Shown here in pieces: positions 1-64,000 of a stretch of DNA of 64,000 nucleotides. Made by a program: the position numbers and the translations under genes. Source of the stretch: an uncultured Chromatiaceae bacterium (lineage in GTDB: Bacteria; Pseudomonadota; Gammaproteobacteria; SZUA-140). The notes below the pieces were generated by a model. The model saw only the letters and a program-made list of their open reading frames with translations. It did not search any database and was not told the origin of the DNA. The stretch lies in contig CAZSAK010000004.1 in the NCBI GenBank assembly GCA_964605155.1, forward strand, positions 8,538 through 72,537, given 5' to 3'. The first letter of the stretch is position 1. Each line of letters starts with the position of its first letter.

Positions 1-366
1 GTATTGTTGGTTCGCCTGAGGAGGGCCTGTATTCTGGCCAGTAATTCGGAAAATGCGAAGGGCTTGGTCAGGTAATCATCACCGCCGATCTTGAAACCTT
101 TGACACGGTCGTCCACGCTTCTTTTTGCGCTCAATATCAATACAGGCAAGCTGATGCCATGTTTTCTCAGATCATCGATAACTGACAGGCCGTCACAACC
201 CGGCAGCATGATGTCGATTATTGCCGCGTCGAAAGGGTTACTGAGCGCCTTCTTGAGCCCGATGTCACCGTTTTCACAGTGTTCTACGCTGAAATCTTCC
301 TCCTCCATTCCTTGACGGATGAGGTGCGCAATCTTGACGTCATCTTCAATCAGCAGAATATTCACG
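1..366 (-). CDS. OmpR/PhoB-type response regulator, receiver domain (partial; gene runs off window start)
   Basis: Minus-strand translation from GTG at 366: MNILLIEDDVKIAHLIRQGMEEEDFSVEHCENGDIGLKKALSNPFDAAIIDIMLPGCDGLSVIDDLRKH..SAKRSVDDRVKGFKIGGDDYLTKPFAFSELLARIQALLRRT. Has the DD pair, phospho-Asp, and the T and K (LTKPF) of a canonical REC fold with an OmpR-type linker. The overlapping + ORF 91..315 is judged spurious. Confidence 0.8.
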
Positions 367-550
367 GTAAATTATCGCTATCGGGTATTCCTCATCAAGA
401 TCATGGGGAAGGATCTTGATACTTCGTATTTCAAACTGAATATACCTGGTTGGTTAACAGCCATGTTATCACAATGATTGTTTGCCTGGTATAAGGGAAT
501 TCGAACCGCAATACGCTGGAGGAACAGCCAAAGGAAAGGCGATCAATCGA

Positions 551-1291
551 CTATTCCTGGGTAGCCAGGCCGTGTTTGGCCAGTATGCCGCGCTTTTTGA
601 GGATATAAATCACAATAAAAGCGATAGTGGCGATGATAAACGCACACCCGATAAACACGAAATTATACATCGTATCTGCATAAGCCGGTAGTGACAGCCT
701 CTCATACACCAGGATACCGAGAATGGTGACGACAGTTGCATAGGCAGTGCTGTAATCCTTGAGCAATACCCGTGTCCAGGAAAATCTGTAGTCAGCCAGT
801 TTGTCGCGGACCCCGTTGAGCCTGAACGTCCAGCGGGGAACGTTATCGCAATAAGCCTGGTATTCGGCGCCGAATTTATTGCGCAGAAATGATTCTTCTG
901 CCGTGACAATCGCCTTGTAGGAGAGCAAGGCAACAGCAAACCCGATAAGGTAGGTCCATGGATTGTGGAATATGACCAGAAATCCAATTACCATCAATAT
1001 GTTTCCAACATAGAGCGGATTACGGCACAGGGAAAAAATACCTTCCGTAACCAGATTATCAGCGTACACCTTTTTGTTTACGCCGCCACGGCGGATATAG
1101 ACATAACCGATGACCAGAGCGCGCAGCGCCAGACCAGCCAGCATGATCACAGCACCGATGATATCGAAGATGATATCGCCTGTTACGTCACCCAGGGCCA
1201 GATGTGGCCTGAAGAAAACGATAAGCAGGATAATGATGACGGGGAAAAGGGCGTTACGATACCTAAACAGGAAGTGTCCAAGTTTTTCCAT
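551..1291 (-). CDS. Isoprenylcysteine carboxyl methyltransferase (ICMT/PEMT-like) family integral membrane methyltransferase
   Basis: 246 aa with multiple TM segments. C-terminal region NLVTEGIFSLCRNPLYVGNIL..FLRNKFGAEY resembles the ICMT/phospholipid-methyltransferase signature. Lies 18 bp downstream of cmoA on the same strand. Confidence 0.7.
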   Translation of the reverse strand: MEKLGHFLFRYRNALFPVIIILLIVFFRPHLALGDVTGDIIFDIIGAVIMLAGLALRALVIGYVYIRRGGVNKKVYADNLVTEGIFSLCRNPLYVGNILMVIGFLVIFHNPWTYLIGFAVALLSYKAIVTAEESFLRNKFGAEYQAYCDNVPRWTFRLNGVRDKLADYRFSWTRVLLKDYSTAYATVVTILGILVYERLSLPAYADTMYNFVFIGCAFIIATIAFIVIYILKKRGILAKHGLATQE

Positions 1292-1308
1292 GATTATTCT
1301 GAATTAGT

Positions 1309-2067
1309 TTACTTAAGCGCGATAATCCCGCAGAAGTTGTACCACCTGAAGAATATCTCAATATGCCGAAATCCGGCCCATTTCAACAAATCCCGGTTTT
1401 CTTCCCATTGATAGGGTATCAGGACATTTTCCAGCGCCTCACGCTTCTGTGCTATTTCAAGTTCCGAATAACCGTTACGTCGCTTCATCTCATAATAATA
1501 TTTTATAAACAGGCGATTGATCAGGCCGTCACTGGCAGTCAGTTTCTCAACCAGGATGATACAGCTGTTGGGGCGCATGCCCTCATAGATATTTTTGACA
1601 ACGCGTTCACGATAGAGCGGACGCATAAACTGCAGCATTAGTATCATGATGACAACGGATGCATTATCAACAACCTTGTCGTGATGTAAATCTGCCTGTA
1701 TAAGATCATAAGGCCGGGTAATTCCGGTATCCTGGAGTTTCAGGCGGGCTTTTTTCAGCATTTCTGCGGAATTGTCGATGCCTACGAAGCGGGTCCCCGG
1801 GTTGATGTATTTATCAAGTTCAACCAGTGTAGTGCCCGTCGAACAACCCAGATCGAAAAGATTACTGTCCTCTGTGGCAAAATCCGCTGCTATCTCGCAG
1901 GCCATCCTCTGGATCTCGTCATAGAAGGGGACCGAGCGGCTGACCATGTCATCGAAAACGGTTGCCGTGGCCTCGTCGAACTTGAAATCCATTTCCGGAC
2001 CGGAGCGATCGAAGAGCTGATCTTTCTGTTTGACCTTGTTGTCCTTGATGATCCTGTTTGTAGCCAT
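1309..2067 (-). CDS. cmoA: Carboxy-S-adenosyl-L-methionine synthase CmoA
   Basis: FDEATATVFDDMVSRSVPFYDEIQRM, DLGCSTG, RRNGYSELEIAQKREALENVL and FRWYNFCGIIALK align along the full length with E. coli CmoA. Confidence 0.85.
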   Translation of the reverse strand: MATNRIIKDNKVKQKDQLFDRSGPEMDFKFDEATATVFDDMVSRSVPFYDEIQRMACEIAADFATEDSNLFDLGCSTGTTLVELDKYINPGTRFVGIDNSAEMLKKARLKLQDTGITRPYDLIQADLHHDKVVDNASVVIMILMLQFMRPLYRERVVKNIYEGMRPNSCIILVEKLTASDGLINRLFIKYYYEMKRRNGYSELEIAQKREALENVLIPYQWEENRDLLKWAGFRHIEIFFRWYNFCGIIALK

Positions 2068-2216
2068 TTCTTGCAGCTTATCCGGCTTGATTACAGAGTG
2101 TGAATAAGACTTTAGCGGCCTTCATGTCAGTCAAATCTGGAAATTTTTGCCCTAGGATCATAATATTAATTTATAGTATAGATTATTACCGATTGATCAT
2201 CCAGAGGACGGGTATA

Positions 2217-2231
2217 TTCTATAATATAGAA
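2217..2231. promoter_or_regulatory. Perfect 15-bp palindrome TTCTATAATATAGAA in the divergent cmoA / hap-family intergenic region (candidate operator overlapping a TATAAT)
   Basis: Read directly from the sequence: TTCTATA-A-TATAGAA. It is about 150 bp from each flanking start codon. Confidence 0.3.
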
Positions 2232-2379
2232 CAAGTTGACGTCCTCACCGGTGTTCTAGTACCTTCCAGTCCCTTGTGCAGAAAAAAACGCTTTAAATAT
2301 TAAGTATAACGGCAAGCTGCAAGGTATGGATGATAAATCGGTGCTGGTGTCGGGATCAATTAAGCGATGAGGTTGAAGA

Positions 2380-2877
2380 ATGGATGAATATTGTGTGGTT
2401 GTAACAGATGGTACCCGAGCGAGGTTTTTTACCCTTGAGGCTGCGGATCTTCCCGGGGTGGAATCGGGCCCGAATCTCGTTGAGAGGGAGGATCTGATCA
2501 ATACTGAAGCCGAGATGCCGGGCCGCGAACTCTGGACGGACCCCAAATCAGGCCGCAATACGACCTCTTCGAGCGGCATGACACATGGTTATGATGATCA
2601 TCGTGATAAACACGATGATGAAATCGTACGACGTTTTGCTGCACAGGTAACCGGTGAGGCCATGCGACTGGTTCAACAGCATCACGCAAGACAGCTGGTG
2701 CTGGTATCCGCCAAGCGTATGCTGGGTTTTTTGCGGGATTCGCTGGTCATACCACCCAAGGCCAATTTAACAGTGCATGAATTGGCAAAAGACCTGACGC
2801 ACCTGAGTCTGCGGGATTTGCACGCTCACCTTGACAATGCCGGTCTGTTGCCAAAACGCAGGCAGGCATCCCTCTAG
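2380..2877 (+). CDS. Host-attachment protein (Hap, COG5622-like) family protein
   Basis: 165 aa; N-terminal VVVTDGTRARFF motif and overall size fit the Hap family. Weak recognition only. Confidence 0.45.
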   Translation: MDEYCVVVTDGTRARFFTLEAADLPGVESGPNLVEREDLINTEAEMPGRELWTDPKSGRNTTSSSGMTHGYDDHRDKHDDEIVRRFAAQVTGEAMRLVQQHHARQLVLVSAKRMLGFLRDSLVIPPKANLTVHELAKDLTHLSLRDLHAHLDNAGLLPKRRQASL

Positions 2878-2906
2878 ATTGACAGGATCCGCTATATCTC
2901 CAATGT

Positions 2907-2980
2907 TGGAGCGGGTGATGGGAATCGAACCCACGTTATCAGCTTGGGAAGCTGAAGTTCTACCATTGAACTACACCCGC
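2907..2980 (-). tRNA. tRNA-Gly (anticodon CCC)
   Basis: Minus strand reads GCGGGTGTAGTTCAATGGTAGAACTTCAGCTTCCCAAGCTGATAACGTGGGTTCGATTCCCATCACCCGCTCCA. Cloverleaf with a TTCCCAA anticodon loop, T-loop GGTTCGATTCC, and a CCA end. Near-identical to E. coli tRNA-Gly(CCC). Confidence 0.9.
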
Positions 2981-3185
2981 AGATCCAGTGGATCACCGCT
3001 GCCAATATATTACCCGTCAAGATATTACTCAATAGTACAATAGCCCACCATAGTAACGATCTATTCTGTACGGCGCCTTATCAGCTTTCGTCATAAATAT
3101 TTCATCGCCCGATCATATTTAATTCATAAAGGGCATGTAGATTTCTATGCGTTGTAAATCCACAATTTTGCAGGAGGTGTACACC

Positions 3186-3386
3186 GTGAATTTCTACATC
3201 AAAACCTGGCCCGATGATACCGCTACCCTGATGACCGACAACGGACAGGTGCTATGGTCTTTCCATTGCCTTAACGATGCCGTTGCCGCCTGCCGCGAAT
3301 GGTACGCCATGAATGAAGACAAGATCGGCCATGGCGATTGTATTAAGGAAGGTGAAGTTTATTCCTTTTTAGACACATATAATTAG
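3186..3386 (+). CDS. Small hypothetical protein (66 aa, GTG start)
   Basis: AGGAGG lies 8 nt upstream of GTG. Product VNFYIKTWPDDTATLMTDNGQVLWSFHCLNDAVAACREWYAMNEDKIGHGDC... No family recognised. Confidence 0.35.
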   Translation: MNFYIKTWPDDTATLMTDNGQVLWSFHCLNDAVAACREWYAMNEDKIGHGDCIKEGEVYSFLDTYN

Positions 3387-3610
3387 TTGTGATTTCTGCA
3401 GCAATTTGTTAATACTTGTTGACGAATTGCGGCGTGATACTACGCTACGTTAGCTCTTTACCCACCGTGCTTCACTGACCTGGATTCAGAGATTCCAGGC
3501 ATCAAGCCACTGCTTATGATGTAAACATGGCAGCATATACATCATGTCCGTTTGCTATAGTCACTAAGTGTAGTTAATCTGATAGCATCCCAATGTTAGA
3601 ATAGCGAGTC

Positions 3611-4522
3611 ATGCAACAGATTATTAATTATTTCACCCAGTTGAACTGGGAAGATCTCATCCTGACCGGGCTGCGCATACTGGTGATACTCGTTATCGTC
3701 TGGATTGCACTGGCGATATTGAAGGGTTTGCTTAATCGTATGCAAAAGACCCTGATCCACCGCGCCCAGGCGGAAGGCGAGGGCTCGATCGAATCGACCA
3801 AGCGTGTCGAAACGCTGACGCGTCTGTTGAGACAGGCGATCGTAATCGTCGTCTGGGTGGTGGCAGCCCTGATTATACTCAGAGAGCTGGGTATCGATAT
3901 CGCCCCCATCCTTGCCAGCGCCGGTATCGTAGGGCTTGCCGTCGGTTTCGGTGCACAGAACCTGGTTCGTGATGTGATATCGGGATTTTTTATCATCCTT
4001 GAAAATCAGGCACGCGTCGGTGATGTGGCGATCATCAACGGAACCGGTGGACTGGTCGAGAAGGTCAATTTTCGCACCATCGTGCTGCGGGATCTGTCAG
4101 GTATCGTACATGTCTTCCCGAACGGGACGATCAGTACATTGTCGAACATGACACGCGAGTGGTCGGCGTTCGTGCTGGATATAGGCGTCGCCTACAAGGA
4201 AGATACCGACAAGGTCATCGAGCTCATGAAAAAGGTCGGATCCGAAATGCGCAGTGATGAATATTTTGGTCCGCTGATGGTTGAAGACCTCGAGATTTTC
4301 GGGGTCGACAAGTTCGCTGATTCTGCGGTGATGATCAAGGGACGCCTCAAGACCAAGCCGATCAAACAATGGGAAGTGGGCCGCGAGTACCTGCGCCGCA
4401 TCAAGAAGGCCTTTGACGAGGCAGGTATCGAGATCCCGTTCCCGCATCGCTCGATATATTTCGGTGAAGCAAGTAAACCCTTTCTTGCAAAGATGATGGA
4501 TGCCTCGAAGCAATCAGGCTGA
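3611..4522 (+). CDS. Mechanosensitive ion channel (MscS family)
   Basis: 303 aa. N-terminal TM helices followed by the conserved MscS beta-domain (GAQNLVRDVISGFFIILENQARVGDVAIINGTGGLVEKVNFRTIVLRD). Confidence 0.85.
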   Translation: MQQIINYFTQLNWEDLILTGLRILVILVIVWIALAILKGLLNRMQKTLIHRAQAEGEGSIESTKRVETLTRLLRQAIVIVVWVVAALIILRELGIDIAPILASAGIVGLAVGFGAQNLVRDVISGFFIILENQARVGDVAIINGTGGLVEKVNFRTIVLRDLSGIVHVFPNGTISTLSNMTREWSAFVLDIGVAYKEDTDKVIELMKKVGSEMRSDEYFGPLMVEDLEIFGVDKFADSAVMIKGRLKTKPIKQWEVGREYLRRIKKAFDEAGIEIPFPHRSIYFGEASKPFLAKMMDASKQSG

Positions 4523-5284
4523 TTGCCTGCCGCCGGCTCCAATCCTTGCGACCAGCACGATAATCAATGTGATGTAGAAGGGCAGGATGATTGCATAAAG
4601 CAGGATATCGAGAATAGATTCCGCGATCAAAGAAGTGGTCAGGGATCTCAGTATCAGGTTTATGCCGAACAGTATACCCCCGGTCATGAACAATGGTGTT
4701 GTTGTGTGTACCAATATATCGTTGCCACGCGTCAACGACCAGGCACGTGTCAACGTGGAAACCTTTCCCGTCACAGATTCCCAGTGTGTGTCATTTGAAT
4801 AGAGAAACGGTATGCCAATCATTGGCCAGACACGCGTCAACATTAATATGAACAGCACGGCATACATGGGTAACATATCCGCGATAAACCCACCTGTATT
4901 GATTTCGCCGAAAAATGACAACACGATGGTGAGTAAAAGACAGCCTATCAGGTACAGGGAGTAGAGCCAGCAATAGTCCAGTACGGATGAAAAGTGCGTA
5001 AAGTAGAGCCGCATTACACCTTGTTGACAGTGTGCAACGGCCTTGGTTGCGGCAGCCGCATAACAGACAAGCCCGGTCGGTAATAATAACAACAAACCTA
5101 TGGATGAATGATAATCGAGGGCGGGGTTAATGATCTCAACAGCAAACCACATCCAGGCGATGGCGGGAAGAAAATATCGGTAGCCGCAAGAGACTTGTGA
5201 TACGGCCCGCTGCACGGCGGCGTGGAATCCTGATCGCCGAATTTTCCAGGCCTGAGTCCTGTTTAACGTTTCTTGTTGTTTCAT
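4514..5284 (-). CDS. Hypothetical polytopic membrane protein (possibly Yip1-like)
   Basis: 256 aa with 5-6 hydrophobic segments. Convergent with mscS, with an 8-nt overlap. No confident family. Confidence 0.5.
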   Translation of the reverse strand: MKQQETLNRTQAWKIRRSGFHAAVQRAVSQVSCGYRYFLPAIAWMWFAVEIINPALDYHSSIGLLLLLPTGLVCYAAAATKAVAHCQQGVMRLYFTHFSSVLDYCWLYSLYLIGCLLLTIVLSFFGEINTGGFIADMLPMYAVLFILMLTRVWPMIGIPFLYSNDTHWESVTGKVSTLTRAWSLTRGNDILVHTTTPLFMTGGILFGINLILRSLTTSLIAESILDILLYAIILPFYITLIIVLVARIGAGGRQSA

Positions 5285-5415
5285 GCTATTTGACGGTTAT
5301 ACGCCGAACCAAGAGGATGTTTCAGGTGTAAAAGTGATAGCGGCCCTGTACTGCCATCCTTTAATATAGTTGATCACATTATGTGGGATGCGAATTGATA
5401 CTATAGCGTACGACA

Positions 5416-6036
5416 ATGGAACTGCTGCTTCATACCTTCGTTACCTTGTTCGTAGTTCTCGATCCCATCGGACTGGCGCCGATGTTCGTAGCCCTGGTCC
5501 GCAGCAGTGATACTGGATATCAACGCAGGATGGCCATCCGCAGCACTGTGATTGCATCAAGTATTTTGCTGGTGTTCTTTTTTGTCGGTGATGCATTGTT
5601 GAAGATATTGGGCATCGGCATGCCGGCATTTCGCATGGCCGGTGGCGCCTTGCTGTTCCTGCTGTCTATCGACATGGTGTTCGCCCGTCAATCGGGGTTA
5701 CGTTCCACAACTGTACGCGAACAACAGGAGGCGGAACTCAAGCGCGATATCTCTGTATTCCCGCTTGCCTTTCCCTTGATTGCCGGGCCCGGAGCCCTGA
5801 CAACGGTATTACTCATGTCTTCGACGGAGACGAGCCCGGCCGTCGTCGGCGGGATGTTGGCAATTCTGTTGTTTGTATTGAGTATATTGCTAGTCTCCTT
5901 GTTATATGCCTTGAAGATCACGCGGCTTTTGGGAGAAACCGGTACCAACGTTATCAGTCGTCTGTTTGGCCTGATCTTGGCGGCCCTTGCAGCGCAATAT
6001 ATCGTTGACGGCATCAGGGCCGCGTTTTTATCATGA
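5416..6036 (+). CDS. MarC family (UPF0056) integral membrane protein
   Basis: 206 aa. N-terminal LFVVLDPIGLAPMFVAL motif and 6-TM topology are typical of MarC/YhgN. Confidence 0.8.
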   Translation: MELLLHTFVTLFVVLDPIGLAPMFVALVRSSDTGYQRRMAIRSTVIASSILLVFFFVGDALLKILGIGMPAFRMAGGALLFLLSIDMVFARQSGLRSTTVREQQEAELKRDISVFPLAFPLIAGPGALTTVLLMSSTETSPAVVGGMLAILLFVLSILLVSLLYALKITRLLGETGTNVISRLFGLILAALAAQYIVDGIRAAFLS

Positions 6037-6225
6037 CAGAGAGTGAGTCGCTCTACAGGCATTATTCCTGAATTCCGCCTGACATCATTCATACAGAGAA
6101 GGGATCAATGTATATATATCAATACAGGGTAATTTGGATATCAAGGAAATAGTGAGCCTGTTTATCTTTGCAAGTATCGAATTGGTCAAGGAAGCCGCGA
6201 CTCTTTTATAATAGAATACCTATAT

Positions 6226-6744
6226 ATGAAAACATTTCACTACATGTTGTTGATTCTGGTGTTTGCCTCAGGTTTGTTATTCGGTGTGCAAGCCCCGGGT
6301 TTCGTCGATCAGTACGAAAAGAGGGTTAATGCACATTACCTGGAGGTCAATGAAAACTTCAAAGGCTTTCAGGATATTGCCAACCGCTTTCATGGTGGCA
6401 ACATCGAGTCACTGATCAAAAAACACGAGGGTAGTGGTGACTCGACGTTCAATGCCGAAGCGGAACCGTTGAGAAGAATATTTGAGAGAAAGATCCGTTT
6501 TGAAAGGGAGTTGCAGGCCATGCAGACATCACTTGTCGGCAAGGTCAAACATATCGCCATAGCCGGTGACAGGGAAACTGTTCAAGAGACCTGGAACAAT
6601 TATTCGGTCAATTTTCCCCTTAATACACCCGCTATTCTGTTCGGACTAACGGTTGCCTTGATTTCCACTATTGCATTCCAAATGCTTATTGTGCTTTTCA
6701 GAAAGCTCTTAACACTGGGCCGGCAGGTAAAGCAACCTGCCTGA
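6226..6744 (+). CDS. DUF2937-like membrane-anchored protein
   Basis: 172 aa. N-terminal TM or signal segment, QYEKRVNAHYLEVNENFKGFQDIANRFHGG core, and a C-terminal TM segment. Assignment is tentative. Confidence 0.5.
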   Translation: MKTFHYMLLILVFASGLLFGVQAPGFVDQYEKRVNAHYLEVNENFKGFQDIANRFHGGNIESLIKKHEGSGDSTFNAEAEPLRRIFERKIRFERELQAMQTSLVGKVKHIAIAGDRETVQETWNNYSVNFPLNTPAILFGLTVALISTIAFQMLIVLFRKLLTLGRQVKQPA

Positions 6745-6824
6745 TCAGTGTGTATATATTTATTTATATTAACAATATGAATAGTTTTATGGTAATCCTA
6801 CGTGCATTTCACATCCACAGAAGA

Positions 6825-7394
6825 TCAATCACGTTTATTTGTGATGTAACGAATACCCCATATCAGTGCCCCACCTGAGATTAAAACAATAAATACGATC
6901 AATTCATACTGTTTGATGTTGCCAATCGTGGACTCGAGCGCATGGCCAAATAGATAACCCAGATAACCTATGACAGTTGCCCAAAGAATTGCACCAATGA
7001 CATTGAATACCAGATAGAAGACGGGCAAAACGCCGCTAACCCCTATCATGATCGGGGTTATGGTCCGCATCCCGTACATGAATCTAAAACCGATAATCAA
7101 TGTGATTTTATGTTTTCTCAGCAAGGAGAATACACGCGCCGATCTGCGTTTCCAGTGTGGTTTATTGTCAAGTATGCTCTGGCCCTTGAAGCGCCCGATA
7201 TAGAAATAGAGTTGGTCACCCAGCATGGTGCCAATGAATCCCGATAGTATTACCCATGGAAGTTCAAGATAGCCCTGATGTGCGGCCAATCCACCCAGAA
7301 TCAGGATAGTCTCGCCCTCGAAGAAGGTGCCTATGAGGATTGCAGCATAGCCGTAGGTAGTGATGAGTTCTGCAATTGTCACGCTTGTGTTCAA
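6825..7394 (-). CDS. DedA family (SNARE-associated/TVP38) membrane protein
   Basis: 189 aa. YGYAAILIGTFFEGETILILGGLAA and GRF.G motifs are typical of DedA. Confidence 0.8.
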   Translation of the reverse strand: MNTSVTIAELITTYGYAAILIGTFFEGETILILGGLAAHQGYLELPWVILSGFIGTMLGDQLYFYIGRFKGQSILDNKPHWKRRSARVFSLLRKHKITLIIGFRFMYGMRTITPIMIGVSGVLPVFYLVFNVIGAILWATVIGYLGYLFGHALESTIGNIKQYELIVFIVLISGGALIWGIRYITNKRD

Positions 7395-7575
7395 GTCTTG
7401 ATGGTTAGTCGGAGATTCCCATATCCAGGTTCGGGAATTGATTCAGATCCAAAAAGCATACTCCGATAGCTCCGTCCCGAACAGGAGAAGACGGGCAATA
7501 TATCGCCAATCCTGATGAGGCGGTCAGTGACCAGGCGCTTTACATTTATCTACATAATCAAAAATATAATTCAGA

Positions 7576-8487
7576 TCATTCCTGCCGGATTTTGGTTACC
7601 GTCACCATTGCAGATATTTTACGCGAAACCAGATTACCCCATTCGTAAAACAGGAGTCCGGACAGGATCAGTGCCGTGCCGATGATCACACTGCTGTGTA
7701 TGGTCTCGTGATTCAACCACAAACCAAGCATGAGTGCGAGCACAGGAGTTACGAACGTGACCAGAGCCATACGACCGGCTTCAATATGCTTCAGTGCATA
7801 GTAGTACAGCATGAAGCCCAGTGCTGAGCCGAATATGCCAAGATAGATGATCGAGGCCAGTGTATGGGTGGGTAATTGTGCGGGCCATCGGCCATCAAAA
7901 ATAAACCAGCTGACTGTGTAAAAAGGTATGGCAAATAACAATGCGCCAGTAGTGGTTGCCAGTGCAGGTATCCTGGCATTGATGCGCTTGACCCAGACCG
8001 CACTCAGCGAGTGAATAACGACAGATACCAGAATAGCCATGATGCCGAAAACAGAATCTGGACCAAGTTCTATTCCCGTACCAAAGATAAAAATCAATCC
8101 AATGCTCCCTGCGAGCATGCCGGTGATCTTTGCGGGTGTAAAGCTGGATTCAGCAATCAACACGGCCGCAAAGGCGCCGGTAACAATCGGTGTCAGACCA
8201 AATATTACAGAGACCATACCTGAGGGAATATACTGTGCGCCCCAGTAAACGCATGTCATAGCTCCGAACACGCCTGCACCCGCCGCGGTATAGGTCAGCA
8301 GTGCTTGCTTGTGCCAGGGCATTTTGACACGCAGCAGCAGCATGAGAGACATACAGATAGCGGCACCTATGACCATACGTGAGGTCACGCCAAACAGGAA
8401 CCCGGCTCCCTCACTGCTCCATTTGATGGCCAGGGGGGTGGTTGACCAGATTATGATGACGCCCAGATAGGCTGCTGGTACGGACAC
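7576..8487 (-). CDS. DMT superfamily transporter (EamA family)
   Basis: 303 aa, 10 TM segments with two EamA-like repeats. Confidence 0.8.
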   Translation of the reverse strand: MSVPAAYLGVIIIWSTTPLAIKWSSEGAGFLFGVTSRMVIGAAICMSLMLLLRVKMPWHKQALLTYTAAGAGVFGAMTCVYWGAQYIPSGMVSVIFGLTPIVTGAFAAVLIAESSFTPAKITGMLAGSIGLIFIFGTGIELGPDSVFGIMAILVSVVIHSLSAVWVKRINARIPALATTTGALLFAIPFYTVSWFIFDGRWPAQLPTHTLASIIYLGIFGSALGFMLYYYALKHIEAGRMALVTFVTPVLALMLGLWLNHETIHSSVIIGTALILSGLLFYEWGNLVSRKISAMVTVTKIRQE

Positions 8488-8565
8488 TTTGTATTACCTT
8501 TTTGTTCGAATCCCCGCTGAAGGTCGTGAAGATGGCGGAGATGATGTTTAATCAAACATAAAAAA

Positions 8566-8597
8566 AGCCGCAGATTCACTGGATCTGCGGCTTTTCA
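8566..8597. terminator. Orphan rho-independent terminator-like hairpin (bidirectional: A7-stem-T4 on +, T7 on -)
   Basis: AAAAAAAGCCGCAGATtcactggATCTGCGGCTTTT: a 10-bp GC-rich stem with a 7-nt loop. It lies between the divergently transcribed eamA and srkA genes. Confidence 0.5.
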
Positions 8598-8784
8598 ATA
8601 TCGTTAGTATTTATGGGAGGTACTAACTCAATCAGATCCAGACGGGCACGCAGATCCGTTCACCCTGGGTACGACAACCCACAGGAGACATGACATCAGA
8701 TTTGCTCGTTTGCCCGTTGCGATCTTCATGACTATGATGATGTCCCGTGTTGAGGTGAATGTCAAGGCACTCCATAATTCTAAT

Positions 8785-9780
8785 ATGCAGATATCAGTGG
8801 AAAACAGCGCGTTCCAAAGCCTTGGCCCCGACGATATTCTGGATGCCGTTGAAAGTGTCGGTTATCAATGCGACGGACGTTTTCTAGCACTGAACAGTTA
8901 TGAAAACCGTGTTTATCAGATCGGTATTGAAGATGACAGGCCTGTGGTCGCGAAGTTTTACCGGCCGAATCGCTGGGCGGATGCGGCGATCCTCGAGGAA
9001 CACATCTTTACACTGGAACTGGCTGCGGAGGAGATACCCGTTATTGCACCGATCGCCGATGATAAAGGTGAGACTCTGCATCATCATGGGCCGTTTCGTT
9101 TCGCGTTATATCCATTACGCGGAGGCAGGGCGCCGGAACTCGATAGCCCCGATCATCTGGAACAGCTTGGCCGGTTTATCGGCCGCATTCATGCCATCGG
9201 CAGGACACGTGACTATAAATACCGACCTACGCTGGATATCCGGCATTTCGGGATCGAATCATATCAGTTTCTGCTGGATCAAGGATTTATTCCGGCGGAG
9301 TTGATAGCAGCATACAGGAGCCTTGCAGAAGAGTTGGTTGAGCGTATCAAGGTATGCTTCAGCCGCGCTGAAAAAATCGGAATCATTCGTCTACATGGAG
9401 ATTGTCATCCGGGTAATATACTGTGGCGGGATGAGGGCCCCTTGATCGTGGATTTCGATGATGCACGCATGGGGCCGGCTGTTCAGGATCTTTGGATGTT
9501 CCTGTCCGGTGATCGTGACTACATGACCAGACGTCTGACCGATCTGCTGGATGGATACACGGAGTTTTGCGACTTTGATGCACGTGAACTGCATCTGGTC
9601 GAGGCGTTACGCACCCTGCGTATGATGCACTATGCTGCCTGGATTGCGCGACGCTGGGATGATTCGGCCTTCCCGGCGGCCTTTCCCTGGTTTAACACCG
9701 CCCGCTATTGGGATGACCATATCCTGTCGCTACGCGAACAGGCCGCGCTAATGGATGAACCGCCATTGGTGTGGGATTAA
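8785..9780 (+). CDS. srkA: Stress response kinase A (YihE/SrkA, Ser/Thr kinase)
   Basis: From MQISVENSAFQSLGPDDILDAVE...LNSYENRVYQIGIEDDRPVVAKFYRPNRW...HGDCHPGNILW..VDFDDARMGPAVQDLWM. Aligns end to end with E. coli SrkA. The ORF opens at 8710, but homology supports the ATG at 8785. Confidence 0.85.
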   Translation: MQISVENSAFQSLGPDDILDAVESVGYQCDGRFLALNSYENRVYQIGIEDDRPVVAKFYRPNRWADAAILEEHIFTLELAAEEIPVIAPIADDKGETLHHHGPFRFALYPLRGGRAPELDSPDHLEQLGRFIGRIHAIGRTRDYKYRPTLDIRHFGIESYQFLLDQGFIPAELIAAYRSLAEELVERIKVCFSRAEKIGIIRLHGDCHPGNILWRDEGPLIVDFDDARMGPAVQDLWMFLSGDRDYMTRRLTDLLDGYTEFCDFDARELHLVEALRTLRMMHYAAWIARRWDDSAFPAAFPWFNTARYWDDHILSLREQAALMDEPPLVWD

Positions 9781-10093
9781 CAGGAGTTTATCGTCACCAC
9801 GAGATGGAGGACTTGTACAGCATCTACCGGGGTGGCGTGAGTGTATCCCATAAAATACTCGGAGACATCGGTTTTATGTCCGAAGGCAATCTTTCCGCCG
9901 CGTGCGGAATAACCATTTGATAACCGTCCGAGTAGCAACAGCTTTCGGCCTGCATAGTGCGCCAGGAACGAGCCCTGTATCCATTCGCTGCATCGATCTG
10001 GACATTTCCGCTGTAACGAAATTGTCATACATAAGCCGTTATAATCTCGTAAATGGTTGTATATTTAGGACTATATGCAAACCACAAGGCAAC

Positions 10094-10109
10094 TGGCATG
10101 ATGCTTGCC
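10094..10109 (+). promoter_or_regulatory. Candidate sigma-54 (-24/-12) promoter TGGCAT-N5-TTGCC, also a TGGCA-N7-TGCCA dyad
   Basis: CTGGCATGATGCTTGCCA matches the TGGCACG-N4-TTGCW consensus, with GG and GC in the correct 12-nt register. It sits about 45 bp upstream of the 10155 start codon. rpoN is encoded in the same window. Confidence 0.4.
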
Positions 10110-10154
10110 ATTTAAGGTAATATTTACATAAGTAGAGGGTTTGCATGTAATAGT

Positions 10155-10649
10155 ATGGCAAGGCGCGTTACAGTGATAACTGATACGCAGGAGCGCATGT
10201 TGATCACGGAGAGTGTTTTACTTAAGGCAGATTGCGAAATATCCGCCAGGCTGTCGCATGATGACGACTGGTCGGGCAATATTTGTGATTCTGATCTGAT
10301 TATTATTGCCGTTGAAAGATGTAGCCAGGATCTGTTGAGTAATATTCACCGAATCTATAACAACCATCCAAAACCTGTCGTGCTGTTTGTTGACAAGGAT
10401 GATGAAAAATCGGTGATTGCCGCCATCAATGCTGGCGTGAATGCCTATGTGGTGGATGCTTTTGTCGGTAATCGGACTGCACGTGTCGGGGCGATTGTTA
10501 GTGCTGCCATATCCCGTTTCAATGCTATGCACGCATTGCAACGCGAACTTGATGAAACCAGGGCACGTCTGCGGGAATATGAATCCACTGAATCTGCCGA
10601 GGTCCTCGAAGTCATACAACCCGGGTATATTAAAGACAGCATTCACTAG
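10155..10649 (+). CDS. Atypical receiver (REC-like) domain protein with C-terminal coiled coil; lacks consensus phospho-acceptor residues
   Basis: 164 aa. REC-like layout (VTVITDTQ..DLIIIAVE..PVVLFVDKDD..AYVVDAF), but DD->TD, T->V and K->D at the conserved positions. The C-terminal 50 aa are a predicted helix (LQRELDETRARLREYE). No HTH or ANTAR domain recognised. Confidence 0.5.
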   Translation: MARRVTVITDTQERMLITESVLLKADCEISARLSHDDDWSGNICDSDLIIIAVERCSQDLLSNIHRIYNNHPKPVVLFVDKDDEKSVIAAINAGVNAYVVDAFVGNRTARVGAIVSAAISRFNAMHALQRELDETRARLREYESTESAEVLEVIQPGYIKDSIH

Positions 10650-10739
10650 ATTAATTATTCTTCTTTTATCAGTAAGCTACCCCGGGATGCCGGCTTTTTG
10701 ATGCCCTGTCCCCGCACTTTATTTTCAGTACAAATATAT

Positions 10740-11315
10740 ATGTCTTTACATCGCTGTGAATGGGCGGGGCCCGATCCGCTATACATCGATTATCATGACA
10801 GGGAATGGGGTGTCCCCTGTTATGATGACCGGCATCTGTTCGAGATGCTCAACCTCGAGGGTGCACAGGCCGGCCTGAGCTGGATTACAATACTGAAAAA
10901 ACGTGACAATTATCGCAGGCAGTTTGATGGCTTCAATCCCGACATCATCGCCCGTTATGGCAGGCGCAAGGTCGATATCTTATTGCAGGATCCGGGAATC
11001 ATACGTAACCGCCTCAAGGTCGAGGCCGTCATCACCAATGCCAGGGCCTGTTTGGCAATACTGGATGAGGAAGGTACATTTTCCGACTATCTGTGGCAAT
11101 TTGTCGACGGGAAGCCGATCAACAATCACTGGAAGGCCATGAAGGAAGTGCCTTCAACCACCAAGCAGTCCAGAACAATGAGCAAGGCGTTGAAACAACG
11201 GGGCTTCAAATTTGTCGGAGAGACCATCTGTTATGCCTTCATGCAGGCCGTGGGCATGGTAAATGACCATACCACGCGCTGTTTTCGCCATAAGGAAATT
11301 CGGTCATGCGGATAA
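10740..11315 (+). CDS. tag: DNA-3-methyladenine glycosylase I
   Basis: From MSLHRCEWAGPDPLYIDYHDREWGVP...EGAQAGLSWITILKKRDNYR...RGFKFVGETICYAFMQAVGMVNDH. Colinear with E. coli Tag. Confidence 0.85.
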   Translation: MSLHRCEWAGPDPLYIDYHDREWGVPCYDDRHLFEMLNLEGAQAGLSWITILKKRDNYRRQFDGFNPDIIARYGRRKVDILLQDPGIIRNRLKVEAVITNARACLAILDEEGTFSDYLWQFVDGKPINNHWKAMKEVPSTTKQSRTMSKALKQRGFKFVGETICYAFMQAVGMVNDHTTRCFRHKEIRSCG

Positions 11316-11368
11316 AAGTGTTAGAATCATCACACAGGAAATCCCCTTTAAATCGTTAAGATTACCCT

Positions 11369-11584
11369 ATGGAAATTTATGTGAACGGCGAACCCCGCCA
11401 GGTGGAGGATTCACTGCATATATCAGAACTTGTTGATATGCTTGATCTTGGTAATAGACGGATAGCTATTGAGGTCAATCTCGAGATCGTCCCGCGCAGC
11501 AGCTATACCATCTATAAATTGCAGGGCGGGGATAAGGTCGAGATCGTCCATGCCATTGGCGGTGGATCCGTTGATGGTGGATAA
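11369..11584 (+). CDS. thiS: Sulfur carrier protein ThiS
   Basis: 71 aa ubiquitin-like protein ending in GG, immediately upstream of thiG. Confidence 0.85.
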   Translation: MEIYVNGEPRQVEDSLHISELVDMLDLGNRRIAIEVNLEIVPRSSYTIYKLQGGDKVEIVHAIGGGSVDGG

Positions 11585-11645
11585 AGGGCGATAATATCGG
11601 GTAACCTGCTTCTTATGGTCGGGACAAATAATACAGAGGTGCCAA

Positions 11646-12470
11646 ATGGTAGCAACTCAAACCACCCTTAAGACACGGTCCGTATCTCAAGAAGACAATG
11701 TCCTCGTGATTGATGGCGTGACATACCACTCGCGCCTGCTGGTAGGTACGGGTAAGTATCGTGATCTTGATGAAACACGCCAGGCAACCGAGGCGAGTGG
11801 TGCCGAGATCGTAACGATCGCGATTCGCCGTTCGAATATCGGCCAGAACCCGGGCGAGCCCAATCTCCTTGATGCCATACCGACGGACAGATATACCCTG
11901 CTGCCGAATACGGCTGGTTGTTATACGGTGCAAGATGCCGTGCGTACCTGCCGCCTGGCACGTGAACTGCTGGACGGCCATCAACTGGTCAAGCTGGAGG
12001 TGCTGGGAGATGAAAAGACGCTTTATCCCGATATGGTACAGACCTATCAGGCGGCAGAAATACTGATCAAGGATGGTTTCAAGGTGATGGTCTATACTAA
12101 CGATGATCCAATTGCCGCGATACATCTTGAGGAAATGGGTTGCGTGGCAGTTATGCCGTTGGCCGCGCCGATCGGTTCAGGGCTTGGTATTCGCAATCCA
12201 TATAACATCAGGACCATCGTCGAAAATGCATCTGTCCCGATACTGGTCGATGCCGGAGTCGGTACAGCGTCCGATGCGTCGATCGCTATGGAACTGGGTT
12301 GTGACGGTGTGTTGATGAATACCGCGATTGCCGGAGCGAAGGTTCCCGTTTTGATGGCATCGGCAATGAAGAAGGCCGTTGAGGCAGGACGTGAAGCCTA
12401 TCTGGCCGGACGAATACCGCGTAAACGCTATGCAAGTGCATCTTCACCAGTAGACGGGACGTTTTTCTGA
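11646..12470 (+). CDS. thiG: Thiazole synthase ThiG
   Basis: [31 protein letters not shown] and [13 protein letters not shown] motifs. Confidence 0.9.
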
Positions 12471-12480
12471 TCAATGTTTA

Positions 12481-13191
12481 ATGCTTCATAAGAGCCAATC
12501 TACGGACCAGTCCCCGATCTACAGACCCATCCGCAGTTTTGTGCGCCGCGAAGGCAGAATGACCAGGGGACAGAAAATTGCCCTGCAACACTTGTGGCCG
12601 CGATATGGTATCGATATGTGCAAAGACTACGTCGATCTTGACATGGTGTTCGGCAGGCAAGCACCGTGCATTCTGGAGATCGGTCTGGGTATGGGCGATT
12701 CTCTCATCACAATGGCGCGCAACCATCCGGAAAATGACTATCTGGGTATTGAGGTCTATCGACCCGGCGTTGGCAGCTTGCTGAACAAGCTCGATGAATG
12801 TGGCATAGGGAATGTTCGCGTCATCAATGATGAGGCGACGATGGTGTTGCAGCAGATGATCCCTGAAAACAGCATTTCAGCTGTGTATATATTCTTTCCA
12901 GATCCTTGGCCCAAGAAACGTCATCACAAGCGGCGATTGATACAACCCTTATTTATCGAGTTACTCTCCGGAAAGTTACAACCCGGCGGGATGTTGCACA
13001 TGGCAACAGACTGGGAGGATTATGCCCACCATATGATGGCAGTTATGAATTATGCTTCGATGTTTACCAATACAGCCGGAATAAATCATTTCTCTCCCCG
13101 TCCGGATTACCGTCCATTGACCAAGTTCGAGCAACGCGGCATGAAACTGGGGCACAGGGTTTGGGATCTGGTGTTCAGAAAAACGGCCTAG
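12481..13191 (+). CDS. trmB: tRNA (guanine46-N7)-methyltransferase TrmB
   Basis: ILEIGLGMGDSL and FFPDPWPKKRHHKRRL motifs. The thiS-thiG-trmB arrangement is typical of gammaproteobacteria. Confidence 0.9.
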   Translation: MLHKSQSTDQSPIYRPIRSFVRREGRMTRGQKIALQHLWPRYGIDMCKDYVDLDMVFGRQAPCILEIGLGMGDSLITMARNHPENDYLGIEVYRPGVGSLLNKLDECGIGNVRVINDEATMVLQQMIPENSISAVYIFFPDPWPKKRHHKRRLIQPLFIELLSGKLQPGGMLHMATDWEDYAHHMMAVMNYASMFTNTAGINHFSPRPDYRPLTKFEQRGMKLGHRVWDLVFRKTA

Positions 13192-13246
13192 CCAGCACGA
13201 TACTACCCGTTGATAAAGCTCGACGATCGATTTGATCAGTAGCCCG

Positions 13247-14092
13247 TCAAGTAAGTTCGATATCCAGCAGTCCCAGCACCCCTTCGAGTCCACAATGATT
13301 GAGTACCACGTCGGCCTCCGCCTGCACTGCGGGCTTGGCATGATAGGCGATTCCAAGACCGGCAAGTTTCATCATCTTCAGGTCGTTCGCGCCGTCACCC
13401 ATAGCGACAACCTGCCGGGGATTGATTCCGAGCTGTTTACATAGATGTATCAGAAAATCTGCTTTAGCACCGGCACCAACGATCTCGCCATGTACCTTAC
13501 CTGTGAGTTTGTCGTTGCTGATCTCTAGGGTATTCGAGAGCGTATAGTCCAGTTGATAACGCTGTTTGAGGCGTTTAGTGAAATAGCTGAAACCACCCGA
13601 GACCAGTGCGATCCTGATGTTTCTGGATTTCAACCCCGCTATCATGTTTTCACCCCCGGGGTTGAGTTGCAGGCGTTCCTGGTAGACATGATCCAGCGCA
13701 TCAGCGGACAGACCCTCAAGCAGTTCAATACGTTTGGTCAGCGACGTTTCAAAATTGATCTCACCCCGCATGGCAGCTGTTGTTATTGCGGCGACCTTCG
13801 GTTTGATGTCCATGAAATCGGCGATCTCGTCGACACACTCGATATTGATAAATGTGGAATCCATGTCGGTGATCAGCAAGCGGACATCGTTTGGGTCAAA
13901 ACCCTCCGGTAATATATTGATGTCGATGCTGTATCTGCTGCGCAAATCCACCAGTTGCTCGAGGGAGACGTTATTCTTGACGACCATCCTGAAAAAATGG
14001 TGTCTGATCTCGAACATGCCTTTAAGCTCGGTGGCAATCCTGCCGACGATGTCTTTGTCCAATTGCGGACCCTGGAGGACAAGGCGCTGCAT
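13247..14092 (-). CDS. serB: Phosphoserine phosphatase SerB
   Basis: HAD motifs LLITDMDSTFI and VAMGDGANDL; N-terminal ACT-like region. Confidence 0.85.
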   Translation of the reverse strand: MQRLVLQGPQLDKDIVGRIATELKGMFEIRHHFFRMVVKNNVSLEQLVDLRSRYSIDINILPEGFDPNDVRLLITDMDSTFINIECVDEIADFMDIKPKVAAITTAAMRGEINFETSLTKRIELLEGLSADALDHVYQERLQLNPGGENMIAGLKSRNIRIALVSGGFSYFTKRLKQRYQLDYTLSNTLEISNDKLTGKVHGEIVGAGAKADFLIHLCKQLGINPRQVVAMGDGANDLKMMKLAGLGIAYHAKPAVQAEADVVLNHCGLEGVLGLLDIELT

Positions 14093-14131
14093 GATTGTCA
14101 GTATGACTCCCGGAAGCCTGTGTGACAGCTA

Positions 14132-14323
14132 TTATTCATTTTCCTGCCGTGTATCACAACCGATGAGATTACCCTCCATGTCGAACGCAATAGTGAACAC
14201 GATCGGCTGGCAACATACACTGCAATCCTCCGTATATACCTGATTACCGGCTGACGGGTCGATCGTGGTGATGACAGGTTCACCACAGTAAGGGCAGAGT
14301 ACCTGTTTTTCTTCAAGCAGCAT
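14132..14323 (-). CDS. CPXCG-motif cysteine-rich zinc-ribbon protein
   Basis: MLLEEKQVLCPYCGEP....YTEDCSVCCQPI; about 63 aa. The ORF opens at 14347, but an internal Met start is more likely. It overlaps the hemW 5' end by about 11 nt. Confidence 0.55.
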   Translation of the reverse strand: MLLEEKQVLCPYCGEPVITTIDPSAGNQVYTEDCSVCCQPIVFTIAFDMEGNLIGCDTRQENE

Positions 14324-15485
14324 GCTCGGTGGACATGAACAAGGCAATTAAATCATTCAGAAAGTGACGGCCGCGTTCGGTAGGTCTGATGGTTGTGACA
14401 TCGCGTTCGATAAGTCCCTCTTGTTCCGCCTGTTGCAGGGGTCCTTCAATAACGGTTATCGGAACCCCGGTATGCTGGAAGAATAACGCAACCGGAAAAC
14501 CGTCCGTAAGACGCAACGCATTCATCATGAATTCGAGGCCGACCTCCTGTGGAGTCAGGATCTTCGTATTTCCGATCGTATTACCGCGGGCAGCGGCATT
14601 ATTGTAGGCTTCAGGATGTTTGATTTTCCAGCTGCGGGATATTGATTGTTGCTGGGCATCGGTAATCTTCGAATGTGCACCTGCCCCGATCCCGAGATAG
14701 TCCCCGAATGTCCAGTAATTCAGGTTATGCCTGCACTGGTAATCAGGACGGGCGTAGGCGGAGACCTCGTAATGCACATAGCCATGCTCAGCTAGCATCT
14801 GTTGACATTGCTGCTGCATTTCCCAGATATCATCTTCATTCGGTAATGACGGCGGGTAGCGCTGAAACAGCGTATTGGGTTCGATTGTCAGCTGGTAATG
14901 CGATATATGTGTAGGAGACAGTGCTATAGCCTGTTCAATATCGGACACGGCCTGCTCGATCGTCTGGCCGGGCAGGCCGAACATCAGATCGAGATTGAAA
15001 TTGTCAAAACCTGCCGTGGCCGCCGCGGTTGCAGCGGACAGTGCCTCTTCCCGGCCATGTACGCGGCCCAGCTCTTCAAGCAGGCGCGCATCAAAGCTCT
15101 GGATGCCGATCGACAGGCGATTGATGCCCGCATCCCTGTATTCCTCGAAACCGGCTTGCTCCGCGCTGCCCGGATTTGCTTCAAGCGTGATCTCCATGCC
15201 TGGTATCAAGGGCAGGCGGGCACGCAATTCGGATAACAGGCGATCAATATCAGATGGGGTAAACAGGCTGGGCGTACCACCGCCGATGAAAATGCTTTCC
15301 ACCGTTCTCCCCCATACACGCGGCAGTTCATGCTCAAGATCCGCGACCAATGCATCGATATAGGATGCCGCGGGAACCGGTCCTCTGGCCTCATGGGAGT
15401 TAAAGTCGCAGTATGGACATTTGCGTTTACACCATGGCATATGTACATACAGTGACAATGGCGGCAGAGAGGTGAAAGTGAACAT
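14313..15485 (-). CDS. hemW: Radical SAM heme chaperone HemW (HemN-like, oxygen-independent coproporphyrinogen III oxidase family)
   Basis: CxxxCxxC radical-SAM motif (CKRKCPYCDF), the GGGTPS motif, and a HemN C-terminal domain. Confidence 0.85.
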   Translation of the reverse strand: MFTFTSLPPLSLYVHMPWCKRKCPYCDFNSHEARGPVPAASYIDALVADLEHELPRVWGRTVESIFIGGGTPSLFTPSDIDRLLSELRARLPLIPGMEITLEANPGSAEQAGFEEYRDAGINRLSIGIQSFDARLLEELGRVHGREEALSAATAAATAGFDNFNLDLMFGLPGQTIEQAVSDIEQAIALSPTHISHYQLTIEPNTLFQRYPPSLPNEDDIWEMQQQCQQMLAEHGYVHYEVSAYARPDYQCRHNLNYWTFGDYLGIGAGAHSKITDAQQQSISRSWKIKHPEAYNNAAARGNTIGNTKILTPQEVGLEFMMNALRLTDGFPVALFFQHTGVPITVIEGPLQQAEQEGLIERDVTTIRPTERGRHFLNDLIALFMSTEHAA

Positions 15486-15620
15486 TCGGTGTGTGATATT
15501 AAGCTGGTTGTTGATTCACAGGGGTCGTAATGATCCTGTTATGATATACAACATTATAGGAAAAACAGGTGGGCATTGGCCTGGTCCCTGTGTAAATAAA
15601 GCTGGCAGGACAGCCGGCTC

Positions 15621-15650
15621 ACAAAATAAAAGCCCGTCTGTCGACGGGCT
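15621..15650 (-). terminator. Rho-independent terminator of the 15676..15963 gene
   Basis: AGCCCGTCtgtcGACGGGCT hairpin. On the minus strand it is followed by TTTATTTTGT, immediately downstream of the stop codon. Confidence 0.55.
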
Positions 15651-15675
15651 TTCTTGAGTCCAACTCTGTAATACG

Positions 15676-15963
15676 TTATTTCACGTTTGACGCGATCAGT
15701 TTCCCATCTGCCTCGGCATAGCCGACGATGACCTGGTCATTATTGAGACTGGCAAGTTGCAGCATGATCTTGTTGTCGGCACTGAAGGTAATCGGTTTGT
15801 TGGTCTCTGCATCCTGAATGGTGAAGGTATGGGCCTCGTTGTCGATGGAGGTGATCCTGCCTGCATGGGTGTTTGGTCCCATCATACTGCATGCAAAGGA
15901 CGTGCTTGAGCCAAGCAGAAGCAAGGCGGCCACTGAAACGGATTTCAAGGACATATATTTCAT
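15676..15963 (-). CDS. Small secreted periplasmic protein (possible CusF-like OB-fold metal-binding protein)
   Basis: 95 aa with a signal peptide (LLLLGSSTSFA). Mature part MMGPNTHAGRITSIDNEAHTFTI...VIVGYAEADGKLIA recalls the CusF layout. Assignment is tentative. Confidence 0.5.
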   Translation of the reverse strand: MKYMSLKSVSVAALLLLGSSTSFACSMMGPNTHAGRITSIDNEAHTFTIQDAETNKPITFSADNKIMLQLASLNNDQVIVGYAEADGKLIASNVK

Positions 15964-16027
15964 GATAAACGCTCCTATTGGTGGCGAGTGAACCGGAATT
16001 GAATTCGTATAATCATTAGACCACAGT

Positions 16028-16678
16028 TTATACCGATAGTTTACAGCCCTTCAACTTCCCGACAAGCTGTTGCAGGGCCTGGCCCCGGTGGCTGAGCGCA
16101 TTTTTCACCTTCGCCGGCAGTTCCGCTGATGAACAGTGGTGTGTAGGCACATAGAATATAGGGTCATAGCCGAAGCCGTTTGTTCCGCGCGGCGCAAACA
16201 GGATATGTCCTTCCCAGGTCCCTTGGCAGATGATGGGCGTTGGATCGTCTGCATGCGCCAGATATACCATCACGCAATGGAAACATGCGCTGCGTCGGAA
16301 TTCAGGAACCCCGGCCAGATCGGCGAGGAGCTTGTTCAGATTCTCTTCATCGCTTGCGTCCACCCCTGCATAGCGTGACGAATAGATACCGGGCGCACCG
16401 TTCAGGGCGTCGACCTCGAGACCCGAATCATCGGCTATGGTCGGCAACCCGCTTATATGGGATGCATGCCGTGCCTTCAGGATGGCGTTTTCCACGAATG
16501 TGAGGCCGGTTTCTTCTATATCAGTGATATTGAAGTCAGACTGACGGATGATCCGTACCGGAGTTCCTTCCAGCAGCTGACTGATCTCCCGTAGCTTGCC
16601 TGGATTACCGCTGGCGAGCACGATGCGTTCCGGCAAGATTTGCGATGCGGCTATCATAGTATGCGAATGCGTGGTCAT
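16028..16678 (-). CDS. rdgB: dITP/XTP pyrophosphatase (Ham1/RdgB family)
   Basis: SGNPGKLRE, TFVENA and FGYDPIF motifs. Sits immediately downstream of rph, as in E. coli. Confidence 0.85.
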   Translation of the reverse strand: MTTHSHTMIAASQILPERIVLASGNPGKLREISQLLEGTPVRIIRQSDFNITDIEETGLTFVENAILKARHASHISGLPTIADDSGLEVDALNGAPGIYSSRYAGVDASDEENLNKLLADLAGVPEFRRSACFHCVMVYLAHADDPTPIICQGTWEGHILFAPRGTNGFGYDPIFYVPTHHCSSAELPAKVKNALSHRGQALQQLVGKLKGCKLSV

Positions 16679-16695
16679 GGTGTGGATTTCTGGCT

Positions 16696-17412
16696 TCAGG
16701 CGGATAAGATATTTTTTTGTTTTTCAATCAATTGGGATATTCCCCCTTTGGCCAGCTCAATCATCGCCAGCAATTCGTTCATGTGAAAGGCATGGCCTTC
16801 CGCGGTTCCCTGAATTTCGATAAACGCTCCCGCGTCATTCATGACCACGTTCATGTCGGTTTCAGCGTCTGAATCCTCGGCATAGTCCAGGTCTAGGACG
16901 GCTTTACCCTGGTAGATACCCACCGAAACCGAGGCAACCTGCCCATGGACAGGATCGTTTGCCAGCTTTTGGCGTTGGCGCATGTGGGAAACAGCTTCCA
17001 CCAGAGCCACATAACCGCCCGTGATCGAGGCGGTACGGGTGCCACCGTCGGCCTGGATGACATCGCAATCGATGGTAATCGTCTTCTCACCAAGGGCCCG
17101 CAGATCGACCACCGCACGTAATGAACGCCCAATAAGTCGTTGGATCTCCATGGTCCTGCCGCCGGGACGGCCTCGATGGGCTTCACGGGCCATGCGCTGT
17201 CCGGTGGAACGTGGCAGCATTCCGTATTCGGCGGTGACCCAGCCCTGTCCGGAACCCTTGAGAAACGCCGGGACCTTGTTTTCGATACTGGCGTTGCATA
17301 TTACCCGGGTATCGCCGAATTCCACCAGTACGGATCCTTCTGCATGTTTGGTATAGCCGGGTGTTAATTGTATAGTTCTGAGTTCATCCGGTGCTCGACC
17401 GCTGGGACGCAT
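16696..17412 (-). CDS. rph: Ribonuclease PH
   Basis: From [12 protein letters not shown]...[14 protein letters not shown]...[17 protein letters not shown]. Start set at the internal ATG with an AAAGGAATAACC RBS. The ORF extends upstream to 17592. Confidence 0.9.
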
Positions 17413-17592
17413 GGTTATTCCTTTCATCGTAGATGCAAAGTATGGAATTATAACCTGAATGTCACGTTGTATCCCTATCCGCTTGCTGCGGAATATTAAC
17501 AGTCGTTCCGGAGATGGCGGCTTAATATGCTCTTTGATTCTATCCGGGCTGTAATCACCCACGAAACGGCGGTATCTACAGGAAAAAGACAA

Positions 17593-18465
17593 ATGACCAG
17601 AAGCATGACAGCCTTTACACGGCAGGAGATCAGTACGGGATGGGGCGTATTAAGTTGGGAAATGCGCAGTGTAAACCATCGTTATCTGGAGGTTCAGGTG
17701 CGTCTGCCGGAAGATATGCGGGTACTGGAATCCGCCGTCAGGGAAAGGGTAAACAGCCGCCTGAACAGGGGCAAGGTCGATTGCATGTTACGTTTTAAAC
17801 CGGTGGCCAACGCTGAACATACAAATCTCGCGTTGAACAAGGATCTGGTGAAATTATTGCTTGCGGCGAACAAGGAAGTGGAGGGTATGATCTCGCAACA
17901 GACAGCCCTGCTTGACAGCCTCGATATTTTACGCTGGCCGGGCGTGCTTCAGGTCGTTGAGACTGATCTGGATCAATTGCAGCAGGAGGCATTGAAGCTG
18001 CTCGATCATTGCCTGGATGAATTAGCCACAAATCGTCAACGCGAAGGCAGTAAGATGAATGAGATTATTTCGCAGCGTTGCAGCGCCATCCTGGAGCAGG
18101 TGGAACATGTAAAGCAGAGACTGCCGGAAATCTTCATCAATCAAAGAAGAAAACTGACAGATCGCCTGCAGGAATTGAAGTCCGAGATGGATATGTCACG
18201 TCTTGAACAGGAAATGGTCTATGTCGCTCAGAAAATTGATGTAGCTGAAGAACTGGACCGCCTCAAGGTTCATGTCGAGGAGGTGCAACGTGTGCTGCAA
18301 ACAGATGAGCCCGTAGGGAGACGCCTGGATTTTCTGATGCAGGAACTCAATCGGGAGGCCAATACCCTCGGTTCAAAATCTGTCGATACACAAACAACAC
18401 GTGCGTCTGTCGAGATCAAGGTGCTGATCGAGCAGATGCGGGAGCAGATCCAGAACATTGAGTAA
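17593..18465 (+). CDS. yicC: YicC family stress-induced protein
   Basis: [33 protein letters not shown] aligns with the E. coli YicC N-terminus. Divergent from rph, as in E. coli. Confidence 0.85.
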
Positions 18466-18524
18466 TCACGTCGAGCAACTGCTGGCATCGACAGACGCCA
18501 CTGATCGTTGTGCGGGGCAGGCAT

Positions 18525-19163
18525 ATGGCTGACAATCGGGAGGGAGCAAACCGCGGTCGGCTGTATATCATTTCTGCCCCCTCGGGGGCAGGCAAGACCA
18601 GTCTGGTCAGGGCGCTTCTTGCAACCGAACACAATCTGGTCGTTTCGGTCTCCTACACCACCCGGCCAATGCGTCCCGGGGAACAACAGGGCGTTGATTA
18701 TCACTTTGTAGACGATGCAACCTTCAGGGAATTAATCAAGGCGGGGGAATTTCTCGAGTATGCCGAGGTGTTCGATCATTGTTACGGCACTTCCCGCTCT
18801 CGGGTTAACGAGCAACTGAACAAGGGGAAGGACGTCATCCTCGAGATCGACTGGCAGGGGGCGCAACAGGTACGTCGGACAATGCCGGAAAATACCACTA
18901 TCTTTATCCTGCCGCCCTCACGTGAGGCCCTGGAGAGACGCCTGCGTAACCGTCAACAGGACAGTGAACAGGTAATTGCACGGCGCTTACGGGATGCGAT
19001 GACCGAGATATCCCATTATGATGAATTTGATTACGTCCTGGTCAATGATGATTTCGAGGCCACGATCAATGAATTAAGGGGGTTGCTGAAATCGCCGCAT
19101 AAAGGCAAAAAAGCCCTATCGGACAATGTGATAAAGGTGCTCGATGGATTGCTGAACCCCTGA
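18525..19163 (+). CDS. gmk: Guanylate kinase
   Basis: P-loop SAPSGAGKTSL and the YTTRPMRPGEQQGVDYHFV motif. The ORF opens at a GTG at 18510; the first ATG is at 18525. Confidence 0.9.
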   Translation: MADNREGANRGRLYIISAPSGAGKTSLVRALLATEHNLVVSVSYTTRPMRPGEQQGVDYHFVDDATFRELIKAGEFLEYAEVFDHCYGTSRSRVNEQLNKGKDVILEIDWQGAQQVRRTMPENTTIFILPPSREALERRLRNRQQDSEQVIARRLRDAMTEISHYDEFDYVLVNDDFEATINELRGLLKSPHKGKKALSDNVIKVLDGLLNP

Positions 19164-19278
19164 TATCAGTTCCCGGCGTAATAAGTCCATTGCCTCGGCG
19201 GATTACACACATAACACTGTTCCGGCGATAAAAGCATTGTATAATTACTTTCTTTATCAACGATGATTGGAGAAATGC

Positions 19279-19545
19279 ATGGCACGTATAACCGTTGAAG
19301 ATTGTCTTGAAAACGTCAATAACCGCTTTGAGCTGGTGTTGCTGGCCAGCAAGCGGGCCCGTCAATTGGCCAACGGCAAGGAACCGACTATCCAGTGGGA
19401 AAATGACAAGCCAACCGTCGTGGCATTACGCGAGATCGCGGCTGGCAATATCACCCAGACCATTATGGATGAAGTGGCGGCACGGGAACATGCCGAGGAA
19501 TCGATGGTCGATGAAGAAGAAATCCCTGCGCAGATACAGGAATGA
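19279..19545 (+). CDS. rpoZ: DNA-directed RNA polymerase subunit omega
   Basis: [38 protein letters not shown] upstream. Confidence 0.9.
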
Positions 19546-19566
19546 GTTTGTTCAATGGATTAACCT

Positions 19567-21816
19567 TTGAATATCCCAGATCAGGCATATAACACACCTT
19601 ACCTTCCTACCGATTTAATACAACCGGCGTTCTCTATCAATGACCTGTGCGAGATGCTCGCAAGCTATCTCGAACCGCAGCAGATTGCCGAGATAGAGCG
19701 TGCCTACTCCTTCGGAGCCGAGGCGCATGAGGGGCAGCACCGTCTTTCCGGCGAATCCTATATCAACCATCCACTGGCAGTGGCAAGAATACTTGCCGAA
19801 ATGCATATGGATACAGAGAGTATCATTGCCGCTTTGTTACACGATGTTATCGAAGACACGCCGACTGCGAAGGAACAGATAGTGGAGCATTTCGGCACCG
19901 AAGTTGCCGAACTGGTCGACGGTGTGAGCAAACTGGCCCAGATCAAGTTCGAGAACCGGATCGAAGCGCAGGCGAAAAATTTTCGCAAGATGTTGCTGGC
20001 GATGGTTCAGGATATCCGGGTGATGATTATCAAACTCGCCGACCGCTTGCATAACATGCGCACCCTGAGCGTCATGCCGCCATACAAGCGCAGAAGAATC
20101 TCACGGGAGACACTGGAGATATACGCACCGATTGCCAATCGACTCGGCATGAATATGGTCCGTACCGAACTGCAGGAACTCGGATTTGCCGAATCATACC
20201 CGATGCGCTATCGAATCCTGAGTGAGGCCGTAAAAAAGGTGCGGGGAAATCGCAAGGAAGTCGTCAATAACATCAGGATCGCAATTGAACAACGTTTACA
20301 ACAGGAAGGACTCAACGGCAAGGTTCATGGCAGGGAAAAACATCTTTACAGCATTTATCAAAAGATGCGCAGCAAGAAACTGTCGTTTTCCGAAGTATTT
20401 GATGTTTATGCATTCCGGATAATCGTCGATTCGGTTGATACCTGTTACCGGGTGCTCGGTGCCATACATAACCTTTACAAGCCGGTGCCGGGTAAATTCA
20501 AGGATTATATCGCCATTCCGAAAACCAATGGTTATCAGTCGCTACACACAGTTTTGTTTGGCCCTTACGGAGTACCTATCGAAGTACAGGTACGTACCGG
20601 GGACATGGATAAGGTTGGTGAAGCTGGCGTTGCGGCCCACTGGCTGTATAAGCTGGGTGACAGCAGCGAGAGTTCGAAAAGCAGCGCCCAGGTTCGTGTG
20701 CGTGAATGGATGCGCGGACTGCTCGAGATGCAAAAGAATTCCGGCGATTCGCTGGAGTTTCTCGAAAACGTCAAGATCGACCTGTTTCCCGAAGCGGTCT
20801 ACGTATTCACCCCGAAGGGCAGGATCCTGGAGCTGCCGCGTAATGCTACTGCAGTTGATTTCGCCTATGCCGTCCATACCGACGTGGGAAACTCCTGTGT
20901 AGCAGCCAAGATCGACCGCCGCCTGGCACCGCTCAGTACACCGCTATTGAGCGGTCAATCCATTGAAATTATCACCTCTACAAACGCACGTCCGAATCCC
21001 GCATGGCTGAATTTTGTCGTTACGGGCAAGGCACGCACCACCATCCGTCACTATCTGAAGAATCTCCGCCAGGAGGAATCGTTGACCCTTGGCAAGCGTA
21101 TGCTGGAGCAGGCATTGAACGTATACTCGCTTGCCGTCAGTGATTTGCCTTATGAGGTCATCAATAATCTTCTGAAAGAGTATCACTGTCTTTCGTTGGA
21201 TCAATTGTATGAAGAGATCGGGCTTGGCAATCGTCTCGCTCCACTGGTTGCCAAGCGCCTGGCCGAATCCCCGTCGGGCAGGGATCGGAAGGCTAGACGC
21301 AAGTCTCATGCCATCACCAGTGTCCTGACGCGCTATATGCCTACCTGGCTGGGTGGAGACAGATCCACTCCACGTCCCCTGGCTATTAAAGGGACCGAGG
21401 GGATGGTGGTGACTTATGCCAAATGTTGTCACCCGATTCCGGGTGACCCTATTCAGGGATTTATTTCCACCGGCCGCGGGATCGTTATTCATACCGAATC
21501 ATGTAAAAATGTTGCGGATTTCCGCAACCGACCGGAAAAATGGATCGAAGTCGAATGGGAACCGGACGTCAAAGGTGAGTACTATGTCGAGATCCGCGTT
21601 GATGTGGTTAACCGCCGGGGTGTCCTGGCTACAATCGCCGCCACCATCTCATTGATGGATTCCAACATCAACAATGTGAATATCGAGGCGCGCGACGGGA
21701 AATACAGTTCAATCAATTTTGTTATCGGGGTACATGACCGTGTGCATCTCGCCAAAGTCATGCGCCGCATACGATCGCTGGATATGGTGTCACGCATTAT
21801 ACGCGTCAAGGGATGA
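19567..21816 (+). CDS. spoT: Bifunctional (p)ppGpp synthetase/hydrolase SpoT
   Basis: HD domain (HRLSGESYINHPLAVARILAEMHMD...LHDVIEDT), synthetase domain, TGS and ACT domains. Colinear with E. coli SpoT. The ATG start leaves about 15 extra N-terminal residues relative to E. coli, so the true start may be slightly downstream. Confidence 0.9.
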   Translation: MNIPDQAYNTPYLPTDLIQPAFSINDLCEMLASYLEPQQIAEIERAYSFGAEAHEGQHRLSGESYINHPLAVARILAEMHMDTESIIAALLHDVIEDTPTAKEQIVEHFGTEVAELVDGVSKLAQIKFENRIEAQAKNFRKMLLAMVQDIRVMIIKLADRLHNMRTLSVMPPYKRRRISRETLEIYAPIANRLGMNMVRTELQELGFAESYPMRYRILSEAVKKVRGNRKEVVNNIRIAIEQRLQQEGLNGKVHGREKHLYSIYQKMRSKKLSFSEVFDVYAFRIIVDSVDTCYRVLGAIHNLYKPVPGKFKDYIAIPKTNGYQSLHTVLFGPYGVPIEVQVRTGDMDKVGEAGVAAHWLYKLGDSSESSKSSAQVRVREWMRGLLEMQKNSGDSLEFLENVKIDLFPEAVYVFTPKGRILELPRNATAVDFAYAVHTDVGNSCVAAKIDRRLAPLSTPLLSGQSIEIITSTNARPNPAWLNFVVTGKARTTIRHYLKNLRQEESLTLGKRMLEQALNVYSLAVSDLPYEVINNLLKEYHCLSLDQLYEEIGLGNRLAPLVAKRLAESPSGRDRKARRKSHAITSVLTRYMPTWLGGDRSTPRPLAIKGTEGMVVTYAKCCHPIPGDPIQGFISTGRGIVIHTESCKNVADFRNRPEKWIEVEWEPDVKGEYYVEIRVDVVNRRGVLATIAATISLMDSNINNVNIEARDGKYSSINFVIGVHDRVHLAKVMRRIRSLDMVSRIIRVKG

Positions 21817-21870
21817 AAATTCAGGCCGGGGCTAAACACAATTGATTGTAATTTAATACGGGGAGATATC

Positions 21871-22257
21871 ATGGGCCGTGTAATAATCAACACCGACCAG
21901 GCGCCGCGCGCTATCGGCACATACTCACAGGGCGTAAGGGTGGATAATGTCGTCTATATTTCAGGGCAAATACCGCTGGATCCGCAAACCATGGAAATGG
22001 TGGAAGGTGATATCACGGTCCAGATTGACCGCGTGTTTGCAAACCTGCAGGCCGTGGCGCAGGCCGCTGGAGGAAAAATTGCGGATATCATCAAACTGAA
22101 CGTCTATCTTACCGATCTGGGAGCATTCCCTCATGTCAATGAAATAATGGCGCGTTATTTCACTGAACCTTATCCCGCACGTGCAGCGTTGCAGGTCACG
22201 GCATTGCCTAAAGACGCCAAGGTTGAGATGGATGCTGTCATGCATCTTGATACATAG
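21871..22257 (+). CDS. ridA: RidA family reactive enamine/imine deaminase (YjgF/TdcF)
   Basis: 128 aa. [11 protein letters not shown]...VYISGQIP...LNVYLTD pattern. Occupies the spoT-recG interval, as in Pseudomonas. Confidence 0.85.
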
Positions 22258-22368
22258 TGAGCGGGGTATTGCGATTATTCTCGGCAAAAAATACTCGGCT
22301 ACAAGCGTGAGAAGTGCGAAATGCCGTTAAACAAGATTCGGCAGTCCGCTTCCCGGCGTCATATCGGC

Positions 22369-24522
22369 ATGACGGACAATATGTCGCCCGGAACGGGAGG
22401 GATTTCCCTGCTATCGCCCGTCCATTGTCTTGGCGGCGTAGGTAATCGTATTGCAGACCGGCTCAGCCGCCTCGGCATAGTAACGATCAAAGATCTGTTG
22501 TTTCACCTTCCGGTTCGCTACCAGGATCGCACTCGTATCCTGCCCATCGGGTCGTTGCAAATCGGCCAGGAAGCGGTCGTCGAGGGGGAGGTTTTGCTCA
22601 CCGAGGTCCGTTACGGCAGACGTCGCATGTTATTGTCCCGCATCGGCGATGGGACCGGATTTCTGACATTGCGGTTTTTTCATTTTTCCGCGACGCAAAA
22701 GAATAATCTCGCCGCTGGTTCCTGGATCAGGTGTTTTGGCGAGGTTCGCAGCAACGGCGACACTATCGAGATGATACATCCCGAATATCGCCACATCGAC
22801 AGGAATGCAGTTATAACGACCGATCAATATCTAACACCGATCTATCCTGCGACAGAAGGACTGCGTCAGCCGAGTCTGCGCATGCTGATAAAGAAGGCGC
22901 TTGATATATTGGCACGTGAATCTTCCACTGGCTATGTCAACACAGATGATAATCAGGGTGATACAAATATCATGTGTGAATGCCTGCCTGCCGAAATCCT
23001 CAAGTCACTTGCTTTGCCGCCACTGGAACAGGCGATACAGTTTGCGCACCGGCCTTCACCGCAAACTTCCATCATATCCCTGCAGGATGGTACACATCCC
23101 ATGCTGCGACGCCTGGCATTTGAGGAATTGCTGGTACAGCAGCTCAGTTGCAAACAATTACGACAAAAGATGCGGCGCTTGTCGGCACCGAGAATCGCTG
23201 TTCAAGGCAGATTAATGAAAAGGTTTCTTGGCCGGTTGCCTTTTTCACTGACCGGTGCACAAAACAGGGTGATCAAGGAAATCATAAAAGATCTTGACAG
23301 GCAGCATCCTATGCAGCGGCTCGCGCAGGGAGATGTGGGTTCCGGTAAGACAGTTGTTGCCGCGGCAACGATCCTGCATGCCGTTGAAGCGGGTTATCAA
23401 GCTGCAATAATGGCTCCAACGGAATTGCTGGCCGAGCAGCACCATGAAAATTTTATCAACTGGTTGCGTCCGCTTGATGTTGAGGTTGCATGGTTGTCCG
23501 GAAAATCAAAGGGAAAAACCAGAAGTAATATCCTCGAGCGCATAGAGACCGGAAAGGCGGCTGTTGTAGTCGGTACCCACGCCCTGATCCAGGATGATGT
23601 CGTTTTCAACAAGCTGGGTTATGTCATCATCGATGAACAACACAGGTTCGGTGTCCATCAGCGGCTGAAATTACGTGAAAAGGGTCAGCAACAGGGCCAT
23701 TATCCACATCAGCTTACCATGACCGCCACGCCGATACCGCGTACTCTGGCGATGACGGCCTACGCCGATCTGGATATCTCTGTGATTGACGAATTGCCGC
23801 CCGGTAGACAACCCGTCACTACGGTGATAATACCGGATGCGCGACGCGACGAAGTATTACAACGGGTAAAACAGGTATGCTCGAAAGGACGACAATGTTA
23901 CTGGGTTTGTACGCTGATAGAGGAGTCCGAGTCGTTGCAATGCCAGGCTGCAATCGATACAGTTGAACAACTGCGCCGGGATTTCCCCGGACTTGATATC
24001 GGCTTGCTTCACGGGCGAATCAAGGCGCGGGATAAAGAACAGATAATGGCAGCTTTCAAGGCGGGCAAAATCGATATGCTTGTCGCAACCACCGTGGTTG
24101 AGGTCGGAGTGGATGTGCCTTCTGCCAGTTTGATGGTTATAGAAAATGCAGAGCGACTCGGTATGGCGCAATTGCACCAACTTCGCGGCAGGATCGGGCG
24201 AGGCAGTGATAGAAGCAGTTGTGTTTTAATGTATCATCCCCCGTTGTCCGGACATGCAAAGGCAAGGCTCGCCACCTTGCGCGATACATCCGACGGTTTT
24301 GTCATCGCGCGTCGTGACATGGAATTACGCGGTCCTGGTGAGATACTGGGGACTCGCCAAACCGGGATGCTGCAGTTGCGCGTGGCCGATCTGTTGCGTG
24401 ACCAGGACCTGATACCACAGGTCAGCCGCACGGCCGATATGTTGCTGGAAAGGTATCCCCGCAAGGCAGGCCTGATCGTGCGTCGTTGGCTGGGAGATGC
24501 TGCACAATACGGCAGTGTATAG
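22369..24522 (+). CDS. recG: ATP-dependent DNA helicase RecG
   Basis: Wedge domain, Walker A GDVGSGKT, DEQH, and a TRG motif. Colinear with E. coli RecG. The ORF opens at 22321, and homology starts near MTDNMSPG (22369), so the start is uncertain by about 16 codons. Confidence 0.9.
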   Translation: MTDNMSPGTGGISLLSPVHCLGGVGNRIADRLSRLGIVTIKDLLFHLPVRYQDRTRILPIGSLQIGQEAVVEGEVLLTEVRYGRRRMLLSRIGDGTGFLTLRFFHFSATQKNNLAAGSWIRCFGEVRSNGDTIEMIHPEYRHIDRNAVITTDQYLTPIYPATEGLRQPSLRMLIKKALDILARESSTGYVNTDDNQGDTNIMCECLPAEILKSLALPPLEQAIQFAHRPSPQTSIISLQDGTHPMLRRLAFEELLVQQLSCKQLRQKMRRLSAPRIAVQGRLMKRFLGRLPFSLTGAQNRVIKEIIKDLDRQHPMQRLAQGDVGSGKTVVAAATILHAVEAGYQAAIMAPTELLAEQHHENFINWLRPLDVEVAWLSGKSKGKTRSNILERIETGKAAVVVGTHALIQDDVVFNKLGYVIIDEQHRFGVHQRLKLREKGQQQGHYPHQLTMTATPIPRTLAMTAYADLDISVIDELPPGRQPVTTVIIPDARRDEVLQRVKQVCSKGRQCYWVCTLIEESESLQCQAAIDTVEQLRRDFPGLDIGLLHGRIKARDKEQIMAAFKAGKIDMLVATTVVEVGVDVPSASLMVIENAERLGMAQLHQLRGRIGRGSDRSSCVLMYHPPLSGHAKARLATLRDTSDGFVIARRDMELRGPGEILGTRQTGMLQLRVADLLRDQDLIPQVSRTADMLLERYPRKAGLIVRRWLGDAAQYGSV

Positions 24523-24538
24523 TTTGTATATTTGATCC

Positions 24539-25111
24539 ATGACGCGATTCAGAGCAGGTTCTCATAAGCGGGAGCCGGTCTGGCAACCGGCTCGTCGCAA
24601 ACAAAGACAGCACATACCCAGGCAACTGATAAGCTGGATATTTGAAACGCCTTCACTGACCCGGCGAATGCAACAGCTTTGTAACGGCATGTTCAGGGTG
24701 CGCGTATTATGCCAGCAATGGCAGCGTCCGATGTTCAATGAGCGGATTATGTTGGGAATGCGTGATGGTGAATATGGCGTGGTACGCCAGGTCCAGCTAT
24801 TATGCGATCAACAACCGTGGATATATGCCCGTACAGTGATACCTATGCGCACCCTGAGTGGAACGCAACGCAGACTGGCATATCTCGGCGACAAGCCCCT
24901 CGGCGCATTGTTGTTTGCCGACAAGTCAGTGTATCGAGGGCAGATGGAAGTGGCGTGTATAACTCCCGGGCAGAGCATCCATGATATTGCAACCCGTGAC
25001 CTGCGGGAGAAAAACCGTCCGGTATGGGGCAGGCGTTCTATATTTTACCGCGATGCCAGGCCGCTGCTGGTCAGCGAGGTATTCCTTCCCCCATTAAGCC
25101 GGATATCATGA
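24539..25111 (+). CDS. ubiC: Chorismate pyruvate-lyase
   Basis: 190 aa immediately upstream of ubiA. The motif WIYARTVIP and the ubiC-ubiA operon context support the call. Confidence 0.75.
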   Translation: MTRFRAGSHKREPVWQPARRKQRQHIPRQLISWIFETPSLTRRMQQLCNGMFRVRVLCQQWQRPMFNERIMLGMRDGEYGVVRQVQLLCDQQPWIYARTVIPMRTLSGTQRRLAYLGDKPLGALLFADKSVYRGQMEVACITPGQSIHDIATRDLREKNRPVWGRRSIFYRDARPLLVSEVFLPPLSRIS

Positions 25112-25128
25112 GAATGTCCTGCGCGTAA

Positions 25129-26031
25129 ATGATACAGGGCCCGGATACGGCTATGACAATTGACGTGGAAACAAAACCGGCGCGCTTATATCAGTATCTC
25201 CTGTTGATGCGACTTGACAGGCCGATCGGGATATTCCTGCTGTTATGGCCTGCGTTGTGGGCACTTTGGATTGCCGCGCAGGGTACCCCCGATCTGCATG
25301 TATTGCTGGTGTTTGTCCTGGGTGTGTTTGTGATGCGTTCGGCAGGGTGTGTAATCAACGATTACGCCGACCGCAACTATGATCCGCATGTCCGCCGGAC
25401 GCATGACCGGCCGATCGCCGCGGGACGCATCTCCCCGAAAGAGGCGTTGATATTATTCGGTATTTTGTGCCTGATAGCTTTTTTACTGGTGCTGACCCTG
25501 GATTTAATGACCATAATGCTATCGTTTGCCGGTGCCCTGTTCGCTGCAATGTACCCATTTATGAAACGTTATACCTATTTGCCCCAGATATTTCTGGGCA
25601 TGGCATTCGGGTGGGCAGTTCCCATGGCATTTACTGCACAATCTGGCGCAATTTCCACCATCGGATGGCTGCTGTTTATCGCCGCCATCCTGTGGACTAC
25701 CGCTTATGACACCATGTATGCCATGGTCGATCGAGAGGATGATCTGCGTATCGGAGTAAAATCAACCGCCATTCTGTTTGGCGACGCAGACCGGGTGATT
25801 ATTGCCATTATCCAGATCATGTTCTTTGCTGTTTTATTGATTATCGGGCATCAAGCGACGATGGGCAGCTTTTACTATCTTGGTATGGCGATAGCCGCAG
25901 CATTTGCCGTATACCAGCAATACCTGATCAAGGACAGGGATGCGCAACGTTGCTTCAAGGCATTCCTTAATAACAACTGGTTTGGCGCTGTCATTTTTTT
26001 TGGTATCGTGCTGCATTATATGACACTCTAG
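25129..26031 (+). CDS. ubiA: 4-hydroxybenzoate octaprenyltransferase
   Basis: [18 protein letters not shown] and [12 protein letters not shown] motifs. Colinear with E. coli UbiA. Confidence 0.9.
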
Positions 26032-26074
26032 TGGCTTCCTTTTTACATTAAGACTGTTTTCCGGAACTTTTCTG

Positions 26075-27046
26075 ATGCTGTATGCAATTATTGCGGTAAT
26101 TGGCGGCTTTCTATTGCTTGTATGGAGTGCTGATCGTTTTGTACTGGGTGCCTCGGCAACAGCGCGCAATCTCGGTGTCTCCCCTCTTATTATCGGGCTT
26201 ACGGTCGTGGGTTTTGGGACCTCGGCACCGGAATTAATGGTTTCCGCCATCGCTTCCTGGGGCGGCAACCCGCCTCTGGCCATCGGTAACGCCATCGGTT
26301 CAAATATCGCGAATATATCCCTGGTGCTGAGCGTCTCGGCGCTAGTGACGCCCATCGTTGTGAAATCCAATGTGTTGCGGCGTGAATTACCAATAATGTT
26401 GTTTATCATGTTATTCAGTTTTGCCCTGTTGCTGGATGATTATCTCAGTCGCGGTGACGGATTGATGCTGATCATGGGTATGGGCATGATGATTTACTGG
26501 GTAACGATGCTCGGACTGCAAAGTCGTGGGAGTGACCCGATACTCGGGGAATTTGATGTTGAGATACCCGAAAAGATGCCGATGTCAAAGGCCGTATTCT
26601 GGCTGATTATCGGCATGATAGTGCTGTTTGCCAGTTCCAGGGTTCTGGTTTGGGGTGCGGTCGGTATTGCCCATTATTATGGTATCAGCGACCTGGTTAT
26701 CGGGCTCACGATCATAGCGGTAGGTACCAGCCTGCCGGAGCTTGCAGCAGCAGTGATGAGCGCATTCAAGAATGAACATGACCTGGCTATCGGTAATGTC
26801 ATCGGTTCGAATATGTTTAACCTGTTAGGTGTATTGGCAATGCCGGGCTTGATCTCGCCCGGAGTTGTACCGCGGGAAACCCTGTCACGCGACTATCCGG
26901 TAATGATCGGGGTGTCTGTGGCCCTGTTTGCCATGGCATATGGCTTTCGAGGCCGCCACGGCCGCATCAATCGCCCGGAAGCGATGATTATGCTGATGGT
27001 CTATATAATCTATATTTACTACCTGTATGATACGGTATCGCGATGA
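26075..27046 (+). CDS. yrbG: CaCA family Na+/Ca2+ (K+-dependent) exchanger YrbG
   Basis: Two alpha-repeat GTSAPEL/GTSLPEL motifs. Sits upstream of kdsD, as in E. coli. Confidence 0.85.
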   Translation: MLYAIIAVIGGFLLLVWSADRFVLGASATARNLGVSPLIIGLTVVGFGTSAPELMVSAIASWGGNPPLAIGNAIGSNIANISLVLSVSALVTPIVVKSNVLRRELPIMLFIMLFSFALLLDDYLSRGDGLMLIMGMGMMIYWVTMLGLQSRGSDPILGEFDVEIPEKMPMSKAVFWLIIGMIVLFASSRVLVWGAVGIAHYYGISDLVIGLTIIAVGTSLPELAAAVMSAFKNEHDLAIGNVIGSNMFNLLGVLAMPGLISPGVVPRETLSRDYPVMIGVSVALFAMAYGFRGRHGRINRPEAMIMLMVYIIYIYYLYDTVSR

Positions 27047-27147
27047 GAACAATCTACCGGGATATTGAGGCGGCGACGTAAAACAGACGTGGCGTAATAT
27101 ATGACATACTGAGAAAATAGGCTAAACACCGGATATCGAATTATCCC

Positions 27148-28170
27148 ATGGTTAACGATCAGATGAGCACAGCACCAAGTCAGCACATAACCGCAACCGA
27201 TGAGGCGGAAAAGATCAAGCGATTGGGGAAGGCGGTCATTGAGACGGAAACAAAATCCGTTTCCTCTTTGTTGTCCCGAATCGATACAGATTTTGTCAAG
27301 GCCTGCAAGTATATGCTGGCCTGTGAGGGGCGTATTGTGGTTATCGGTATGGGCAAGTCGGGACACATCGGCAGCAAGATTGCGGCAACGTTGGCCAGTA
27401 CGGGCAGCCCGGCTTTCTTCGTGCATCCCGGCGAGGCAAGTCATGGCGATCTTGGGATGATTACAAAAAAGGATGTTGTGCTCGTCATATCCAACTCAGG
27501 GGAAACGGAGGAGATCCTGACGATATTACCCTTGATAAAGCGCCTGGGGGTTCCACTCATCACGCTCACGGGAAACCCGTCTTCAACCCTGGCAAAGGCG
27601 GCGGATGCAAATATCGACATCAGCGTGGAGCAAGAGGCATGTCCGCTCGGCCTGGCGCCGACCTCATCCACCACGACGACACTGGTAATGGGTGATGCAC
27701 TGGCGATTTCCTTGCTGGAAACGAGGGGATTTACCGCTGAAGATTTTGCACGTTCACATCCCGGAGGCCGTCTCGGCAGGCGACTTTTGTTACTGATAAA
27801 GGATATCATGCACACCGGCGATAATGTGCCCTGCGTACATGAGTCGGTGTTGCTCAGTGAAGCACTGGTGGAGATGACCAAGAAAGGATTGGGCATGACA
27901 GCGGTCGTTGATGATAAACAGCACCTTACAGGTATATTTACCGATGGAGATCTGCGGCGTACCCTTGATCGCAAGGTTGATGTGCACGAGGAAATCATAT
28001 CCAGCGTGATGACCCGTAACTGCAAGACCATAACCCCAGACCTGCTGGCCGCAGAGGCCTTGCGACTGATGGATAAACACAAGATCAACGCCTTGATTGT
28101 CGTCAATCAGGATAATACCCTCGCAGGGGCTCTCAATATGCACGATTTACTCAAAGCTGGAGTGGTGTAA
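27148..28170 (+). CDS. kdsD: Arabinose-5-phosphate isomerase KdsD
   Basis: SIS domain (GMGKSGHIGSKIAATLASTG) plus tandem CBS domains. Confidence 0.9.
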   Translation: MVNDQMSTAPSQHITATDEAEKIKRLGKAVIETETKSVSSLLSRIDTDFVKACKYMLACEGRIVVIGMGKSGHIGSKIAATLASTGSPAFFVHPGEASHGDLGMITKKDVVLVISNSGETEEILTILPLIKRLGVPLITLTGNPSSTLAKAADANIDISVEQEACPLGLAPTSSTTTTLVMGDALAISLLETRGFTAEDFARSHPGGRLGRRLLLLIKDIMHTGDNVPCVHESVLLSEALVEMTKKGLGMTAVVDDKQHLTGIFTDGDLRRTLDRKVDVHEEIISSVMTRNCKTITPDLLAAEALRLMDKHKINALIVVNQDNTLAGALNMHDLLKAGVV

Positions 28171-28207
28171 GTTTTATGAAATATACTGGACAGTGTGATC
28201 GACGCCG

Positions 28208-28765
28208 GTGCCGGTGCCAGATCAATTCAAAGCCATGCGCGATATTCTAGAGAAGGCCAGGCAAATCAGGCTCGTCGTCTTTGATGTCGATGGCGTGCTT
28301 ACCGACGGTGGCCTGCATATAGACGACAATGGTGCCGAGCATAAGGTATTCTACTCCCGTGATGGACATGGCATGAAGATGCTGCAAGACAGCGGTGTCA
28401 AAATTGCAATTATCACCGGGCGCATGTCAGAAGCCGTTACTCATCGTATGACAAGCCTGGGCATCGAACATGTCTATCAGGGAAGGCAGGAAAAATTACC
28501 CGTATTTGACGAGCTGGCAAGGCAACTGGAGTTACAGCCGGATCAGATTGCCTATGTTGGTGATGATGTCGTCGATTTGCCTGTTATGCAAAGAGTCGGC
28601 CTTGCAATCGCCGTACAGGATGCCCATGAATGGGTAAAGAAACACGCCCACTGGCAGACACAGCACAAGGGCGGGCGAGGTGCTGCCCGCGACGTATGCG
28701 AATTGATCATGGAAGCCCAGGGAACGTTTGCCAATCAGATGTCCAGGTATATCGACCAGTTATAA
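28208..28765 (+). CDS. kdsC: 3-deoxy-D-manno-octulosonate 8-phosphate phosphatase KdsC
   Basis: HAD motifs FDVDGVLTDG and GDDVVD; terminal GGRGAARDVCEL. Confidence 0.85.
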   Translation: MPVPDQFKAMRDILEKARQIRLVVFDVDGVLTDGGLHIDDNGAEHKVFYSRDGHGMKMLQDSGVKIAIITGRMSEAVTHRMTSLGIEHVYQGRQEKLPVFDELARQLELQPDQIAYVGDDVVDLPVMQRVGLAIAVQDAHEWVKKHAHWQTQHKGGRGAARDVCELIMEAQGTFANQMSRYIDQL

Positions 28766-28855
28766 TATTGATATTTATTTATGCGTGACACTGCAATGTT
28801 TCCTTGGGAATGTATTCTGATCGTGTGATTATGTAGTGCAGATAAAGAGACACAA

Positions 28856-29428
28856 ATGCAACGGGGTTTAAACAGACGGGTATTGATCTTATTTATATTG
28901 GCGCTCGCCGCATTCCTCAGTTGGTGGTTGTCGAGTACCGGACCGTCGTTTGTACCGCGCCTGATTGAACAACGGCATGAACCTGATTATTACCTTATCA
29001 ACTTTACCCTGACGACCATGGGGGATACCGGCAGTCCGAAACACCGGCTTTCGGCAGATAATATGTATCATTTCCCGGATAACGATACCGCAACACTTGA
29101 GAACCCTCTGCTCGTGATTTATCAAGCGGATTTGGATTCATGGCAGATCCAGGCTGAACGGGGCCTGGTATCGGAAGCAGGGCAGGCCGTCCAGTTGCAG
29201 GGTGACGTATTTATAGAGCAAATCGACCCTGATATCGAACAGGGTATGGAGATTGTTACCCGGGATCTGCATATCAGTCCCGAGGAAGAATTCGCCAGCA
29301 CGGAACAGCCAATCCTCATCAGGGATCATTATGGTGTGACAGAGGCCGTAGGCATGCAGGTAGATTTGAAAGCACACCATCTGCAGCTGATGTCACAGGT
29401 GCGTGGCAATTATCGTCCGTTTCTATAG
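28856..29428 (+). CDS. lptC: LPS export protein LptC
   Basis: 190 aa, N-terminal TM anchor. Position between kdsC and lptA. Confidence 0.75.
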   Translation: MQRGLNRRVLILFILALAAFLSWWLSSTGPSFVPRLIEQRHEPDYYLINFTLTTMGDTGSPKHRLSADNMYHFPDNDTATLENPLLVIYQADLDSWQIQAERGLVSEAGQAVQLQGDVFIEQIDPDIEQGMEIVTRDLHISPEEEFASTEQPILIRDHYGVTEAVGMQVDLKAHHLQLMSQVRGNYRPFL

Positions 29429-29453
29429 AATTTCACAACAAAAAGCCACAGTT

Positions 29454-30065
29454 ATGGATCGTCAGAAAATATTCTGTTTGAAGTTTTTCCGCGAAAACAT
29501 CATAGCGTGTATCAATAAAGTCCTTGGCCCAGCAAGTTTTGTTTCCATTTTATTCGCCGTATTGGCCATATCCACCTGCTTGTCGTTACTCGCTCCGTTG
29601 CCCGCCATGGCGCTGTCCAGTGATAGGGAGCAGCCTATTAATATCGAATCAGACAGGCTTGATATAGATGAAGAAAAAGGGATCAGTACCTACCAGGGCA
29701 ATGTTCATTATACCCAGGGCACAATCATCCTGGATGCGGATATACTGGTTTTGCATAGCCGGGATGGGGAGGTGTATAAGCTCGAGGCGTTCGGCGATCC
29801 CGCCCAATACCGTCAGCAGCTTGATAACAACCAGGGTGATTTAAGCGCCAAGGCGAAATCCATGGAATATGTTTCAGATACCGGCAAGCTGGTCCTGCGG
29901 GAGAATGTACGTATTGTCAAGGGCGAGGATGTGTTTACCGGTAATATCATCGAATACAGTACCCGGGATGAAATCGTCAGCGCCCGCAAGGCTGAATCGG
30001 GGGAGGAGCGGGTGCAGGTCATCATTCAGCCACGTCAACAATCATCTGAGCAGAATGCAAAATAG
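29454..30065 (+). CDS. lptA: LPS transport periplasmic protein LptA
   Basis: Signal peptide ending AMA, then SSDREQPINIESD (E. coli has DTDQPIHIESD) and OstA-like beta-jellyroll repeats. The ORF opens at 29403; the first Met downstream of the lptC stop was used as start. Confidence 0.75.
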   Translation: MDRQKIFCLKFFRENIIACINKVLGPASFVSILFAVLAISTCLSLLAPLPAMALSSDREQPINIESDRLDIDEEKGISTYQGNVHYTQGTIILDADILVLHSRDGEVYKLEAFGDPAQYRQQLDNNQGDLSAKAKSMEYVSDTGKLVLRENVRIVKGEDVFTGNIIEYSTRDEIVSARKAESGEERVQVIIQPRQQSSEQNAK

Positions 30066-30087
30066 CCGCTCGGCAGCGTAAACTGCT

Positions 30088-30813
30088 ATGCATGTCCTCA
30101 GCATAAAACATATCTCCAAACGCTACCGATTAAGAAATGTCGTCAATGGCGTGTCATTGAATGTCCGTAGTGGTGAAGTCGTTGGTTTGCTGGGACCGAA
30201 TGGGGCAGGTAAGACCACCTGCTTTTATATGATCGTTGGCCTGATCCCGTGTGATAAAGGGACTATTTCACTTGACGGCAAGGATATTGCCGCCTACCCG
30301 ATGCATGCCAGGGCCAGGCTGGGAATAGGTTATCTGCCACAAGAGGCCTCGATATTCCGCAAGTTGAGTGTTGAGGATAATATTCTTGCCATCCTGCAAA
30401 CCCGGAGGTCACTGGATCGCCATCAGCGCGAGCAGGAGCTGGAGGATTTATTGCACGAATTACATATCAGCCACTTGCGCGATAATATCGGTATGAGCCT
30501 GTCCGGCGGTGAACGCAGACGGGTTGAAATAGCCAGAAGCCTTGCAACCAAACCGCTGTTTATCCTGCTGGACGAGCCGTTTGCCGGTGTCGATCCGATC
30601 TCTGTCATTGATATTCAACGAATAATCAATTACCTAATTGAGAAAGGCATCGGTGTGCTGATTACCGATCACAATGTAAGGGAAACCCTGGGTATCTGTC
30701 AGCGTGCCTATATCATGAGTGATGGCGAGACAATAGCCGAGGGAACGCCCCAGGAAATCCTCGGCAATGAGCGGGTCAGGGAGGTATATCTGGGGCCACA
30801 GTTCCAACTATAG
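30088..30813 (+). CDS. lptB: LPS export ABC transporter ATPase LptB
   Basis: Walker [10 protein letters not shown], signature LSGGERRR, Walker B ILLDEP. Confidence 0.9.
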
Positions 30814-30961
30814 GCGATGGCTTCGTGAAATACGGCCTGAAATGGCGTTGCTTTAACCTGTGAATGACAGCGTGTAATGGCTGGTTGATTTGCGTTAAAA
30901 TTAGTCTGGTTGCCCGAGGCAGGGCCCGGAAGAGCATGGATATCGTGATTAAAAGTATATT

Positions 30962-32503
30962 ATGAAACAGACAATTCAACTTCGCCTGGGTCAGAATCTG
31001 ACCATGACACCGCAACTGCAACAGGCGATTCGCCTGTTGCAACTGTCCACCCTCGATTTACAGGCGGAAATACAACAGGCGCTGGATTCAAACCCGATGC
31101 TGGAACAGGCCGAGGAGGATCATAATGACGGTATCGCGGCGGAAGGGGACTGGGATTCCGAAGGGCAACATACGCAAAAGGATGCACTCAATGATACCAA
31201 AGGGGATGCGTCATCATTAAACAACGAAATAACCCAGCAGGATTTACATAATACTAATCAGGATGAGATTCGCCTGCCGGATTCCGAGCTACAGGCGGAC
31301 ATACCTGATGAATTACCCGTCGATAGTGCCTGGGAGGATAGCTATGATATACCCGTCACCACGACCTCGGGAGTTCAGCCGGAATTCAGGGGAAATGAAG
31401 GACAGGATAATTCATCGGAAACCTTGCGTGAACATCTACTGTGGCAAATGCGTTTATCCAAATTCTCCGAAAAGGATACCGAGATTGCCACGACAATCAT
31501 CGACGCGATAAACGAGCATGGATATCTGACAGCCGCTTTTGATGAGCTCATCGAGAGTATCAGCGATGATTATGAGGTGGATCCGGATGAGGTCGAGGCC
31601 GTTCTTCATCGTATACAAAACTTTGATCCGGTAGGGGTCGGAGCACGCGATCTGCGTGAATGCCTGCTGATTCAATTGCAGCAACTAGAGAGCGAGACGC
31701 CGTGTCTGGAAGGTGCCAGGAAGCTGGTTGCAGATCATCTGCAATTGCTGGCGAACCGCGATTATACCCAGCTGATGCGGCGCATGAAAATCTCTCAGGA
31801 TGATTTGCGCCAGATGATAAGTCTGGTGCAGTCACTGAATCCGAGGCCTGGGAGCCTTATTTCCAGCAAGACGGCCGAATATATCGTGCCCGATGTCATC
31901 GTCAAAAAGGAAAAGGATGCCTGGAAAGTCGAACTCAATTCCGAGGCGATACCAAGAATCCGGATAAATCTGCAATATGCATCTCTCGTAAAACGTGCCG
32001 ATAACAGTAGTGACAACACCTATCTAAGGAACCATCTGCAAGAGGCTCGCTGGTTTATCAAGAGCCTTAAAAGCCGCAATGAAACCCTGCTCAAGGTTGC
32101 ATCATGTATCGTTGAGCGCCAGCGCGATTTTCTCGAGTATGGTGAGGAAGCGATGAAAGCTCTGGTGTTACATGATGTAGCAGAGGTGGTGGATATGCAT
32201 GAATCGACCATCTCGCGCGTTACCACACAGAAATACATGCACACGCCGCGTGGTATATTCGAGCTTAAATATTTCTTTTCCAGCCATGTCAGTACCGAGG
32301 ACGGGGGAGAGTGCTCGGCAACAGCAATAAGGGCACTATTGAAAAAGCTGATCGCTGCGGAAGATCCGTGTAAACCTCTCAGTGACAGTAAACTTGCGCA
32401 GATATTATCAGAACAGGGTATAAAAGTTGCACGCAGAACAATAGCAAAATATCGGGAATCAATCACAATCCCTTCATCAAACGAACGTAAAAGACTGGCA
32501 TAG
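30962..32503 (+). CDS. rpoN: RNA polymerase sigma-54 factor
   Basis: Region [34 protein letters not shown], an acidic region II, the RpoN box ARRTIAKYR, and an HTH. Confidence 0.95.
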
Positions 32504-32533
32504 TACAATACTTAATGATGAGGTTCTGAATAT

Positions 32534-32845
32534 ATGCAGATAAACCTGGGAGGTCATCATGTCGATATCACACCTTCGTTGCGTGATTATGTAACCACCA
32601 AGTTTGAAAAGCTGGAACGGCATTTTGATAATGTCAGTAGTGTCCATGTTGTCCTAAGTGTTGAAAAGATGGCACATAAGGCAGAAGCAACCATTCATGT
32701 CAGTGGCGGCAATCTGTTTGCCGATGCAAAGGCAGAGAACATGTATGCCGCAATTGATGCCTTGATCGACAAGCTTGACAGACAGATTATCAAGCATAAG
32801 GAAAAACAGACAAATTATCATCGTAACAGCGGGAGATTAAAATAA
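32534..32845 (+). CDS. hpf: Ribosome hibernation promoting factor (sigma-54 modulation protein)
   Basis: 103 aa; MQINLGGHHVDITPSLRDYV... is typical of Hpf/YhbH. Confidence 0.9.
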   Translation: MQINLGGHHVDITPSLRDYVTTKFEKLERHFDNVSSVHVVLSVEKMAHKAEATIHVSGGNLFADAKAENMYAAIDALIDKLDRQIIKHKEKQTNYHRNSGRLK

Positions 32846-32849
32846 GAAT

Positions 32850-33344
32850 ATGATAAGACTGTCAGAACTGCTCGGAAAAGATCATATATTGCTGGCCAAC
32901 GATGTTAGCAGCAAAAAGCGCGTGCTCGAATTATTAAGTGAAAATGTCGCCGGGAAGATACCCGAATTAACAGCAGCCGAAATTTTCGACAGTCTGGTAA
33001 ATCGCGAAAGGCTGGGCAGTACCGGTCTGGGGCACGGTGTTGCCATCCCGCATGCACGCCTGAAAAGCGTCTCTGGCCCTATTGCGGCCTTCCTGAAACT
33101 GCAGGAAGGCATTGATTACGATGCCATAGATGGTGAACCGGTCGATTTATTCTGTGCACTGGTGGTGCCGCACCAATCAACGGATGAGCATTTAAAGATC
33201 CTGGCGTTGCTGGCTGAAATGTTCAGCGATAATGATTTATGTGCCCGGTTACGGGCGGCTGAATCGAGTTCCGACATCCATACACTTCTGATAAATTGGC
33301 AGCCTGCTGAAATGCCACCGGCTGTGAAGCGCGCACACAGTTAA
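32850..33344 (+). CDS. ptsN: Nitrogen-regulatory PTS protein EIIA-Ntr
   Basis: PTS EIIA type-2 fold with the active-site His in GHGVAIPHAR. Confidence 0.85.
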   Translation: MIRLSELLGKDHILLANDVSSKKRVLELLSENVAGKIPELTAAEIFDSLVNRERLGSTGLGHGVAIPHARLKSVSGPIAAFLKLQEGIDYDAIDGEPVDLFCALVVPHQSTDEHLKILALLAEMFSDNDLCARLRAAESSSDIHTLLINWQPAEMPPAVKRAHS

Positions 33345-33346
33345 AC

Positions 33347-34306
33347 ATGCCATCCGTCCCGTTATCTACAGGGGCTTTTATCACAGCTTACCAGCACAGA
33401 CTCGATCTGAAATGGTTGGCCGGACGGGCAGGTGAAAACCGCCCCATACGGATACATGGTTCTCAGGACGACAAGCACGTTTTTTCCGATGCTCTGGTCG
33501 GGCATCTGAATCTGGTACATCCGAGCAAAATCCAGGTTATCGGTCTTATGGAACTCAACTATTTAAATGGTCTGAGGAAAAATTCCTACCATGACGCCGT
33601 TAAACAGTTGTTCGAGAATGAACCGGCGTTCATTGTAATCGCCGATGGCATGCAAATGCCGGATGATATCAGGCAGGCTGCAGAAGACAGTGATACACCA
33701 TTATTGTCCTCTTCATTCCCGGGGCATAAATTAATCACCCATATGCAATATTATTTGTCGAACATGCTTGCCGAGCGGCAGATTGTACATGGTGTGTTCA
33801 TGGAGGTGCTGGGTATCGGTGTTCTGATAACAGGTGAGAGTGGCGTTGGTAAAAGCGAGCTCGCCCTGGATTTGATTACACGCGGGCACCGCCTCATTGC
33901 CGATGATGCGCCCGAGTTTTCCCGTATTGCACCGGATACGCTGAATGGCGTTTGTCCCGCGGCGTTAACTGGTTTTCTTGAAGTACGTGGTCTCGGTATC
34001 TTGAATATCCGCTCCATGTTCGGTGACAGTGCGATTAAACAAAATCGGAATCTGCGACTGATAGTGCATCTGCAGCATATACATGATACCGAAGTACGAG
34101 AGATTGACCGATTCCATGGTGGCAAACAGAGTATTGTTATACTGGAGGTCGAGATTCCACGCATTATATTGCCTGTTGCCCCCGGAAGAAACCTTGCCGT
34201 TCTGCTGGAAGGCGCAGTGCGAAATCACATCCTGCAACTAAAAGGATATAATGCGGCACAGGATTTTGCCGCTCTCCAGCAGCGCCTGATGTCGGAAGAA
34301 GATTGA
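33347..34306 (+). CDS. hprK: HPr kinase/phosphorylase
   Basis: Walker A GESGVGKSE, and the LIADD and LEVRG motifs of the HprK C-terminal domain. Confidence 0.85.
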   Translation: MPSVPLSTGAFITAYQHRLDLKWLAGRAGENRPIRIHGSQDDKHVFSDALVGHLNLVHPSKIQVIGLMELNYLNGLRKNSYHDAVKQLFENEPAFIVIADGMQMPDDIRQAAEDSDTPLLSSSFPGHKLITHMQYYLSNMLAERQIVHGVFMEVLGIGVLITGESGVGKSELALDLITRGHRLIADDAPEFSRIAPDTLNGVCPAALTGFLEVRGLGILNIRSMFGDSAIKQNRNLRLIVHLQHIHDTEVREIDRFHGGKQSIVILEVEIPRIILPVAPGRNLAVLLEGAVRNHILQLKGYNAAQDFAALQQRLMSEED

Positions 34307-35166
34307 TGAAAATGCTTGTGATAAGCGGGTTGTCCGGTTCCGGAAAGAGTATCGCATTACAGGCGCTTGAAGACATGGATTATTATTGCGTTGATAATCT
34401 TCCGCTCTCCCTGTTGATAAATTTTGCCGGCCAGATGATCAATACGGCGGGACAAAGAAGATCTGAAAATATTGCCGTCAGTATTGACGCTCGCAACGTA
34501 ACACATAATTTGCAATATTTTCATGAGATACTCGGTGAGTTGAAACAGATGAAGATTTCCTGCGAGGTGATTTTTATCGAGGCGAATGATTCCACCTTGC
34601 TTTCCCGTTTCAGTGAGACCCGCCGGAAACATCCGCTAACAAACCCCGATATGCCCTTGATAGAAGCCATTGCCGCAGAAAGAAAGTTACTGAATGTAAT
34701 TTCCAGTAACGCCGATTTGCACATCGATACGAGCAAGACAAATGTGCATGAATTACGCGATATTATCCGTGAGCGGGTTGCTAGAAAGGGTATTCTGCCC
34801 TTGTCGATACAATTTGTATCCTTTGGCTATAAACGCGGGATACCTGCTGATGTGGATTTTGTGTTTGATGTGCGATGTCTGCCCAATCCGCACTGGGATC
34901 CGCGTTTGCAGGCATCAACCGGAAAGCATCCTGATGTTATAACTTTTCTTGAACAACAGCCGATAGTCCTCACCATGTATGAAGACATCAAATCCTTTCT
35001 GGAACGGTGGATACCGAAGTTCGAGACTGAAAATCGCAGTTATATGACGATCGCGGTTGGTTGTACCGGTGGACATCACCGATCCGTCTATCTTGTTGAG
35101 TCGCTGGCTTCCCATTTCAGGAAAACATATGATAATGTCCTGACAAGGCATCGGGAGTTGACCTGA
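34303..35166 (+). CDS. rapZ: RNase adapter protein RapZ (YhbJ)
   Basis: MMKMLVISGLSGSGKSIALQALEDMDYYCVDNLP; C-terminal CTGGHHRSV. Confidence 0.9.
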   Translation: MMKMLVISGLSGSGKSIALQALEDMDYYCVDNLPLSLLINFAGQMINTAGQRRSENIAVSIDARNVTHNLQYFHEILGELKQMKISCEVIFIEANDSTLLSRFSETRRKHPLTNPDMPLIEAIAAERKLLNVISSNADLHIDTSKTNVHELRDIIRERVARKGILPLSIQFVSFGYKRGIPADVDFVFDVRCLPNPHWDPRLQASTGKHPDVITFLEQQPIVLTMYEDIKSFLERWIPKFETENRSYMTIAVGCTGGHHRSVYLVESLASHFRKTYDNVLTRHRELT

Positions 35167-35585
35167 TGGTAGGGTTGATGGTTATTACCCATAATCAGAT
35201 AGGCGCGGCCTTGATAGAAACTGCAACCAGGATGCTGGACAGCTGTCCGATGCCGGTTGAGGTAATTTCAGTAACTGCAGCGGATAACCCTGAGGATATT
35301 CTGCAACAGTCCGGAGAGAAACTTGCACGGATCAACCAGGGCGATGGTGTCATTGTCTTAACCGATATGTATGGCTCAACACCGAGTAATATTGCAATCC
35401 AGATATGTGAGAATCATGATAAAAATAAAAAGCGCGGTAATGCAGTGGTAATCACGGGTGTCAACCTGCCGATGCTGGTGCGCTTGTTGAATTATCCCAA
35501 CCTGAACCTGCAACAATTGATTGACAAGGCCCTGAGCGGCGGACGGGACGGTATTCTGTTCTGTAGTAACCGCCATGATGGATAA
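35166..35585 (+). CDS. PTS EIIA component, mannose/fructose family (soluble, no permease partner nearby)
   Basis: 139 aa EIIA-Man fold (VLTDMYGSTPSN). Position between rapZ and the HPr gene. Confidence 0.75.
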   Translation: MVGLMVITHNQIGAALIETATRMLDSCPMPVEVISVTAADNPEDILQQSGEKLARINQGDGVIVLTDMYGSTPSNIAIQICENHDKNKKRGNAVVITGVNLPMLVRLLNYPNLNLQQLIDKALSGGRDGILFCSNRHDG

Positions 35586-35588
35586 CAA

Positions 35589-35858
35589 GTGAAATCGAGG
35601 GAAGCGCTGATCGTCAATAAACTGGGGCTGCATGCACGTGCGGCGGCTAAATTCGTAACCCTGGCGTCGGAGTTTGCAAGTGACATATATGTAGCCCGTG
35701 GCAATAAAAAGGTCAATGGAAAAAGTATCATGGGCGTCATGATGCTGGCAGCGGGCAAGAACACTCTCATAGAAATCAGTGCTGACGGCCCGGACGAACA
35801 AGCTGCTGTTGACCGGCTTGAAGAACTGGTTAATCAGCGTTTTGGAGAGGAAGTATAA
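35589..35858 (+). CDS. HPr-family phosphocarrier protein (NPr/PtsO-like)
   Basis: 89 aa; active-site region GLHARAAAKFV. Confidence 0.8.
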   Translation: MKSREALIVNKLGLHARAAAKFVTLASEFASDIYVARGNKKVNGKSIMGVMMLAAGKNTLIEISADGPDEQAAVDRLEELVNQRFGEEV

Positions 35859-35962
35859 ATTCAGCACACTGCCTGATATAAATTTTTTATTGATTCAGCA
35901 ACGTTAGCAAAGGACGCATGCCGATGTTACCAGTCTGCCGTTATTCCAGGTGTTGAAGCATT

Positions 35963-37705
35963 ATGGGTTTGGTGCTGAGCGGCATAAGTATTTCACGGGG
36001 GATTGCCATCGGTCAGGCATATCTTCTGGAACACGATGATCTTGAGATCAGTGAATACAGCATCCCGCAGCACCTCATCAAGCATGAAATTACCCGCTTT
36101 AAAACTGCTGTGGAAAAGGCAAGACAACAATTACACGATATTCGTAACCGGATACCGATCAACACCCCCACGGAGATTACCGCCTTTATCGATGCCCATT
36201 TGCTGATGCTTGAGGATGCCGCTCTTTCAGAGGCTCCCAAAAATATTATCAAAACCAGACAGTGTAATGCTGAATGGGCAATGAAACTGCAACGGGATGC
36301 CCTTGTCAGCGTTTTTGATGCCATGGATGACGCCTACCTGCGTACCCGCAAGGATGATGTTGATCATGTAGTTAAACGCATTCAATCCTATCTGATCAAT
36401 CAAGACGGCCAGTCTCACAATGCCCCGGAGGGGTGGCTGAAGAACAGCATAGTCGTCGCCGAGGATCTCTCACCTGCAGAAATGATGATGTTGCAACATC
36501 AGGGTGTAGCCGCATTTGTAACGGAATACGGCGGGCCGAATTCTCATACGGCAATACTTGCGCGCAGTCTGGGGATACCGGCCGTGGTTGGCATACATCA
36601 TATCCGCGGTTATCTTGTCCAGAATGAGATCCTGGTCCTCGACGGCCAGAGAGGTGTCGTGCTGGCGAACCCTGATCCACAGGAACTCGAGTATTTCCGC
36701 TCCCTGCAACGTACTGAAAGACTCCGGCATGCCGGACTCAAGAAACTGAAACAGCAACCCGCTGTTACCAGTGATGGCCAACAGGTCTCGTTGCTTGCCA
36801 ACGCTGAGTTACCCGAGGACATACCGGCAATCAAGCGCGCCGCCGCCGCCGGAATCGGACTGTATCGCACTGAAATGCTGTTTATGAGCCATGATTCATT
36901 ACCTGATGAGGAAGAACAATACCGGACTTATCTGAAAATAGTGCGCGCCATGAAGGGCGCACCGGTTACCATACGCACTATAGACATTGGTGCGGATAAA
37001 CAGGCCCAAGGCAGACGGCAATCCGGCTCAATGGCAACCAACCCGGCTTTGGGACTGCGCGCGATCAGATGGTGTCTGAAAGATCCCGCGCAGTTTATAC
37101 CGCAAATCCGCGCGATACTCAGGGTCTCGGCACATGGCCCGGTAAAGATGATGATCCCGATGTTGTCCACTATACAGGAATTGACCCAGGTATTGCGTAT
37201 TGTGGAACAGGAAAAAGCATCCATGCAAAAGCATGGTATTCGCTTCGATAAAAAGATTCCGATCGGAGGAATGGTGGAGATACCTGCCGCCGCTTTGGCG
37301 GCCAGTGCCTTTGCCCGGCATCTTGATTTTCTCTCTATAGGTACCAATGACCTGATTCAATACACTCTGGCGGTGGATCGTCTCGATGAAGAGGTCAATT
37401 ATCTTTATAATCCCCTCCATCCGGCAATCCTGCAATTGATCAATATGACGATGGTCGCGGGCAAAAAGGCCAATATTCCAGTTACGATGTGCGGTGAAAT
37501 GGCCGGTGATACGCTTTATACCCGATTGCTGCTGGGCATGGGATTGAGGGAGTTCAGCATGCTGTCTGGTTCACTGCTGGAGGTAAAGCGTATCATAATT
37601 AGCAGTGATGCCTCTGTCTTGTCTAGACGTGTTCGAAAGGTTATGAAGATGTCCAACCCGGTGGAGATATTGGAGTTCGTAGAGAAAATCAACGCCGCCG
37701 ATTGA
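35963..37705 (+). CDS. ptsI: Phosphoenolpyruvate-protein phosphotransferase (Enzyme I)
   Basis: 580 aa. N-terminal HPr-binding region, phospho-His region GGPNSHTAILARSLGIP, and a PEP-utilising TIM barrel. No GAF domain, so it is PtsI-like rather than PtsP. Confidence 0.85.
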   Translation: MGLVLSGISISRGIAIGQAYLLEHDDLEISEYSIPQHLIKHEITRFKTAVEKARQQLHDIRNRIPINTPTEITAFIDAHLLMLEDAALSEAPKNIIKTRQCNAEWAMKLQRDALVSVFDAMDDAYLRTRKDDVDHVVKRIQSYLINQDGQSHNAPEGWLKNSIVVAEDLSPAEMMMLQHQGVAAFVTEYGGPNSHTAILARSLGIPAVVGIHHIRGYLVQNEILVLDGQRGVVLANPDPQELEYFRSLQRTERLRHAGLKKLKQQPAVTSDGQQVSLLANAELPEDIPAIKRAAAAGIGLYRTEMLFMSHDSLPDEEEQYRTYLKIVRAMKGAPVTIRTIDIGADKQAQGRRQSGSMATNPALGLRAIRWCLKDPAQFIPQIRAILRVSAHGPVKMMIPMLSTIQELTQVLRIVEQEKASMQKHGIRFDKKIPIGGMVEIPAAALAASAFARHLDFLSIGTNDLIQYTLAVDRLDEEVNYLYNPLHPAILQLINMTMVAGKKANIPVTMCGEMAGDTLYTRLLLGMGLREFSMLSGSLLEVKRIIISSDASVLSRRVRKVMKMSNPVEILEFVEKINAAD

Positions 37706-37728
37706 AATCCATTGATATAGTCATGATT

Positions 37729-37750
37729 AAGGGTGTATAAACACCCTTTT
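37729..37750 (+). terminator. Rho-independent terminator downstream of ptsI
   Basis: AAGGGTGTataaACACCCTTTT: an 8-bp stem plus a T-tract, 24 nt after the ptsI stop. Confidence 0.55.
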
Positions 37751-37861
37751 GCCGTGTGATCCCATATTCCGATTGAGGGTGTTGACCGGGGATATTACAC
37801 TTACGGCATTGCCATTCGATACATATTTACAATTCAATCATCGGAACCATAAGTTTGGATA

Positions 37862-39238
37862 TTGCAGGGCAGGGCCATGCCGGATAATAACAACGATAAA
37901 GAAAAACATCAGCAAAGACTGCAGCGCTTTACGGCAGCGCTCGAGAGCGGCACCCTGGTCAATGTCCGTAATATGCTCAACAGCCTGCATCCGGCTGAAA
38001 TCGCCCATTTACTGGAATCATTGCCTCCGGACGAACGTGAGTTGGTATGGGAACTTGTCGACCCGGAACTTGATGGCGATACCCTGCTGCATGTTAATGA
38101 TGAACTCAGAGCCAGTCTTATACGTGACATGCTGCCTCATGAACTGGTTGCGGCTGCAGAAGGCATGGACACCGATGACCTGGCCGATATCCTCCAGGAC
38201 CTCCCCGATGCTGTAATTCAGGAAGTGTTGCAGTCGATGTCGGTTCAGGACAGACATCGGCTGGAGGCGGTTTTATCCTACGCGGAGGATACCGCCGGTG
38301 GTCTGATGAATACCGATACCATTACGGTACGGCCTGATGTGACCGTGGATGTTGTCTTGCGCTATCTGAGGTTGCGCGGCAAGATTCCGGAAACAACGGA
38401 TAATCTGTTCGTGGTCAATAGAGATGATTATTATCTCGGGGCCCTTTCATTGACATCCTTACTGACCAGTTCACCGACATCGCCCGTATCGGAACTGATG
38501 TCAAAAGACATCGAGGGTATACCTGCGATGATGTCGGCCGATGAAGTCGCTAATATCTTCGAGCATCGTGATCTGGTAACGGCGCCGGTTGTCGATGGGG
38601 ATAAGCGGCTGTTGGGACGTATCACCATCGATGACGTAGTGGATGTTATTCGGGAAAAATCAGATCATTCACTGATGAGCCTCGCCGGTCTTGATGAAGA
38701 AGATGATATGTTCGCCCCGGTTTTCATCAGTGCTCGCCATCGTGCCGTATGGCTGGGCGCCAATCTGACAACGGCATTCCTGGCATCCTGGGTAATCGGC
38801 TTGTTTGAAGCCACAATCGACAAGGTTGTGGCATTGGCGGTATTGATGCCCATTGTTGCAAGTATGGGTGGTATCGCCGGGAGCCAGACCCTGACACTGG
38901 TAATACGTGGAATCGCACTTGGTAAGATTGGTGATTCGAATGCCCGTTATCTGTTGATCAAGGAACTGGCGGTCGCTTTAATTAATGGCCTGTTATGGGC
39001 TTTGGTGGTCGCGGCTATAGCGGTGCTGTGGTTTGATAACTATCAAATCGGCTGGATAATCGCAGCGGCTATCGTTATTAACCTTGTGATTGCCGCGTTA
39101 ACCGGCGTGCTAATCCCGATCATATTGCGTAAACTGGGAGCTGATCCTGCCTTGGGAGGGAGCGTATTGCTGACCACTGTGACGGATGTAGTCGGTTTTA
39201 TGGTATTCCTCGGCCTGGCGACTATATTCCTCATCTAG
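37862..39238 (+). CDS. mgtE: Magnesium transporter MgtE
   Basis: MgtE N-domain, tandem CBS domains, and a C-terminal 5-TM pore domain (MPIVASMGGIAGSQ). An alternative start at MPDNNND (37877) is possible. Confidence 0.9.
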   Translation: MQGRAMPDNNNDKEKHQQRLQRFTAALESGTLVNVRNMLNSLHPAEIAHLLESLPPDERELVWELVDPELDGDTLLHVNDELRASLIRDMLPHELVAAAEGMDTDDLADILQDLPDAVIQEVLQSMSVQDRHRLEAVLSYAEDTAGGLMNTDTITVRPDVTVDVVLRYLRLRGKIPETTDNLFVVNRDDYYLGALSLTSLLTSSPTSPVSELMSKDIEGIPAMMSADEVANIFEHRDLVTAPVVDGDKRLLGRITIDDVVDVIREKSDHSLMSLAGLDEEDDMFAPVFISARHRAVWLGANLTTAFLASWVIGLFEATIDKVVALAVLMPIVASMGGIAGSQTLTLVIRGIALGKIGDSNARYLLIKELAVALINGLLWALVVAAIAVLWFDNYQIGWIIAAAIVINLVIAALTGVLIPIILRKLGADPALGGSVLLTTVTDVVGFMVFLGLATIFLI

Positions 39239-39278
39239 CCCTGTACCTTTTTCTGCAAGAAACAGCCCATTCATCAAA

Positions 39279-41243
39279 TTAAGTTTTTATCCTGTCCACC
39301 AACAGATTACCGTATCCATCAAGCCGGCACTTCCACCCTGCAGCGATATAGGTGGTCGAGATTGCCTCGGTGATCAGGGCCGGGCCCGTGATGAGCTGTT
39401 TCTGTTGCAGATAACCACGTTTGTATACCCGGGTATAACCTTCGACATCATACAGCCTAACCTTGTCAGGCGTCTGGTCATTGCCGGTTATCTTTGATAC
39501 AGATGTCATCCTGATACTGGTCTCGGGTCCACTGATACCCGTCCTGATATTCACCAACTCGATCGGCAGGTCGAGACGATGGCCATAACGTGCATGATGG
39601 GCCTGGTGGAAGGCGTATTCACAGTGCTCAATTTCCTGCCACGGTATGTTCAAGGTGTAGGATTGACCATGGTATCTCAAGTCCAGGGAACGTTGCGCGG
39701 TGATATTTTCCTCTGCAATCCCTTCCGCCATCAACGCTTGGCGTCCTTCATCTTCCAGCACATCAAATCTTGATGCCAGTTGGCTGGTGGTAAATTCACC
39801 AAGCAATCCACCTAATGTATGGGACAATTGTCTTGCCCGCGGTGCGACAAGCATACCAAGCGCCGATAACACGCCGCCGTGAATAGGCACAATGGCATGT
39901 CGTATCCCCAGTGTCTCGGCGAGTTCACACAGGTGCAACCCGCCCGCGCCACCGAATGATACCAGAGTGAAATCCTTTGGATCATACCCACGCTGCACCG
40001 ATATGACCCGCAATGCCTGAGCCATATGCGTATTGACGAGTCGCAGGATTCCCATGGCAGCCTCCTCGGATGTGACGCCGATTTTCATGGCCACCGTTTT
40101 CATCACCCGCTGCGCCGCGGCAATGTCCAGTGTCATATGTCCGCCCAGAAAGGCATCGGCCCGGAGACGTCCGATTACCAGATGGGCATCGGTAACCGTA
40201 GCATATTCACCGCCACGTCCATAACAGGCAGGACCAGGATCAGCCCCCGCCGATTGTGGACCGACCTGAAGGATATTGCCGCTATCGACAGTAGCTATCG
40301 ATCCTCCGCCGGCACCGATTGTATGCAGATCCACCATGGGTATTGCCACGGGATAATGACCGATACGTCCCTCATTGGTCAGCCGCAGATCGCCATCGAT
40401 CATGGCGACATCTGTTGAGGTACCGCCCATATCCAGCGTCAACAGACGGTGACGGCCTGCACTATCGGCGATATATCTTGCGCCGGCCAGACCGCCGGCG
40501 GGGCCTGAAAGCAGCATGTGTACGGCCATCCTGCTGGCATGGCCGGTTGCCATGGTTCCACCCGAACTTTGCATAACGGATATACTGGCATTGTCCAGCT
40601 CACTTGACAGATTTTTCAGATATCCTTCCACTATCGGACCGACCCAGGCATTTAGCCAGGTGGTTATGCCACGTTCGTATTCCTTGTACTCCCTCAGGAC
40701 CGCCGATGACCGCGAGACAAAGATTCCGTCAGGTACAATCGCTTCTATGTTCTTTTCAAAGCGATCATCGAGAAACGAGAATAGTAGATTAATGGCGATC
40801 GAGTTCGGTGCCAAAGCCTGTATTTGTGTTTTCAGTTTTTCAAGTGCTGCTTCAGTGATTGGTTCGATAACTGTCCCGTCGGCCGCCAGACGGCCTGTAG
40901 TTTCAAGGCACAATTCCCGTGGTACGGGCGGCGTAAAGGGTTTCGGTTGCAAGTTGTATAATTCATGCCGCGCCTGACGACCGATGGTGAGCATATCCCC
41001 GAATCCGTGGTTGGTTATAAACACCGTGCGTACTCCCTTGCCTTCAAGTACAGCATTGGTGGCGACCGTCGAGCCGTGGATGATGGAGAGTGGCAACCTT
41101 TCCAGTCCCAGCTCATGGATGCCTTGTATGATGGCATGCTCGGGGGCATGTGGCGTCGACAAGACCTTGTGGATCCTGAATCCGGAACCATCGAAAAGCA
41201 CGAAGTCGGTAAAGGTACCTCCGGTATCTATGCCAAGCAGCAT
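39279..41243 (-). CDS. Hydantoinase/oxoprolinase A-subunit family protein (HyuA-like), no adjacent B subunit
   Basis: 654 aa. N-terminal MLLGIDTGGTFTDFVLFDG (hydantoinase N domain) followed by a hydantoinase_A domain. Confidence 0.8.
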   Translation of the reverse strand: MLLGIDTGGTFTDFVLFDGSGFRIHKVLSTPHAPEHAIIQGIHELGLERLPLSIIHGSTVATNAVLEGKGVRTVFITNHGFGDMLTIGRQARHELYNLQPKPFTPPVPRELCLETTGRLAADGTVIEPITEAALEKLKTQIQALAPNSIAINLLFSFLDDRFEKNIEAIVPDGIFVSRSSAVLREYKEYERGITTWLNAWVGPIVEGYLKNLSSELDNASISVMQSSGGTMATGHASRMAVHMLLSGPAGGLAGARYIADSAGRHRLLTLDMGGTSTDVAMIDGDLRLTNEGRIGHYPVAIPMVDLHTIGAGGGSIATVDSGNILQVGPQSAGADPGPACYGRGGEYATVTDAHLVIGRLRADAFLGGHMTLDIAAAQRVMKTVAMKIGVTSEEAAMGILRLVNTHMAQALRVISVQRGYDPKDFTLVSFGGAGGLHLCELAETLGIRHAIVPIHGGVLSALGMLVAPRARQLSHTLGGLLGEFTTSQLASRFDVLEDEGRQALMAEGIAEENITAQRSLDLRYHGQSYTLNIPWQEIEHCEYAFHQAHHARYGHRLDLPIELVNIRTGISGPETSIRMTSVSKITGNDQTPDKVRLYDVEGYTRVYKRGYLQQKQLITGPALITEAISTTYIAAGWKCRLDGYGNLLVDRIKT

Positions 41244-41314
41244 GTTAAACTCTCAGTCCCTGCTTATGTATAATAATGTTCCGTGTAAAAAGGTTTATGT
41301 ATAACACATAACTG

Positions 41315-41767
41315 GTGACTATATTGGCAATCAGCAAGATGAAGATAGATTTCAGGTTTATATTCAACAAGGTTGTGGGCATCGTTTTCAGTTTGATGCT
41401 GATATTTCTCACCCTGAGCATCATCATTGGCGTTTTTCGTCTGTTCTTTATGCTGGGTGAGCTGATCGTGCATAAGGAGCTGGTACATGATTACCAGCGT
41501 ATTATATCCGACGTGCTGACATTGTTTATCCTGATCGAGCTTTCACGCTCTCTGGTTGAGTATTTTGATACCAATCGCTTGCGTTTGACGTTCATTGTGG
41601 ATGCCACGATCGTATTTGTTTTACGGGAGATGATGATACGTCTTTTCGAGCACGAGGTCGTACCCAATGAGATCTTTTCACTGAGTGCCCTGTTACTGGT
41701 TTTGGGGGCGATCAGAACAGCTGCCGTCGTAGTCTATCAACGTGAAAAGAAAACAATGGCGAGGTGA
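41315..41767 (+). CDS. psiE: PsiE family (phosphate-starvation-inducible E-like) membrane protein
   Basis: 150 aa, 4 TM segments. LIELSRSLVEYF...FIVDATIVFVLREMMI resembles the E. coli PsiE core. Confidence 0.55.
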   Translation: MTILAISKMKIDFRFIFNKVVGIVFSLMLIFLTLSIIIGVFRLFFMLGELIVHKELVHDYQRIISDVLTLFILIELSRSLVEYFDTNRLRLTFIVDATIVFVLREMMIRLFEHEVVPNEIFSLSALLLVLGAIRTAAVVVYQREKKTMAR

Positions 41768-41808
41768 CTGTAGACATAATCCAGAAACATGCTTGAACAC
41801 GCGATCAC

Positions 41809-42114
41809 TTAATTTGAACGGGTTTGAAGATAGGTGATTATCCGGTCCAGTTCCTGCTTGGGTATGGGTTCCAGCCCGTCTACGACGCGATGATTTTGCA
41901 TACGCAACACAATGGACGGCCATTCGGTTGACGGATGTGCGGATGGCAATGGAGGGGCGTGGCAATCAGCGCACCATTGACGCAAGGCATCGTTGGTGGT
42001 CTGCTGGTACCGTGTATGCATCGATTGTCCGGTGGAATTGCCCGCTTCGTTACCACAACCAACCATGACTGCTATCGAGGAACACAACAATATCCCTGCC
42101 AGTATTCTACCCAT
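41809..42114 (-). CDS. Putative lipoprotein monoheme c-type cytochrome
   Basis: Start at the internal Met gives MGRILAGILLCSSIAVMVGC (lipobox MVGC), followed by a single CADCH (CXXCH) heme-binding motif. The ORF opens at 42207. Confidence 0.55.
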   Translation of the reverse strand: MGRILAGILLCSSIAVMVGCGNEAGNSTGQSMHTRYQQTTNDALRQWCADCHAPPLPSAHPSTEWPSIVLRMQNHRVVDGLEPIPKQELDRIITYLQTRSN

Positions 42115-42430
42115 GGATAGCAATATATCGAACCATACTGCATGAATATTTACAGAATAAGCCGTAGCCTGGGAAGAGAGGCCGTTATTGTAGATCCGCA
42201 TTAGCATTTATCCGATCGATAATATAAACGTTATCCGTATATGACATTTTGCTACCCGTTGCGAGGTAGTGTAAAGTAACTTGAGAAACCACCGTGCAAA
42301 GCCGCATGACTTTGCGGGTATGCAGATATTTTCAAGATACGGCTTTATTGCACCAACTACCCTGATAAACAAGGTTACAGTGATGTTTGCTGACAAATAT
42401 ACCATTACCCTGGCAGTGCCGAAGTTCCTG

Positions 42431-42835
42431 ATGAGCAATATAATCGGAGCAATTCTGGTTATTGCCGCGCTTATGGGGTGCAGCGAGGAATCAACAGGCA
42501 TGGCACCGGATGAGCTGGGGCGTAAATTCTATGATGCAATCATCAATGAAGACTTTCAGACTGCTGCCTCATTTTACGGCGGCAATGAGCCCGTCGATGC
42601 CCGTGTGCAGGAACTGAAAGAACAGCGAGATTCATTAGGTGACCTGAAAAGTTATAAACTTGAGGACACCATCGTAAATACGATATTCAGTGGTAAACGT
42701 TATATTTTCACCTATCGCTTGCAATATGCACATGCAGACGTAAGGGAAATGCTGATCATGTTCAAGAGTGTTCGGGCTGGACCTCTCCATATAGAGGTAC
42801 GAAATGACAAGATAAAACATCAGGATGGCGAATAA
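42431..42835 (+). CDS. Lipoprotein (NTF2-like/DUF4878-like)
   Basis: Start at the internal Met gives MSNIIGAILVIAALMGCSEE (lipobox LMGC), then ELGRKFYDAIINEDFQTAASFY. The ORF opens at 42281. Confidence 0.5.
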   Translation: MSNIIGAILVIAALMGCSEESTGMAPDELGRKFYDAIINEDFQTAASFYGGNEPVDARVQELKEQRDSLGDLKSYKLEDTIVNTIFSGKRYIFTYRLQYAHADVREMLIMFKSVRAGPLHIEVRNDKIKHQDGE

Positions 42836-42856
42836 AGTCCGGCTTGTCTTAGGGCT

Positions 42857-43627
42857 TTACTTGATACTCATCACCAGCATCTTCCCCCCGGTTTTTTCCG
42901 CCAGCTTGTTGTATTCATATTCAGTATCCGGATCGGAGCGACCCATGGGCAGGGTAAACACGGGGCTGGGTATGCTCTGATAATCGATGGTGTCATCAGA
43001 GGGTTCGTCACCGATGAGGATATATGCGCCCGGTGCCGCAGCATTCTGACTTGCAACCCGGAAGGTATGCCCGATATTCTCCACATTGCCCACGAACGGG
43101 GCGCCTACCATCAGCAGATCGAACATCTCCGCCATTGTGCCGGTATAGGTCTTGGTCGATTTATCGGAAAACCATGTTATTGCTGTTAATTGTTTGTCCG
43201 CCCGGATGACAATCATACGCAATACAGGGATCAGGAATGCAGACACCCCGTGCATGGATCCGGTTGCATCGACGATCATATGAATATCCTTACCAGGAAT
43301 ATCCTTCAGTCCTTTGACAAACAGATCAAAATCCTTGCGGCCGATATTGGCAGTGTCAAGGATGGTATTCAATTGTCCTTCGGAGTCGGTGACAATCATC
43401 CTCTGAAAATCCGCCAGTACCCTGTCTTTATCGGATTCGGCGATATTCAGCTTTTCCTTTAGTGCTTCAAGCTGTGCCTTGAGTCTTGGCAGTTCATTCT
43501 GTTCAGACACCCGGCTGGTGATCAGTATAGTAACCAGCAGGAAAATGAATGTGGCCAGCATCAGCAGAGCGACGTCGGAGAAACTCTCATGAATGCTATT
43601 GGTAGATGTTTTACGTGTACGAGCCAT
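42857..43627 (-). CDS. MotB/TolR-like stator-plug membrane protein with periplasmic coiled coil and VWA-like (MIDAS DxTxS) domain; no OmpA domain
   Basis: 256 aa. N-terminal TM SFSDVALLMLATFIFLLV has the invariant stator Asp in MotB-like spacing. Next is the coiled coil LPRLKAQLEALKEKL. Then an alpha/beta domain with HMIVDATGSMHG, TYTGT and ILIGDEPSDD motifs. It lies 15 bp downstream of the MotA-like gene on the same strand. Confidence 0.6.
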   Translation of the reverse strand: MARTRKTSTNSIHESFSDVALLMLATFIFLLVTILITSRVSEQNELPRLKAQLEALKEKLNIAESDKDRVLADFQRMIVTDSEGQLNTILDTANIGRKDFDLFVKGLKDIPGKDIHMIVDATGSMHGVSAFLIPVLRMIVIRADKQLTAITWFSDKSTKTYTGTMAEMFDLLMVGAPFVGNVENIGHTFRVASQNAAAPGAYILIGDEPSDDTIDYQSIPSPVFTLPMGRSDPDTEYEYNKLAEKTGGKMLVMSIK

Positions 43628-43642
43628 TATCAGGAAACTCCA

Positions 43643-44671
43643 TCAGGGGGTTTTTTTGCTTCGCATGGCACGTTTCAATCTAGGCCACCATGACCGATTG
43701 ACTTTATTCATCATTTTTATCTCTTCCTTGAGAAGTTTTGCATAGTATTGCTGGAGAATGACTGAATCCCTTAACGTGGGCCTGTCTTCGTCACTTCCCT
43801 CTGCAGCAAGGTCGTTTAATCGCCGGGCCTCCTCCCTGAAGCCGGACATAATATCCCTGGAATCGGTCATGGCCTGTTTCAGGTAATTAACATTGGAGCC
43901 CAACGTCGCAATTTCTGCATTCAGCACCCTCATGTCCCGTTCCAGGGTGGGTTTGCAGTCGGAAGAACAATAGACCATACATATTTTTTTCAGGATATCG
44001 GAAAGATTCTCGACACCATGTTCCGTGATGAGGGCGAAAACGCGTAGCAATACACCACCGAGTACGGCACCCAGCAAGGTGGTGTAAAAGGCAGTTCCCA
44101 TACCGCCCATCGCCCGGCGGAGTCCCTCTACCAGACGTTCCTGATCAACCCCGAGGGCCTCCAGCGAGCTTGTAAGACCGGTAAGGGTAAAGGTGAGTCC
44201 GATGACTGTACCTATCAGACCCAGCGTAATGAGCAGGTTGCCAAGAACCTCGACAAAATTACTGGTGCGGTGGTATGAGGCAAGCTCTACATCAAGCAAC
44301 GCCTCTATATCCGGTTGCACATTCTGTGCAAGTATATCCTTGAGTGAAACAAAGAATTGCTCCACGGCATGAAACGGGTGGGGAATATCTATACCGTTGA
44401 GGCCTTCCTTTTTGGCAACATCACCCAGTTGTGTCGCATGCAGGGCCTCGGTTGTGATCGTGATGGCAAGTCCCACACTGACGATTAAACCCAGTATGAA
44501 AAGTCCTATGATAATCCACGTGATCTTGCTCTTATCCTGCTGTAGCTGAATCCATAGATCGGTATCAAGGTACAGGGTTAGATATACCCCGATCGCTGCT
44601 GCTGCCCAAAACAGCCATAACAACAGGGTACGATAGGGTTTTTCATAAATGGGTTGTCTCTTGGCGGCCAT
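43643..44671 (-). CDS. MotA/TolQ/ExbB proton-channel family protein with about 135-aa Cys-rich coiled-coil cytoplasmic tail
   Basis: 342 aa. TM1-2, a cytoplasmic loop, then TM3-4 carrying the family signature (LGNLLITLGLIGTVIGLTF...GMGTAFYTTLLGAVLGGVLLRVFALI). The C-terminal tail contains CMVYCSSDC plus heptad-like repeats. Confidence 0.75.
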   Translation of the reverse strand: MAAKRQPIYEKPYRTLLLWLFWAAAAIGVYLTLYLDTDLWIQLQQDKSKITWIIIGLFILGLIVSVGLAITITTEALHATQLGDVAKKEGLNGIDIPHPFHAVEQFFVSLKDILAQNVQPDIEALLDVELASYHRTSNFVEVLGNLLITLGLIGTVIGLTFTLTGLTSSLEALGVDQERLVEGLRRAMGGMGTAFYTTLLGAVLGGVLLRVFALITEHGVENLSDILKKICMVYCSSDCKPTLERDMRVLNAEIATLGSNVNYLKQAMTDSRDIMSGFREEARRLNDLAAEGSDEDRPTLRDSVILQQYYAKLLKEEIKMMNKVNRSWWPRLKRAMRSKKTP

Positions 44672-44900
44672 CTGTGGTGCTACCGACTGTTATGGAATAC
44701 TGCGCACTTACGTAACTATCAACGAGATATGTCAATCAGGGGGTTTTGAACTTTGAACTGTAATCGATCTCATGATAATGGATCAGCGCGATTTTTGCAT
44801 GTTTGCAAGCAGCGGCAAATTGAATATAAAACGTGATGGTTGATTGATAACCTGCCATTCAAGAATCGCGATTCCCAACAGGATGGAGGTGGCAGGCGGC

Positions 44901-44952
44901 ACGCAAACGACAACACGGTACGTATTCGATTCAGCCGTGTTGTCGTTTGCGT
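44901..44952. repeat. 18-bp perfect inverted repeat (ACGCAAACGACAACACGG / CCGTGTTGTCGTTTGCGT) with 16-nt loop
   Basis: Read directly from the sequence. No flanking U-tract on either strand. It lies between the small-peptide gene and the MotA-like promoter region. Confidence 0.8.
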
Positions 44953-45071
44953 AGCGTGGATTTCAGACTTGCGTCGGCCTCGTCAACGGTGGCTCGCAGC
45001 AAGCGCGTTATCAACCGGTCGTCAACAAAAATGTGATATCGACCGGATATTGCTGTGGATCTGCAGGGCTA

Positions 45072-45179
45072 TTAAGCCATGCTGTAGCCGAGAAAACCCA
45101 GGAACAATATGATGATTGAGGCCGCAATAATGATTACCGTGTCATGCTTGGTGATATCTACCCAATTATTATTAGACAT
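45072..45179 (-). CDS. Small hydrophobic peptide (35 aa, single TM)
   Basis: Minus-strand ATG preceded by GGGGGATAAAG. Product MSNNNWVDITKHDTVIIIAASIIILFLGFLGYSMA. Below the 60-aa ORF-track cutoff. Confidence 0.4.
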   Translation of the reverse strand: MSNNNWVDITKHDTVIIIAASIIILFLGFLGYSMA

Positions 45180-45223
45180 CTTTATCCCCCCGTCGTTGTC
45201 TGTCATTGACCTAGTTGCTTTAT

Positions 45224-45251
45224 ATTATACTAACTCGCTGATCCGGGACAA
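45224..45251 (-). promoter_or_regulatory. Putative sigma-70 promoter for the small peptide gene (-35 TTGTCC, 16-bp spacer, -10 TATAAT)
   Basis: Minus strand reads TTGTCCcggatcagcgagttagTATAAT, about 45 nt upstream of the ATG. Confidence 0.35.
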
Positions 45252-45412
45252 TTCTTTTCGTTCACATATGTCATGTATGTATATCTTTGGTGTATGGCCC
45301 GATCAGCATGGTAATGACCGACCATATGGGTAGGACATATGGCGCCCTCGCTTGATTTATGTAATTTATTGAAATATCGCTGAAACAAGGACAAGATGGC
45401 CGACTGGTAATC

Positions 45413-47086
45413 TTATCGTACCACGGCCAGACCGATCCCGCGTGGGTCGCTGGCCGCCTTGACCTCGTTGCGGGCGCGATCCCATAGCACCGCCTGCATA
45501 TTGCCGTAATTGCGGCCACTTTGTTTGAGGTTATGACCGAGGGCCCGCAATTCGGCCACTTCATCCAGGCTAAAGGTTCCAGGTTCATAGCTGACGAAGT
45601 CTGGCATGTATTGATGATGGAATCGTTTCACGCTGACCCAGGAAGCCGGTCCGTTGCCCTTGGCATAATCAAGCACTCCCAGTAAAACCATGGTGATGAT
45701 CCTGCTCCCACCGGGTGTCCCGAGGATAGCGACCCGTTCACCGTCATCAAGGAAGGTTGGGGTCATGCTTGATAGCGGGCGTTTGCCCGGAGCAATGGCG
45801 TTGGCCTGGGCTCCGATCAAACCGTACACATTCGGTACGCCGGGCTTGGCGGAAAAATCATCCATCTCGTCGTTGAGCAGGACTCCAGTCCCGTATGGCA
45901 TAAAACCGGATCCGAAGGGAAAGTTGATGGTCAGTGTTGCAGCTACACGATTGCCCTGTTTATCGAGTACAGAGAAATGTGTCGTATGGTTTGCCTCCTC
46001 GTCTGCAGGCAAACCGGGCAGCGTGTTGCTGGGCGTTGCCCTGTCTATCCTGATCGAGGCGGCCAGGCCGGCGGCGTAATAGGGATTGGTCAGGCGATCA
46101 ACCGGAATATCGACATAATCCGGATCACCGAGATATTCTGCGCGGTCGCGATAGGCACGGCGCATGGCCTCGATGATGAGATGGGTTTGTGAAACAGGTT
46201 TCAGTTGATGGAGCTGATAACCATCCAGGATATTCAGCATGGTCAGCAGGGCTACGCCACCTGACGAAGGCGGTGCAGCGGAGGTGACCTGGATATTCTT
46301 GTATTTACCCCTTATCGGTTGACGTTCAAGGACATGATATTCGGCCAGATCCTGCAGTGACCAGATACCGCCGGCATCGCGGGTGGCCGCCACCAGTTGT
46401 TTGGCGATATCGCCTCGATAAAAGGCATTCTTGCCTTCTCGCGTGATCGCTTCCAATGTTCGTGCAAGATCCGGTTGCTTGATGACGAAACCGGGCGGCG
46501 GTACGTCGTTGTCATGCAGGAATACTTGGGCCGCAGCCGGTGATTTACGCAGGACTTCAAGGCGGAACGACGCCAGCCTGCGGTAGCGTTCATCGACGGT
46601 AAAACCTTCACGAGCCAGGCGGATGGCCGGTGCAAGGGATTTTGATAGCGGCAGGCGGCCGTACTTCTCTGCCAGGTGATCAATCGCAGCGACCGTGCCG
46701 GGTATCCCCGCCGCCAATGGTCCATCGATCGAGAGCCTTGGGATGACCTTGCCTTCCTGATCGAGATACATATTGTTGCGGGCGGCAAGCGGCGCCCTTT
46801 CACGACCGTCAAGCATGATATCGAGATGGTCGTCTTCGCGGTGCAACAGCCAGAAGCCGCCGCCGCCCAGTCCCGAACTCGCCGGTTCGGCAACGGCCAG
46901 TGCTGCTGTGATCGCAACTGCGGCATCAAATGCGTTGCCGCCGGATTCCAGGACTTCAAGCCCGGCTTGTGTTGCCAGTGGATGGGCACTGGCTACTGCC
47001 ACTGCAGGCGGTTCAGCGGCATCCAGCGGGTTCAGCCAGAGCAGCGCGATAACACAGATTATCGATAACAGACTGAATCTACTCAA
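45413..47086 (-). CDS. ggt: Gamma-glutamyltranspeptidase
   Basis: Signal peptide; the autoproteolytic-site region; C-terminal TPGGSRIITMVL motif; length 557 aa. Confidence 0.9.
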   Translation of the reverse strand: MSRFSLLSIICVIALLWLNPLDAAEPPAVAVASAHPLATQAGLEVLESGGNAFDAAVAITAALAVAEPASSGLGGGGFWLLHREDDHLDIMLDGRERAPLAARNNMYLDQEGKVIPRLSIDGPLAAGIPGTVAAIDHLAEKYGRLPLSKSLAPAIRLAREGFTVDERYRRLASFRLEVLRKSPAAAQVFLHDNDVPPPGFVIKQPDLARTLEAITREGKNAFYRGDIAKQLVAATRDAGGIWSLQDLAEYHVLERQPIRGKYKNIQVTSAAPPSSGGVALLTMLNILDGYQLHQLKPVSQTHLIIEAMRRAYRDRAEYLGDPDYVDIPVDRLTNPYYAAGLAASIRIDRATPSNTLPGLPADEEANHTTHFSVLDKQGNRVAATLTINFPFGSGFMPYGTGVLLNDEMDDFSAKPGVPNVYGLIGAQANAIAPGKRPLSSMTPTFLDDGERVAILGTPGGSRIITMVLLGVLDYAKGNGPASWVSVKRFHHQYMPDFVSYEPGTFSLDEVAELRALGHNLKQSGRNYGNMQAVLWDRARNEVKAASDPRGIGLAVVR

Positions 47087-47125
47087 AACTATACATCCGG
47101 ATACGTGATGGAAAGGCTGTTAATA

Positions 47126-47392
<267 letters not shown>

Positions 47393-47420
47393 TCAAGAAC
47401 TTGAGTAATCCAGTCTGATT

Positions 47421-48516
<1,096 letters not shown>

Positions 48517-48535
48517 AGTGCAGATATAGACCCGA

Positions 48536-49879
48536 TCAGGGAGTCGTGCCAGGTCCTACGGTCACGGTCACCATCTTGTCCGGATGGACACGCCTGTCGA
48601 AGGCATCCTCGATTTGCTTGACGGTTACCGCATCGACATGATCGTTGAAGGTATCTAGAAAATCGAGTGGCAAATTATAGAATCCGATGGAAGATAGATT
48701 ATCCACTATCTTGCCGTTGCTGGAGATACGCAATGGGAATCCGCCGGTAATATTCTGTTTGGATGCCTTGAGTTCCTTTTCCGTGGGGCCATCGTCGATG
48801 AAGTCCCGCAGGGTATCACGCAGGACACCGATGGCCTCTTGCGTTTGTTCATTGCGCGTCTGCAGACCAAGTGTATACGGTCCCTTGTAGCGCATGGGTG
48901 TAAAATAACTGTAGGCGCTGTATGAAAGGCCGCGTTTTTCGCGGACTTCTTCACTGATGCGCGATACCAGGCCGCTTCCACCGAGGATGTGATTGCCAAC
49001 ATAGAGAGGGAAATAATCCGGATCATCGCGGGTCATCCCCGGCTGTCCGATCAGGACGTGGGTCTGAGTTGAGGGAAAATCTATATGAATGGTAGCGGCC
49101 TCTGTCAGTGGTTCCACCTTGTGTAGCGGCGGAGGTGTTTTCCCAGCCGGCAATCCTGATACCAGGGTATCGACAAGCGCCTCGGCACCGGCACGGTCCA
49201 GCGCGCCGACAACGGCCACAACCGCATTTCGCGCCACATAAAAGCGTTTATGAAAGTCGATCGCATCGTCACGGTCAAGTTCAATCAGTGAGTCTTCTGT
49301 ACCGAGTATCGGAGAGGCATATGGATGGGCGTTGTATAAGGCCTTGTAAAAGGCCTTGCTGGCGATGGCGCCGGGTGATTGCTGTTCGGCCTGCAGGGAG
49401 ATCAGCATCTGGTTGCGCACCCTATCGAAACTGTCCTGGGGAAAGGTGGGATCGCGCAGAATAAGCGCATAGGTTTCCAGAGCGGGCTTCAGCAACTTGG
49501 GATCGGTAAGGCTGCGCAGACTGGTTACAGCCATGTCGCGATGCGAACTTGTGCCGAATTGTGCGCCGAGATTTTCAAAACGCTCTGCTATCTCATCCGC
49601 ATTGAGATCACCGGCGCCTTCGTCAAGCATGCTGTTGGTCAGTTGGGCGATCCCTTCCTTGTCACCATCGCGAGAACCTCCGGCATCAAATATGATCTGC
49701 ACATCGACCATGGGTAGTTCTGGTGCCGGGACAAAGTAGACCCGTGCGCCGTTAGCGGTGGTCCAATGCTGGATGGCGGGGGCAGCGTACGAAGTTACGG
49801 GTAAAATCGATAGACAGATGACTGCAAGCAACAGGGAGAACGAATAGAGTTTGTTCGATGGAATATGAGGAGATTTCAT
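48536..49879 (-). CDS. M16 family peptidase, inactive (non-catalytic) subunit
   Basis: Signal peptide (from MKSPHIP...). M16 fold without the HxxEH zinc motif. Paired with the upstream catalytic M16 gene. The ORF opens at 49978. Confidence 0.75.
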   Translation of the reverse strand: MKSPHIPSNKLYSFSLLLAVICLSILPVTSYAAPAIQHWTTANGARVYFVPAPELPMVDVQIIFDAGGSRDGDKEGIAQLTNSMLDEGAGDLNADEIAERFENLGAQFGTSSHRDMAVTSLRSLTDPKLLKPALETYALILRDPTFPQDSFDRVRNQMLISLQAEQQSPGAIASKAFYKALYNAHPYASPILGTEDSLIELDRDDAIDFHKRFYVARNAVVAVVGALDRAGAEALVDTLVSGLPAGKTPPPLHKVEPLTEAATIHIDFPSTQTHVLIGQPGMTRDDPDYFPLYVGNHILGGSGLVSRISEEVREKRGLSYSAYSYFTPMRYKGPYTLGLQTRNEQTQEAIGVLRDTLRDFIDDGPTEKELKASKQNITGGFPLRISSNGKIVDNLSSIGFYNLPLDFLDTFNDHVDAVTVKQIEDAFDRRVHPDKMVTVTVGPGTTP

Positions 49880-49922
49880 GGTGTCGTGCCTTAGAGTGTT
49901 CACGTGATTTATTTTCCTGTAA

Positions 49923-51302
49923 TTAAAAATCATGGCGACCTCCACCCATGGCCGGGCGATGCATGGGTTTGTCTTCAAGCGGCAGGGGTTGGAGGATTGC
50001 CACCGTCAGATTGTCATCAATCAGATATTTGCGTGCAACCTTCTGTATCTGTTCGGGCGTTACGGCCTTGATCCGGTCGACGTATTCGTCGAGTAATTTC
50101 CAGCTAAGCCCGATGCTTTCCAGCATACCTATTTGCATGGCTTGGTAGAATACCGAGTCTCGCCCGTAGACGTCCGATGCGATGACCTGTGCCTTGATGC
50201 GGGCAAGTTCGTTGTCCGAAACAGGCTTTTCGCGCAGACGCCTGACCTGTGCCTTCAGTGCATCTTCAATCTCGCCGATCGAATGGCCACGAGCGGGCGT
50301 ACCATCAAGCGTCAGAAGGTCTTCAATACGGGACGTCATGTTATAGCCGGCGCTCACGCTGGCCGCGATCTGCTTGTCCCGGATCAGTTCCTTGGAAAAT
50401 CGTGCACTGTCGCCACCGTCGAGCACCGCCGCAAGCACCTCCAGTGCGTAGGGTTCCCATTCTTCATCAGCAGTGGTCAGAACCGGGGTTTTATAACCCA
50501 TGATAATAAACGGGAGTTCGGCGGGCGTTTTTACAACGATACGGCGTTCACCGACCTGGGGTATTTCAGTTCTGGGTTTGAGTGGCTGGAGCTTGCTTGG
50601 TTTGAGCGGGCCGAAATATTTCTTAGCCAGCTTGAGTACCACCTGGGGATCAACGTCACCCACCACGACCAGGGTTGCGTTGTTGGGGGCGTACCATCTG
50701 TCATACCATGCCTTGAGGTCATCGGCGGTCATGTTTTGCAGATCATTCATCCAGCCGATAACGGAATGATGATAGGGGCTGTTGACAAAGGCTGCGGCGG
50801 TGAATTGTTCATAGGTTAATGACTGGGGACTGTCATCGGTGCGCATGCGGCGCTCTTCCATGACCACCTGTATTTCTTTTGCAAAATCTTCCTTGCGTAG
50901 GAGCAGATTACGCATGCGGTCAGATTCAAGTTCAAAACTCACGTGCAGTCGGCTTTTTTCCAGTTGCTGGAAGTATGCAGTATAGTCACGTCCTGTAAAT
51001 GCATTTTCACGACCGCCGTTTTCGCTGATAATTCGCGAAAATTCACCTGCCGGATGCTTGGACGTTCCCTTGAACATCATATGCTCGAGCGCATGGGAGA
51101 TTCCGGTGATGCCGTCATGTTCATAGCTGCTACCCACCTTGTACCATACCTGTGAAACAACAACGGGAGCGCGGTGGTCTTCCTTGACAAGCACCTTGAG
51201 GCCGTTTTTCAGCATATATTCATGTACATCCTGTGATTCAGCGGCGACAAGGTTGGTCGCGGGCAACAGCAGTGCCAGGGTAAGAATGAGAGTCTTGAAC
51301 AT
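49923..51302 (-). CDS. M16 family zinc metallopeptidase (catalytic subunit, HxxEH)
   Basis: Signal peptide; inverted zinc-binding motif HALEHMMFKGT and a downstream E. Pitrilysin/PqqL-like. Confidence 0.8.
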   Translation of the reverse strand: MFKTLILTLALLLPATNLVAAESQDVHEYMLKNGLKVLVKEDHRAPVVVSQVWYKVGSSYEHDGITGISHALEHMMFKGTSKHPAGEFSRIISENGGRENAFTGRDYTAYFQQLEKSRLHVSFELESDRMRNLLLRKEDFAKEIQVVMEERRMRTDDSPQSLTYEQFTAAAFVNSPYHHSVIGWMNDLQNMTADDLKAWYDRWYAPNNATLVVVGDVDPQVVLKLAKKYFGPLKPSKLQPLKPRTEIPQVGERRIVVKTPAELPFIIMGYKTPVLTTADEEWEPYALEVLAAVLDGGDSARFSKELIRDKQIAASVSAGYNMTSRIEDLLTLDGTPARGHSIGEIEDALKAQVRRLREKPVSDNELARIKAQVIASDVYGRDSVFYQAMQIGMLESIGLSWKLLDEYVDRIKAVTPEQIQKVARKYLIDDNLTVAILQPLPLEDKPMHRPAMGGGRHDF

Positions 51303-51524
51303 TATTTACCTGCCTTTAATAAATAGCGGACGGATCATCAGGTATCGTAACATGATAGACTGTTGCGCAGTTACGAGTTGATGGATATTTTTTACCATTA
51401 GACCCTGAAACAATGCCAGGGGTTCAACAGGATTTTGAGTGCGGTGATAGCCGCAGGCTAGATGCAAATTACATTACATCCCTGGAACAAGATGAACTAT
51501 CGGTTCCAGTAGGGTACACATGAT

Positions 51525-52493
51525 ATGTTTAGATCCGGAAAAAACCAAGAGACGATGGAAGTTCATGTTCCAAAAGCAGGCTTGCTGGGGAGATTAAAAG
51601 ACAGGTTGAGCCGCACCCGAAACGGGTTGATGGATGGAATGGCTGCCCTTTTGCTGGGCAAGAAGGTCATTGATGAAAAGGTCCTGGAAGAACTCGAAAT
51701 GGTAATGTTGTCGGCTGATCTCGGTGTAGAGGCGACACAGGAAATCATCGACGACCTGACGGAACGCGTTTCACGCAAACAACTCAATGACAGTAATGCC
51801 GTGATTGAGGCATTACGCACCGCGATGCTCGATATTCTTAAACCATGCACTAAACCCCTGGATATCCCGGGGGAACACAAGCCGTACGTGATTTTGATGG
51901 TGGGAGTCAACGGCGTGGGCAAAACTACCACCATTGGCAAGCTTGCGAAGAAACTCCAGGCGGTGGACAAGACGGTAATGCTCGCTGCCGGGGATACCTT
52001 TCGAGCCGCGGCAATCGAGCAGCTTCAGGTGTGGGGAGAACGCAATCAGATCAGTGTGATTTCCCAGCCGCGGGCCTCGGATCCCGCATCGGTTGTATTT
52101 GATGCCATGCAGGCCGCGAAGGCGCGTGATATCGATGTGTTGATTGCCGATACGGCCGGACGTTTGCACACACAGTCCAATCTTATGGAAGAACTTAAAA
52201 AGATCAGGCGTGTGATGTCGCGTATCGATGCGACCGCACCACACGAGGTCATGCTTGTGGTTGATGCCGGCACCGGACAAAATGCACTCGCCCAGGCGAA
52301 ACAGTTCCATGAGGCGGTAAATCTGACCGGTATCACATTGACGAAACTTGATGGTACGGCAAAAGGCGGTATTATTTTCGCCTTGGCGAAAAAATTTTCC
52401 ATACCCATTCGCTTTATCGGTGTAGGTGAAGGAATCGATGATCTGCGCGAATTTGATGCGGATGAATTCATTGACGCATTATTCACAAAGTAG
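51525..52493 (+). CDS. ftsY: Signal recognition particle receptor FtsY (short form lacking acidic A domain)
   Basis: NG domain; GVNGVGKTTTIGKLA, DTAGR and TKLDGTAKGG motifs. Confidence 0.9.
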   Translation: MFRSGKNQETMEVHVPKAGLLGRLKDRLSRTRNGLMDGMAALLLGKKVIDEKVLEELEMVMLSADLGVEATQEIIDDLTERVSRKQLNDSNAVIEALRTAMLDILKPCTKPLDIPGEHKPYVILMVGVNGVGKTTTIGKLAKKLQAVDKTVMLAAGDTFRAAAIEQLQVWGERNQISVISQPRASDPASVVFDAMQAAKARDIDVLIADTAGRLHTQSNLMEELKKIRRVMSRIDATAPHEVMLVVDAGTGQNALAQAKQFHEAVNLTGITLTKLDGTAKGGIIFALAKKFSIPIRFIGVGEGIDDLREFDADEFIDALFTK

Positions 52494-52524
52494 GACCTTT
52501 TCTTGAATTGCAGGGCCAGTCAGG

Positions 52525-53193
52525 ATGCTTCAATTTAATAACGTCGGCAAACGATATCCCGGCGGACACGAGGCGCTGAATGGCATAACCATGTCGCTGG
52601 AACAGGGCGAGATGGCGTTTCTGACCGGCCATTCCGGCGCCGGGAAAAGTACCTTGTTAAAATTGATCGCCCTGATCGAGCGTGCCTCCAGCGGGCAGAT
52701 CATTGTCAATGGCAAAAACCTGATGCGCATCGGGCGGCGTGGTATACCGTATATACGTCGTAAGATCGGTGTAATTTTTCAAAACAACAAACTGCTCTAT
52801 GACCGTACTGTGTTTGATAATGTTGCCCTGCCGCTGGTTATATGCGGCCATCATCATCGTGAAATACAGCGCCGGGTGCGTGCAGCACTGGACAAGGTCG
52901 GACTGCTCGACAAGGAGAGACAGGCCCCTGTCAGCCTTTCAGGCGGTGAACAACAGCGTGTCGGAATAGCGCGCGCAGTTGTCAACAGGCCGCTATTGCT
53001 ACTGGCCGATGAGCCAACGGGAAATCTTGACCCCGACTTATCGCGTGAGATTATGAACCTGTTCGAACAATTTAATCAGGTCGGGGTTACCGTACTGATT
53101 GCAACGCATGACATCGATCTGATATCCGGAATGGGACATAGAAGGTTGATACTGGATCATGGCCGTTTGATTGACCGCAGCCCGGGGCATTAG
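52525..53193 (+). CDS. ftsE: Cell division ATP-binding protein FtsE
   Basis: Walker A GHSGAGKST, LSGGEQQR, LLLADEPTGNLD. Confidence 0.9.
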   Translation: MLQFNNVGKRYPGGHEALNGITMSLEQGEMAFLTGHSGAGKSTLLKLIALIERASSGQIIVNGKNLMRIGRRGIPYIRRKIGVIFQNNKLLYDRTVFDNVALPLVICGHHHREIQRRVRAALDKVGLLDKERQAPVSLSGGEQQRVGIARAVVNRPLLLLADEPTGNLDPDLSREIMNLFEQFNQVGVTVLIATHDIDLISGMGHRRLILDHGRLIDRSPGH

Positions 53194-53197
53194 TCGG

Positions 53198-54244
53198 ATG
53201 AGTAAGCAGGTCTCGCAACGGGTGCAACGCGCAGGCGCAATCAGCAGGGAAGAGCAATCCATTGCACCTCTGATTTCACATAAAGCAAGGATTGGTGGTG
53301 CATCGGCAAGGATTCCCGGCGCCAGGATGTTAACATCCTATTTTGTGCTTCACCTGCAGGCACTCGTATTCAGCCTGGGCAGGATGTGGCGCAATCCATT
53401 CTCCAGTTTCATGACAATTGCAGTAATTGGTATAGCACTGGCCTTGCCGAGCGGACTTCATGTCATATTAAAGAATGTCCAGGGCATCAGCTCAGGATGG
53501 GAGAATGCGACACAGATTTCATTGTTTCTCAAATCGGAGGTCGCGGACGAACAGGCCCTGAATCTGGCGCGGGATCTGGAGACCATGCCCGAGATCAGCA
53601 GTGTGAAATTTCTCTCTTCCACAGACGCCCTGGATGAATTCAGGCAGTTATCCGGTTTCGGAGATGCGCTGAATGCGCTGGATGAAAACCCGTTGCCCTC
53701 TCTGTTGATTGTGCAACCTGCCTCCGAGTTCAGCGCACCCGCGCGGGTTGGACATCTTCTCGATCGACTGCGTACCCACAGTGAGGTCGATATCGCCCAA
53801 CTCGATATGGAATGGATCAAGCGCCTGTATGCTTTGATGGAGATCGGCAGACGCGGAGTACTGGTATTGGCGGCAATACTGGCAATGGCCGTACTCCTGA
53901 TCGTCGGCAATACCATTCGTCTGGCCATACAAAATCGGCGGGATGAGATCGAGGTTCAAAAGCTGATCGGAGCTACAGACGCCTTTATTCGACGGCCTTT
54001 TCTCTATAGCGGGGTGTGGCACGGGGTTTTAGGTGCGTTAATTGCATGGATGCTGGTGGCGATCTCTCTGTGGCTGCTCAATGGTCCGGTACATCGGTTA
54101 TCGATGTTGTATGACAGTAATTTCAGACTGGGATCTCTGGGGTTCGGAGCATCGGCATTATTATTGACCACCGGTATTTTTTTGGGACTCCTGGGGGCAT
54201 GGGCTGCCGTTGGAAAACATCTGCGGGAGATAGAGCCGGGCTAG
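53198..54244 (+). CDS. ftsX: Cell division permease FtsX
   Basis: 4 TM segments with a large periplasmic loop. The ORF opens at 53171, overlapping ftsE; the Met at 53198 is the first start after the ftsE stop. Confidence 0.85.
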   Translation: MSKQVSQRVQRAGAISREEQSIAPLISHKARIGGASARIPGARMLTSYFVLHLQALVFSLGRMWRNPFSSFMTIAVIGIALALPSGLHVILKNVQGISSGWENATQISLFLKSEVADEQALNLARDLETMPEISSVKFLSSTDALDEFRQLSGFGDALNALDENPLPSLLIVQPASEFSAPARVGHLLDRLRTHSEVDIAQLDMEWIKRLYALMEIGRRGVLVLAAILAMAVLLIVGNTIRLAIQNRRDEIEVQKLIGATDAFIRRPFLYSGVWHGVLGALIAWMLVAISLWLLNGPVHRLSMLYDSNFRLGSLGFGASALLLTTGIFLGLLGAWAAVGKHLREIEPG

Positions 54245-54302
54245 TACGGGCCAGGTTGATCCATGCGCCTGTTCGGTTTGTACAACTGGCGGATATCGGG
54301 CA

Positions 54303-55355
54303 GTGAAACTGTTATGCGATCTTATGAAGTTTCTCATCATCATCAATCTATTAATGTTGCTGTTTTCTTTAAATTCCAGTGCAGCAATGGACTGCGCATT
54401 TATCGGTGAGTCCTCGGGGAAGGAAATTCTGTGGACTGACATAATCGGTGTCAAGGAGCAGGGTGACAGCCTGGTAAAAACCGGACCCGAAGGCTGGAAC
54501 AGTGCTGCGTTTTCAACCCAGCATATCAGCGGTGATGGCGCATTCGAATTCACGGTCAAGGGGGCGATATCTTCCCGCATGGTGGGATTTGCCTATGTGA
54601 ATACCGATGTCAGGTATGAATGGATCGATTATGCAGTCTTCCTGACATCCTATGGCAGGCTGTATATCTTTGAAAACGGCGTGCAAAGAGGCAATTTCAC
54701 GACATACAGCGACAATGATGTAATACGAATCGAGCGCAAAAACACCGTCGTCACCTATTTGAAAAATGGTGAAAAGATCTACACCAGCAGTGTGCCGTCC
54801 ATTGGTGACCTCTATGTCGATGTCTCTTTGTATTCCGAGAATACGACCGTGAATGATGCAAGGATCTACGGCGCCGGCACGCTGACAGAGCGGGTTACAT
54901 GGCTGGACCAGGTTGATACTGAAATCAGGACGGACGCCCTAGAGAAGACGGGCGGCAAGGGATGGCAAAGCGGTGCGGCATCACTGCAATATATGCCGGG
55001 TGACGGTGCCGTCGAATTCACGGTCCGTGATGATAACGACACCCTTGTCTTCGGGCTGTCAAGGACGAATGAAAATGCCGGTTACAAGGACATCGATTAT
55101 GCCATCTACGTCTCGTCGAATGGCAGTTTTAATGTCTATGAAGACGGCTTCAACAAGGGCGGTTTTGGCACCTACCACAATAACGATCTCTTTCGAATTG
55201 AAAGACAGGGGTCGGAGATCACATATCTACGCAATTGCGAGCCCTTCTATGTCAGTAAAAAGCCGTCAACTGGACGTCTGTTGCTGGATGTATCGCTGTA
55301 TACAAGAGGGGCGCAGATCGCAAACGCCATCATTTACGGTGCTGTGTCGGAGTAA
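54303..55355 (+). CDS. Secreted protein composed of two tandem repeats of about 160 aa, unknown function (possible beta-sandwich/lectin-like)
   Basis: Signal peptide (LLMLLFSLNSSAA). Repeat 1 ...KTGPEGWNSAAFSTQHISGDGAFEFTVKG...IYGAG. Repeat 2 ...KTGGKGWQSGAASLQYMPGDGAVEFTVRD...IYGAV. The internal duplication is clear. Inserted between ftsX and rpoH. Confidence 0.6.
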   Translation: MKLLCDLMKFLIIINLLMLLFSLNSSAAMDCAFIGESSGKEILWTDIIGVKEQGDSLVKTGPEGWNSAAFSTQHISGDGAFEFTVKGAISSRMVGFAYVNTDVRYEWIDYAVFLTSYGRLYIFENGVQRGNFTTYSDNDVIRIERKNTVVTYLKNGEKIYTSSVPSIGDLYVDVSLYSENTTVNDARIYGAGTLTERVTWLDQVDTEIRTDALEKTGGKGWQSGAASLQYMPGDGAVEFTVRDDNDTLVFGLSRTNENAGYKDIDYAIYVSSNGSFNVYEDGFNKGGFGTYHNNDLFRIERQGSEITYLRNCEPFYVSKKPSTGRLLLDVSLYTRGAQIANAIIYGAVSE

Positions 55356-55516
55356 TAAATATTAACATAAACAATAAGTAATGAATTTTTATCGGCGGGT
55401 TTACAGCTTGTGTCAGGATCAATAACCACGGGCGAGGGAACTTTTAGACTTATTGGCACTCTTATAATATGAGTGCTAAACTATTGTAACTTAATGATTT
55501 GGGGTCATATTTATCC

Positions 55517-56371
55517 ATGATTAAAGGTAAGGAATTGACGATGATCGTCCCCACGGGGAGCATCGAGGGCTATATCCAGAGTGTGAATCGCATCCCGGTA
55601 CTGAGTGCCGAGGAAGAATATCGTCTGGCCGTGCGCCTGCGCGAGCATCATGACCTTGATGCAGCACGGCAACTGGTTCTGTCACACCTGCGATTTGTCG
55701 CCCATATCGCCCGTGGCTACAGCGGGTATGGATTGCCGCAGGCCGACTTGATACAGGAAGGCAATGTCGGCCTGATGAAAGCGGTCAAGCGCTTTGATCC
55801 GGAGATGAACGTCCGGCTGGTTTCGTTCGCTGTCCACTGGATACGTGCTGAAATCCATGAATTCATCCTGCGTAACTGGCGGATCGTCAAGGTGGCAACA
55901 ACCAAGGCCCAACGCAAATTGTTTTTTAACCTGCGCAGCAGAAAAAAGCGTCTCGGCTGGTTCAACCAGGACGAGGTCAATACGGTCGCCAGGGATCTGG
56001 GCGTGCGTCCCGAGGATGTCATCGAGATGGAAGCGCGGATGAGTGGCTACGATGCCTCTTTCGATCCATTCCCCGGCCATGAGGAAGAGGAGGAACGACC
56101 GTTCGCACCGGCCGCCTACCTGCAGGATTTGAGGATGGATCCCACCACTACCCTGGAACAGGATGACTGGGAAACCCATAACGCGGAGCGTTTACATGAT
56201 GCTATGGATACACTTGATGAGCGCAGCAGGGATATCCTAAGTAAACGCTGGTTGGCTGAAGAAAAGGTAACCCTCCAGGATCTGGCCGACCACTATCAGG
56301 TTTCCGCCGAGAGGATACGCCAACTGGAATCGAGCGCCATAAAAAAACTCCAGAGCGTCCTGGAAGCTTGA
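55517..56371 (+). CDS. rpoH: RNA polymerase sigma-32 (heat shock sigma factor)
   Basis: RpoH box QRKLFFNLR and regions 2.x and 4. Colinear with E. coli RpoH. The ORF opens at 55499; the Met at 55517 gives 284 aa. Confidence 0.9.
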
Positions 56372-57055
56372 TCATTCCGTTATCAGATCACTGATATCAA
56401 GATGCCCGGCGATCGTCCGGGCATCGAAACTTTCAAGATAGGGCACGATACCAAGCAGCGGGGCATGTAAACGCTCATGCAATGCAGCGATATTGTTCTC
56501 GATTTCAAGACATTCCTGATTAATACAATTGGCGATCCATGCGGCAAGCCGAATACCCTGTTGCTGCAGAGTGGTTGCCGTCAACAGGGCGTGATTCAGG
56601 CACCCGAGGCGGATCCCGACCACCAGTATGACCGGTATTTGCAATGACATCACCATATCGGCGGTGCTCTGGTGGGCGTTCAACGGTACCAACCATCCAC
56701 CTACGCCTTCCATAATGGAATAGTCCGCCAGGTGTCTATGTTTCTCATACAGCAGCCTGATATGTTCGATGTCAATCTGTTGCCCGGCCATTGTTGCGGC
56801 AAGATGTGGTGCGACGGGTGCCGGTAACGCATAGGGATTGACCGCCTCGTAAGGAATGGACACTGTTGCCTGGCGTTGCAGCCTGAGAGCATCGTCATTG
56901 CGATAACCGTTATTGCTTCCCGTGCAACCACAGGCAACGGGTTTCATGGCCAGAGTGCTGTATCCTCTTTGTTGCAATGCGGCCAGAAGGCCCAGCGAAA
57001 TCCAAGTCTTGCCTACATCGGTATCGGTACCGGTGACAAAGTATGCGCGTGTCAT
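56372..57055 (-). CDS. bioD: Dethiobiotin synthetase
   Basis: P-loop GTDTDVGKT, followed by the EGVGGW motif. Confidence 0.85.
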   Translation of the reverse strand: MTRAYFVTGTDTDVGKTWISLGLLAALQQRGYSTLAMKPVACGCTGSNNGYRNDDALRLQRQATVSIPYEAVNPYALPAPVAPHLAATMAGQQIDIEHIRLLYEKHRHLADYSIMEGVGGWLVPLNAHQSTADMVMSLQIPVILVVGIRLGCLNHALLTATTLQQQGIRLAAWIANCINQECLEIENNIAALHERLHAPLLGIVPYLESFDARTIAGHLDISDLITE

Positions 57056-57058
57056 AAT

Positions 57059-58000
57059 CTATTTCCGTTGCATGGGTTTGTGAAGTTGTGACAGTGGGAT
57101 CCTGGCTTCGTGACCGCTATCCGGGGTTGGCGGCTGATTGTCACCTGCCCACGCATGACCATAGACTGCCTCGTAGCTTGCCGGCAGCACGCCATCGCGG
57201 CGATATGTTTCATATGCCTTTATGAGAGCCTGGATACGTCCCTTGCCGGTGAGAGTCTGGCGTCTTCCGGATGTAACGTTGTGGGCGCCAAGCATCTTGA
57301 GATCTTTCATGACCGCGCCTGCATCCCTGTAGGTCAGTGTAAAGCGTTCGGCATCCATCACCGGTTCGCTAAACCGGTGACGTAACAGGGCATCGCCGAT
57401 GTCGTGCATGTCAATAAAGGTATTGACATGTGTGAACTGATCAATTTGCCTCCAGCAGTCGCGTAATTCCTTCAAGGTATCAGGCCCGAACGTGCTGAAC
57501 ATCAATAATCCTCCCGGTTTCAGGATACGCCGAAATTCCTCGAATACGCGGTCAAGATCGTTACACCATTGCAGGGTAAGGTTTGAGAAGATCATATCCA
57601 CACTGCCCGTCGACAACGGAAGTTGTTCGATGTCGCCGCAGACAGGCATCTGTTTACTGAACCTGGTACCTATAACAGGCAACCGGCGCCAGACAGAATG
57701 CAAAGTTGTGCGCCGCTGCGCATAGCTCAGCATTGTGAGGGATAAATCCATGGAAATAATGCGGGCCTTGGGATAATGCTGCGACAGGGAGATGCTGAAG
57801 TTCCCGGTTCCCGAGCCAGCATCCAGAATCATGTGCGGCTGGAGTCGAATAAGGTCAAGTCTTTCAATCATCCTCTGACCGATTTCACGCTGTAATACAG
57901 CGACCTCGTCATAGCGTGAGGCCGCCTGGTCAAAACCGCTGCGTACCTGATGCTTGTCCAGGTGAAATTCATTATGAACCTTATGTTGGCCGGTATTCAT
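57059..58000 (-). CDS. bioC: Malonyl-[ACP] O-methyltransferase BioC (with about 60-aa C-terminal extension)
   Basis: SAM-MTase motifs ILDAGSGTG and IFSNLTLQWCND. The start was chosen at the internal Met overlapping the bioH stop. The ORF opens at 58057. Confidence 0.8.
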   Translation of the reverse strand: MNTGQHKVHNEFHLDKHQVRSGFDQAASRYDEVAVLQREIGQRMIERLDLIRLQPHMILDAGSGTGNFSISLSQHYPKARIISMDLSLTMLSYAQRRTTLHSVWRRLPVIGTRFSKQMPVCGDIEQLPLSTGSVDMIFSNLTLQWCNDLDRVFEEFRRILKPGGLLMFSTFGPDTLKELRDCWRQIDQFTHVNTFIDMHDIGDALLRHRFSEPVMDAERFTLTYRDAGAVMKDLKMLGAHNVTSGRRQTLTGKGRIQALIKAYETYRRDGVLPASYEAVYGHAWAGDNQPPTPDSGHEARIPLSQLHKPMQRK

Positions 58001-58760
58001 CGAGGAAATTTGTGATTGTTTGAACGAATTCCGGGCGATGCGATAAAAACGGCGCATGTCCCGCCCTGTTTATCATATGTTGTGTCGCATCGGGCAGTAG
58101 GGCCGACACGTCCCGGCCTGAGGCTTTGGGGACAAGTCGGTCATTTTGTCCGTATATGAATAGCGTTGGACACTTGATATCGGGCAGTCGCTGGCGGATA
58201 TTCTCCCGCGACAAGATTGCCAGGCCTCCTTTCAGTGCATGCGGATCCGGGGCGCCGTGCGAAAACGCCAGTTGTTGCAACCGGCGCAATGTATTGCGTT
58301 CATTATCGGAGCCTAACACCTGTAGGGCGAGAAAGTGTTTGATGGTGGACTGGTAATCGTTGGCGAGGTTATCAGCAAAGACCTTAAGGATCTGTGGATC
58401 GATGGCATGGGGCCAATCGCCAGTCTTGACGAATTGCGGTGAGCTGGCGACCAGTATTAACCGTCTAACCCGTTGCGGAAAATCGGCGGCAAGCTGCATC
58501 GCCACCATGCCGCCCAGCGACCAGCCGATCAGTGATGTCGACGGCGGCAATGCTTGAGCGATTTCCTTAGCCAGGGTTGGCAGGGTGAAATCGTCTTGCG
58601 GCATGCTGCTGGCGCCATGTCCCGGCAGGTCGATTACGGTAATACGCCACTTTCCCTTGAGATCGTCCACAATATCCTGCCAGATACCTCCATGCAGTCC
58701 CCAGCCGTGCAGTAACGCAAGGTCAGGGCCATCACCGATTGTCGATACATGCAGGTTCAT
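57981..58760 (-). CDS. bioH: Pimeloyl-[ACP] methyl ester esterase BioH
   Basis: Alpha/beta hydrolase; LHGWG and nucleophile elbow GWSLGG. Confidence 0.8.
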   Translation of the reverse strand: MNLHVSTIGDGPDLALLHGWGLHGGIWQDIVDDLKGKWRITVIDLPGHGASSMPQDDFTLPTLAKEIAQALPPSTSLIGWSLGGMVAMQLAADFPQRVRRLILVASSPQFVKTGDWPHAIDPQILKVFADNLANDYQSTIKHFLALQVLGSDNERNTLRRLQQLAFSHGAPDPHALKGGLAILSRENIRQRLPDIKCPTLFIYGQNDRLVPKASGRDVSALLPDATQHMINRAGHAPFLSHRPEFVQTITNFLDEYRPT

Positions 58761-59917
58761 GAGCGCTCTTTCATCACCTTGTTGAGCGCGTCCAGGAGTT
58801 GCTCGATATCGCTTTGAGTATGCCCCGCGGAAAGGGTGATGCGAAGTCGCGCACTACCTTCAGGTACCGTCGGGGGGCGAATCGCGCTGATGAGAATACC
58901 TTGATTATGCAAGGTACGGCTGATGTCGAGGGCAGTTTCGGAATCACCGACGATCAGTGGCTGGATGGGTGTCATCGATGACCGGATCGGCAGGCCCAGT
59001 TGGCTGGCACCATCCCGAAACTGTTTGACCAGATTGAACAGCTGTTTGCGACGCCATGATTCCTGCTCCAGCAACTCCAGACTGGCCATGGTTGCGAAGG
59101 CGACAGCGGGTGGCAGGGCAGTGGTATATACATAGGTTCGCGCATGCTGGATCAGGGTTTCGATCAATGCCTCATTGCCCGCGACAAAGGCGCCGAAAAC
59201 GCCAAGGGCCTTGCCGAGTGTACAGACCAGCACCGGAACTTCCATGACACCATAATTATAATGTTCCAGGGTGCCGCGGCCATGGATGCCCATCACGCCA
59301 AAACCGTGGGCATCATCGATCATGAGACATGCATCGTATTGCTGTGCAAGATCTACAAGCCGGGGCAGCGGTGCCAGATCGCCGTCCATGCTGAAGACAC
59401 CGTCACTGGCGATAAACCGTAGTCGTTTGCCTGCACCGGCCAGCCGTCCCATCAGCGCCTCTGTATCACCATGAGGATAACGCTGCAGTTGCGCACCAGA
59501 TAGCAGACCGGCATCAATCAGGGAGGCGTGATTGAGGCGATCTTCAAATATGATATCACCGCGCCGGGCAAGGGCGCTCAAGACGCCGAGGTTGGCCATG
59601 TAACCTGTCGAGAATAATAACGAGCGGGGTCGTCCGGTCAATTCCGCGAGGCGCTCCTCCAGTTGGTGATGGGCCCTGCTGTGACCACTGATCAGGTGTG
59701 ATGCGCCACTGCCGACGCCGTATTTCACCGCGCCCTGTTGCAGGGCTGCAACGATCTTGGGATGATTGGCAAGGCCAAGATAATCATTGCTGCAAAACGA
59801 CAGATAACGCCGGTTGTCGATGATTACCGCCGGACCCTGCGGGCCATCGATAATATTCCGGGTCCGGTACAGATTCAGAGTTGCTTGCCGCTCAAGATCG
59901 GCGGCGAGATCTCTCAT
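58757..59917 (-). CDS. bioF: 8-amino-7-oxononanoate synthase
   Basis: PLP-dependent AOS family; TLGKALG lysine motif; length 386 aa. Confidence 0.9.
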   Translation of the reverse strand: MRDLAADLERQATLNLYRTRNIIDGPQGPAVIIDNRRYLSFCSNDYLGLANHPKIVAALQQGAVKYGVGSGASHLISGHSRAHHQLEERLAELTGRPRSLLFSTGYMANLGVLSALARRGDIIFEDRLNHASLIDAGLLSGAQLQRYPHGDTEALMGRLAGAGKRLRFIASDGVFSMDGDLAPLPRLVDLAQQYDACLMIDDAHGFGVMGIHGRGTLEHYNYGVMEVPVLVCTLGKALGVFGAFVAGNEALIETLIQHARTYVYTTALPPAVAFATMASLELLEQESWRRKQLFNLVKQFRDGASQLGLPIRSSMTPIQPLIVGDSETALDISRTLHNQGILISAIRPPTVPEGSARLRITLSAGHTQSDIEQLLDALNKVMKERS

Positions 59918-60960
59918 GAAGTTGCCGTCTTCTCGGATTTTGTATATGAAGAGGCACGACGTTTCTGCGTATCACCCCGTGCATTTAGTTTGAGATCGTA
60001 CAGCATGCGCAGATCATCTTCGACCCGCCGGCCTTTGGTGGTGAGGTAATCGCCAATCATGACACCGGATGCCCCGGCCATGAAGATCATCGCCTGCAAA
60101 TCCCCAAGGAACTGGCGTCCGCCAGCGATACGGATCTCCGCCTTCGGCAGCATATAACGAAAGACGGCGATATTTTTCAATATCTCCAGGGGTGTCATAG
60201 CTTGCAGATGGCCAAACGGTGTCCCTGGCTGTGGGTTAAGAAAATTGAGCGGTACCGATTCAACGCCGAGATCGCGCAAGGTGACGGCAAGTTCTATGCG
60301 CTGGTCAGGATTTTCACCCATTCCCAGGATACCACCGGCACATACACGTAAACCCGCCTCCATGGCATTGCGAACGGTATCGATATTCTCCTGGTAGGTA
60401 TGCGTGGTGCAGATGTTGTCGAAGAAACTCTCGGCAGTCTCCAGATTATGGTGATAGTTTTCCATACCCAGATCCTTGAGCATCATAGCGGTATCCTTAT
60501 CCAGTGCACCGAGGCTTGCACATCGCCCGATATCGGAGTTCTGCTTGAGCGCAGCGAAATAATCGGTTAACTGTTCCCGTTCCTTTTTCGAACGCACGCC
60601 CCAGCCTTTTGATACCACGCCGAAATCACTGGCCCCCCATTCACGGGCCCGTTTTGCCTGTGCAACCACCTGATCTTCCGTAATATAGTCATATACCGGT
60701 GCATTGGTTTTGTAGTGGCCGCTTTGTGCACAAAAACTGCAGTTTTCCGAGCAATTGCCGGAGCGTACATTGGAGATCGCACACACCTCGATCTCCTCGC
60801 CGCGAAAGGACCTGCGTATCCGGTCCGCCCCTGCCATCAGCCAGCTCAGATAGTCATCTTCAATACGTATCATCCAGCATCCTTCTGCGGGACTCATCTC
60901 TCCACCATTTAGTATCCTCTGGGTAATCGTATCGATTTGCTCATACGTATCCATGTTCAT
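59914..60960 (-). CDS. bioB: Biotin synthase
   Basis: Radical SAM motif CSENCSFCAQS; YHHNLET. Confidence 0.9.
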   Translation of the reverse strand: MNMDTYEQIDTITQRILNGGEMSPAEGCWMIRIEDDYLSWLMAGADRIRRSFRGEEIEVCAISNVRSGNCSENCSFCAQSGHYKTNAPVYDYITEDQVVAQAKRAREWGASDFGVVSKGWGVRSKKEREQLTDYFAALKQNSDIGRCASLGALDKDTAMMLKDLGMENYHHNLETAESFFDNICTTHTYQENIDTVRNAMEAGLRVCAGGILGMGENPDQRIELAVTLRDLGVESVPLNFLNPQPGTPFGHLQAMTPLEILKNIAVFRYMLPKAEIRIAGGRQFLGDLQAMIFMAGASGVMIGDYLTTKGRRVEDDLRMLYDLKLNARGDTQKRRASSYTKSEKTATS

Positions 60961-61032
60961 CCGGTTCTCCCCTCATTGCTGGTATCCCCATGGTCGCCAC
61001 AGGGATTAATATGGTTTACTACAGCAAAAGTA

Positions 61033-61782
61033 ATGAATATGCTTGGAGCAACCGCGGACTGTCAACTCTTGAAATCTCCATGGGTTAACAATTGGTTAGA
61101 AAAGGGGCAGGCATGGCTGTTTCCTTCGATATGTGCATTGTGTGGCGTGCGGTCAACACATCAGTATGACCTGTGCCAGGATTGTTGTGCCGAACTGCCT
61201 TATCTGCACACCGCATGCCGGTGTTGTGCCCTTCCCTTACCGAGCCCCGGAATCTGCGGTCGTTGCCTGCGAGAGGCGCCGAGTTTTGACCGCACCCATG
61301 CGGTTTTCCATTATGCCTCGCCGGTGGATTTTTTTATCAAGCGCCTTAAATTTAATAAAAAACTCAACTATGCCCGATTGCTGGCACGATTGATGGCGGA
61401 GGAATTATCAAGACGATATCCCGATGCATCCGGTCTGCCGGATGTGATAATTCCCGTCCCGCTGCATCAATCGCGACTTCGCAGTCGCGGTTATAACCAG
61501 GCCCTGGAACTCGCTCGCCCGATTGCCGCATTTTTCAATATTCCTGTGGATTATCAATGTTGTGTCCGCAACCGCGACACTGCGCTGCAATCCGATCTAC
61601 CGGCAGCACTACGCCGTAAAAATGTCAAAGATGCATTTCAGACAGGATGTATCAATGCTGACCATGCAGTTATCGTAGATGATGTAATGACAACAGGACA
61701 CACCGTCAATGAGCTTGCCCGTATGATGCGCAAATGCGGAGTTGATAGGATCGATGTCTGGACATGCGCACGTGCTTCGTAA
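61033..61782 (+). CDS. comF: ComF family protein (phosphoribosyltransferase-domain competence protein)
   Basis: N-terminal Cys-rich zinc finger (CALCGV...CQDCC...CRCC...CGRC) and a C-terminal PRTase motif VIVDDVMTTGHT. Divergent from bioB, as in many gammaproteobacteria. The ORF opens at 60937. Confidence 0.75.
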   Translation: MNMLGATADCQLLKSPWVNNWLEKGQAWLFPSICALCGVRSTHQYDLCQDCCAELPYLHTACRCCALPLPSPGICGRCLREAPSFDRTHAVFHYASPVDFFIKRLKFNKKLNYARLLARLMAEELSRRYPDASGLPDVIIPVPLHQSRLRSRGYNQALELARPIAAFFNIPVDYQCCVRNRDTALQSDLPAALRRKNVKDAFQTGCINADHAVIVDDVMTTGHTVNELARMMRKCGVDRIDVWTCARAS

Positions 61783-61967
61783 GTCAAATAGCATTTCATG
61801 AGTTGATGACGGCATAATATACCGCTCAAATAAATACCATGATGCTAAAAGCTGTTGGGTAAACTCCTGTGTTATGGTAGTTTTACGACCGGCAACCTAG
61901 AATATGCAACTAATTGCACCAGTCTCGACAGCGCAATGGCCGTAATTGGCGATAACGAAAGGGAACA

Positions 61968-62564
61968 ATGATGTTTCAGGATCTGACCAGGTCACTGTAC
62001 AAAGGTCTAACAGCAGGTATCGCACTGTCCATGATATTTTCATCCGGTGCTCGCGCCCAGGAACTGGATATCAATCTGAGTGATGATACTGCAGAGTTCA
62101 GATATATAACGCCGATCGGGTTCGAGAACTCCTTCGGCGGTACCGAGCTCGATATGGGATTTCTCTATACAACCACGGATGATGTCATGGGGATTTTCGG
62201 TATTCAGGTGATCGATGAGGCCGGCAGCGCATCGCCGGGTCTGCAAGTGGGGGTTGGTATAAAGGGCTTTGCCGGGACAATCGATAAAAACGACGTCTAT
62301 GCCGTTACTTTGGGGGGGCAGGCGCGCTATACACCGCCAGCCTTCAATAGATTCGCCGTTTTTGGGGCAGTCCATTTCGCCCCGGACGTCGTAACCTTTG
62401 GAGATACCGAGCGATTGTTGTATATTAATAGTCGTCTAGAGTATGAAATTTTGCCACAGGCTACTGTTTACCTGGGTTACCGCAAGATCCGAGCAAATCT
62501 TGCGGGGGGAGGAGATGTATCCATAGATAATGGTGCTCATCTAGGGATACAGTTTTTGTTCTAG
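61968..62564 (+). CDS. Outer-membrane beta-barrel protein (YfaZ-like)
   Basis: Signal peptide (AGIALSMIFSSGARA), alternating amphipathic beta-strands, and a C-terminal aromatic residue (GIQFLF). Confidence 0.55.
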   Translation: MMFQDLTRSLYKGLTAGIALSMIFSSGARAQELDINLSDDTAEFRYITPIGFENSFGGTELDMGFLYTTTDDVMGIFGIQVIDEAGSASPGLQVGVGIKGFAGTIDKNDVYAVTLGGQARYTPPAFNRFAVFGAVHFAPDVVTFGDTERLLYINSRLEYEILPQATVYLGYRKIRANLAGGGDVSIDNGAHLGIQFLF

Positions 62565-62628
62565 TCAAACGCCCCTGGCAGGAAACCCCCGTTTACATAA
62601 GTCCTGCGGCTGGAGGAGTGGATTAAAA

Positions 62629-62982
62629 ATGCGTGTTTCGCATTCATTGATTCCATACAGTACGGGCAGAATGACCGGCCAGCATAATGGATCCTTCGTG
62701 TCCGGCGGTCAGCATCGCGCGAACCTAACGACATTGTCAAAAAATACATTTCCTCGTGAACGTGTCTATGAAGGCGAGCTGATAGAGAAAGAGGCTGCAA
62801 CCGACGCCGGGTCAAGAGAGCGGATAAACAGATTGTATACCCAGCAAAGAGAGAAGCCGGGTTTTACGGATGAGAATCACCCGACGTCCAACCTGTATGC
62901 CATCGAGTCGTATCTCAGTCATGCGCGAATAACTGGGCCCAATCTATACGGTTTCAGCAATATTCTTGATATATACGTCTGA
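62629..62982 (+). CDS. Hypothetical protein (117 aa)
   Basis: GGAGGAG lies 11 nt upstream of the ATG. Polar, low-complexity product with no recognised family. Could be non-coding. Confidence 0.25.
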   Translation: MRVSHSLIPYSTGRMTGQHNGSFVSGGQHRANLTTLSKNTFPRERVYEGELIEKEAATDAGSRERINRLYTQQREKPGFTDENHPTSNLYAIESYLSHARITGPNLYGFSNILDIYV

Positions 62983-63030
62983 CCGTTTATCGTCTCACTG
63001 CAATAAGGAATGTTTCATTCCTGAATCCGC

Positions 63031-64000
63031 ATGGAGAACATTATCCTGCAGCGCGGTCAGTCATTACGGGTAGAGCATGTCGTAGCCGCCGTTGTTACCA
63101 ATAACTCAAACGGGGTATTGGTGTCACTCCGTTCACCCCACGTGCATCAAGGCGGGATGTGGGAATTTCCGGGCGGCAAGGTTGAGTCGGGTGAGAAGTC
63201 CAGGCAGGCACTGGATCGCGAACTTGAGGAGGAACTCGGGATTGTGCCGGTTACCGCCCGTCCCAAGATTTGCCTGCTGCATGATTATCCTGATAAATCA
63301 GTGATGCTGGATGTGTGGCACGTCGATACCTTTAGCGGGCAACCGCATGGAAGAGAAGGGCAGGAAATCAAATGGGTGAACCCCGACGAGCTGATCAACC
63401 TGAAGTTTCCTGCCGCGAATGTTCCCGTCATTAATTCGATACGATTGCCCCCGTTTTACCTCATTACGCCCGACCCCGGCGAAGACAGCACCCGGTTTCT
63501 CACGATACTGGAACGCGCCTTAAAGGCGGGCATACGGATGGTGCAATTACGCGCCCGCAACTCAACGAACAGGCAATATATGGATATCGCCCGAAGGGCG
63601 CAGGACCTGTGCCGGGGTTATGAAGCCATCATGTTGTTGAACACCGAACCTGAACTGGTAGCAGAGCTTGATGCGGACGGGGTACATTTAAACAGCAAAC
63701 GATTGATGGCGATGAGCCGGCGCCCCGTCTCTGAAGACAGATGGTTGTCGGCATCGTGTCATAATCATCGGGAACTGACGCAGGCGATGTTGCTGGGTGT
63801 GGATTTTGTCGTGATATCGCCGGTATTGGCCACAACAAGTCATCCATTTGCAAGCTTGCTCGGCTGGAAGGGCTTCAAGGCGCTTTGCGACCAGGCATCA
63901 ATACCCGCTTATGCACTCGGTGGAATGGCCCCGCGGCACATGACAACTGCCTGGTGTTCGGGGGCGCAAGGGATTGCCGCCATCAGCGCATTCTGGGATT
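63031..64000 (+). CDS. Nudix hydrolase (MutT-like) fused to thiamine-phosphate synthase-like (ThiE/TenI) domain; partial, runs off window end
   Basis: Hand translation gives MENIILQRGQSLRVEHVVAAVV...GGKVESGEKSRQALDRELEEELGI (Nudix box), followed by LITPDPGED...IRMVQLRARN...GVDFVVISPVLATTSHP... This is a ThiE-fold domain. No stop within the window. Confidence 0.75.
   Translation, partial: MENIILQRGQSLRVEHVVAAVVTNNSNGVLVSLRSPHVHQGGMWEFPGGKVESGEKSRQALDRELEEELGIVPVTARPKICLLHDYPDKSVMLDVWHVDTFSGQPHGREGQEIKWVNPDELINLKFPAANVPVINSIRLPPFYLITPDPGEDSTRFLTILERALKAGIRMVQLRARNSTNRQYMDIARRAQDLCRGYEAIMLLNTEPELVAELDADGVHLNSKRLMAMSRRPVSEDRWLSASCHNHRELTQAMLLGVDFVVISPVLATTSHPFASLLGWKGFKALCDQASIPAYALGGMAPRHMTTAWCSGAQGIAAISAFWD

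Follow-up and report, generated by a model that had tools for sequence, protein, structure and literature searches.

A widely conserved pairing of a CmoA-like gene with an ICMT-like membrane protein gene, predicted to serve carboxymethyl transfer to a membrane acceptor

Results

The analyzed stretch of DNA (the window, 64 kb) contains, close to its first position, a cmoA-like gene followed by a gene for an ICMT-family membrane methyltransferase, as had been recognized earlier; both open reading frames lie on the minus strand. The following features were assigned:

1..365, minus strand: truncated OmpR-type response-regulator gene, of which the window contains the 5' part
551..1291, minus strand: ICMT-like gene, 246 aa, encoding an ICMT/PEMT-fold integral membrane protein, a predicted Cx-SAM-dependent carboxymethyltransferase
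1292..1308, minus strand: intergenic spacer of 17 nt, from the TAA stop codon of the cmoA-like gene to the ATG of the ICMT-like gene
1309..2067, minus strand: cmoA-like gene, 252 aa, encoding a predicted carboxy-SAM (Cx-SAM) synthase of a distinct ICMT-linked subclade
2068..2379, minus strand: AT-rich intergenic region upstream of the cmoA-like gene, a putative promoter region, common to the divergent gene 2380..2877

Direct reading of the spacer yielded 17 nt between the two genes rather than the 18 bp given in an earlier note on this DNA. A scan predicted no minus-strand terminator-like site between them; together with the short spacer, this makes the single operon that had been suggested probable, and the two genes are probably co-transcribed. 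A sigma-70-like sequence is present at 2359..2330 on the minus strand; it is a consensus match only, and such matches are no more frequent in the region than in shuffled sequence. The promoter and terminator scans also gave consensus matches only, at background frequency. The translation of the truncated response-regulator gene matches the response regulator of contig L001, and a histidine-kinase gene follows beyond the window edge. The same gene order, cmoA-ICMT-response regulator-histidine kinase, was found on plasmid pT173d of Ensifer canadensis. A relative of CmoB was not detected by tblastn in the 64-kb window (the best match, with E = 0.01, covered a SAM motif of 52 aa only), in agreement with the earlier note, and E. 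coli CmoB gave no tblastn match to the ICMT-like gene at E ≤ 10.

The family of the membrane protein comprises 162 clusters at 50% identity (E ≤ 1e-30), with at least 594 matches among GTDB species genomes. At 79 of the 80 GTDB loci listed with a relative of the membrane protein, a CmoA-like gene is located directly upstream on the same strand. The median gap at these 79 loci is 23 nt, and in ten of them the genes overlap by four nucleotides. The carriers among the 80 loci listed belong to the Pseudomonadota (alpha, beta and gamma), Verrucomicrobiota, Planctomycetota, Acidobacteriota, Nitrospirota, Armatimonadota, 'Deltaproteobacteria', Binatota and Eisenbacteria, in all to at least nine phyla. 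The species of the window is not among the 80 loci listed; judging by the names of the closest CmoA matches, it probably belongs to the Gammaproteobacteria. In the reverse direction, 62 metagenomic loci with a gene of the CmoA subclade were compared; the membrane gene lies downstream in 55, and about 11% have no adjacent partner. Genes for CmoB were found neither within 6 kb at the 80 GTDB loci listed nor in the 62 metagenomic loci, nor in the 160 related loci overall. Pairwise identities among the CmoA-like proteins correlate with those among the membrane proteins (r = 0.65), and none of 999 permutations in a Mantel test reached this value. All-against-all clustering and a Pfam census of the neighbors revealed no third universally conserved gene near the pair.

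The adjacency of cmoA and the ICMT-like gene is thus far beyond chance, recurring in unrelated genomic contexts at all but one of the 80 loci. The linkage could in principle be meaningless, with cmoA serving a cmoB elsewhere in the genome and the ICMT-like gene being an unrelated neighbor, and the cmoB search of the source genome covered the 64-kb window. We nevertheless consider coincidence, which the earlier note had listed as an option, extremely improbable and reject it: the pairing holds in both directions of the search, spans at least nine phyla with changing, unrelated flanks, includes ten loci with overlapping start and stop codons, shows correlated protein divergence, moves as a unit on plasmids, and is accompanied by domain fusions that join the membrane protein to the prephenate step (see below). 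The earlier note had named, as what would speak against its own interpretation, a cmoB elsewhere in the genome together with a lack of conserved linkage; because the neighborhood comparison revealed strong conservation of the linkage, this combination does not apply.

The members of the family are at present labelled only 'isoprenylcysteine carboxylmethyltransferase family protein'. An apparent CmoA-ICMT gene fusion in an Eisenbacteria MAG (L072) turned out to be an artefact of a frameshift; the true C-terminus of CmoA lies, with its stop codon, in another frame. In the literature, no published description of the pairing was found; one match that tied 'cmoA' and 'carboxymethyl' to arsenic was false and really concerned cMOAT.

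The cmoA-like protein of the window scores 235.6 bits against the NCBIfam model TIGR00740 (CmoA equivalog, cut-off 193.3), and its counterparts at the other loci score 218-262 bits. It stays below the cut-off of the enterobacterial CmoA model PRK15451 (168 versus 285 bits). Its full-length identity to E. coli CmoA is 36%, and its closest PDB matches are 1im8 (YecO) and 4gek/4iwn (CmoA), with E values of 1e-46 to 2e-49. The identities within the subclade are 47-68% across phyla, versus 32-42% to E. coli CmoA, and by sequence comparison the window protein is a member of a separate, ICMT-linked CmoA subclade. CmoA uses prephenate as co-substrate (PMC4482062, PMC10491745), and in the E. coli enzyme Arg199 is the sole side chain that touches the Cx-SAM carboxylate (PMC4482062). 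The window protein has this residue, within a QKR motif, as do 99% of 73 subclade members; the 73 members also keep most of the residues common to the E. coli and H. influenzae CmoA. Four divergent CmoA-like partners have a serine or alanine at this position and an arginine one position later.

The ICMT-like protein matches the Pfam families PF04191 (PEMT, 44.3 bits) and PF04140 (ICMT, 27.2 bits). The best-scoring characterized family is LmtA of Leptospira (TIGR04571), also a polytopic membrane protein, with 102.9 bits over residues 2-199; because this is far under the cut-off of 325 bits, the protein is not an LmtA equivalog. An AF2 model (pLDDT 89.4) contains six long helices. Its best Foldseek matches are the ICMT structures 5v7p, 5vg9 and 4a2n, with probabilities of 0.99-1.0 and E values of 0.015-0.12 (none at or below 0.001); these superpose on the model over about 120 residues only, with TM-scores of 0.31-0.38. 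In a profile search against the PDB, 4a2n was matched at E = 4e-11. At the level of the predicted structure, a polytopic protein with the ICMT cofactor-binding core fold is confirmed.

The likeness to ICMT/Ste14 (4a2n, 5v7p, 5vg9) and PEMT includes this core fold as well as motifs and an arginine. Of the ICMT motif EE..L...FG..Y, E132-E133, F140-G141 and Y147 are invariant or nearly so in the family, and in the alignment the invariant R57 falls on Arg173 of the Tribolium ICMT (chain 5vg9). The motif RHPxY-x-G, in contrast, reads R90-N-P-L-Y94-V-G, again (nearly) invariant, with asparagine replacing the histidine. The signature NLVTEGIFSLCRNPLYVGNIL occupies residues 79-99 of 246 and therefore lies in the middle of the protein, and not near the C-terminus where it had been placed. 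Also unlike ICMT/Ste14, the family has an invariant YIRRGG loop, R12 and K178 of its own and two extra C-terminal helices. Overall, the family-invariant residues include R12, R57, Y65, I66, R68, G69, G70, R90-N-P-L-Y94, E132, E133, R153 and K178. In the only relative without an adjacent CmoA among the 80 loci listed (L078), Y65, R68 and G84, which are otherwise invariant, are lost. Prenylated proteins are not expected as substrates in these bacteria, and Cx-SAM rather than SAM is predicted to be the donor.

A separate connection to the synthesis of Cx-SAM was suggested by domain fusions. At least 18 distinct proteins, mostly from Phycisphaerales (Planctomycetota), carry a C-terminal CM_2 chorismate-mutase domain behind the membrane domain (56-66 bits against a cut-off of 27). 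The contexts of three fusion genes were examined, and in all three the next gene is CmoA-like (TIGR00740, 221-226 bits). The fused domain keeps R11, R28, K39, D48 and R51 of E. coli chorismate mutase; E52 and Q88 are not kept. The chorismate-mutase-type fold binds chorismate and prephenate, and judging from these residues the fused domain may bind them without mutase catalysis. As prephenate is the co-substrate of CmoA, the fusion ties the membrane enzyme itself to Cx-SAM production.

These fusions bear on the possibility that the ICMT-like protein works as an ordinary O- or N-methyltransferase with SAM as donor. It might then add a methyl-ester cap to a carboxyl group introduced by another Cx-SAM user, in the way that CmoM caps cmo5U by a methyl ester, or it might methylate a lipid with CmoA acting in a different role. 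Carboxyl methylation is the founding chemistry of the ICMT family, and the standard ICMT/PEMT cofactor motifs are kept. Furthermore, five to six loci have another, shorter ICMT/PEMT paralogue after the pair, so that two sequential alkylations are conceivable. However, the conserved unit consists of two genes, no third transferase recurs across the 160 loci, the pair moves alone between IS elements, and the fusion with a chorismate/prephenate-binding domain links the membrane enzyme to the production of Cx-SAM. We therefore regard an ordinary methyltransferase as unlikely.

The pair was also found in mobile contexts. On a conjugative Rhizobium plasmid it lies alone between group II introns and IS elements, and in an Enterobacteriaceae contig it is inserted between cvrA and dadX. 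Within genera, the module is an accessory trait; none of the complete E. coli genomes carries it. Carriers available in culture include Ensifer adhaerens, Rhizobium herbae DSM 26427, Pseudoxanthomonas spadix DSM 18855 and Mycoplana ramosa DSM 7292. The best reading is that the pair is a self-contained, horizontally mobile two-gene cassette. Most lineages that carry the module are without CmoA and CmoB in the Sakai 2019 table; they are Rhizobium, Agrobacterium, Xanthomonas, Acidovorax, Janthinobacterium, Rhodopirellula, Opitutus and Acidobacterium. The table also contains organisms with an 'orphan' CmoA, and all Enterobacteriaceae sampled there have the canonical cmoAB.

The earlier note had also considered that the ICMT-like protein replaces CmoB and carboxymethylates ho5U34 of tRNA in organisms without cmoB. 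The lack of cmoB in the window and in the 160 related loci would fit, as would the many carrier lineages that have TrhO and lack CmoB and TrmR (Sakai 2019). Yet the protein has a polytopic ICMT fold, for which the known substrates are lipophilic, and contains no RNA-binding domain; the module is accessory and plasmid-borne, and it occurs in an Enterobacteriaceae contig, that is, in a family with cmoAB in all sampled members. A replacement of CmoB in tRNA modification is accordingly very improbable.

Beyond the pair, the neighborhood is mostly unconserved. Of the 80 loci listed, 15-17 have a response-regulator gene within 6 kb, and 13 have a histidine-kinase gene. In several phyla, ArnT-like, GT2, LAB_N, EamA or PAP2 genes and two-component systems adjoin the pair. 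Envelope-lipid neighbors are a minority: 8 of 171 loci have PMT_2, and about one locus in five has a two-component system. The adjacent OmpR-type system is possibly a regulator of the module or co-regulated with it.

Discussion

We propose that the gene pair is probably a dedicated cassette independent of the synthesis of cmo5U in tRNA, in which CmoA would supply Cx-SAM to the ICMT-fold enzyme for the carboxymethylation of a membrane acceptor, possibly under OmpR-type control. The earlier note had already suggested a novel carboxymethyltransferase that depends on Cx-SAM and has a membrane or lipid substrate, and the comparative sequence evidence, including the CM_2 fusions next to CmoA, argues for it. 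The family membership and the conserved active-site residues suggest that the CmoA-like enzyme would convert SAM and prephenate to Cx-SAM. The linkage, the domain fusion and the fold point to an ICMT-fold enzyme whose cofactor site would lie on the cytoplasmic side of the inner membrane and would bind Cx-SAM instead of SAM. A nucleophile on a membrane-embedded acceptor would receive the carboxymethyl group (+58 Da), and SAH would be released. Expression may be under the control of the adjacent two-component system.

As to the acceptor, our first guess is lipid A or another envelope lipid, modified on a phosphate (or carboxylate) oxygen. An envelope-lipid phosphate is favored because LmtA is the closest characterized relative and because two-component, ArnT-like and PAP2 genes recur nearby. 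As Boon Hinckley and colleagues are said to have described in 2005, LmtA is the Leptospira inner-membrane lipid A Kdo2 1-phosphate O-methyltransferase, which alkylates a lipid phosphate. By analogy to its action on the 1-phosphate, the product in lipid A would be a carboxymethyl-phosphate ester. Unlike the enzyme predicted here, LmtA uses SAM, and Leptospira is without CmoA (Sakai 2019). The full proposal, that is, a carboxymethyl group on a lipid A phosphate or other envelope lipid, attached by the first integral-membrane Cx-SAM enzyme, present in at least nine phyla and on rhizobial plasmids and possibly governed by a PmrAB-like switch, is tentative, and we give it a somewhat less than even chance.

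The acceptor might instead be a small lipophilic or volatile nucleophile, for example a thiol that would become S-carboxymethylated, or the amine of phosphatidylethanolamine or an ornithine lipid, in a PEMT-like reaction. MddA, for instance, is an ICMT-family enzyme that methylates methanethiol. The best Pfam match is indeed PEMT and not ICMT, the neighborhood outside the pair is mostly unconserved, and TglF shows that Cx-SAM can alkylate thiols (PMC10491745). On the other hand, the best characterized match is LmtA, the arginine aligned with Arg173 of the Tribolium ICMT is invariant, and Arn-like, PAP2 or two-component genes lie beside the pair in several phyla. An acceptor of this kind appears rather unlikely, if still a serious candidate.

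The proposed cassette resembles the E. coli CmoA/CmoB system in that there are two cistrons, CmoA makes Cx-SAM from SAM and prephenate, and the product of the adjacent gene uses Cx-SAM, as predicted here. It differs in that the partner is a six-helix ICMT-fold membrane protein that is not homologous to CmoB. CmoB is soluble, has a Rossmann fold and a tRNA-binding N-domain, and binds the carboxylate of Cx-SAM through Lys91, Tyr200 and Arg315. To our knowledge, Cx-SAM is rare and has four known consumers, CmoB, TglF, the MccB C-terminal domain and phage CmoX, acting on RNA, peptide, nucleotide or DNA. In TglE/TglF (3-thiaglutamate), MccS/MccB (microcin C-like, with MccB's C-terminal domain) and phage CmoA/CmoX (5-carboxymethylcytosine in DNA), a CmoA homologue is combined with a dedicated carboxymethyltransferase for a non-tRNA acceptor (PMC10491745, PMC12783734). 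All three transferases are described as related to ordinary methyltransferases: TglF is a CmoB homologue, the MccB C-terminal domain has a methyltransferase fold, and CmoX is a C5-MTase homologue, with peptide, nucleotide or DNA as acceptors (PMC10491745, PMC12783734). The pair described here shares with these systems that a CmoA homologue adjoins one candidate transferase, whatever the flanks. In contrast to all three, its transferase would be an integral-membrane protein with the ICMT fold, and the acceptor would presumably be lipophilic.

If the proposal is true, Cx-SAM chemistry reaches membranes, and a new +58 Da modification of a lipid or lipophilic molecule, easily sought by mass spectrometry, is to be expected. 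A large family that is named only after ICMT would gain a function. Should the envelope-lipid reading hold, the cassette would carry out a class of envelope modification not described before, and its transferase would be the first Cx-SAM-dependent enzyme integral to a membrane; with lipid A as the acceptor, it would have a bearing on outer-membrane charge, cation binding and antimicrobial-peptide resistance in soil and rhizosphere bacteria. The proposal, if true, would also correct the label of such cmoA genes. Those of the module are annotated as 'tRNA modification', even in genera, such as Rhizobium, whose sampled species lack CmoB.

The CmoA-like gene and its membrane-protein partner

Both genes of the pair are on the minus strand, which corrects the earlier note, and they are arranged head to tail:

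1309..2067, minus strand, CmoA-like gene, ORF of 252 aa
551..1291, minus strand, ICMT-like gene, ORF of 246 aa, 3' of the CmoA-like gene

The two ORFs and their profile matches bore out the claim that cmoA is followed by an ICMT-family membrane-protein gene. Two details had to be revised: the spacer, read directly from the sequence as TAA, 17 nt, ATG, had been given as 18 bp, and the motif that had been placed near the C-terminus is located mid-protein, at residues 79-99. Terminator prediction gave no site on the minus strand of the spacer. Its profile matches identify the upstream protein as a CmoA: it scored 235.6 bits with the NCBIfam equivalog TIGR00740 (cut-off 193.3) and 168 bits with the enterobacterial model PRK15451, below the cut-off of 285; it shares 36% identity with E. 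coli CmoA from end to end, and the closest solved structures are YecO (1im8) and CmoA (4gek, 4iwn). The membrane protein matched the Pfam families PEMT (44 bits) and ICMT (27 bits). Its best characterised match, over residues 2-199, was the model of LmtA, the lipid A 1-phosphate methyltransferase of Leptospira, with 102.9 bits, well under the cut-off of 325. The reported absence of cmoB was confirmed, as tblastn with E. coli CmoB yielded no relative in the 64 kb except for a 52-residue SAM-motif match (E = 0.01).

The linkage is conserved and the pair appears mobile

Long contigs were the sole criterion for choosing three relatives of the membrane protein, from an ENA scaffold, another metagenome and Pararhizobium sp. 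A13. In each case, a gene for a CmoA-like protein of 237-260 aa lay 11-14 nt upstream, in an otherwise unrelated neighbourhood. A scan of GTDB, with one genome per species and an alignment of 35 relatives as the query, retrieved at least 594 relatives, and the best 80 of these were analysed. A CmoA-like gene was located directly upstream on the same strand in 79 of these 80 loci, with a median gap of 23 nt and a 4-nt overlap in ten pairs, and no CmoB relative was detected within 6 kb in any of the 80. The loci belong to Alpha-, Beta- and Gammaproteobacteria (Rhizobium, Pararhizobium, Ensifer, Mycoplana, Massilia, Acidovorax, Pseudoxanthomonas) as well as to Verrucomicrobiota, Planctomycetota, Acidobacteriota, Nitrospirota, Armatimonadota, "Deltaproteobacteria", Binatota and Eisenbacteria. 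For the reverse test, metagenome contigs were searched with an alignment of the CmoA subclade; 62 loci extended at least 300 nt beyond the CmoA-like gene. The membrane-protein gene followed directly in 54 and behind a small inserted ORF in one more; profiling of cmoA neighbourhoods, proposed earlier as a check, thus recovered the ICMT-like partner in 55 of 62 loci. CmoB was found in none of the 62. Pairwise identities among the CmoA-like proteins and among the membrane proteins gave correlated matrices (r = 0.65, reached by 0 of 999 Mantel permutations), as co-inheritance of the pair predicts.

Chromids and megaplasmids of rhizobia and a Gemmatirosa plasmid also carry the pair. On a conjugative plasmid of Rhizobium sp. 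T1470 (L093:6216-7738), it stands alone amid several group II intron maturase genes, IS630 and IS21, and thus looks like a mobile two-gene unit. On an Enterobacteriaceae contig, it is inserted between cvrA and dadX. The CmoA-like protein encoded there scored 236 with TIGR00740 but only 177 with the enterobacterial model, which marks it as a module-type paralogue; canonical cmoAB is present in every member of this family that was sampled (Sakai 2019, Supplementary Data 2). A merely coincidental linkage, one of the readings considered earlier, is excluded by the counts from both searches, the correlated matrices and the mobile copies.

An apparent CmoA-ICMT fusion of 528 aa in a Candidatus Eisenbacteria MAG (L072:5128-6714) was discarded, because it is caused by a frameshift near the CmoA C-terminus that is probably an assembly error.

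The partner proteins form a CmoA subclade

Across phyla, the partner CmoA-like proteins are 47-68% identical to the CmoA of the window and just 32-42% identical to E. coli CmoA. To compare active sites, E. coli CmoA and H. influenzae YecO were aligned with 73 members of the clade. Arg199, the sole side chain touching the carboxylate of bound carboxy-SAM (Cx-SAM; PMC4482062), is kept in 99% of the 73, and most residues common to the two references are also kept. The partners thus make up a CmoA subclade of their own, in which the active site is intact. Four more divergent partners, from Pseudoxanthomonas, Massilia (two) and Acidovorax, scored 141-153 bits with TIGR00740, under the cut-off, and have S or A at position 199 and an Arg one residue later.

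The earlier note had also raised the possibility that the membrane enzyme replaces cmoB in tRNA modification, which is unlikely. Neither CmoA nor CmoB was found in Rhizobium, Agrobacterium, Xanthomonas, Stenotrophomonas, Acidovorax, Janthinobacterium, Rhodopirellula, Opitutus and Acidobacterium, and Ochrobactrum anthropi, Methylobacterium nodulans, Nitrosococcus oceani, Dyadobacter fermentans and Chitinophaga pinensis are listed as "orphan CmoA" organisms (Sakai 2019). The module therefore largely resides in lineages without the cmo5U pathway. RefSeq/PGAP labels the module's cmoA in rhizobial plasmids (L092:6218-6979, L093:6216-6977) with GO:0006400, "tRNA modification"; because the sampled Rhizobium genomes lack CmoB (Sakai 2019), this term is probably wrong, an annotation carry-over.

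Fusions to a chorismate mutase domain

HMMER was run exhaustively against 1.84 billion representative proteins and yielded 162 clusters at E <= 1e-30. Several matches were about 100 residues over-long, and five of these carried, past the last membrane helix, a chorismate mutase type II domain at the C-terminus (PF01817; 56-66 bits against a cut-off of 27). A further search, at the 90% cluster level, retrieved 15 such fusions, named "Ste14/chorismate mutase" by JGI; their identity falls to 45%, and most are from Phycisphaerales. The fusion proteins and loci are:

P0271, P0306, P0276, P0308, P0317 and P0396-P0408, fusion proteins (Phycisphaerales/Planctomycetota)
L174:5001-6912, L175:5001-6813 and L176:5001-6919, fusion loci

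In all three fusion contexts examined, a CmoA-like gene is next, with overlapping stop and start codons; its product scored 221-226 bits with TIGR00740 and kept the KREALENV arginine. The product of chorismate mutase is prephenate. CmoA itself apart, only Cx-SAM dependence would, to our knowledge, explain a prephenate-related domain on an ICMT-fold protein. CmoA requires prephenate as its co-substrate (PMC4482062, PMC10491745), and the fusion beside CmoA thus ties the membrane enzyme to prephenate and Cx-SAM. Residues R11, R28, K39, D48 and R51 of E. coli chorismate mutase are kept in 18 of 18 fused domains, whereas E52 and Q88 are not conserved; the domain may therefore bind chorismate or prephenate and not be an efficient mutase.

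Together, comparative genomics lends good support to a novel Cx-SAM-dependent membrane carboxymethyltransferase. The pair probably acts in two steps, in which the CmoA-like protein would synthesize Cx-SAM and the membrane enzyme would transfer the carboxymethyl group to a membrane acceptor. The described CmoA cassettes, namely CmoA/CmoB, TglE/TglF, MccS with the MccB C-terminal domain, and phage CmoA/CmoX, follow the same logic of a synthase and a dedicated transferase. However, their partners are described as homologues of ordinary methyltransferases that target tRNA, peptide, nucleotide or DNA (PMC10491745, PMC12783734), whereas the transferase fold of the present pair is new and its substrate class presumably so. 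Full-text literature searches retrieved no paper on this pairing of CmoA with an ICMT-like enzyme.

Fold and candidate residues of the membrane enzyme

The AlphaFold model of the membrane protein, of high confidence (pLDDT 89.4, pTM 0.86), has six long helices. The top Foldseek matches were the ICMT structures 5v7p, 5vg9 and 4a2n, with probabilities of 0.99-1.0 but weak E-values (0.015-0.12) over about 120 aligned residues. Basic residues gather at both termini and in the 64-83 loop; by the positive-inside rule, this loop and the cofactor core should be cytoplasmic, where Cx-SAM is made. Profile alignment to the ICMT structures revealed the cofactor motifs RNPLY, in place of RHPxY, and EE..L...FG..Y. 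It also aligned the invariant R57 with Arg173 of Tribolium ICMT, which Diver et al. (2018) are said to have found to position the substrate carboxylate. The family-specific invariant residues R12, the Y65-I-R-R68-G-G loop, R153, K178 and K232 are candidates for recognition of the extra Cx-SAM carboxylate or of an anionic acceptor. The sole relative without a CmoA neighbour among the best 80 of at least 594 (L078:3866-4669) has lost Y65, R68 and G84, a single but suggestive case. Its gene is flanked by metal-efflux genes (CzcA-like RND pump, CDF transporter, P-type ATPase), and the protein may be a derived enzyme that depends on SAM and has a metal-related function.

Other architectures occur in three family members, P0260 (507 aa), P0366 (357 aa) and P0287 (442 aa): two are tandem ICMT/PEMT proteins, and one has a C-terminal OmpA-like domain behind a low-complexity linker.

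Neighbouring genes and the possible acceptor

Beyond the pair, the neighbourhood is mostly unconserved. An OmpR-type response regulator is encoded nearby in 15-17 and a histidine kinase in 13 of the best 80 of at least 594 loci; in the window, the regulator is encoded on the minus strand from position 365, and on Ensifer canadensis pT173d the order is cmoA, ICMT, response regulator, histidine kinase and then a PAP2 phosphatase. ArnT-like GT-C transferases (PMT_2, once with Arnt_C) adjoin the pair in 8 of 171 loci, together with GT2, LAB_N or EamA genes (Phycisphaeraceae, Luteolibacter, Nitrospirales and others). Rce1-like proteins are encoded nearby in a few loci. In five to six loci (L016, L029, L047, L053, L087), a second, shorter ICMT/PEMT paralogue of about 205-215 aa lies 3' of the pair; it shares RNPLY but not the YIRRGG loop, and could perform a second alkylation, e.g. 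methyl-esterification of the new carboxylate.

Since LmtA is the closest characterised relative, we tentatively favour lipid A or another envelope-lipid phosphate as a possible acceptor, on which the transfer would generate a carboxymethyl-phosphate ester. The amine of PE or of an ornithine lipid, or a small thiol, may be the acceptor instead.

Further genes in and beside the window are:

2380..2877, plus strand, Host_attach/baeRF (bacterial eRF1-like) protein, 165 aa, PF10116, 112 bits, divergent from cmoA
2907..2980, minus strand, tRNA-Gly(CCC), immediately past the Host_attach/baeRF gene on the opposite strand
19567..21816, SpoT/RelA
22321..24522, RecG
30962..32503, RpoN (sigma-54)
35963..37705, PtsP-like PEP-utilising enzyme
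37862..39238, MgtE
39279..41243, minus strand, hydantoinase/oxoprolinase
45413..47086, minus strand, gamma-glutamyltranspeptidase
48536..51302, minus strand, M16 peptidase gene pair
L001:4669-5790 (locus L001), strand opposite the two-component genes, seven-bladed beta-propeller lactonase-family protein, 373 aa, PF10282, 239 bits

SpoT/RelA, RecG, RpoN, the PtsP-like enzyme and MgtE are encoded by ordinary chromosomal housekeeping genes, which mark the window as a normal proteobacterial chromosome segment and not an island. The hydantoinase/oxoprolinase, gamma-glutamyltranspeptidase and M16 genes have no evident tie to the pair. The lactonase-family gene is located just beyond the window edge, past the kinase gene, and is followed by AsmA-family, MutY and YggX genes.

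Follow-up and report, generated by a model that had tools for sequence, protein, structure and literature searches.

A predicted sigma-54 promoter, conserved among relatives, upstream of a degenerate NasT/AmiR-family pseudo-receiver gene

In E. coli, the glnAp2 promoter combines −24/−12 elements with NtrC sites near −140 and −108, and in many sigma-54 promoters DNA-bending proteins act between the enhancer and the promoter. Sixty-six sigma-54 promoters have been predicted for ANTAR/NasT genes (COG3707) in beta- and gamma-proteobacteria (PMC12316311), and the induction of nasT in Paracoccus requires an NtrC site (PMC5424462). The locus described here resembles the NtrC/sigma-54-controlled nasT genes of Proteobacteria in the regulator family of its product (NasT/AmiR, COG3707), in the placement of a predicted −24/−12 promoter 40–55 nt before a start codon, and in an upstream element of the TGC-N11-GC type. 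It differs in that its product has neither the acceptor Asp nor the greater part of the ANTAR domain, in that tag, thiS, thiG, and trmB lie 3′ of the gene instead of nasS, nitrate-uptake, or nitrate-reductase genes, and in that the enhancer-like block contains a good NtrC half-site only. The arrangement is of an already known kind, ANTAR regulators behind −24/−12 promoters, and the predicted promoter itself is ordinary; only the product, conserved yet domain-depleted, is mildly unusual.

The gene in question (10155..10649, + strand, 164 a.a.) lies in a window of 64 kb, a term used here for the whole stretch of DNA analyzed. Its upstream neighbor is an APH-family (SrkA-like) kinase gene (8710–9780), from which it is separated by a 374-bp non-coding gap (9781–10154). 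No nasS, NrtA, or second ANTAR gene was present within the window. Rfam matched nothing in the promoter region, the sole match in the window being a tRNA (2910–2980), and neither a terminator scan nor folding revealed a terminator after the 164-a.a. gene in the window. As a separate observation, one relative (L002) carries a strong GC-rich hairpin (AACGGCGCCUGCCGGGCGCCGUU, nt. 6350–6385, fold z-score −3.7) and a U-rich stretch directly after the equivalent gene, which suggests a monocistronic unit at that locus.

The 164-a.a. product is rare, with only about nine relatives among 5.8 billion proteins, and the one NCBI-derived entry for it carries no product name. It had no match in Pfam, with ANTAR (PF03861) absent even at E-values up to 1. 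The AF2 model (pLDDT 80) displays a receiver-like alpha/beta domain in which no helix separates strands 2 and 3, and then a helix of 45 residues (107–151), in the order E3-9, H12-24, E27-34, E48-53, H58-70, E75-80, H84-92, E96-100, and H107-151. The best PDB sequence match was the receiver-ANTAR protein Rv1626 (1s8n, E = 7e-5), while Foldseek returned CheY-type receivers and AmiR, the latter with a query TM-score of 0.67, the highest among the PDB matches listed. The remote homologs were all Response_reg plus ANTAR proteins of ~194 a.a., often named NasT. Against this family, the acceptor-Asp position is occupied by Ala52 (alignment A4; Asp in P0160 and P0236), the acidic pair D-E after beta-1 is replaced by D10-T11, and the protein ends ~30 residues before the ANTAR C-terminus, within the first third of the domain, with ERAKG changed to ESAEV. 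Both features of a phosphorylatable response regulator, the acceptor Asp and the acidic pair, are missing, in keeping with the atypical receiver named in the original prediction.

A comparable protein is AmiR of Pseudomonas aeruginosa (PDB 1qo0; pseudo-receiver, coiled coil, and ANTAR), in which a receiver-like fold that likewise has no phospho-acceptor precedes a long helix. AmiR, however, has a complete ANTAR three-helix bundle, whereas the window protein breaks off within its first third and no longer contains ERAKG. The protein shows the receiver fold and long helix of the NasT/AmiR family without the complete ANTAR, and given this incompleteness, we regard it as a derivative of the family and not a functional member. 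Judging from the alignment and the model, it is a NasT/AmiR-descended pseudo-receiver that has lost the phospho-acceptor as well as the greater part of the RNA-binding ANTAR domain. The ratio dN/dS is 0.1–0.24 in both halves of the gene, indicating a maintained gene as opposed to a wreck. The JGI and Logan gene callers and all homologs support a length of 164 a.a., while the NCBI annotation starts at Met15 (P0001, 150 a.a.); three homologs have Thr or Ala in place of Met15, and residues 1–14 are conserved. The NCBI start is probably 14 codons too short, or translation initiation is unusual. We did note that the Met15 ATG (nt. 10197) is preceded by AGGAG, and that the start at 10155 has no obvious Shine-Dalgarno sequence.

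Within the gap and pointing towards the 10155 gene lies the predicted core sigma-54 promoter, TGGCAT-GATGC-TTGCC (10094..10109, + strand), assigned from its sequence, its position weight matrix (PWM) score, and its conservation at nine loci. The window reads CTGGCATGATGCTTGCCA at 10093–10110, of which TGGCAT occupies 10094–10099, the spacer GATGC 10100–10104, and TTGC 10105–10108. As the original prediction had it, the GG of the −24 element (10095–96) and the GC of the −12 element (10107–08) are 12 nt apart (GG-N10-GC). From the C of GC (10108) to the ATG (10155) is 47 nt, and standard −24/−12 geometry, with initiation ~12 nt past that C, would place the transcription start at 10119..10121 on the + strand, leaving a leader of ~35 nt (start near 10120), the distance originally proposed. 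Against the consensus TGGCAC-N5-TTGCW, the site deviates twice, with T at −21 (after TGGCA) and C at −11 (after TTGC). The former is common, being found in 11 of 29 Salmonella sites, and the latter rare (1/29); a search for TGGC-N7-TTGCW found no match at the site because the base after TTGC is C and not A or T. The rare base has a precedent in the sigma-54 promoter of Salmonella STM0577, a ChIP-chip site (TGGCACGCCGTTTGCCAT; PMC3844500, Table 3), which shares the unusual −12 region TTGCCAT (C after GC) and therefore indicates that this base is tolerable for sigma-54 binding. STM0577 is nonetheless an unrelated gene in an unrelated organism, and its −24 element is TGGCAC compared to TGGCAT here.

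A PWM built from 29 intergenic Salmonella sigma-54 sites (PMC3844500, Table 3) assigned the site 16.5 bits, the top score of 128,000 positions, with the runner-up at 11.6 bits. This falls inside the range of leave-one-out scores of the 29 Salmonella sites themselves (14.0–22.9 bits, median 17.7). Scores of at least 16.5 bits were, however, reached in ~30% of Markov-1 random 64-kb sequences, so that the window sequence, taken by itself, is compatible with chance. The PWM scan proposed for this site thus gave the window's best score together with a sizeable random background, and the single-sequence case for a sigma-54 promoter is modest, at most suggestive. The looser pattern TGGCAY-N5-TTGC matched three times in the 64 kb, against 0.53 expected. 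The second match (21299–21313, − strand) is intragenic and antisense in relA/spoT, and the third (51263–51277, − strand) lies, in sense orientation, within an M16 peptidase gene close to its 5′ end; given their intragenic positions and low PWM scores (10.6 and 9.3 bits, respectively), both were set aside as chance matches and not considered as promoters. On a side note, the maximum PWM score of Markov-1 random sequences of the window's length averaged 15.5 bits (sd 2.0), and the real window without the 10094 site peaks at 11.6 bits, below that mean; sigma-54-like sites may be avoided in the window, or the simple null model may be at its limit.

The stronger evidence comes from comparison. We recovered the DNA encoding relatives of the 164-a.a. 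product (L001–L006 and L087–L091) and compared the site across nine distinct sequences including the window, representing at least four clades. The site reads CTGGCATGATGCTTGCCATT in the window, CTGGCATAGTACTTGCCATT in L001 and L003, TTGGCATGCTACTTGCCATT in L002, ATGGCATGGTACTTGCCATT in L004, CTGGCACAGTACTTGCCGTT in L006, CTGGCACAGTACTTGCCCTT in L088, CTGGCATAATGTTTGCTTTG in L005, and CTGGCACAGTCCTTGCTGAG in L087. TGGCAY-N5-TTGC is present in all nine sequences with fixed spacing. Alignment A3 shows no variation in TGGCA, in TTGC, or in the T at the third spacer position (window 10102), and the base following TGGCA is always C or T. Four of the five spacer positions vary (GATGC, AGTAC, GCTAC, GGTAC, AATGT, and AGTCC). 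The site is intergenic and correctly oriented throughout, with 41–56 nt between the C at −12 and the start codon in every locus. With the Salmonella-derived matrix, the relatives scored 11.1–21.6 bits, the L005 site reaching 21.6 bits and the L087 site 12.2 bits only; the changes seen in L005 and L087 give TTGCT, nearer to the sigma-54 consensus.

Beyond the motif, the intergenic region can barely be aligned between clades, as expected if unconstrained positions have been randomized. For the adjacent gene, dS is 0.44 within the window's clade, 1.4 between that clade and the clade of L002, L004, and L006, and >2 relative to L005. As synonymous sites are saturated between clades, the invariance of the motif reflects selection, and we rest the case for a functional motif mainly on this invariance across saturated divergence. 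The comparison supports the original proposal that the 10155 gene is preceded by a sigma-54 promoter, and we consider it very likely that 10094–10109 is the sigma-54 (−24/−12) promoter of the 164-a.a. gene. TTGCC would then be a tolerated −12 variant, an assignment which the conservation supports.

The same nine sequences bear on a further proposal in the original prediction, that the site is the target of a dimeric regulator. TGGCA-N7-TGCCA (10094–10110) is indeed a perfect 5+5 dyad that occurs once in the window, where 0.10 occurrences would be expected, and the dyad is kept in five of the nine sequences (the window, L001, L003, L002, and L004). It could accordingly be the operator of a dimeric helix-turn-helix regulator, with the sigma-54 likeness incidental. 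In the other four, though, the right half TGCCA is lost (TGCTT in L005, TGCCG in L006, TGCCC in L088, and TGCTG in L087) while the positions relevant to sigma-54 stay, TTGC being kept in all four loci with a broken dyad. T10099 and T10105 are, moreover, not mirror images, and the minus-strand reading of the site reaches no more than 8.7 bits. The operator reading is disfavored by this pattern of loss, and we regard it as very improbable.

A sigma-70-type promoter, or another conserved element, could also underlie the block, given that TTGCCA matches the −35 hexamer TTGACA at five of six positions and that a GTAGTAT-like string, which might supply TAGTAT or TAATAT as a −10 element, recurs 3′ of the site in several relatives. 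Yet a promoter scan of the + strand from 9600 to 10155 found no sigma-70 promoter, and by eye, no conserved −10 hexamer lies 16–18 nt past TTGCCA. The offset of TAGTAT from TTGC is 8, 10, or 12 nt depending on the clade, in contrast to the rigid TGGCA-to-TTGC spacing, and the putative −35 reads TTGCCG in L006 and TTGCTG in L087. We therefore find this explanation highly unlikely and retain the sigma-54 promoter as the preferred reading.

The sigma-54 factor itself is encoded in the window, 20 kb downstream as previously noted, by rpoN (30962..32503, + strand), which displayed the Pfam domains Sigma54_AID, Sigma54_CBD, and Sigma54_DBD (E = 1e-15 to 1e-69) and is followed by ptsN, hprK, rapZ, and ptsI. 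In passing, the HPr kinase/phosphorylase gene of this cluster (30962–37705) lies at 33347–34306, between ptsN and rapZ, and ptsI at 35963–37705. No gene for a GAFTGA-type activator was found within the 64-kb window, in agreement with the earlier remark that no enhancer-binding protein gene is visible nearby.

The upstream search for enhancer dyads had a mixed outcome. Inverted or direct repeats conserved as enhancer dyads were not found in the four upstream regions searched, and a scan for NifA sites (TGT-N10-ACA) returned nothing at conserved positions. A single YGCRCCA block was, on the other hand, present in all six full-length upstream regions, its center falling at −151 to −154 relative to the predicted start. 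In the window, this candidate activator site reads TGCGCCAGGAACGAGCC (9958..9974, + strand; centered ~−154) and resembles an NtrC site (TGC-N11-GC core). The corresponding blocks are TGCACCAGTGTCGAGCA in L003, TGCACCAATTTCGAGCT in L087, TGCACCATCATTGAGCG in L006, TGCACCATGGTTGAGCG in L088, and CGCACCAATTTAAACCA in L002. Compared by eye to TGCACCANNNTGGTGCA, the block matches at 12/14 positions in L003, 11/14 in L087, L006, and L088, and 9/14 in the window and L002. A scan with TGCACC-N5-GGTGCA gave 10/12 in L003 and 9/12 in L006, both centered at −152, with 8/12 in the window and 7/12 in L002 by eye. The left half of the block corresponds to the NtrC half-site TGCACCA, and the right half is consistently YGAGC, having only the G.GC core of GGTGCA; the window's own copy is likewise a good half-site only. 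We consider the block at 9958–9974 the best candidate enhancer, with a putative function as such. No second NtrC-like site was recognized in the upstream regions.

Between this block and the promoter lie conserved A/T-rich blocks (10050..10079, + strand; alignments A2 and A3), which comprise YAA-N4-TTGTAT at 10050–10062 (~−63), conserved in the relatives, and CTATATGCA at 10071–10079 (~−47), with CTAAATCA as its counterpart in the relatives. These may form an IHF-like DNA-bending site, a weak inference given that a strict IHF consensus scan had no match at the conserved block in any locus. In its layout, the upstream region is consistent with the classical arrangement of enhancer, bend, and −24/−12 promoter, with NtrC as the putative activator. 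The similarity to glnAp2 lies in an enhancer-like element at a fixed distance, ~130 nt 5′ of the −24 element, with an A/T-rich stretch between; in contrast to glnAp2, one NtrC-like block is recognizable here, and its second half-site is YGAGC as opposed to GGTGCA.

The likely origin of the promoter can be read from sister genes that retain a full ANTAR domain. One such gene, encoding P0157 (L087), lies directly 3′ of an srkA-like gene and is followed by an Alginate_exp porin gene and a gene for an NMT1_2 (NrtA-like) binding protein, the same set that occurs 3′ of nasT-nasS in L094. As an aside, the 358-bp gap in L087 between the full-length ANTAR gene and the porin gene (nt. 966–1323) is a candidate leader for ANTAR-type antitermination. 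A second sister, P0158 (L088, 190 a.a.), also has a full ANTAR domain; L088 (nt. 1–581) and L006 (nt. 329–908) share 89% DNA identity from the promoter through codon ~103, after which the similarity ends abruptly at the YVVDG codons, one gene continuing into a full ANTAR domain (190 a.a.) and the other into the shortened tail (164 a.a.). This looks like a mosaic allele that would have arisen by recombination or gene conversion within the gene. Both full-length sisters share the same sigma-54 promoter motif. Among canonical NasT homologs, two loci display the arrangement of NtrC/sigma-54-controlled nasT genes directly: L092 carries TGGCATATGTATTGCTAT (18.4 bits) 53 nt before the ATG, and L094 carries a perfect NtrC dyad, TGCACCGCCCTGGTGCA, together with CGGCAT-N5-TTGCT. 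On this comparison, the promoter is ancestral to the subfamily and appears to have been inherited from a NasT-type regulator gene. Since the full-length ANTAR sisters beside nitrate-type uptake genes share the promoter, nitrogen limitation acting via NtrC is the most likely signal, and the promoter is probably under NtrC-like nitrogen control.

An ANTAR-type gene beside an srkA-like kinase gene was found at none of 80 loci in species-representative genomes (≤71% identity), and a protein-alignment scan of such genomes returned no orthologs of the 164-a.a. protein. The best srkA matches were in gammaproteobacterial MAGs, at ≤71% identity.

An ancestral promoter might also outlive its use, and the site could be one that the sigma-54 holoenzyme no longer uses productively in the window's lineage, whether as a relic of an ancestral nasT promoter or as a pure chance match. 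The nitrate-type uptake genes linked in L087 are absent from the window locus, the window copy of the NtrC-like block is degenerate (9/14), and a random match of 16.5 bits is not rare, all of which such a reading would accommodate. The downstream gene is, however, under purifying selection (dN/dS 0.14–0.24), the sigma-70 scan of the + strand (9600–10155) offered no other promoter candidate for it, and the core motif is intact in 7/7 loci with a truncated gene. A pure chance match is, moreover, incompatible with conservation of the motif across saturated divergence. We judge a relic or chance site very unlikely.

For the preferred reading, an active sigma-54 promoter, the analysis shows the motif with its conservation and fixed spacing, an rpoN gene, and the nature of the protein; from these sequences we infer that the gene depends on sigma-54, where transcription starts, which activator acts, and whether IHF takes part. 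RNA polymerase with sigma-54 (30962–32503) would bind the GG at 10095–96 and the GC at 10107–08 as a closed complex, which would stay silent until an ATP-hydrolyzing enhancer-binding protein bound upstream makes contact by DNA looping. The NtrC-like block at ~−153 (9958–9974) would be the best candidate for the enhancer, and bending at the A/T-rich block from −47 to −63 may aid the looping. Transcription would start near 10120, and the signal would most likely be nitrogen limitation, acting through NtrC.

What the product may do is a more doubtful matter. We tentatively suggest, while thinking it rather improbable, that the protein is a decoy induced by nitrogen limitation, which titrates a NasS-like sensor or heterodimerizes with a full-length NasT-type antiterminator encoded elsewhere; the conserved receiver face or the long helix would then be the interaction surface. 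Were this true, the protein would be a protein-level modulator of antitermination, a role that to our knowledge has not been described for the NasT/AmiR family, and the L088/L006 mosaic pair would represent switching between active and decoy forms.

The predicted promoter gives a rare gene without a Pfam domain a regulatory assignment that is well supported, and adds one more conservation-backed example to the predicted class of ANTAR regulators behind −24/−12 promoters. It also suggests that sigma-54 control persisted while a NasT-type antiterminator decayed into a domain-poor pseudo-receiver.

In the gap upstream of the promoter, nt. 9803–9911 of the window contain what is left of a small TfoX_N-like gene, decayed and frameshifted (best match KILGDIGFMSEGNLSAACGI vs. 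KMFGGVGFMIEGNIACGV). In L006 and L091, this gene lies intact (109 a.a., PF04993) between srkA and the promoter, and in L002 it is internally shortened (74 a.a.).

Follow-up and report, generated by a model that had tools for sequence, protein, structure and literature searches.

Ion-driven rotary motors of the 5:2 type power flagella, Ton and Tol transport, gliding and Zorya immunity, and each newly understood family of these motors has revealed another way to couple the proton gradient to work. The stretch of 64,000 nucleotides analysed here (the window) encodes a MotA-like protein which continues well beyond its last transmembrane (TM) helix and carries, just after it, three cysteines spaced as CxxxCxxxC. 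The question is what this tail is, whether its cysteines form a metal-binding or redox-sensitive site, and whether the locus is related to the Zorya defence systems. The interval 43643-44050 corresponds to the codons of residues 208-342, with the stop, of gene A (43643..44671, minus strand), a 342-aa membrane protein of the MotA/TolQ/ExbB superfamily and putative pentameric motor subunit. The tail peptides quoted for this interval in a previous sequence-only reading matched the translation exactly.

We examined the membrane part of gene A with family models and structure prediction. Residues 116-224 matched the Pfam family MotA_ExbB (PF01618) with 37.2 bits against a cutoff of 22.9, and this domain was present in all listed homologs except one. 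The AF2 monomer model, obtained from 106 homologs with a mean pLDDT of 85, shows a core made of four TM helices and a small cytoplasmic insert (residues 11-215; 44027..44641, minus strand). In this model TM1 lies in helix 11-37, TM2 in helix 50-89 and TM3 in helix 131-172, the insert contains helices 102-115 and 122-129, and helix 177-234 comprises TM4 and a 19-residue cytoplasmic extension. The near-invariant segments L-I-T-L-G-L-I-G-T155 and G-M-G-T-A-F-Y-T-T198 belong to the two pore-lining helices, and their threonines T155 (LIGT) and T198 (FYTT) were invariant in the homolog alignments. These residues are the likely counterparts of the threonine ring of ExbB, TolQ and MotA, with a ring geometry deduced from the position of the motifs. 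The predicted fold is that of the A subunits of 5:2 motors, and by fold gene A is about equally distant from all of them. Since the N-terminus is basic, a cytoplasmic location of both N-terminus and tail would follow from the positive-inside rule.

After TM4, the AF2 model presents a break at residues 235-242, a helix at 243-291, a loop at 292-299 and a second helix at 300-338. An extended tail of about 135 residues had been described from the sequence; the extension is confirmed, while its post-membrane length in the model is about 127 aa (residues 216-342). The tail starts with a membrane-proximal cytoplasmic linker (residues 216-242; 43946..44026, minus strand), delimited by column counts over 106 homologs and by the helix break, which holds C231, C235 and C239 together with the near-invariant D238 (104/106 homologs) and P241. 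Tail helix 1 (residues 243-291; 43799..43945, minus strand) contains seven canonical heptads, with L243, L250, L257, L264, S271, F278 and L285 at position a, and M247, I254, V261, M268, M275, A282 and A289 at position d. In the window protein alone, its hydrophobic periodicity of 3.5 residues was reached by 1 of 5000 shuffled sequences (p = 2e-4), and the heptad phase is unchanged from residue 232 to 293. An acidic and variable hairpin loop follows (residues 292-299; 43775..43798, minus strand); its residues 294-298 have a pLDDT below 50, and within the tail the column entropy peaks in this stretch, which also has indels. Tail helix 2 (residues 300-338; 43658..43774, minus strand) is amphipathic and has a weaker periodicity (shuffle p about 0.03), with a conserved C-terminal end, N325-R-S-W328-W329-x-R-L-K. 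The coiled coil that had been read in this region is borne out by the periodicity of helix 1 and, more weakly, of helix 2.

The homolog search gave 659 matches among 5.8 billion proteins. The best 120 of these measure 294-371 aa and span 83-100% of the query, all but three of them 94-100%, with identities down to 50%. The possibility that the tail is an annotation or frameshift artefact, or a local extension of the ORF, was rejected on the conservation of the whole protein at identities as low as 50%. In the alignments of 31 and 106 sequences the invariant or near-invariant tail positions are D238, R245, E253, L257, L264, F278 (106/106), L285, L300, E317, N325, W328 and W329. Searched in isolation against Pfam, NCBIfam and PADLOC, the tail gave no significant family, only generic coiled-coil noise, and its PDB sequence-profile matches were likewise generic coiled coils. 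Contacts between helix 1 and helix 2 were also sought by mean-field DCA, but with the 191 family sequences available (Neff 79) artefacts from gaps and subfamilies swamped the signal. The tail of gene A is real and conserved, and is predicted to be a short coiled-coil hairpin.

The cysteines were then considered. The codons of C231 (43979-43981), C235 (43967-43969) and C239 (43955-43957), all on the minus strand, are the only cysteine codons of gene A. The sequence-only reading had described them as a cluster that could bind a metal or be redox-sensitive, with a signalling or gating function; on this view, a functional site for metal binding or redox sensing would lie at the motor's cytoplasmic mouth and gate ion flow or rotation. 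Cysteine is kept in 98 of 106 homologs at position 231 and in 95 at position 235, one helical turn apart, and a pentamer would hold 10-15 thiols in rings, which speaks for such a site. At position 239, in contrast, only 11 homologs have cysteine and 90% of the 106 have L, F or T, and C235 is replaced by leucine in 10/106. A sister subfamily with the same vWA partner, which scores 290-360 bits against the gene A family profile, reads SSLVYAAAD, SCMVYASAQ, ALHLHAANE or TCLVYGSAE at this place. Remote relatives share the post-TM4 motif E-[VL]-Y-[IVL]-x-P, in which S, C or G occupies position 231 and I, L or V position 235, with P241 retained. Moreover, there is no conserved His or Cys partner nearby. 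Because the heptad register holds throughout residues 232-293, C235 and C239 prolong the a/d seam of the coiled coil in four-residue steps. Two cysteines spaced i and i+4 along the same face of a helix and aligned with the hydrophobic seam are typical core residues. The three cysteines are present as described, but the family as a whole does not share a CxxxCxxxC metal or redox site, and the triad is a local peculiarity; the outcome for this proposal is mostly negative, and we give a gating metal or redox site little credence. The cysteines are probably small or hydrophobic core positions involved in helix packing at the entrance of the tail, where they resemble the Leu250/254/258/261 rings at the tail entrance of ZorA (PMC11946911). 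A functional role for the conserved C231/C235 pair is possible.

Gene A is followed, 15 nt after its stop, by gene B (42857..43627, minus strand), which encodes a 256-aa partner and putative dimeric axle or stator subunit, with 739 homologs of about 256 aa. No Pfam domain was found above cutoff in this protein. Its N-terminus is basic, and the motif E14-S-F16-S-D18 opens its single TM helix, a trans-pore helix at residues 14-38 (43514..43588, minus strand), where D18 (codon 43574-43576) and F16 are invariant in 112/112 homologs. Weak ExbD and ZorB matches are confined to this segment, Pfam ExbD reaching 13.8 bits, on the N-terminus only, against a cutoff of 25.4. The same pore-helix motif occurs in the B-like partners of remote relatives, with which hhalign aligns residues 9-36 only. 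In the AF2 monomer model, whose overall pLDDT of 78 rises above 90 at residues 110-250, one continuous helix extends from residue 13 to 79 and leads to an alpha/beta domain. The part of this helix beyond the membrane (residues 41-79; 43391..43507, minus strand), modelled with lower pLDDT, is a predicted periplasmic coiled-coil stalk.

The periplasmic domain (residues 114-250; 42878..43288, minus strand; pLDDT above 90) has a predicted vWA fold. Foldseek related it to VWF A2, CMG2, Cav alpha2delta, NorD and TFIIH p44 with E values of 7e-5 to 1e-3. It carries a MIDAS-type motif, D120-A-[T/S]-G-S124 (43256-43270, minus strand), plus G206-D207-E208; D120, G123, S124 and D207 are present in 112/112 homologs, of which 80 have T and 32 have S at position 122. 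The isolated vWA domain gave no significant family in Pfam, NCBIfam or PADLOC, and gene A, gene B and five scanned ORFs gave no ExbD, TolR or MotB family match above curated cutoff. The conserved pore-lining threonine segments of gene A, together with D18 in the pore helix of gene B, therefore give the pair the sequence features typical of a proton-driven A5B2 motor, and the axle of such a motor would end in a periplasmic adhesion domain. Its stoichiometry, rotation and bundle geometry would be those expected by analogy with homologs.

In the flagellar stators MotAB and PomAB the A subunit also has four TM helices, flagellar MotA is the best PDB sequence-profile match of gene A (E 3e-3, over the TM2-cytoplasmic-TM3 region), and the B subunit likewise has a single TM helix that bears an Asp and leads into a periplasmic helix. 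In contrast, gene A scores 11-16 bits against NCBIfam MotA models with cutoffs of 237-380 and is also far below the PomA cutoff, its cytoplasmic insert is about half the size of theirs, gene B has a vWA domain instead of the MotB-type OmpA-like domain, and the pair lies outside a flagellar gene cluster. The A subunits of ExbBD and TolQR differ from gene A by their three TM helices and short C-terminus; the ExbD/TolR fold is missing from gene B, and no TonB or TolA gene is adjacent.

To our knowledge, Zorya is the sole characterised system whose A subunit bears a functional cytoplasmic tail. As in ZorAB, the A subunit of the window pair continues past its last TM helix into an alpha-helical coiled-coil tail with rings of hydrophobic core residues, and ZorA models are the best, though weak, profile matches of gene A. 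The scores remain below cutoff, with 22.3 bits for NCBIfam ZorA_2 (cutoff 100) and 20.8 bits for ZorA_4 (cutoff 500), and the best PADLOC match reaches 28 bits over the TM3-TM4 region only. The ZorA tail (residues 223-729) is a 507-aa, 70-nm pentameric coiled coil required for motor assembly and for the recruitment of ZorC and ZorD (PMC11946911), whereas the tail of gene A is predicted to form, past the linker, a hairpin of about 100 aa broken at residues 292-299; the earlier remark that it resembles a much shortened ZorA tail was a fair analogy. ZorA has three TM helices and a cytoplasmic domain with a beta-hairpin and Ca2+, compared with four TM helices and an all-helical 57-aa insert in gene A. 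ZorB has a dimeric peptidoglycan-binding (OmpA-like) domain where gene B has a vWA fold, and Zorya co-encodes soluble effectors (ZorC/ZorD, ZorE), none of which accompanies the A-B pair in 80 loci. By its scores against the family models, by the length of its tail, and by lacking both a ZorB with a peptidoglycan-binding domain and co-encoded effectors, the pair falls outside Zorya in all the tests of membership that were run.

We then analysed the distribution of the pair in a scan of one genome per species, which found relatives of gene A in 195 species, 80 of them listed. The 80 are uncultured Gammaproteobacteria MAGs, save one labelled Devosia and one labelled Proteobacteria, and the named carriers among them include Chromatiales, Chromatiaceae, Ectothiorhodospiraceae, Ca. 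Tenderia, Thiohalomonadales and Thiotrichaceae. Among the 80 of 195 species listed, and apart from the Devosia label, the pair is thus confined to uncultured MAGs of sulfur-oxidiser-type Gammaproteobacteria. Gene B comes after gene A on the same strand in 77-79 of the 80 loci, with gaps of about -8 to +28 nt in most of them, and any further gene recurs in at most about a third of the loci. The pair is flanked by a variety of housekeeping genes, among them GGT, CoaD, RsmD, hydantoinase, HemE and GltD. No copy of the pair was found in 72,556 plasmids, in 50,697 phage records or in IMG/VR. This absence and the genomic context led us to reject a defence island or mobile element. The restriction to one clade, together with the variable context, suggests vertical inheritance.

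Several features of the neighbourhood were recorded. A small lipoprotein gene (42383-42835, plus strand; lipobox ...A-L-M-G-C-S) is convergent with gene B, 21 nt past its stop; its homologs are likewise convergent in 17/80 loci, nearly all from the closest clade (A at least 58% identical), and the lipoprotein could be a vWA ligand or mere local synteny. A 132-aa ORF (41809-42207, minus strand) has a C-x-x-C-H haem motif (C-A-D-C-H), with weak matches, below cutoffs, to dihaem cytochrome c and cytochrome c551 models, and lies close to the pair in 4/80 loci. Two genes from the pair, a gene for a PsiE-family (phosphate-starvation-inducible) membrane protein (41315-41767, plus strand; Pfam 65.9 bits) was found in 0/80 related loci. 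Upstream of gene A there is a 740-bp gap (44672-45412), in which some assemblies call a 74-aa opposite-strand ORF; sigma-70-like matches in the gap are at chance level, the best one near gene A being 9 of 12 at 44850-44823. Between 42200 and 45500, 0 intrinsic terminator-like sites were found against 2.9 expected.

Another parallel is provided by a study of 2025 in Mol Biol Evol (PMC12204202, Fig. 4c-d), of which the retrieved passages describe, in silico, TM-tethered vWA proteins found from an Idiomarina loihiensis seed. According to these passages, the vWA genes co-occur tightly with tolQ-like genes in the absence of tolR or exbD, mostly as heterologous pairs, in Proteobacteria and Verrucomicrobia; the proteins carry a TolR/ExbD-like trans-pore helix with a conserved Asp and are predicted to assemble as 5:2 complexes, the architecture being described and the function left unassigned. 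The A-B pair shares with them, as far as these passages go, a MotA/TolQ-like gene linked to a TM-tethered vWA gene without tolR, exbD or motB, an Asp in the pore helix and a threonine ring in the A subunit, the ring geometry being deduced in our case. One remote locus, L094 (4747-6668), ties the window family to this published architecture, since it encodes a tail-less 248-aa A, a protein with a pore helix, a coiled coil and a vWA domain with D-G-S-G-S-M, and a second B-like gene. The vWA genes of the passages are mainly paired, whereas the window family and its sister subfamily have a single B gene; paired B-like genes were seen here solely in the remote relatives L093-L095. Gene B has a coiled-coil stalk, whereas the figure legend speaks of disordered stretches close to the vWA domain, and the conserved hairpin tail of about 127 aa in gene A does not appear in the passages returned by keyword. 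The window pair fits, by its architecture, the concept of a TolQ-like protein with a pore-helix-vWA partner as the passages present it.

On this basis we propose that the pair forms a motor of the 5:2 type driven by the proton-motive force. A dimer of B would be tethered to an envelope ligand through its coiled-coil stalk and vWA/MIDAS heads, and the tail hairpins of five A subunits would form a cytoplasmic bundle of about 7 nm, with C231, C235 and C239 among its core residues. The bundle would mainly assemble and stabilise the A pentamer and close its cytoplasmic vestibule, and it may double as a rotating output surface. Taken as a whole, from the vWA-tethered B dimer to the bundled A tails and the cysteines as core residues, we regard this explanation as just on the probable side. 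Three points weigh against it. In the pentamer, the hairpin of the AF2 monomer model could instead be opened out as an extended rod; at 90% or more, C231 and C235 are strongly conserved for residues that merely pack; and the conserved polar residues R245, E253, E317 and N325, with the WW motif, suggest a specific interaction beyond a structural role.

A more novel reading is a housekeeping transmembrane signalling motor of Zorya-like design. In such a motor, engagement or release of an envelope ligand by the periplasmic vWA/MIDAS heads would switch the proton-driven rotation of the A pentamer, and a ten-helix tail bundle, with a conserved thiol ring at its entrance and a conserved N-R-S-W-W surface, would relay this mechanical state to an unlinked cytoplasmic partner. 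We consider this improbable; if true, it would constitute a new mode of signalling across the inner membrane in sulfur-oxidising Gammaproteobacteria. Somewhat better placed, though still rather unlikely in our estimate, is a force transducer of the Tol/Ton kind, in which A is a static housing with a structural or anchoring tail and the rotating B dimer is the output, its vWA heads pulling an outer-membrane or periplasmic target. It is the model put forward, in the passages retrieved from PMC12204202, for pairs of TolQ-like and pore-helix-vWA proteins; vWA/MIDAS domains are protein-binding modules, and the convergent lipoprotein downstream of B in 17/80 loci could be the ligand. The predicted B stalk, however, is a rigid coiled coil, with no long flexible linker to wind or to reach the outer membrane, the lipoprotein is missing from the flanks of most of the 80 loci, and nothing tells which ring is stationary. 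This reading overlaps with the motor explanation that we prefer, except in which part moves or is the output.

The likeness to ZorAB could also be taken further, the pair being a miniature Zorya-type antiphage sensor in which the motor detects envelope damage through B and the rotation of its short tail switches on effectors whose genes lie elsewhere in the genome. The shared coiled-coil continuation of the A subunit is accompanied, however, by scores of 22-28 bits against NCBIfam cutoffs of 100-700, a hairpin tail of about 100 aa compared with 507 aa in ZorA, and a gene B devoid of a peptidoglycan-binding domain. The 80 loci have no ZorC/D/E-like gene. A defence function is disfavoured because the family is restricted to a single gammaproteobacterial clade and has housekeeping surroundings in a variable context, with no conserved third gene and zero copies in the plasmid, phage and IMG/VR collections. 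We therefore hold the antiphage reading to be very unlikely. Overall, the interpretation offered from the sequence alone is partly supported, for the tail and its coiled coil and not for the cysteine site.

The place of the tail in the wider superfamily was assessed by an exhaustive gene A profile search of 1.84 billion cluster representatives. It returned 970 proteins at E <= 1e-3, of which only about nine are full-length representatives above 230 bits; below these the scores fall to 155 bits or less and define a broad superfamily with the same four-TM core. Among 89 near-full-length representatives, the length after TM4 forms a continuum from 29 to 331 aa (25 below 45 aa, 21 of 45-90, 27 of 90-160 and 16 of 160 or more), so the tail of gene A is mid-range for its own superfamily. 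Relatives match ZorA models weakly, at best with 2e-11 in PADLOC and 1.3e-8 in NCBIfam, and the window gene A and one relative, P0251, score 20-26 bits against NCBIfam ZorA models with cutoffs of 100-700. The pair is a compact, conserved two-gene unit which combines an adhesion-type (vWA/MIDAS) periplasmic module with a cytoplasmic coiled-coil hairpin. Because tail length and periplasmic domain vary across the 970 representatives like interchangeable modules, it is a tractable entry point to the role of motor tails. The unit as a whole is more interesting than the cysteine triad, its general architecture having been noted only in silico in 2025, to judge from the passages retrieved.

Other arrangements were observed among the remote relatives. 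In the Kiritimatiellota (Pontiella) loci L084-L086 (e.g. L085:5001-8928), A proteins with tails of 250-330 aa and apolipoprotein-like repeats (PF01442) are followed by a B-like protein of about 400 aa, which shares with gene B solely the pore helix E-S-F-S-D-[IV]-A-L; a PEGA-repeat lipoprotein comes next in two of the three (L085, L086). This looks like another periplasmic module on the same motor chassis. In L093 (5079-6579) and L095 (5212-6720), as in L094, two different B-like genes come after A, and both encode a Y-E-[ST]-[LF]-S-D pore helix, which implies a heterodimeric axle; an obvious D-x-S-x-S MIDAS motif is seen in only 1 of these 6 B-like genes. Finally, a subgroup of A proteins (P0265, P0268, P0270, P0274, P0277, P0280, P0290 and P0311) bears N-terminal extensions of 90-330 aa, with CxxC...CxxC zinc-ribbon motifs in the six members read (P0265, P0268, P0270, P0274, P0277 and P0280). 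These proteins are almost tail-less and end soon after A-E-L-S-E-V-Y-I-L-P-x-L-R, as if the cytoplasmic add-on had switched to the opposite end of the protein.

Follow-up and report, generated by a model that had tools for sequence, protein, structure and literature searches.

In a 64,000-nucleotide stretch of DNA from an uncultured Chromatiaceae bacterium (hereafter the window), a gap of 741 bp (positions 44672–45412) separates the stop codon of a gamma-glutamyltranspeptidase (GGT) gene (45413–47086, minus strand) from the ATG codon of a MotA-like gene on the same strand. The question raised by this gap is whether it forms a regulatory leader for the operon downstream or carries genetic units of its own. 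A first-pass annotation had favored a leader or regulatory cassette, in which a small hydrophobic peptide gene and a large structured RNA or DNA-binding site feed into the operon, and had suggested that the peptide might be a third component of the operon-encoded system or a toxin-like regulator. Every element listed in that annotation was found on the minus strand, at the coordinates that we give below.

The operon downstream of the gap and its relatives

The first gene of the operon (43643–44671, minus strand) encodes a 342-amino acid ExbB/TolQ-like membrane protein of the MotA_ExbB family (Pfam PF01618, E = 2.8e-9), which we refer to as the MotA-like protein. When its AF2 model was compared with PDB structures, ExbB and TolQ chains ranked first, and ZorA, MotA, and PomA came after them. 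The second gene (42857–43627, minus strand) encodes a 256-amino acid partner protein comprising an ExbD/TolR-like N-terminal membrane helix (FSDVALLMLATFIFLL) that includes Asp18, a coiled coil, and a C-terminal VWA domain (DATGSMHG). The VWA fold is recognizable, and the match of the partner protein to the Pfam ExbD model is weak (E = 0.06). A convergent gene for a predicted lipoprotein (42383–42835, plus strand) lies beyond the operon, and the same neighborhood is conserved in relatives, with lipoprotein equivalents at two loci (L111 and L114) being 38 to 41% identical to that of the window. The ExbB-like/VWA pair is widespread in uncultured sulfur-cycle-type Gammaproteobacteria, and our literature search found no description of an ExbB/MotA-like plus VWA pair or of an associated small peptide.

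Metagenome assemblies provided the sole matches to the window, comprising five near-identical contigs, and homologues of the MotA-like protein are abundant in uncultured Gammaproteobacteria. A scan of metagenomes gave 80 further loci for comparison, and look-ups based on the peptide gave more. At three of the related loci (L006, L008, and L010, at 84%, 79%, and 76% protein identity), the same gap contains an ORF of 44 to 50 codons on the same strand.

A conserved 35-codon gene within the gap

The small ORF in the window (45072–45179, minus strand) specifies a 35-residue product, MSNNNWVDITKHDTVIIIAASIIILFLGFLGYSMA, in which the N-terminal segment MSNNNWVDITKHD is followed by one predicted membrane helix. 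By direct reading of the sequence, we located a Shine–Dalgarno element, GGGGGGA (45185–45191, minus strand), that ends 5 nt before the ATG codon at 45179. A ribosome-binding site of the form GGGG[GA][GA]A is retained in all eight relatives compared, and a strong site is present even where the gene has been inverted relative to the operon (see below). Among seven orthologues, differences at codon positions 1, 2, and 3 occur in the ratio 194:88:331, and the ratio of synonymous to nonsynonymous differences in the sense frame (224:222) is the best of the six possible frames, the best antisense frame giving 166:282. These patterns indicate that the small ORF evolves as coding sequence, with purifying selection acting on the encoded protein. 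We also considered an antisense ORF of 74 codons (45109–45333, plus strand) that is called by some gene finders and is open in relatives. This candidate was rejected because its synonymous to nonsynonymous ratio is worse and because it runs across the promoter of the small gene that is described below.

Two start codons had to be weighed for the small gene. An in-frame, nine-codon N-terminal extension (MTDNDGGIK; 45180–45206, minus strand) begins at an ATG codon at 45206 and would yield a 44-residue form. This extension is restricted to the closest clade, in which GGAGGA precedes the first ATG codon, and in the window this hexamer is replaced by GCAACT. At another locus (L121), a stop codon and a 1-nt change of frame disrupt the extension, with the GGGGGAG site and the second ATG codon kept, such that the site before the second ATG codon is the sole usable ribosome-binding site there. 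The majority of family members start at the methionine that corresponds to the second ATG codon of the window. Because GGAGGA has been lost in the window and the extension is interrupted at L121, the 35-residue start assumed in the first-pass annotation is the better call for this strain, and the extension probably goes unused in it.

Upstream of the gene is a sigma-70-type promoter sequence (45224–45251, minus strand), hereafter P1, with a −35 element of TTGTCC (45251–45246), a 16-nt spacer, and a −10 element of TATAAT (45229–45224). A consensus scan scored P1 as matching at 10 of 12 positions. The scan returned three promoter-like sites where 1.9 are expected, and the P1 match taken by itself is not significant. 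Nevertheless, the P1 block (AATTGTCC..GTTAGTATAAGATA) is kept in eight orthologous sequences, and we infer promoter activity for it. The coding pattern, together with the conservation of P1 and of the ribosome-binding site, upholds the earlier view that the small ORF is an independently promoted gene on the strand of the operon. On the evidence of its sequence and that of its orthologues, this is a real and conserved stand-alone gene for a 35-residue microprotein, with its own promoter, that has gone unannotated.

An unnamed family of small membrane proteins

A profile search of 5.8 billion proteins recovered 33 clusters of 36 to 76 residues, of which none is named and none carries a Pfam domain. 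An exhaustive search of 1.84 billion representatives recovered 31 sequences at 50% identity, nearly all of which are 34 to 58 residues long, and homologues could be traced down to about 35% identity. Searches of Pfam, NCBIfam, and PADLOC with the peptide returned no meaningful match. The microprotein family is unnamed and lacks a domain model.

Family members share the motif M-S-x-x-N-W-[IV]-D-[IV]-[ST]-K-x-D, and a single hydrophobic helix comes after it. The last residue of the motif, Asp13, lies directly before the helix and is invariant in the 31-member alignment. An Asp residue directly precedes the helix in 49 of 50 parsed sequences, and this acidic residue at the N-terminal edge of the helix is essentially invariant. 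The neighboring His12 is confined to the closest clade in the 31-member alignment. The proteins end between 0 and 10 residues past the membrane helix and carry no periplasmic domain.

Annotation routinely overlooks small membrane proteins. In the assemblies that we examined, gene callers had missed the small gene, called the 44-codon frame, or called the spurious antisense ORF.

A covarying hairpin past the microprotein stop codon

A stem-loop (44901–44952, minus strand) begins 119 nt past the stop codon of the microprotein gene. Its arms (44952–44935 and 44918–44901) form a perfect stem of 18 bp that is closed by a 16-nt loop, and the structure has a calculated free energy of −33.7 kcal/mol. 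The underlying sequence is a GCAAACGACAACACGG-type palindrome, and every other short-range inverted repeat in the window is shorter. After the stem comes GCCGCCTGCCACC rather than a run of T residues. A search of Rfam with the region from 44300 to 45700, with matches accepted up to E = 10, returned only chance matches, one to a microRNA and one to a snoRNA.

Comparison with relatives revealed a stem-loop after the peptide stop codon in every relative whose peptide gene lies on the strand of the operon. At four loci (L035, L037, L041, and L043), canonical GC stems are followed by tails of six to eight T residues. The stem at L037, for example, reads GGCCAGATGATCATATCTGGCC and is followed by T8, and the hairpins of this distant clade, whose loops are 4 to 7 nt, are textbook terminators. 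Runs of six or seven T residues also follow the orthologous stem at L006, L033, and L121. Note that these comparisons rest on direct folding, because a scan for terminator consensus features did not flag the clear hairpin-plus-T-run arrangements at L037 and L041, perhaps owing to the stem and tail rules that the scan applies.

When six orthologous stems were aligned, 7 of the 19 base pairs proved to have changed on both sides. Pairing is retained in 89.9% of the alignment cells versus 23 to 55% when the pairing partner is slid out of register, and the observed covariation score was not reached by any of 500 shuffles. These values come from only six sequences, and the structure was derived from the same sequences. 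G-U wobbles occur on the sense strand only, which points to pairing in the transcript of the peptide gene. Among sibling strains, we observed one mismatch in the stem, at position 44906.

We also asked whether the inverted repeat might have no connection with the transcript of the small gene and be instead a REP- or MITE-type palindrome or an operator to which a dimeric regulator binds. The perfect, palindrome-like pair of 18-bp arms fits such an element, as does the observation that sense and antisense folds of the window sequence are about equally stable. However, no second instance of the 18-mer was found in the 64-kb window (0.03 expected). A survey of 185,579 representative genomes, a set that does not include the source genome, yielded 19 matches where about 17 are expected, and these were single arms in unrelated taxa. 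Moreover, the element is orthologous and fixed in position among relatives, and the concerted change of its arms, with wobbles on the sense strand only, is the pattern of RNA pairing rather than of a sequence that is read by a protein. We give this explanation very little credence.

The stem-loop is best read as a 3′-end or terminator-type hairpin of the microprotein gene whose U-tract has been lost in the window strain, and we infer a role in termination from its conserved form and position. With Rho-independent terminators it shares a stable stem-loop on the coding strand past the stop codon, compensatory changes, and, in most orthologues, a T-rich tail. The window copy departs from such terminators in having an 18-bp stem, a 16-nt loop (3–8 nt being about usual), and no U-tract, features that make its efficiency as a terminator doubtful. 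It is probably leaky, and with the U-tract gone, some transcriptional read-through into the operon is likely in this strain. The window hairpin may thus act mainly as a stabilizer of the 3′ end or as a leaky terminator. Since the hairpin occupies the position of the terminator-type stem-loops of relatives, it gives little reason to posit the large structured RNA or DNA-binding site that had been proposed for this part of the gap.

A promoter-like block precedes the operon

The most conserved noncoding block of the spacer, which we term P2 (CATGCAAAAATCGCGCTGATCCATTATCATG; 44771–44801, minus strand), is located between the hairpin and the MotA-like gene. Its 31 nt are invariant in seven sequences, it is unique in the window, and it lies at a near-constant distance of about 100 nt upstream of the operon start. 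The block conforms to the pattern ATGCAA-17-TAT(C/T)AT, which in the window corresponds to a −35-like ATGCAA (44800–44795), a 17-nt spacer, and a −10 element of TATCAT (44777–44772). The combination of a good −10 element, a weak −35 element (three of six positions), and a conserved spacer suggests a regulated promoter. P2 was not reported by the consensus scan for promoters, and the hexamers are assigned tentatively. P2 probably serves as the promoter and operator of the ExbB/TolQ-like operon. By-eye comparison of P2 with the consensus sequences of the Fur box and the Pho box gave poor matches in both cases, and these candidates were set aside.

Two other features of this region had been singled out by the first-pass annotation. 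The perfect TTGACA hexamer (44730–44735, minus strand) lies inside the presumed 5′ UTR of the operon and is followed by no usable −10 element. Relatives carry GGCATA, TGCACA, CGCATA, and similar sequences at this position, and we judge the hexamer to be a chance match. The TTGCA-N4-TGCAA dyad (TTGCAAACATGCAA; 44808–44795, minus strand) is likewise present in the window, but its left half is not conserved in relatives. Neither the hexamer nor the dyad is conserved. When a consensus structure was computed for the presumed 5′ UTR, it contained no base pairs, and this region has no conserved structure.

These findings bear directly on the idea that the gap is a leader-peptide or attenuator cassette, in which small-ORF translation, together with hairpin formation, would set in cis how much transcription from P1 continues into the operon. 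In the window and in most relatives, the elements do share one strand and follow one another as this idea predicts, and read-through from P1 is plausible given that the window hairpin has no U-tract. However, purifying selection acts on the peptide sequence, an unusual property for a leader, and the 119 nt that separate the stop codon from the hairpin are too many for ribosome-coupled attenuation. We found no alternative conserved pairing, the presumed 5′ UTR is unstructured, and no Rfam family matches the region. The invariant, promoter-like P2 is interposed between the hairpin and the operon. Furthermore, at two loci (L040 and L055) the operon is still preceded by the peptide gene, but this gene is on the opposite strand, is transcribed divergently, and has its own ribosome-binding site and, at L055, its own terminator. 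This arrangement argues against a cis-acting leader peptide. With a probable operon promoter in P2, divergent copies of the peptide gene, and an unstructured 5′ UTR, the cassette originally proposed for this gap is very unlikely.

We favor instead a reading in which the spacer contains a pair of ordinary transcription units, one after the other, rather than one regulatory leader, and we assign to it a probability of about 0.6. In the first unit, P1 and a strong ribosome-binding site would drive production of a 35-residue, single-pass membrane microprotein, and the stem-loop would mark the 3′ end of the transcript. In the second unit, transcription of the ExbB/TolQ-like operon would start at P2. 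The microprotein would then act in trans, as a protein. In practical terms, the 741-bp "intergenic" gap calls for annotation as one gene and two promoters rather than as a regulatory leader.

Genomic linkage between the microprotein gene and the operon

We examined the association of the microprotein gene with the operon from both sides. Starting from the peptide, a MotA-like gene and the gene for its 256-residue partner were found 266 to 465 nt downstream in seven of seven places. The gene on the other side of the peptide gene varies, being a GGT, ferredoxin, or hydrolase gene. Wherever enough flanking sequence was available, every recovered copy of the peptide gene was located at a MotA-like locus, with one copy per locus.

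Starting from the motor side, the peptide gene was present at 12 of 61 MotA-like loci for which at least 600 nt of upstream sequence was available. The gene is carried by 10 of the 14 loci at 57% identity or above and by 2 of the 47 loci below this value. The linkage persists down to about 53 to 60% identity of the MotA-like protein. With the gene present at only 12 of 61 loci, motors of this family do not in general require the microprotein. Taken from this phylogenetic distribution, the microprotein gene is a lineage-restricted gene that is linked to the operon as a protein-coding unit, and is neither a cis element nor a universal subunit.

The earlier suggestion that the peptide is a toxin-like regulator can be evaluated against the same distribution. 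A type I toxin-like hydrophobic peptide under the control of an antisense or structured RNA would be expected to be short and hydrophobic with a single helix, as is the case here, and the long 3′ region with its strong hairpin is also compatible with such a system. A weak, antisense promoter-like match (45200–45228, plus strand) might be taken for the start of a regulatory RNA, but it falls within chance expectation. Unlike the weak or occluded ribosome-binding sites looked for in such toxins, those of the microprotein family are strong and exposed in all members, and in place of a charged C-terminal tail the peptide bears a conserved acidic motif at its N terminus. The occurrence of one copy per MotA-like locus, in fixed synteny across deep divergence, also disfavors a toxin. 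Overall, we consider this explanation highly improbable.

A different possibility is that the gene encodes a genuine microprotein with no functional tie to the motor, such as a subunit of some other membrane complex or a stress-induced small protein. The absence of the peptide gene from 49 of 61 MotA-like loci and its possession of its own promoter and terminator are consistent with this view, as is the outcome of a search for proteins in which the peptide is fused to the MotA-like protein or to its partner, which found none. Nevertheless, the MotA-like pair adjoins the peptide gene in every contig examined from the peptide side even as the other neighbor changes, and this linkage survives both inversion of the peptide gene and divergence of the MotA-like protein to about 53 to 60% identity. 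We therefore regard a mere neighbor as rather unlikely.

The most likely role for the microprotein would be that of an accessory subunit or modulator, specific to this lineage, of the complex that the ExbB/TolQ-like and ExbD-like/VWA proteins form in the membrane. Synteny is the evidence that suggests the microprotein may be an accessory subunit of this motor. Docking could occur through the membrane helix and the conserved acidic N-terminal motif, in the way that the helices of TonB and TolA dock on ExbB and TolQ pentamers. The "third component" that had been put forward at the outset thus survives as the favored alternative on account of the specific linkage to the operon, but its occurrence at only 12 of 61 loci speaks against a component that the motor always requires.

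A more detailed version of this proposal, drawn by analogy and held tentatively, is that a previously undescribed ExbB/TolQ-type 5:2 motor, in which a periplasmic VWA domain is carried on an ExbD-like axle, includes the microprotein as a stoichiometric third subunit. The microprotein helix would bind around the outside of the pentamer like the TonB and TolA anchors, and its essentially invariant acidic motif (D8 and D13) might act in gating the channel or in contacting the VWA metal site. If so, the third subunit would represent a minimal TonB/TolA-like regulatory anchor without a periplasmic arm. Should the microprotein belong to the motor, it would offer a very small handle on the tuning of 5:2 ion-driven motors by peripheral helices.

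Comparison with characterized systems

The closest working analogy is to the Ton (ExbB–ExbD–TonB) and Tol (TolQ–TolR–TolA) systems, in which, as here, a third, single-pass component is encoded beside an ExbB/TolQ-type and ExbD/TolR-type pair. The solved structures show the ExbB or TolQ pentamer bound at its periphery by one TonB helix or two TolA helices, respectively, and a Ser-X3-His-X6-Leu-X3-Ser (SHLS) motif has been defined for the TonB and TolA anchors (PMC12215075). In contrast, the 31-member alignment of the microprotein family contains no SHLS motif, and the microprotein has neither a periplasmic domain nor sequence similarity to TonB or TolA. The periplasmic output domain in the present system, the VWA domain, is instead fused to the ExbD-like protein. 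At most, then, the microprotein may be an analogue of TonB and TolA, not a member of their family. A helix-edge Asp residue also invites comparison with the axle proteins ExbD, TolR, and MotB, but the microprotein differs from them in lacking a periplasmic domain, and it is the 256-residue partner that supplies the ExbD-like helix.

Membership in the MotA_ExbB superfamily is held in common with ZorA/ZorB of the Zorya system and with MotA/MotB. ZorA models match the channel protein weakly (E = 1.9e-7), and among the features counted as shared is the extra C-terminal helical tail that the channel protein carries here. However, the ZorA match scores 22 bits against an NCBIfam cut-off of 100, and no ZorC or ZorD genes are found nearby. 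The partner protein has a VWA domain rather than a peptidoglycan-binding domain, and the predicted fold of the channel protein is nearer to ExbB and TolQ than to ZorA and MotA.

KdpF, CydX, AcrZ, and MgtS are small membrane proteins of bacteria that associate with larger complexes. The microprotein resembles them in being a single-helix protein of the 30- to 50-residue class that was missed by annotation and whose gene sits beside that of the proposed complex. It has no sequence relationship to these proteins and no Pfam or NCBIfam match, and its gene lies outside the operon with its own promoter and terminator. A further distinctive feature with respect to this group is the acidic N-terminal motif of the microprotein, with its essentially invariant Asp residue.

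Long spacer of peptide-bearing lineages

The 741-bp spacer (44672–45412) between the MotA-like gene (43643–44671, minus strand) and its upstream neighbor harbors the gene for the 35-aa single-pass membrane microprotein (45072–45179, minus strand). It was compared with the corresponding region of lineages that lack the peptide. At these peptide-less loci (L044, L047, L052, L058, and L060; L048, L050, and L056), a NUDIX-like or rRNA-methyltransferase-like gene precedes the MotA-like gene, and the spacer 5′ of the latter is short. Note that the labels for these upstream genes were assigned by eye from the translations. From the short spacers we conclude that the long spacer of the window is specific to peptide-bearing lineages.

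Five sibling strains (L001–L005) encode a MotA-like protein identical to that of the window and differ from it at seven to eight positions in the spacer (45376, 45329, 45278, 45210, 44906, 44840, 44802, and 44755). The 35-codon ORF is free of these differences, as are the hexamers of the microprotein promoter P1 (45224–45251, minus strand) and of P2, the probable promoter block of the ExbB-like operon (44771–44801, minus strand). The change at 44906 (T to A on the minus strand) disrupts one stem pair of the 18-bp hairpin located 3′ of the microprotein gene (44901–44952, minus strand).

In two assemblies, gene callers reported a 74-aa antisense ORF that extends over both the peptide gene and the promoter of that gene (45109–45333 on the plus strand of the window; 9339–9563 in L001 and 1534–1758 in L003); in two others, they reported a 44-aa sense ORF. 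The antisense frame is open in relatives too, and its substitution pattern is poorer than that of the sense frame; for the latter reason, the antisense ORF is probably a mis-call.

Additional motifs in the spacer

One heptamer is present in opposite orientations in the P1 and P2 spacers (GGATCAG/CTGATCC; about 45238–45244 and 44780–44786, minus strand). Each copy contains GATC, and most relatives keep both copies. The pair could be a shared operator, a Dam-methylation site, or a coincidence.

The closest relatives (L006, L033, L118, L121, and L122) share a conserved motif, CAGTATAGAAACCCAA, some 20 nt before the hairpin; its equivalent in the window is degenerate (CAAGTCTGAAATCCAC, about 44960–44985). 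The motif might represent a site of processing or an sRNA-like element of the 3′ UTR.

A different conserved block, CCCTTGAAAA-N20-TATA(A/G/T)C, directly follows the peptide terminator in a distant clade (L037, L041, and L043), wherein the CCCTTGAA portion resembles a sigma-32-type −35 element. In the same three loci, a GGCGCC..GGCGC hairpin adjoins the MotA-like start codon.

Protein features and a neighboring gene

In its C-terminal third (43643–44000, minus strand), the ExbB/TolQ-like protein carries an additional helical tail of ∼100 residues at the C terminus, with helices at residues 243–291 and 300–340 in the model. Matches of this protein to ZorA models are weak and sub-threshold. The protein looks like an ExbB-like core with a short Zorya-like cytoplasmic tail.

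Convergent to the ExbB-like/VWA pair and just 3′ of it lies a predicted lipoprotein gene (42383–42835, plus strand; 150 aa, lipobox LMGC). In L111 and L114, this position is filled by homologs with 38 to 41% identity, and in L006, L009, and L115–L117 by genes of similar size. The lipoprotein may be part of the ExbB-like/VWA system.

The microprotein profile also matched a 1975-aa protein from the representative library (P0278) via 12 repeated stretches. These matches are restricted to the N-terminal motif (profile positions 2–16), and P0278 is probably an unrelated repeat protein.

Follow-up and report, generated by a model that had tools for sequence, protein, structure and literature searches.

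A predicted exported protein with two concanavalin/SPRY-like domains encoded between ftsX and rpoH in a narrow clade of uncultured Gammaproteobacteria

The FtsEX partners EnvC, PcsB, RipC and CwlO are exported proteins whose genes are tied to ftsEX. Partners of the EnvC/PcsB type dock on FtsX by means of a coiled coil and carry in addition a LytM, CHAP or NlpC/P60 domain. Modules of the concanavalin-like fold that are located on the outside of cells or virions normally bind surface polymers. The protein described here, which is encoded directly behind ftsYEX in a stretch of gammaproteobacterial DNA of 64,000 nucleotides (the window), resembles the FtsEX partners in that it is predicted to be exported and that its gene is tied to ftsEX; its two domains are predicted to adopt the concanavalin-like fold.

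The open reading frame, located on the forward strand, lies between the end of ftsX at position 54244 and the start of rpoH at position 55517, which agrees with the location given in an earlier note made from the sequence alone. The neighbouring genes were assigned through the Pfam labels of related contigs with identical gene order. The locus comprises:

51525-52493, forward strand: ftsY
52525-53193, forward strand: ftsE
53171-54244, forward strand: ftsX, last gene of ftsYEX
54303-55355, forward strand: coding sequence of the two-domain protein, which is predicted to be exported, stop codon TAA at 55353-55355
55437-55479, forward strand: putative rpoH promoter element GGAACTT-N16-TCTTA, overlapping the inverted repeat TTGGCACTC-N9-GAGTGCTAA and kept across loci
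55517-56371, forward strand: rpoH (sigma-32)
after rpoH, opposite strand: bioD, bioC, bioH, bioF and bioB

The remainder of the window is ordinary core chromosome, carrying spoT, recG, rpoN, a ptsP-like gene, mgtE, ggt and genes for M16 peptidases.

In the NCBI record, translation starts at GTG 54303 and the exact 350-aa product is on file. The likely start is ATG 54324, yielding a protein of 343 aa that begins with MKFLIIINLLMLLFSLNSSAAMDC; this codon corresponds to the position at which the start (MKF...) is called in P0002 and P0003, the nearest orthologues of full length. A first protein search returned 26 homologues, all of them metagenomic, and 13 full-length orthologues of 332–354 aa share 61–97% identity with the protein. 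Comparison of the window with four orthologous loci by the Nei-Gojobori method gave a dN/dS of 0.29 relative to the 97%-identical relative and of 0.08–0.09 relative to 64–67%-identical relatives, for which synonymous sites are saturated. The two-domain gene is real and under purifying selection. The idea of a spurious open reading frame or a decaying pseudogene, an outcome that the earlier note had reckoned with, draws on nothing but the gene's missing annotation and, in the window, its weak ribosome-binding site; it is refuted by full-length orthologues of constant length, by dN/dS values of 0.08–0.29, by a confident fold prediction and by the retention of hallmark residues in both repeats (see below), so that its probability is practically nil. 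The GC content at third codon positions is 0.59 as compared to 0.568 ± 0.035 for the other genes in the window. Codon usage is native, as had been surmised, and on this ground a recent horizontal transfer of the gene was rejected. Searches for flanking repeats or insertion scars around the gene, for mobile-element genes beside it and for Rfam RNA elements near it found none.

The distance between the ftsX stop codon and the start of the gene amounts to 29–30 bp in the orthologous loci L002 and L004, both of which have a clear Shine-Dalgarno sequence, and to ~11 bp (or an overlap) in L006. In the window and in L003 the gap measures 59–80 bp, and this wider spacing together with the weak Shine-Dalgarno sequence in the window would allow the gene a promoter of its own. 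A search of the interval 53900–55700 revealed no terminator-like site. The element GGAACTT-N16-TCTTA, which we take to be a putative promoter of the sigma-E type owing to its likeness to the P3 consensus of E. coli rpoH, is found in the window, in L002, L003, L004 and L006, and also in the gene-less relatives L010, L011 and L012; across loci, the overlapping inverted repeat has the form TT(A/G)GCACTC-N9-GAGTGCTAA. As the same element precedes rpoH in relatives devoid of the gene, the latter appears to have entered behind the ftsX stop codon and ahead of the rpoH control region, which it left intact. Judged from the gap, the lack of a terminator-like site and the retained rpoH element, the two-domain gene is probably co-transcribed as the fourth cistron of ftsYEX.

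All five orthologous loci (window, L002, L003, L004/L005 and L006) exhibit the order M16, M16 / ftsY, ftsE, ftsX, gene, rpoH / bioD and so on. A wider comparison of the ftsX–rpoH interval, as the earlier note had proposed, detected no family member within 4 kb of rpoH in any of 80 rpoH loci listed from GTDB species representatives; among the matches listed, the best RpoH identity to GTDB representatives was 74%, in Chromatiales/Thiohalomonadaceae-like MAGs. In 58 of the 80 listed loci, ftsX is located upstream on the same strand, and the gap separating it from rpoH is at most 450 bp in 44 of these cases, 450–1,200 bp in five and larger than 1.2 kb in nine. Large gaps hold unrelated genes. Judged from their N-terminal sequences, these include a response-regulator-like reading frame of 438–456 aa in five lineages and EAL/HDOD-type signalling-like reading frames in Alteromonadaceae; one junction holds a reading frame of 1,012 aa on the opposite strand. 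That is, the ftsX–rpoH junction is usually tight and is nevertheless a repeated landing site. No relative of the two-domain protein was found in the GTDB genome contigs, and a scan of JGI metagenomes returned no contigs beyond two already known ones. The two-copy protein is known only from ~13 metagenomic orthologues belonging to one narrow uncultured gammaproteobacterial clade.

The closest homologue outside the orthologue group, P0024 (46% identity to repeat 2), also adjoins rpoH, in the gammaproteobacterial contig L096. Its gene is located on the other flank of rpoH, in convergent orientation, downstream of a reading frame with YD/Rhs repeats and a small membrane protein gene, and its product combines Cohesin and He_PIG domains with one copy of the domain studied here. 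The nearest relative of P0024, the Cohesin/He_PIG protein P0195, was retrieved by a word-index search with P0024, whose output was otherwise dominated by matches to He_PIG Ig domains. P0195 lacks a copy of the domain and is encoded, in two contigs, directly upstream of an RHS toxin gene and beside integrase and transposase genes. These Rhs neighbourhoods assign P0024 to a mobile Rhs-type cassette, and we therefore rejected its adjacency to rpoH as a meaningful link; chance or a hot-spot effect is most likely.

Five features of the protein are pertinent to its export and architecture:

54324-54383, forward strand: predicted Sec (type I) signal peptide, residues 1-20 (MKFLIIINLLMLLFSLNSSA/AMDC), read by eye from the sequence
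54393-54395, forward strand: Cys24, present in the window and all 13 orthologues (14 of 14 sequences) and in no other family member
54417-54881, forward strand: repeat 1, residues 32-186, concanavalin-A-like beta-sandwich of ~154 aa (domain HMM envelope, 185 bits)
54885-55349, forward strand: repeat 2, residues 188-342, same domain (domain HMM envelope, 188 bits)
55236-55238, forward strand: Cys305, within the motif RNCEPFY; like Cys24, invariant in the orthologue group and confined to it

The N-terminus contains one basic residue, a hydrophobic run of ~15 residues and the AxA-type site NSSA/AMDC, and the A-x-A site followed by xxxC is retained in most of the 13 orthologues. Inspection by eye thus upholds the previous designation as a signal-peptide protein, and we infer that the two-domain protein is exported via Sec. 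There is no lipobox, the first cysteine being at position +4 of the predicted mature protein, which is acidic (pI ~4.7), has a mass of ~36 kDa and contains exactly two cysteines. Cys305 turns the conserved 'NG' turn of the family into 'NC'; the Gly found at this site in most of the family is exchanged for Cys only in the orthologue group. A disulfide between Cys24 and Cys305, linking the N-terminal segment to repeat 2, may reasonably be expected from these sequence features. The segment around Cys24 is of low confidence in the AlphaFold2 model.

The two repeats can be aligned without gaps over 151 residues at 42% identity (E 1e-43). The earlier note had called the protein internally duplicated, and two homologous repeats with the motifs quoted there are indeed present; however, the duplication is not private to this gene. 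While the repeats are 41% identical to one another, each of them shares 44–48% identity with copies in unrelated giant proteins. As each repeat is nearer to the giant-protein copies than to its partner, the protein is a two-copy excerpt of a repeat family rather than the product of a private duplication. The assignment to an unknown family withstood scrutiny: neither Pfam-A nor NCBIfam yielded a meaningful match for the whole protein, either half or the domain consensus, even at E≤10.

AlphaFold2, using an alignment of 27 sequences, predicted two all-beta domains following a low-confidence N-terminus (mean pLDDT 88), and repeat 1 is modelled as all-beta with pLDDT values mostly above 85. Each domain displays what defines the concanavalin A-like lectin/glucanase fold, a curved two-sheet beta-sandwich or jelly-roll of about 150–200 residues. 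A Foldseek search of the PDB, as had been suggested, returned concanavalin-like two-domain proteins, namely BT3469/DUF1080, tandem galectins, Gas6, the LG pairs of laminin and neurexin, and the SPRY regions of RyR. The former guess of a LamG/concanavalin-like sandwich is therefore right at the level of fold. Solved SPRY domains are structurally similar and represent the nearest shape within the concanavalin-like superfamily. At the level of sequence profiles, a match to SPRY/B30.2 (PF00622) was not obtained at E≤10 with the whole protein, with either of its repeats or with the consensus of the family, and a profile search of PDB sequences returned no SPRY chain. There was also no Pfam match to LamG (PF02210, PF13385), the likeness to LG pairs being confined to the fold, and none to galectin (PF00337), whose profile carries the sugar-binding signature and to which similarity was detected by Foldseek only.

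To determine the size of the domain family, which we defined by an HMM and alignment A3, 1.84 billion cluster representatives were searched exhaustively with HMMER. The ~154-aa domain was found in 8,610 representatives at E≤1e-3 and in 2,098 at E≤1e-30; a word-index protein search with alignment A3 yielded three short fragments only. The best 150 of the 8,610 are mostly proteins of 1,000–7,600 aa, nearly all with 2–25 copies. An iterated single-domain HMM of 154 positions located 908 copies in 176 proteins, 25 of them in a single protein of 6,469 aa, where they recur with a regular period of ~246 aa. Pfam scans of 52 multi-copy proteins never matched the repeat itself and detected partner domains only, comprising PKD, Calx-beta, fn3, Big_9, TSP3, cadherin-like domains, RCC1 propellers, beta-helix and Peptidase_M23. 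Fusion to an M23 peptidase occurs in two of 44 multi-copy homologues scanned, one of which is from Sorangium; named examples of the family include 'M23 family metallopeptidase' proteins of Sorangium and a hypothetical protein of Polyangiaceae. Nineteen positions are conserved at ≥80% in the family (W6, K21, W27, G30, A31, S33, G41, G57, L58, I70, E86, G88, Y97, D101, Y114, N117, S124, L132 and D135), and repeat 2 retains all of them, while repeat 1 retains 17. Modules of this general kind and their fold are already known, and the ~154-aa family is large, unnamed in Pfam and NCBIfam and partly covered by PHROGs.

Structures of GH16 and DUF1080 proteins are among the fold matches, which would fit a concanavalin-like glycoside hydrolase resembling GH16 enzymes or the DUF1080 / 3-keto-disaccharide hydrolases. 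However, a regular-expression search showed that the GH16 motif E-x-D-x-(x)-E is absent, GH16 and DUF1080 gave no Pfam match, and tandem arrays of as many as 25 copies in one protein typify binding or spacer modules and not catalysts. An enzymatic role is thus very improbable.

The partial coverage by PHROGs concerns phage proteins. The protein matches phrog_19691 (E 1e-21) and phrog_26502 (E 1e-10), both annotated as 'virion structural protein', and repeat 1 alone matches PHROG 19691 with an E-value of 1.5e-10. Each repeat covers only positions ~108–240 of the full profile of ~620 aa, and the likeness reflects a shared domain rather than membership in these protein families. The sole sequence match in the PDB is chain Q of entries 26gp, 26la and 44nx, a 620-aa 'Structural protein' (E 6e-6 and 2e-6 in profile searches). 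Residues 107–240 of this chain match one repeat, with the common motifs GW.aG..S, GDG..(E)F, YE.G, NG and D..LYS, and repeat 2 likewise matches the 26gp_Q profile region. Chain Q has the same sequence as gp06/ORF005 of Pseudomonas phage KPP25 and of related phages; the corresponding gene resides in the structural module behind a gene annotated as head closure. The literature on KPP25-type virion structures and the PDB codes provided no description of the role of chain Q, and on bacterial tail modules of SPRY or concanavalin-like type a literature search found nothing specific. In IMG/VR contigs, scanned with the domain consensus sequence, the domain is present in a protein of 888 aa, whose gene immediately follows a tape-measure gene, and in one of 1,088 aa that has the N-terminus of a tail protein. 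The fold matches in BFVD consist of tail proteins, receptor-binding proteins, lectins and adhesins and are headed by a 344-aa two-domain protein of a marine phage annotated as Ash2 (SPRY)-like. The recurring setting of the domain is the outside of cells and virions.

Since family members elsewhere are extracellular multi-repeat surface proteins, proteins fused to M23 peptidases, or components of phage tails and virions, the domain most likely serves for non-catalytic binding (adhesion) to ligands of the cell envelope, glycans being the most plausible ones. On balance, we consider it reasonably likely that the two-domain protein is an exported, non-catalytic bivalent binder, which is co-expressed with ftsYEX and uses its two concanavalin/SPRY-like modules to bind a polymer of the envelope; a glycan is most plausible, for instance peptidoglycan or a polysaccharide of the cell surface. 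That is, a two-copy version of the domain would have become fixed as the fourth gene behind ftsYEX in one narrow gammaproteobacterial clade, having entered downstream of the ftsX stop codon without disrupting the putative rpoH promoter. Its product would be a soluble, acidic protein of ~36 kDa, exported via Sec to the periplasm or the cell surface, where the two domain copies would act together as a bivalent binder of the envelope polymer. We infer both the preference for binding over catalysis and the kind of ligand; 'glycan binder' denotes only the most frequent extracellular use of the fold, since the latter also includes enzymes (GH16, DUF1080) and the protein-binding SPRY domains.

The family is dominated by giant proteins of surface or adhesin-like type and by proteins of phage tails, which would also suit a passenger unrelated to division, i.e. 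a released lectin or adhesin for surface attachment or matrix binding, or a decoy that stems from a phage receptor-binding module, whose gene occupies a permissive intergenic site. The narrow clade and the independent invasion of the ftsX–rpoH gap by other genes are in line with this idea, which we regard as unlikely though worth keeping in mind, because the position is stable over long times with operon-like spacing after ftsX, mobile-element genes or repeats are absent from the flanks, and no secretion-system signal beyond the predicted Sec signal peptide was seen.

Alternatively, the protein could be a dedicated periplasmic accessory of FtsEX that binds the periplasmic domain of FtsX or septal peptidoglycan and helps to place or regulate cell-wall hydrolases, similar to the coupling of EnvC, PcsB and RipC to FtsEX in other bacteria. 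The gene always follows ftsX immediately, at 11–80 bp, even across orthologues whose synonymous sites are saturated, its product is predicted to be exported, and the same domain is fused to M23 peptidoglycan endopeptidases in the two multi-copy homologues mentioned above. Operon position and this recurrent endopeptidase fusion are the sole positive hints of a cell-wall role. However, the model is all-beta and lacks a coiled coil as well as a LytM or CHAP domain, and the periplasmic domain of FtsX has no clade-specific indel relative to gene-less relatives. Moreover, the gene is missing from all 80 listed related rpoH loci, the same junction harbours unrelated response-regulator and EAL/HDOD-like genes elsewhere, and P0024, the only other family member found to be encoded next to rpoH (contig L096), is part of a mobile Rhs-type cassette. 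Position alone does not prove a functional tie to ftsYEX, because other lineages hold unrelated genes at this junction and the periplasmic domain of FtsX shows no change specific to the clade. A role as an FtsEX accessory is accordingly rather doubtful, and its most specific version, in which the protein would be a new FtsEX-associated periplasmic factor, namely an all-beta bivalent peptidoglycan/glycan binder of lectin fold helping to position or regulate septal cell-wall remodelling, is more doubtful still. If this version is true, the protein would have been recruited to the ftsYEX operon in one gammaproteobacterial clade, and cell-wall binding would be the first function assigned to the very large unnamed family of domains that it shares with M23 peptidases, giant surface proteins and phage tails.

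Taken by itself, the reading as an exported bivalent binder adds one more conserved hypothetical exported protein. What is new is that two copies of the domain form a protein of their own and that its gene became fixed in the ftsYEX operon of a narrow uncultured clade. The analysis also draws attention to a concanavalin/SPRY-like domain of ~154 residues that is present in thousands of protein clusters while lacking a Pfam or NCBIfam model, and which lends itself well to curation as a new family and to ligand discovery. The stable position behind ftsX offers a simple genetic handle on binding of the domain to the cell wall and on non-canonical FtsEX partners in some Gammaproteobacteria. Should the placement be merely permissive, it would further support the view that accessory genes have repeatedly landed at the ftsX–rpoH junction.

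How does the protein compare with known systems? Partners of the EnvC/PcsB type differ from it in that it is almost entirely composed of beta-strands in the AlphaFold2 model, without long helices, and has no LytM, CHAP or NlpC/P60 domain detectable by Pfam. SPRY/B30.2 domains such as those of SPRYD3 (2yyo), TRIM67 (7qs5) and RanBP9 (5ji7) are structurally similar, although the two-domain protein has no match to the SPRY sequence profile. Moreover, SPRY domains are mostly intracellular protein-binding modules of eukaryotes, whereas the ~154-aa domain is predicted to be exported and is encoded by bacteria or phages. The beta-sandwich is of SPRY/CBM66/LamG-like type; for the bacterial CBM66 and DUF1080 (BT3469-type) modules, which are concanavalin-like as well, no relationship was detected at the sequence level. 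Among solved structures, gp06 of phage KPP25 (26gp chain Q) is the only one with detectable sequence homology to the two-domain protein. The phage proteins of PHROG 19691/26502 are ~620 aa long and contain one copy between other domains in the virion, whereas the protein studied here is a free two-copy protein predicted to be exported. Tandem-repeat galectins and laminin-G (LG/LNS) pairs likewise contain two concanavalin-like sandwiches per chain (Foldseek E 1e-7 to 1e-6). They differ in sequence, with 8–12% identity, no Pfam match and no detectable galectin sugar-binding signature, and their TM-scores of 0.23–0.35 are low because the orientation of the domains differs. Nonetheless, the paired sandwiches of the galectins and LG pairs suggest, by analogy, bivalent ligand binding as a working model for the protein encoded behind ftsX.

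The ftsX-rpoH junction is a recurrent insertion site. In other gammaproteobacterial lineages, the gap between ftsX and rpoH is occupied by genes that are unrelated to the inserted gene of the window, as exemplified by the following rpoH loci:

L013 1386-2720, L015 2506-3870, L017 2567-3883, L022 2531-3874 and L048 2499-3869: ORFs of 438-456 aa
L035, L046 and L076: one or two ORFs each, Alteromonadaceae
L019 539-3577, opposite strand: ORF of 1,012 aa

Reading of the N-terminal sequences alone suggests that the 438-456-aa ORFs look like proteins starting with a response-regulator receiver, and that the Alteromonadaceae ORFs look like EAL/HDOD-type proteins.

The closest non-orthologous homologue of the inserted gene product, P0024, is encoded near ftsYEX, on the gammaproteobacterial contig L096. 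The genes concerned, including a peptidase gene pair of the window, are:

L096 3347-4573, convergent to rpoH: P0024
L096 5010-5858, minus strand: rpoH
window 48536-51302, minus strand, divergent from ftsY: two adjacent M16 (insulinase-type) peptidase genes

The position of the peptidase pair is conserved in every orthologous locus as well as in L096. P0024 is composed of a signal peptide, a Cohesin domain, a He_PIG domain and one copy of the ~154-aa concanavalin-A-like domain. A YD/Rhs-repeat ORF and a membrane ORF of 82 aa lie upstream of its gene. In the case of P0195, a relative of P0024 that lacks the ~154-aa domain, an RHS toxin gene follows directly downstream, and integrase and transposase genes adjoin (L099, L100). 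The P0024/P0195 arrangement appears to be a mobile cassette of the Rhs type, one in which the C-terminal module can be exchanged. The window forms part of an NCBI contig of 169,492 bp. As to the host itself, the nearest RpoH proteins among the matches listed for GTDB representatives are only 74% identical and belong to Chromatiales/Thiohalomonadaceae-like MAGs, and therefore the host clade of the window appears to be poorly sampled.

The domain family also includes giant proteins, that is P0027 (6,469 aa) with 25 copies and P0028 (5,433 aa) with 19 copies, which are arranged with a strict period of ~246-250 aa leaving a ~90-aa spacer between copies. At L007 5980-9110, the gene of P0016, a 35%-identical homologue, overlaps the end of an M4-peptidase/Flg_new_2 gene, and the P0016 C-terminus reads as an out-of-frame continuation of a third repeat. 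P0026 has a similar frameshifted look. Both are probably pieces of a larger multi-repeat protease gene, split by assembly or sequencing errors. Separately, ORF002 of Pseudomonas phage KPP25 (L001 13453-14625), located within the structural gene cluster, is labelled 'photosystem II D1' in RefSeq, which is almost certainly a mis-annotation.

Locus comparison further revealed a conserved sequence 5' of rpoH:

window 55437-55479: upstream element GGAACTT-N16-TCTTA

This element is present in the window and in L002, L003, L004, L006, L010, L011 and L012, and is accordingly retained in the compared lineages both with and without the inserted gene. It overlaps a 9-nt inverted repeat, TT(A/G)GCACTC-N9-GAGTGCTAA, and this palindrome could either be bound by a regulator or form a stem in the leader. 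The element itself is a putative sigma-E-type -35/-10 promoter, resembling P3 of E. coli rpoH.
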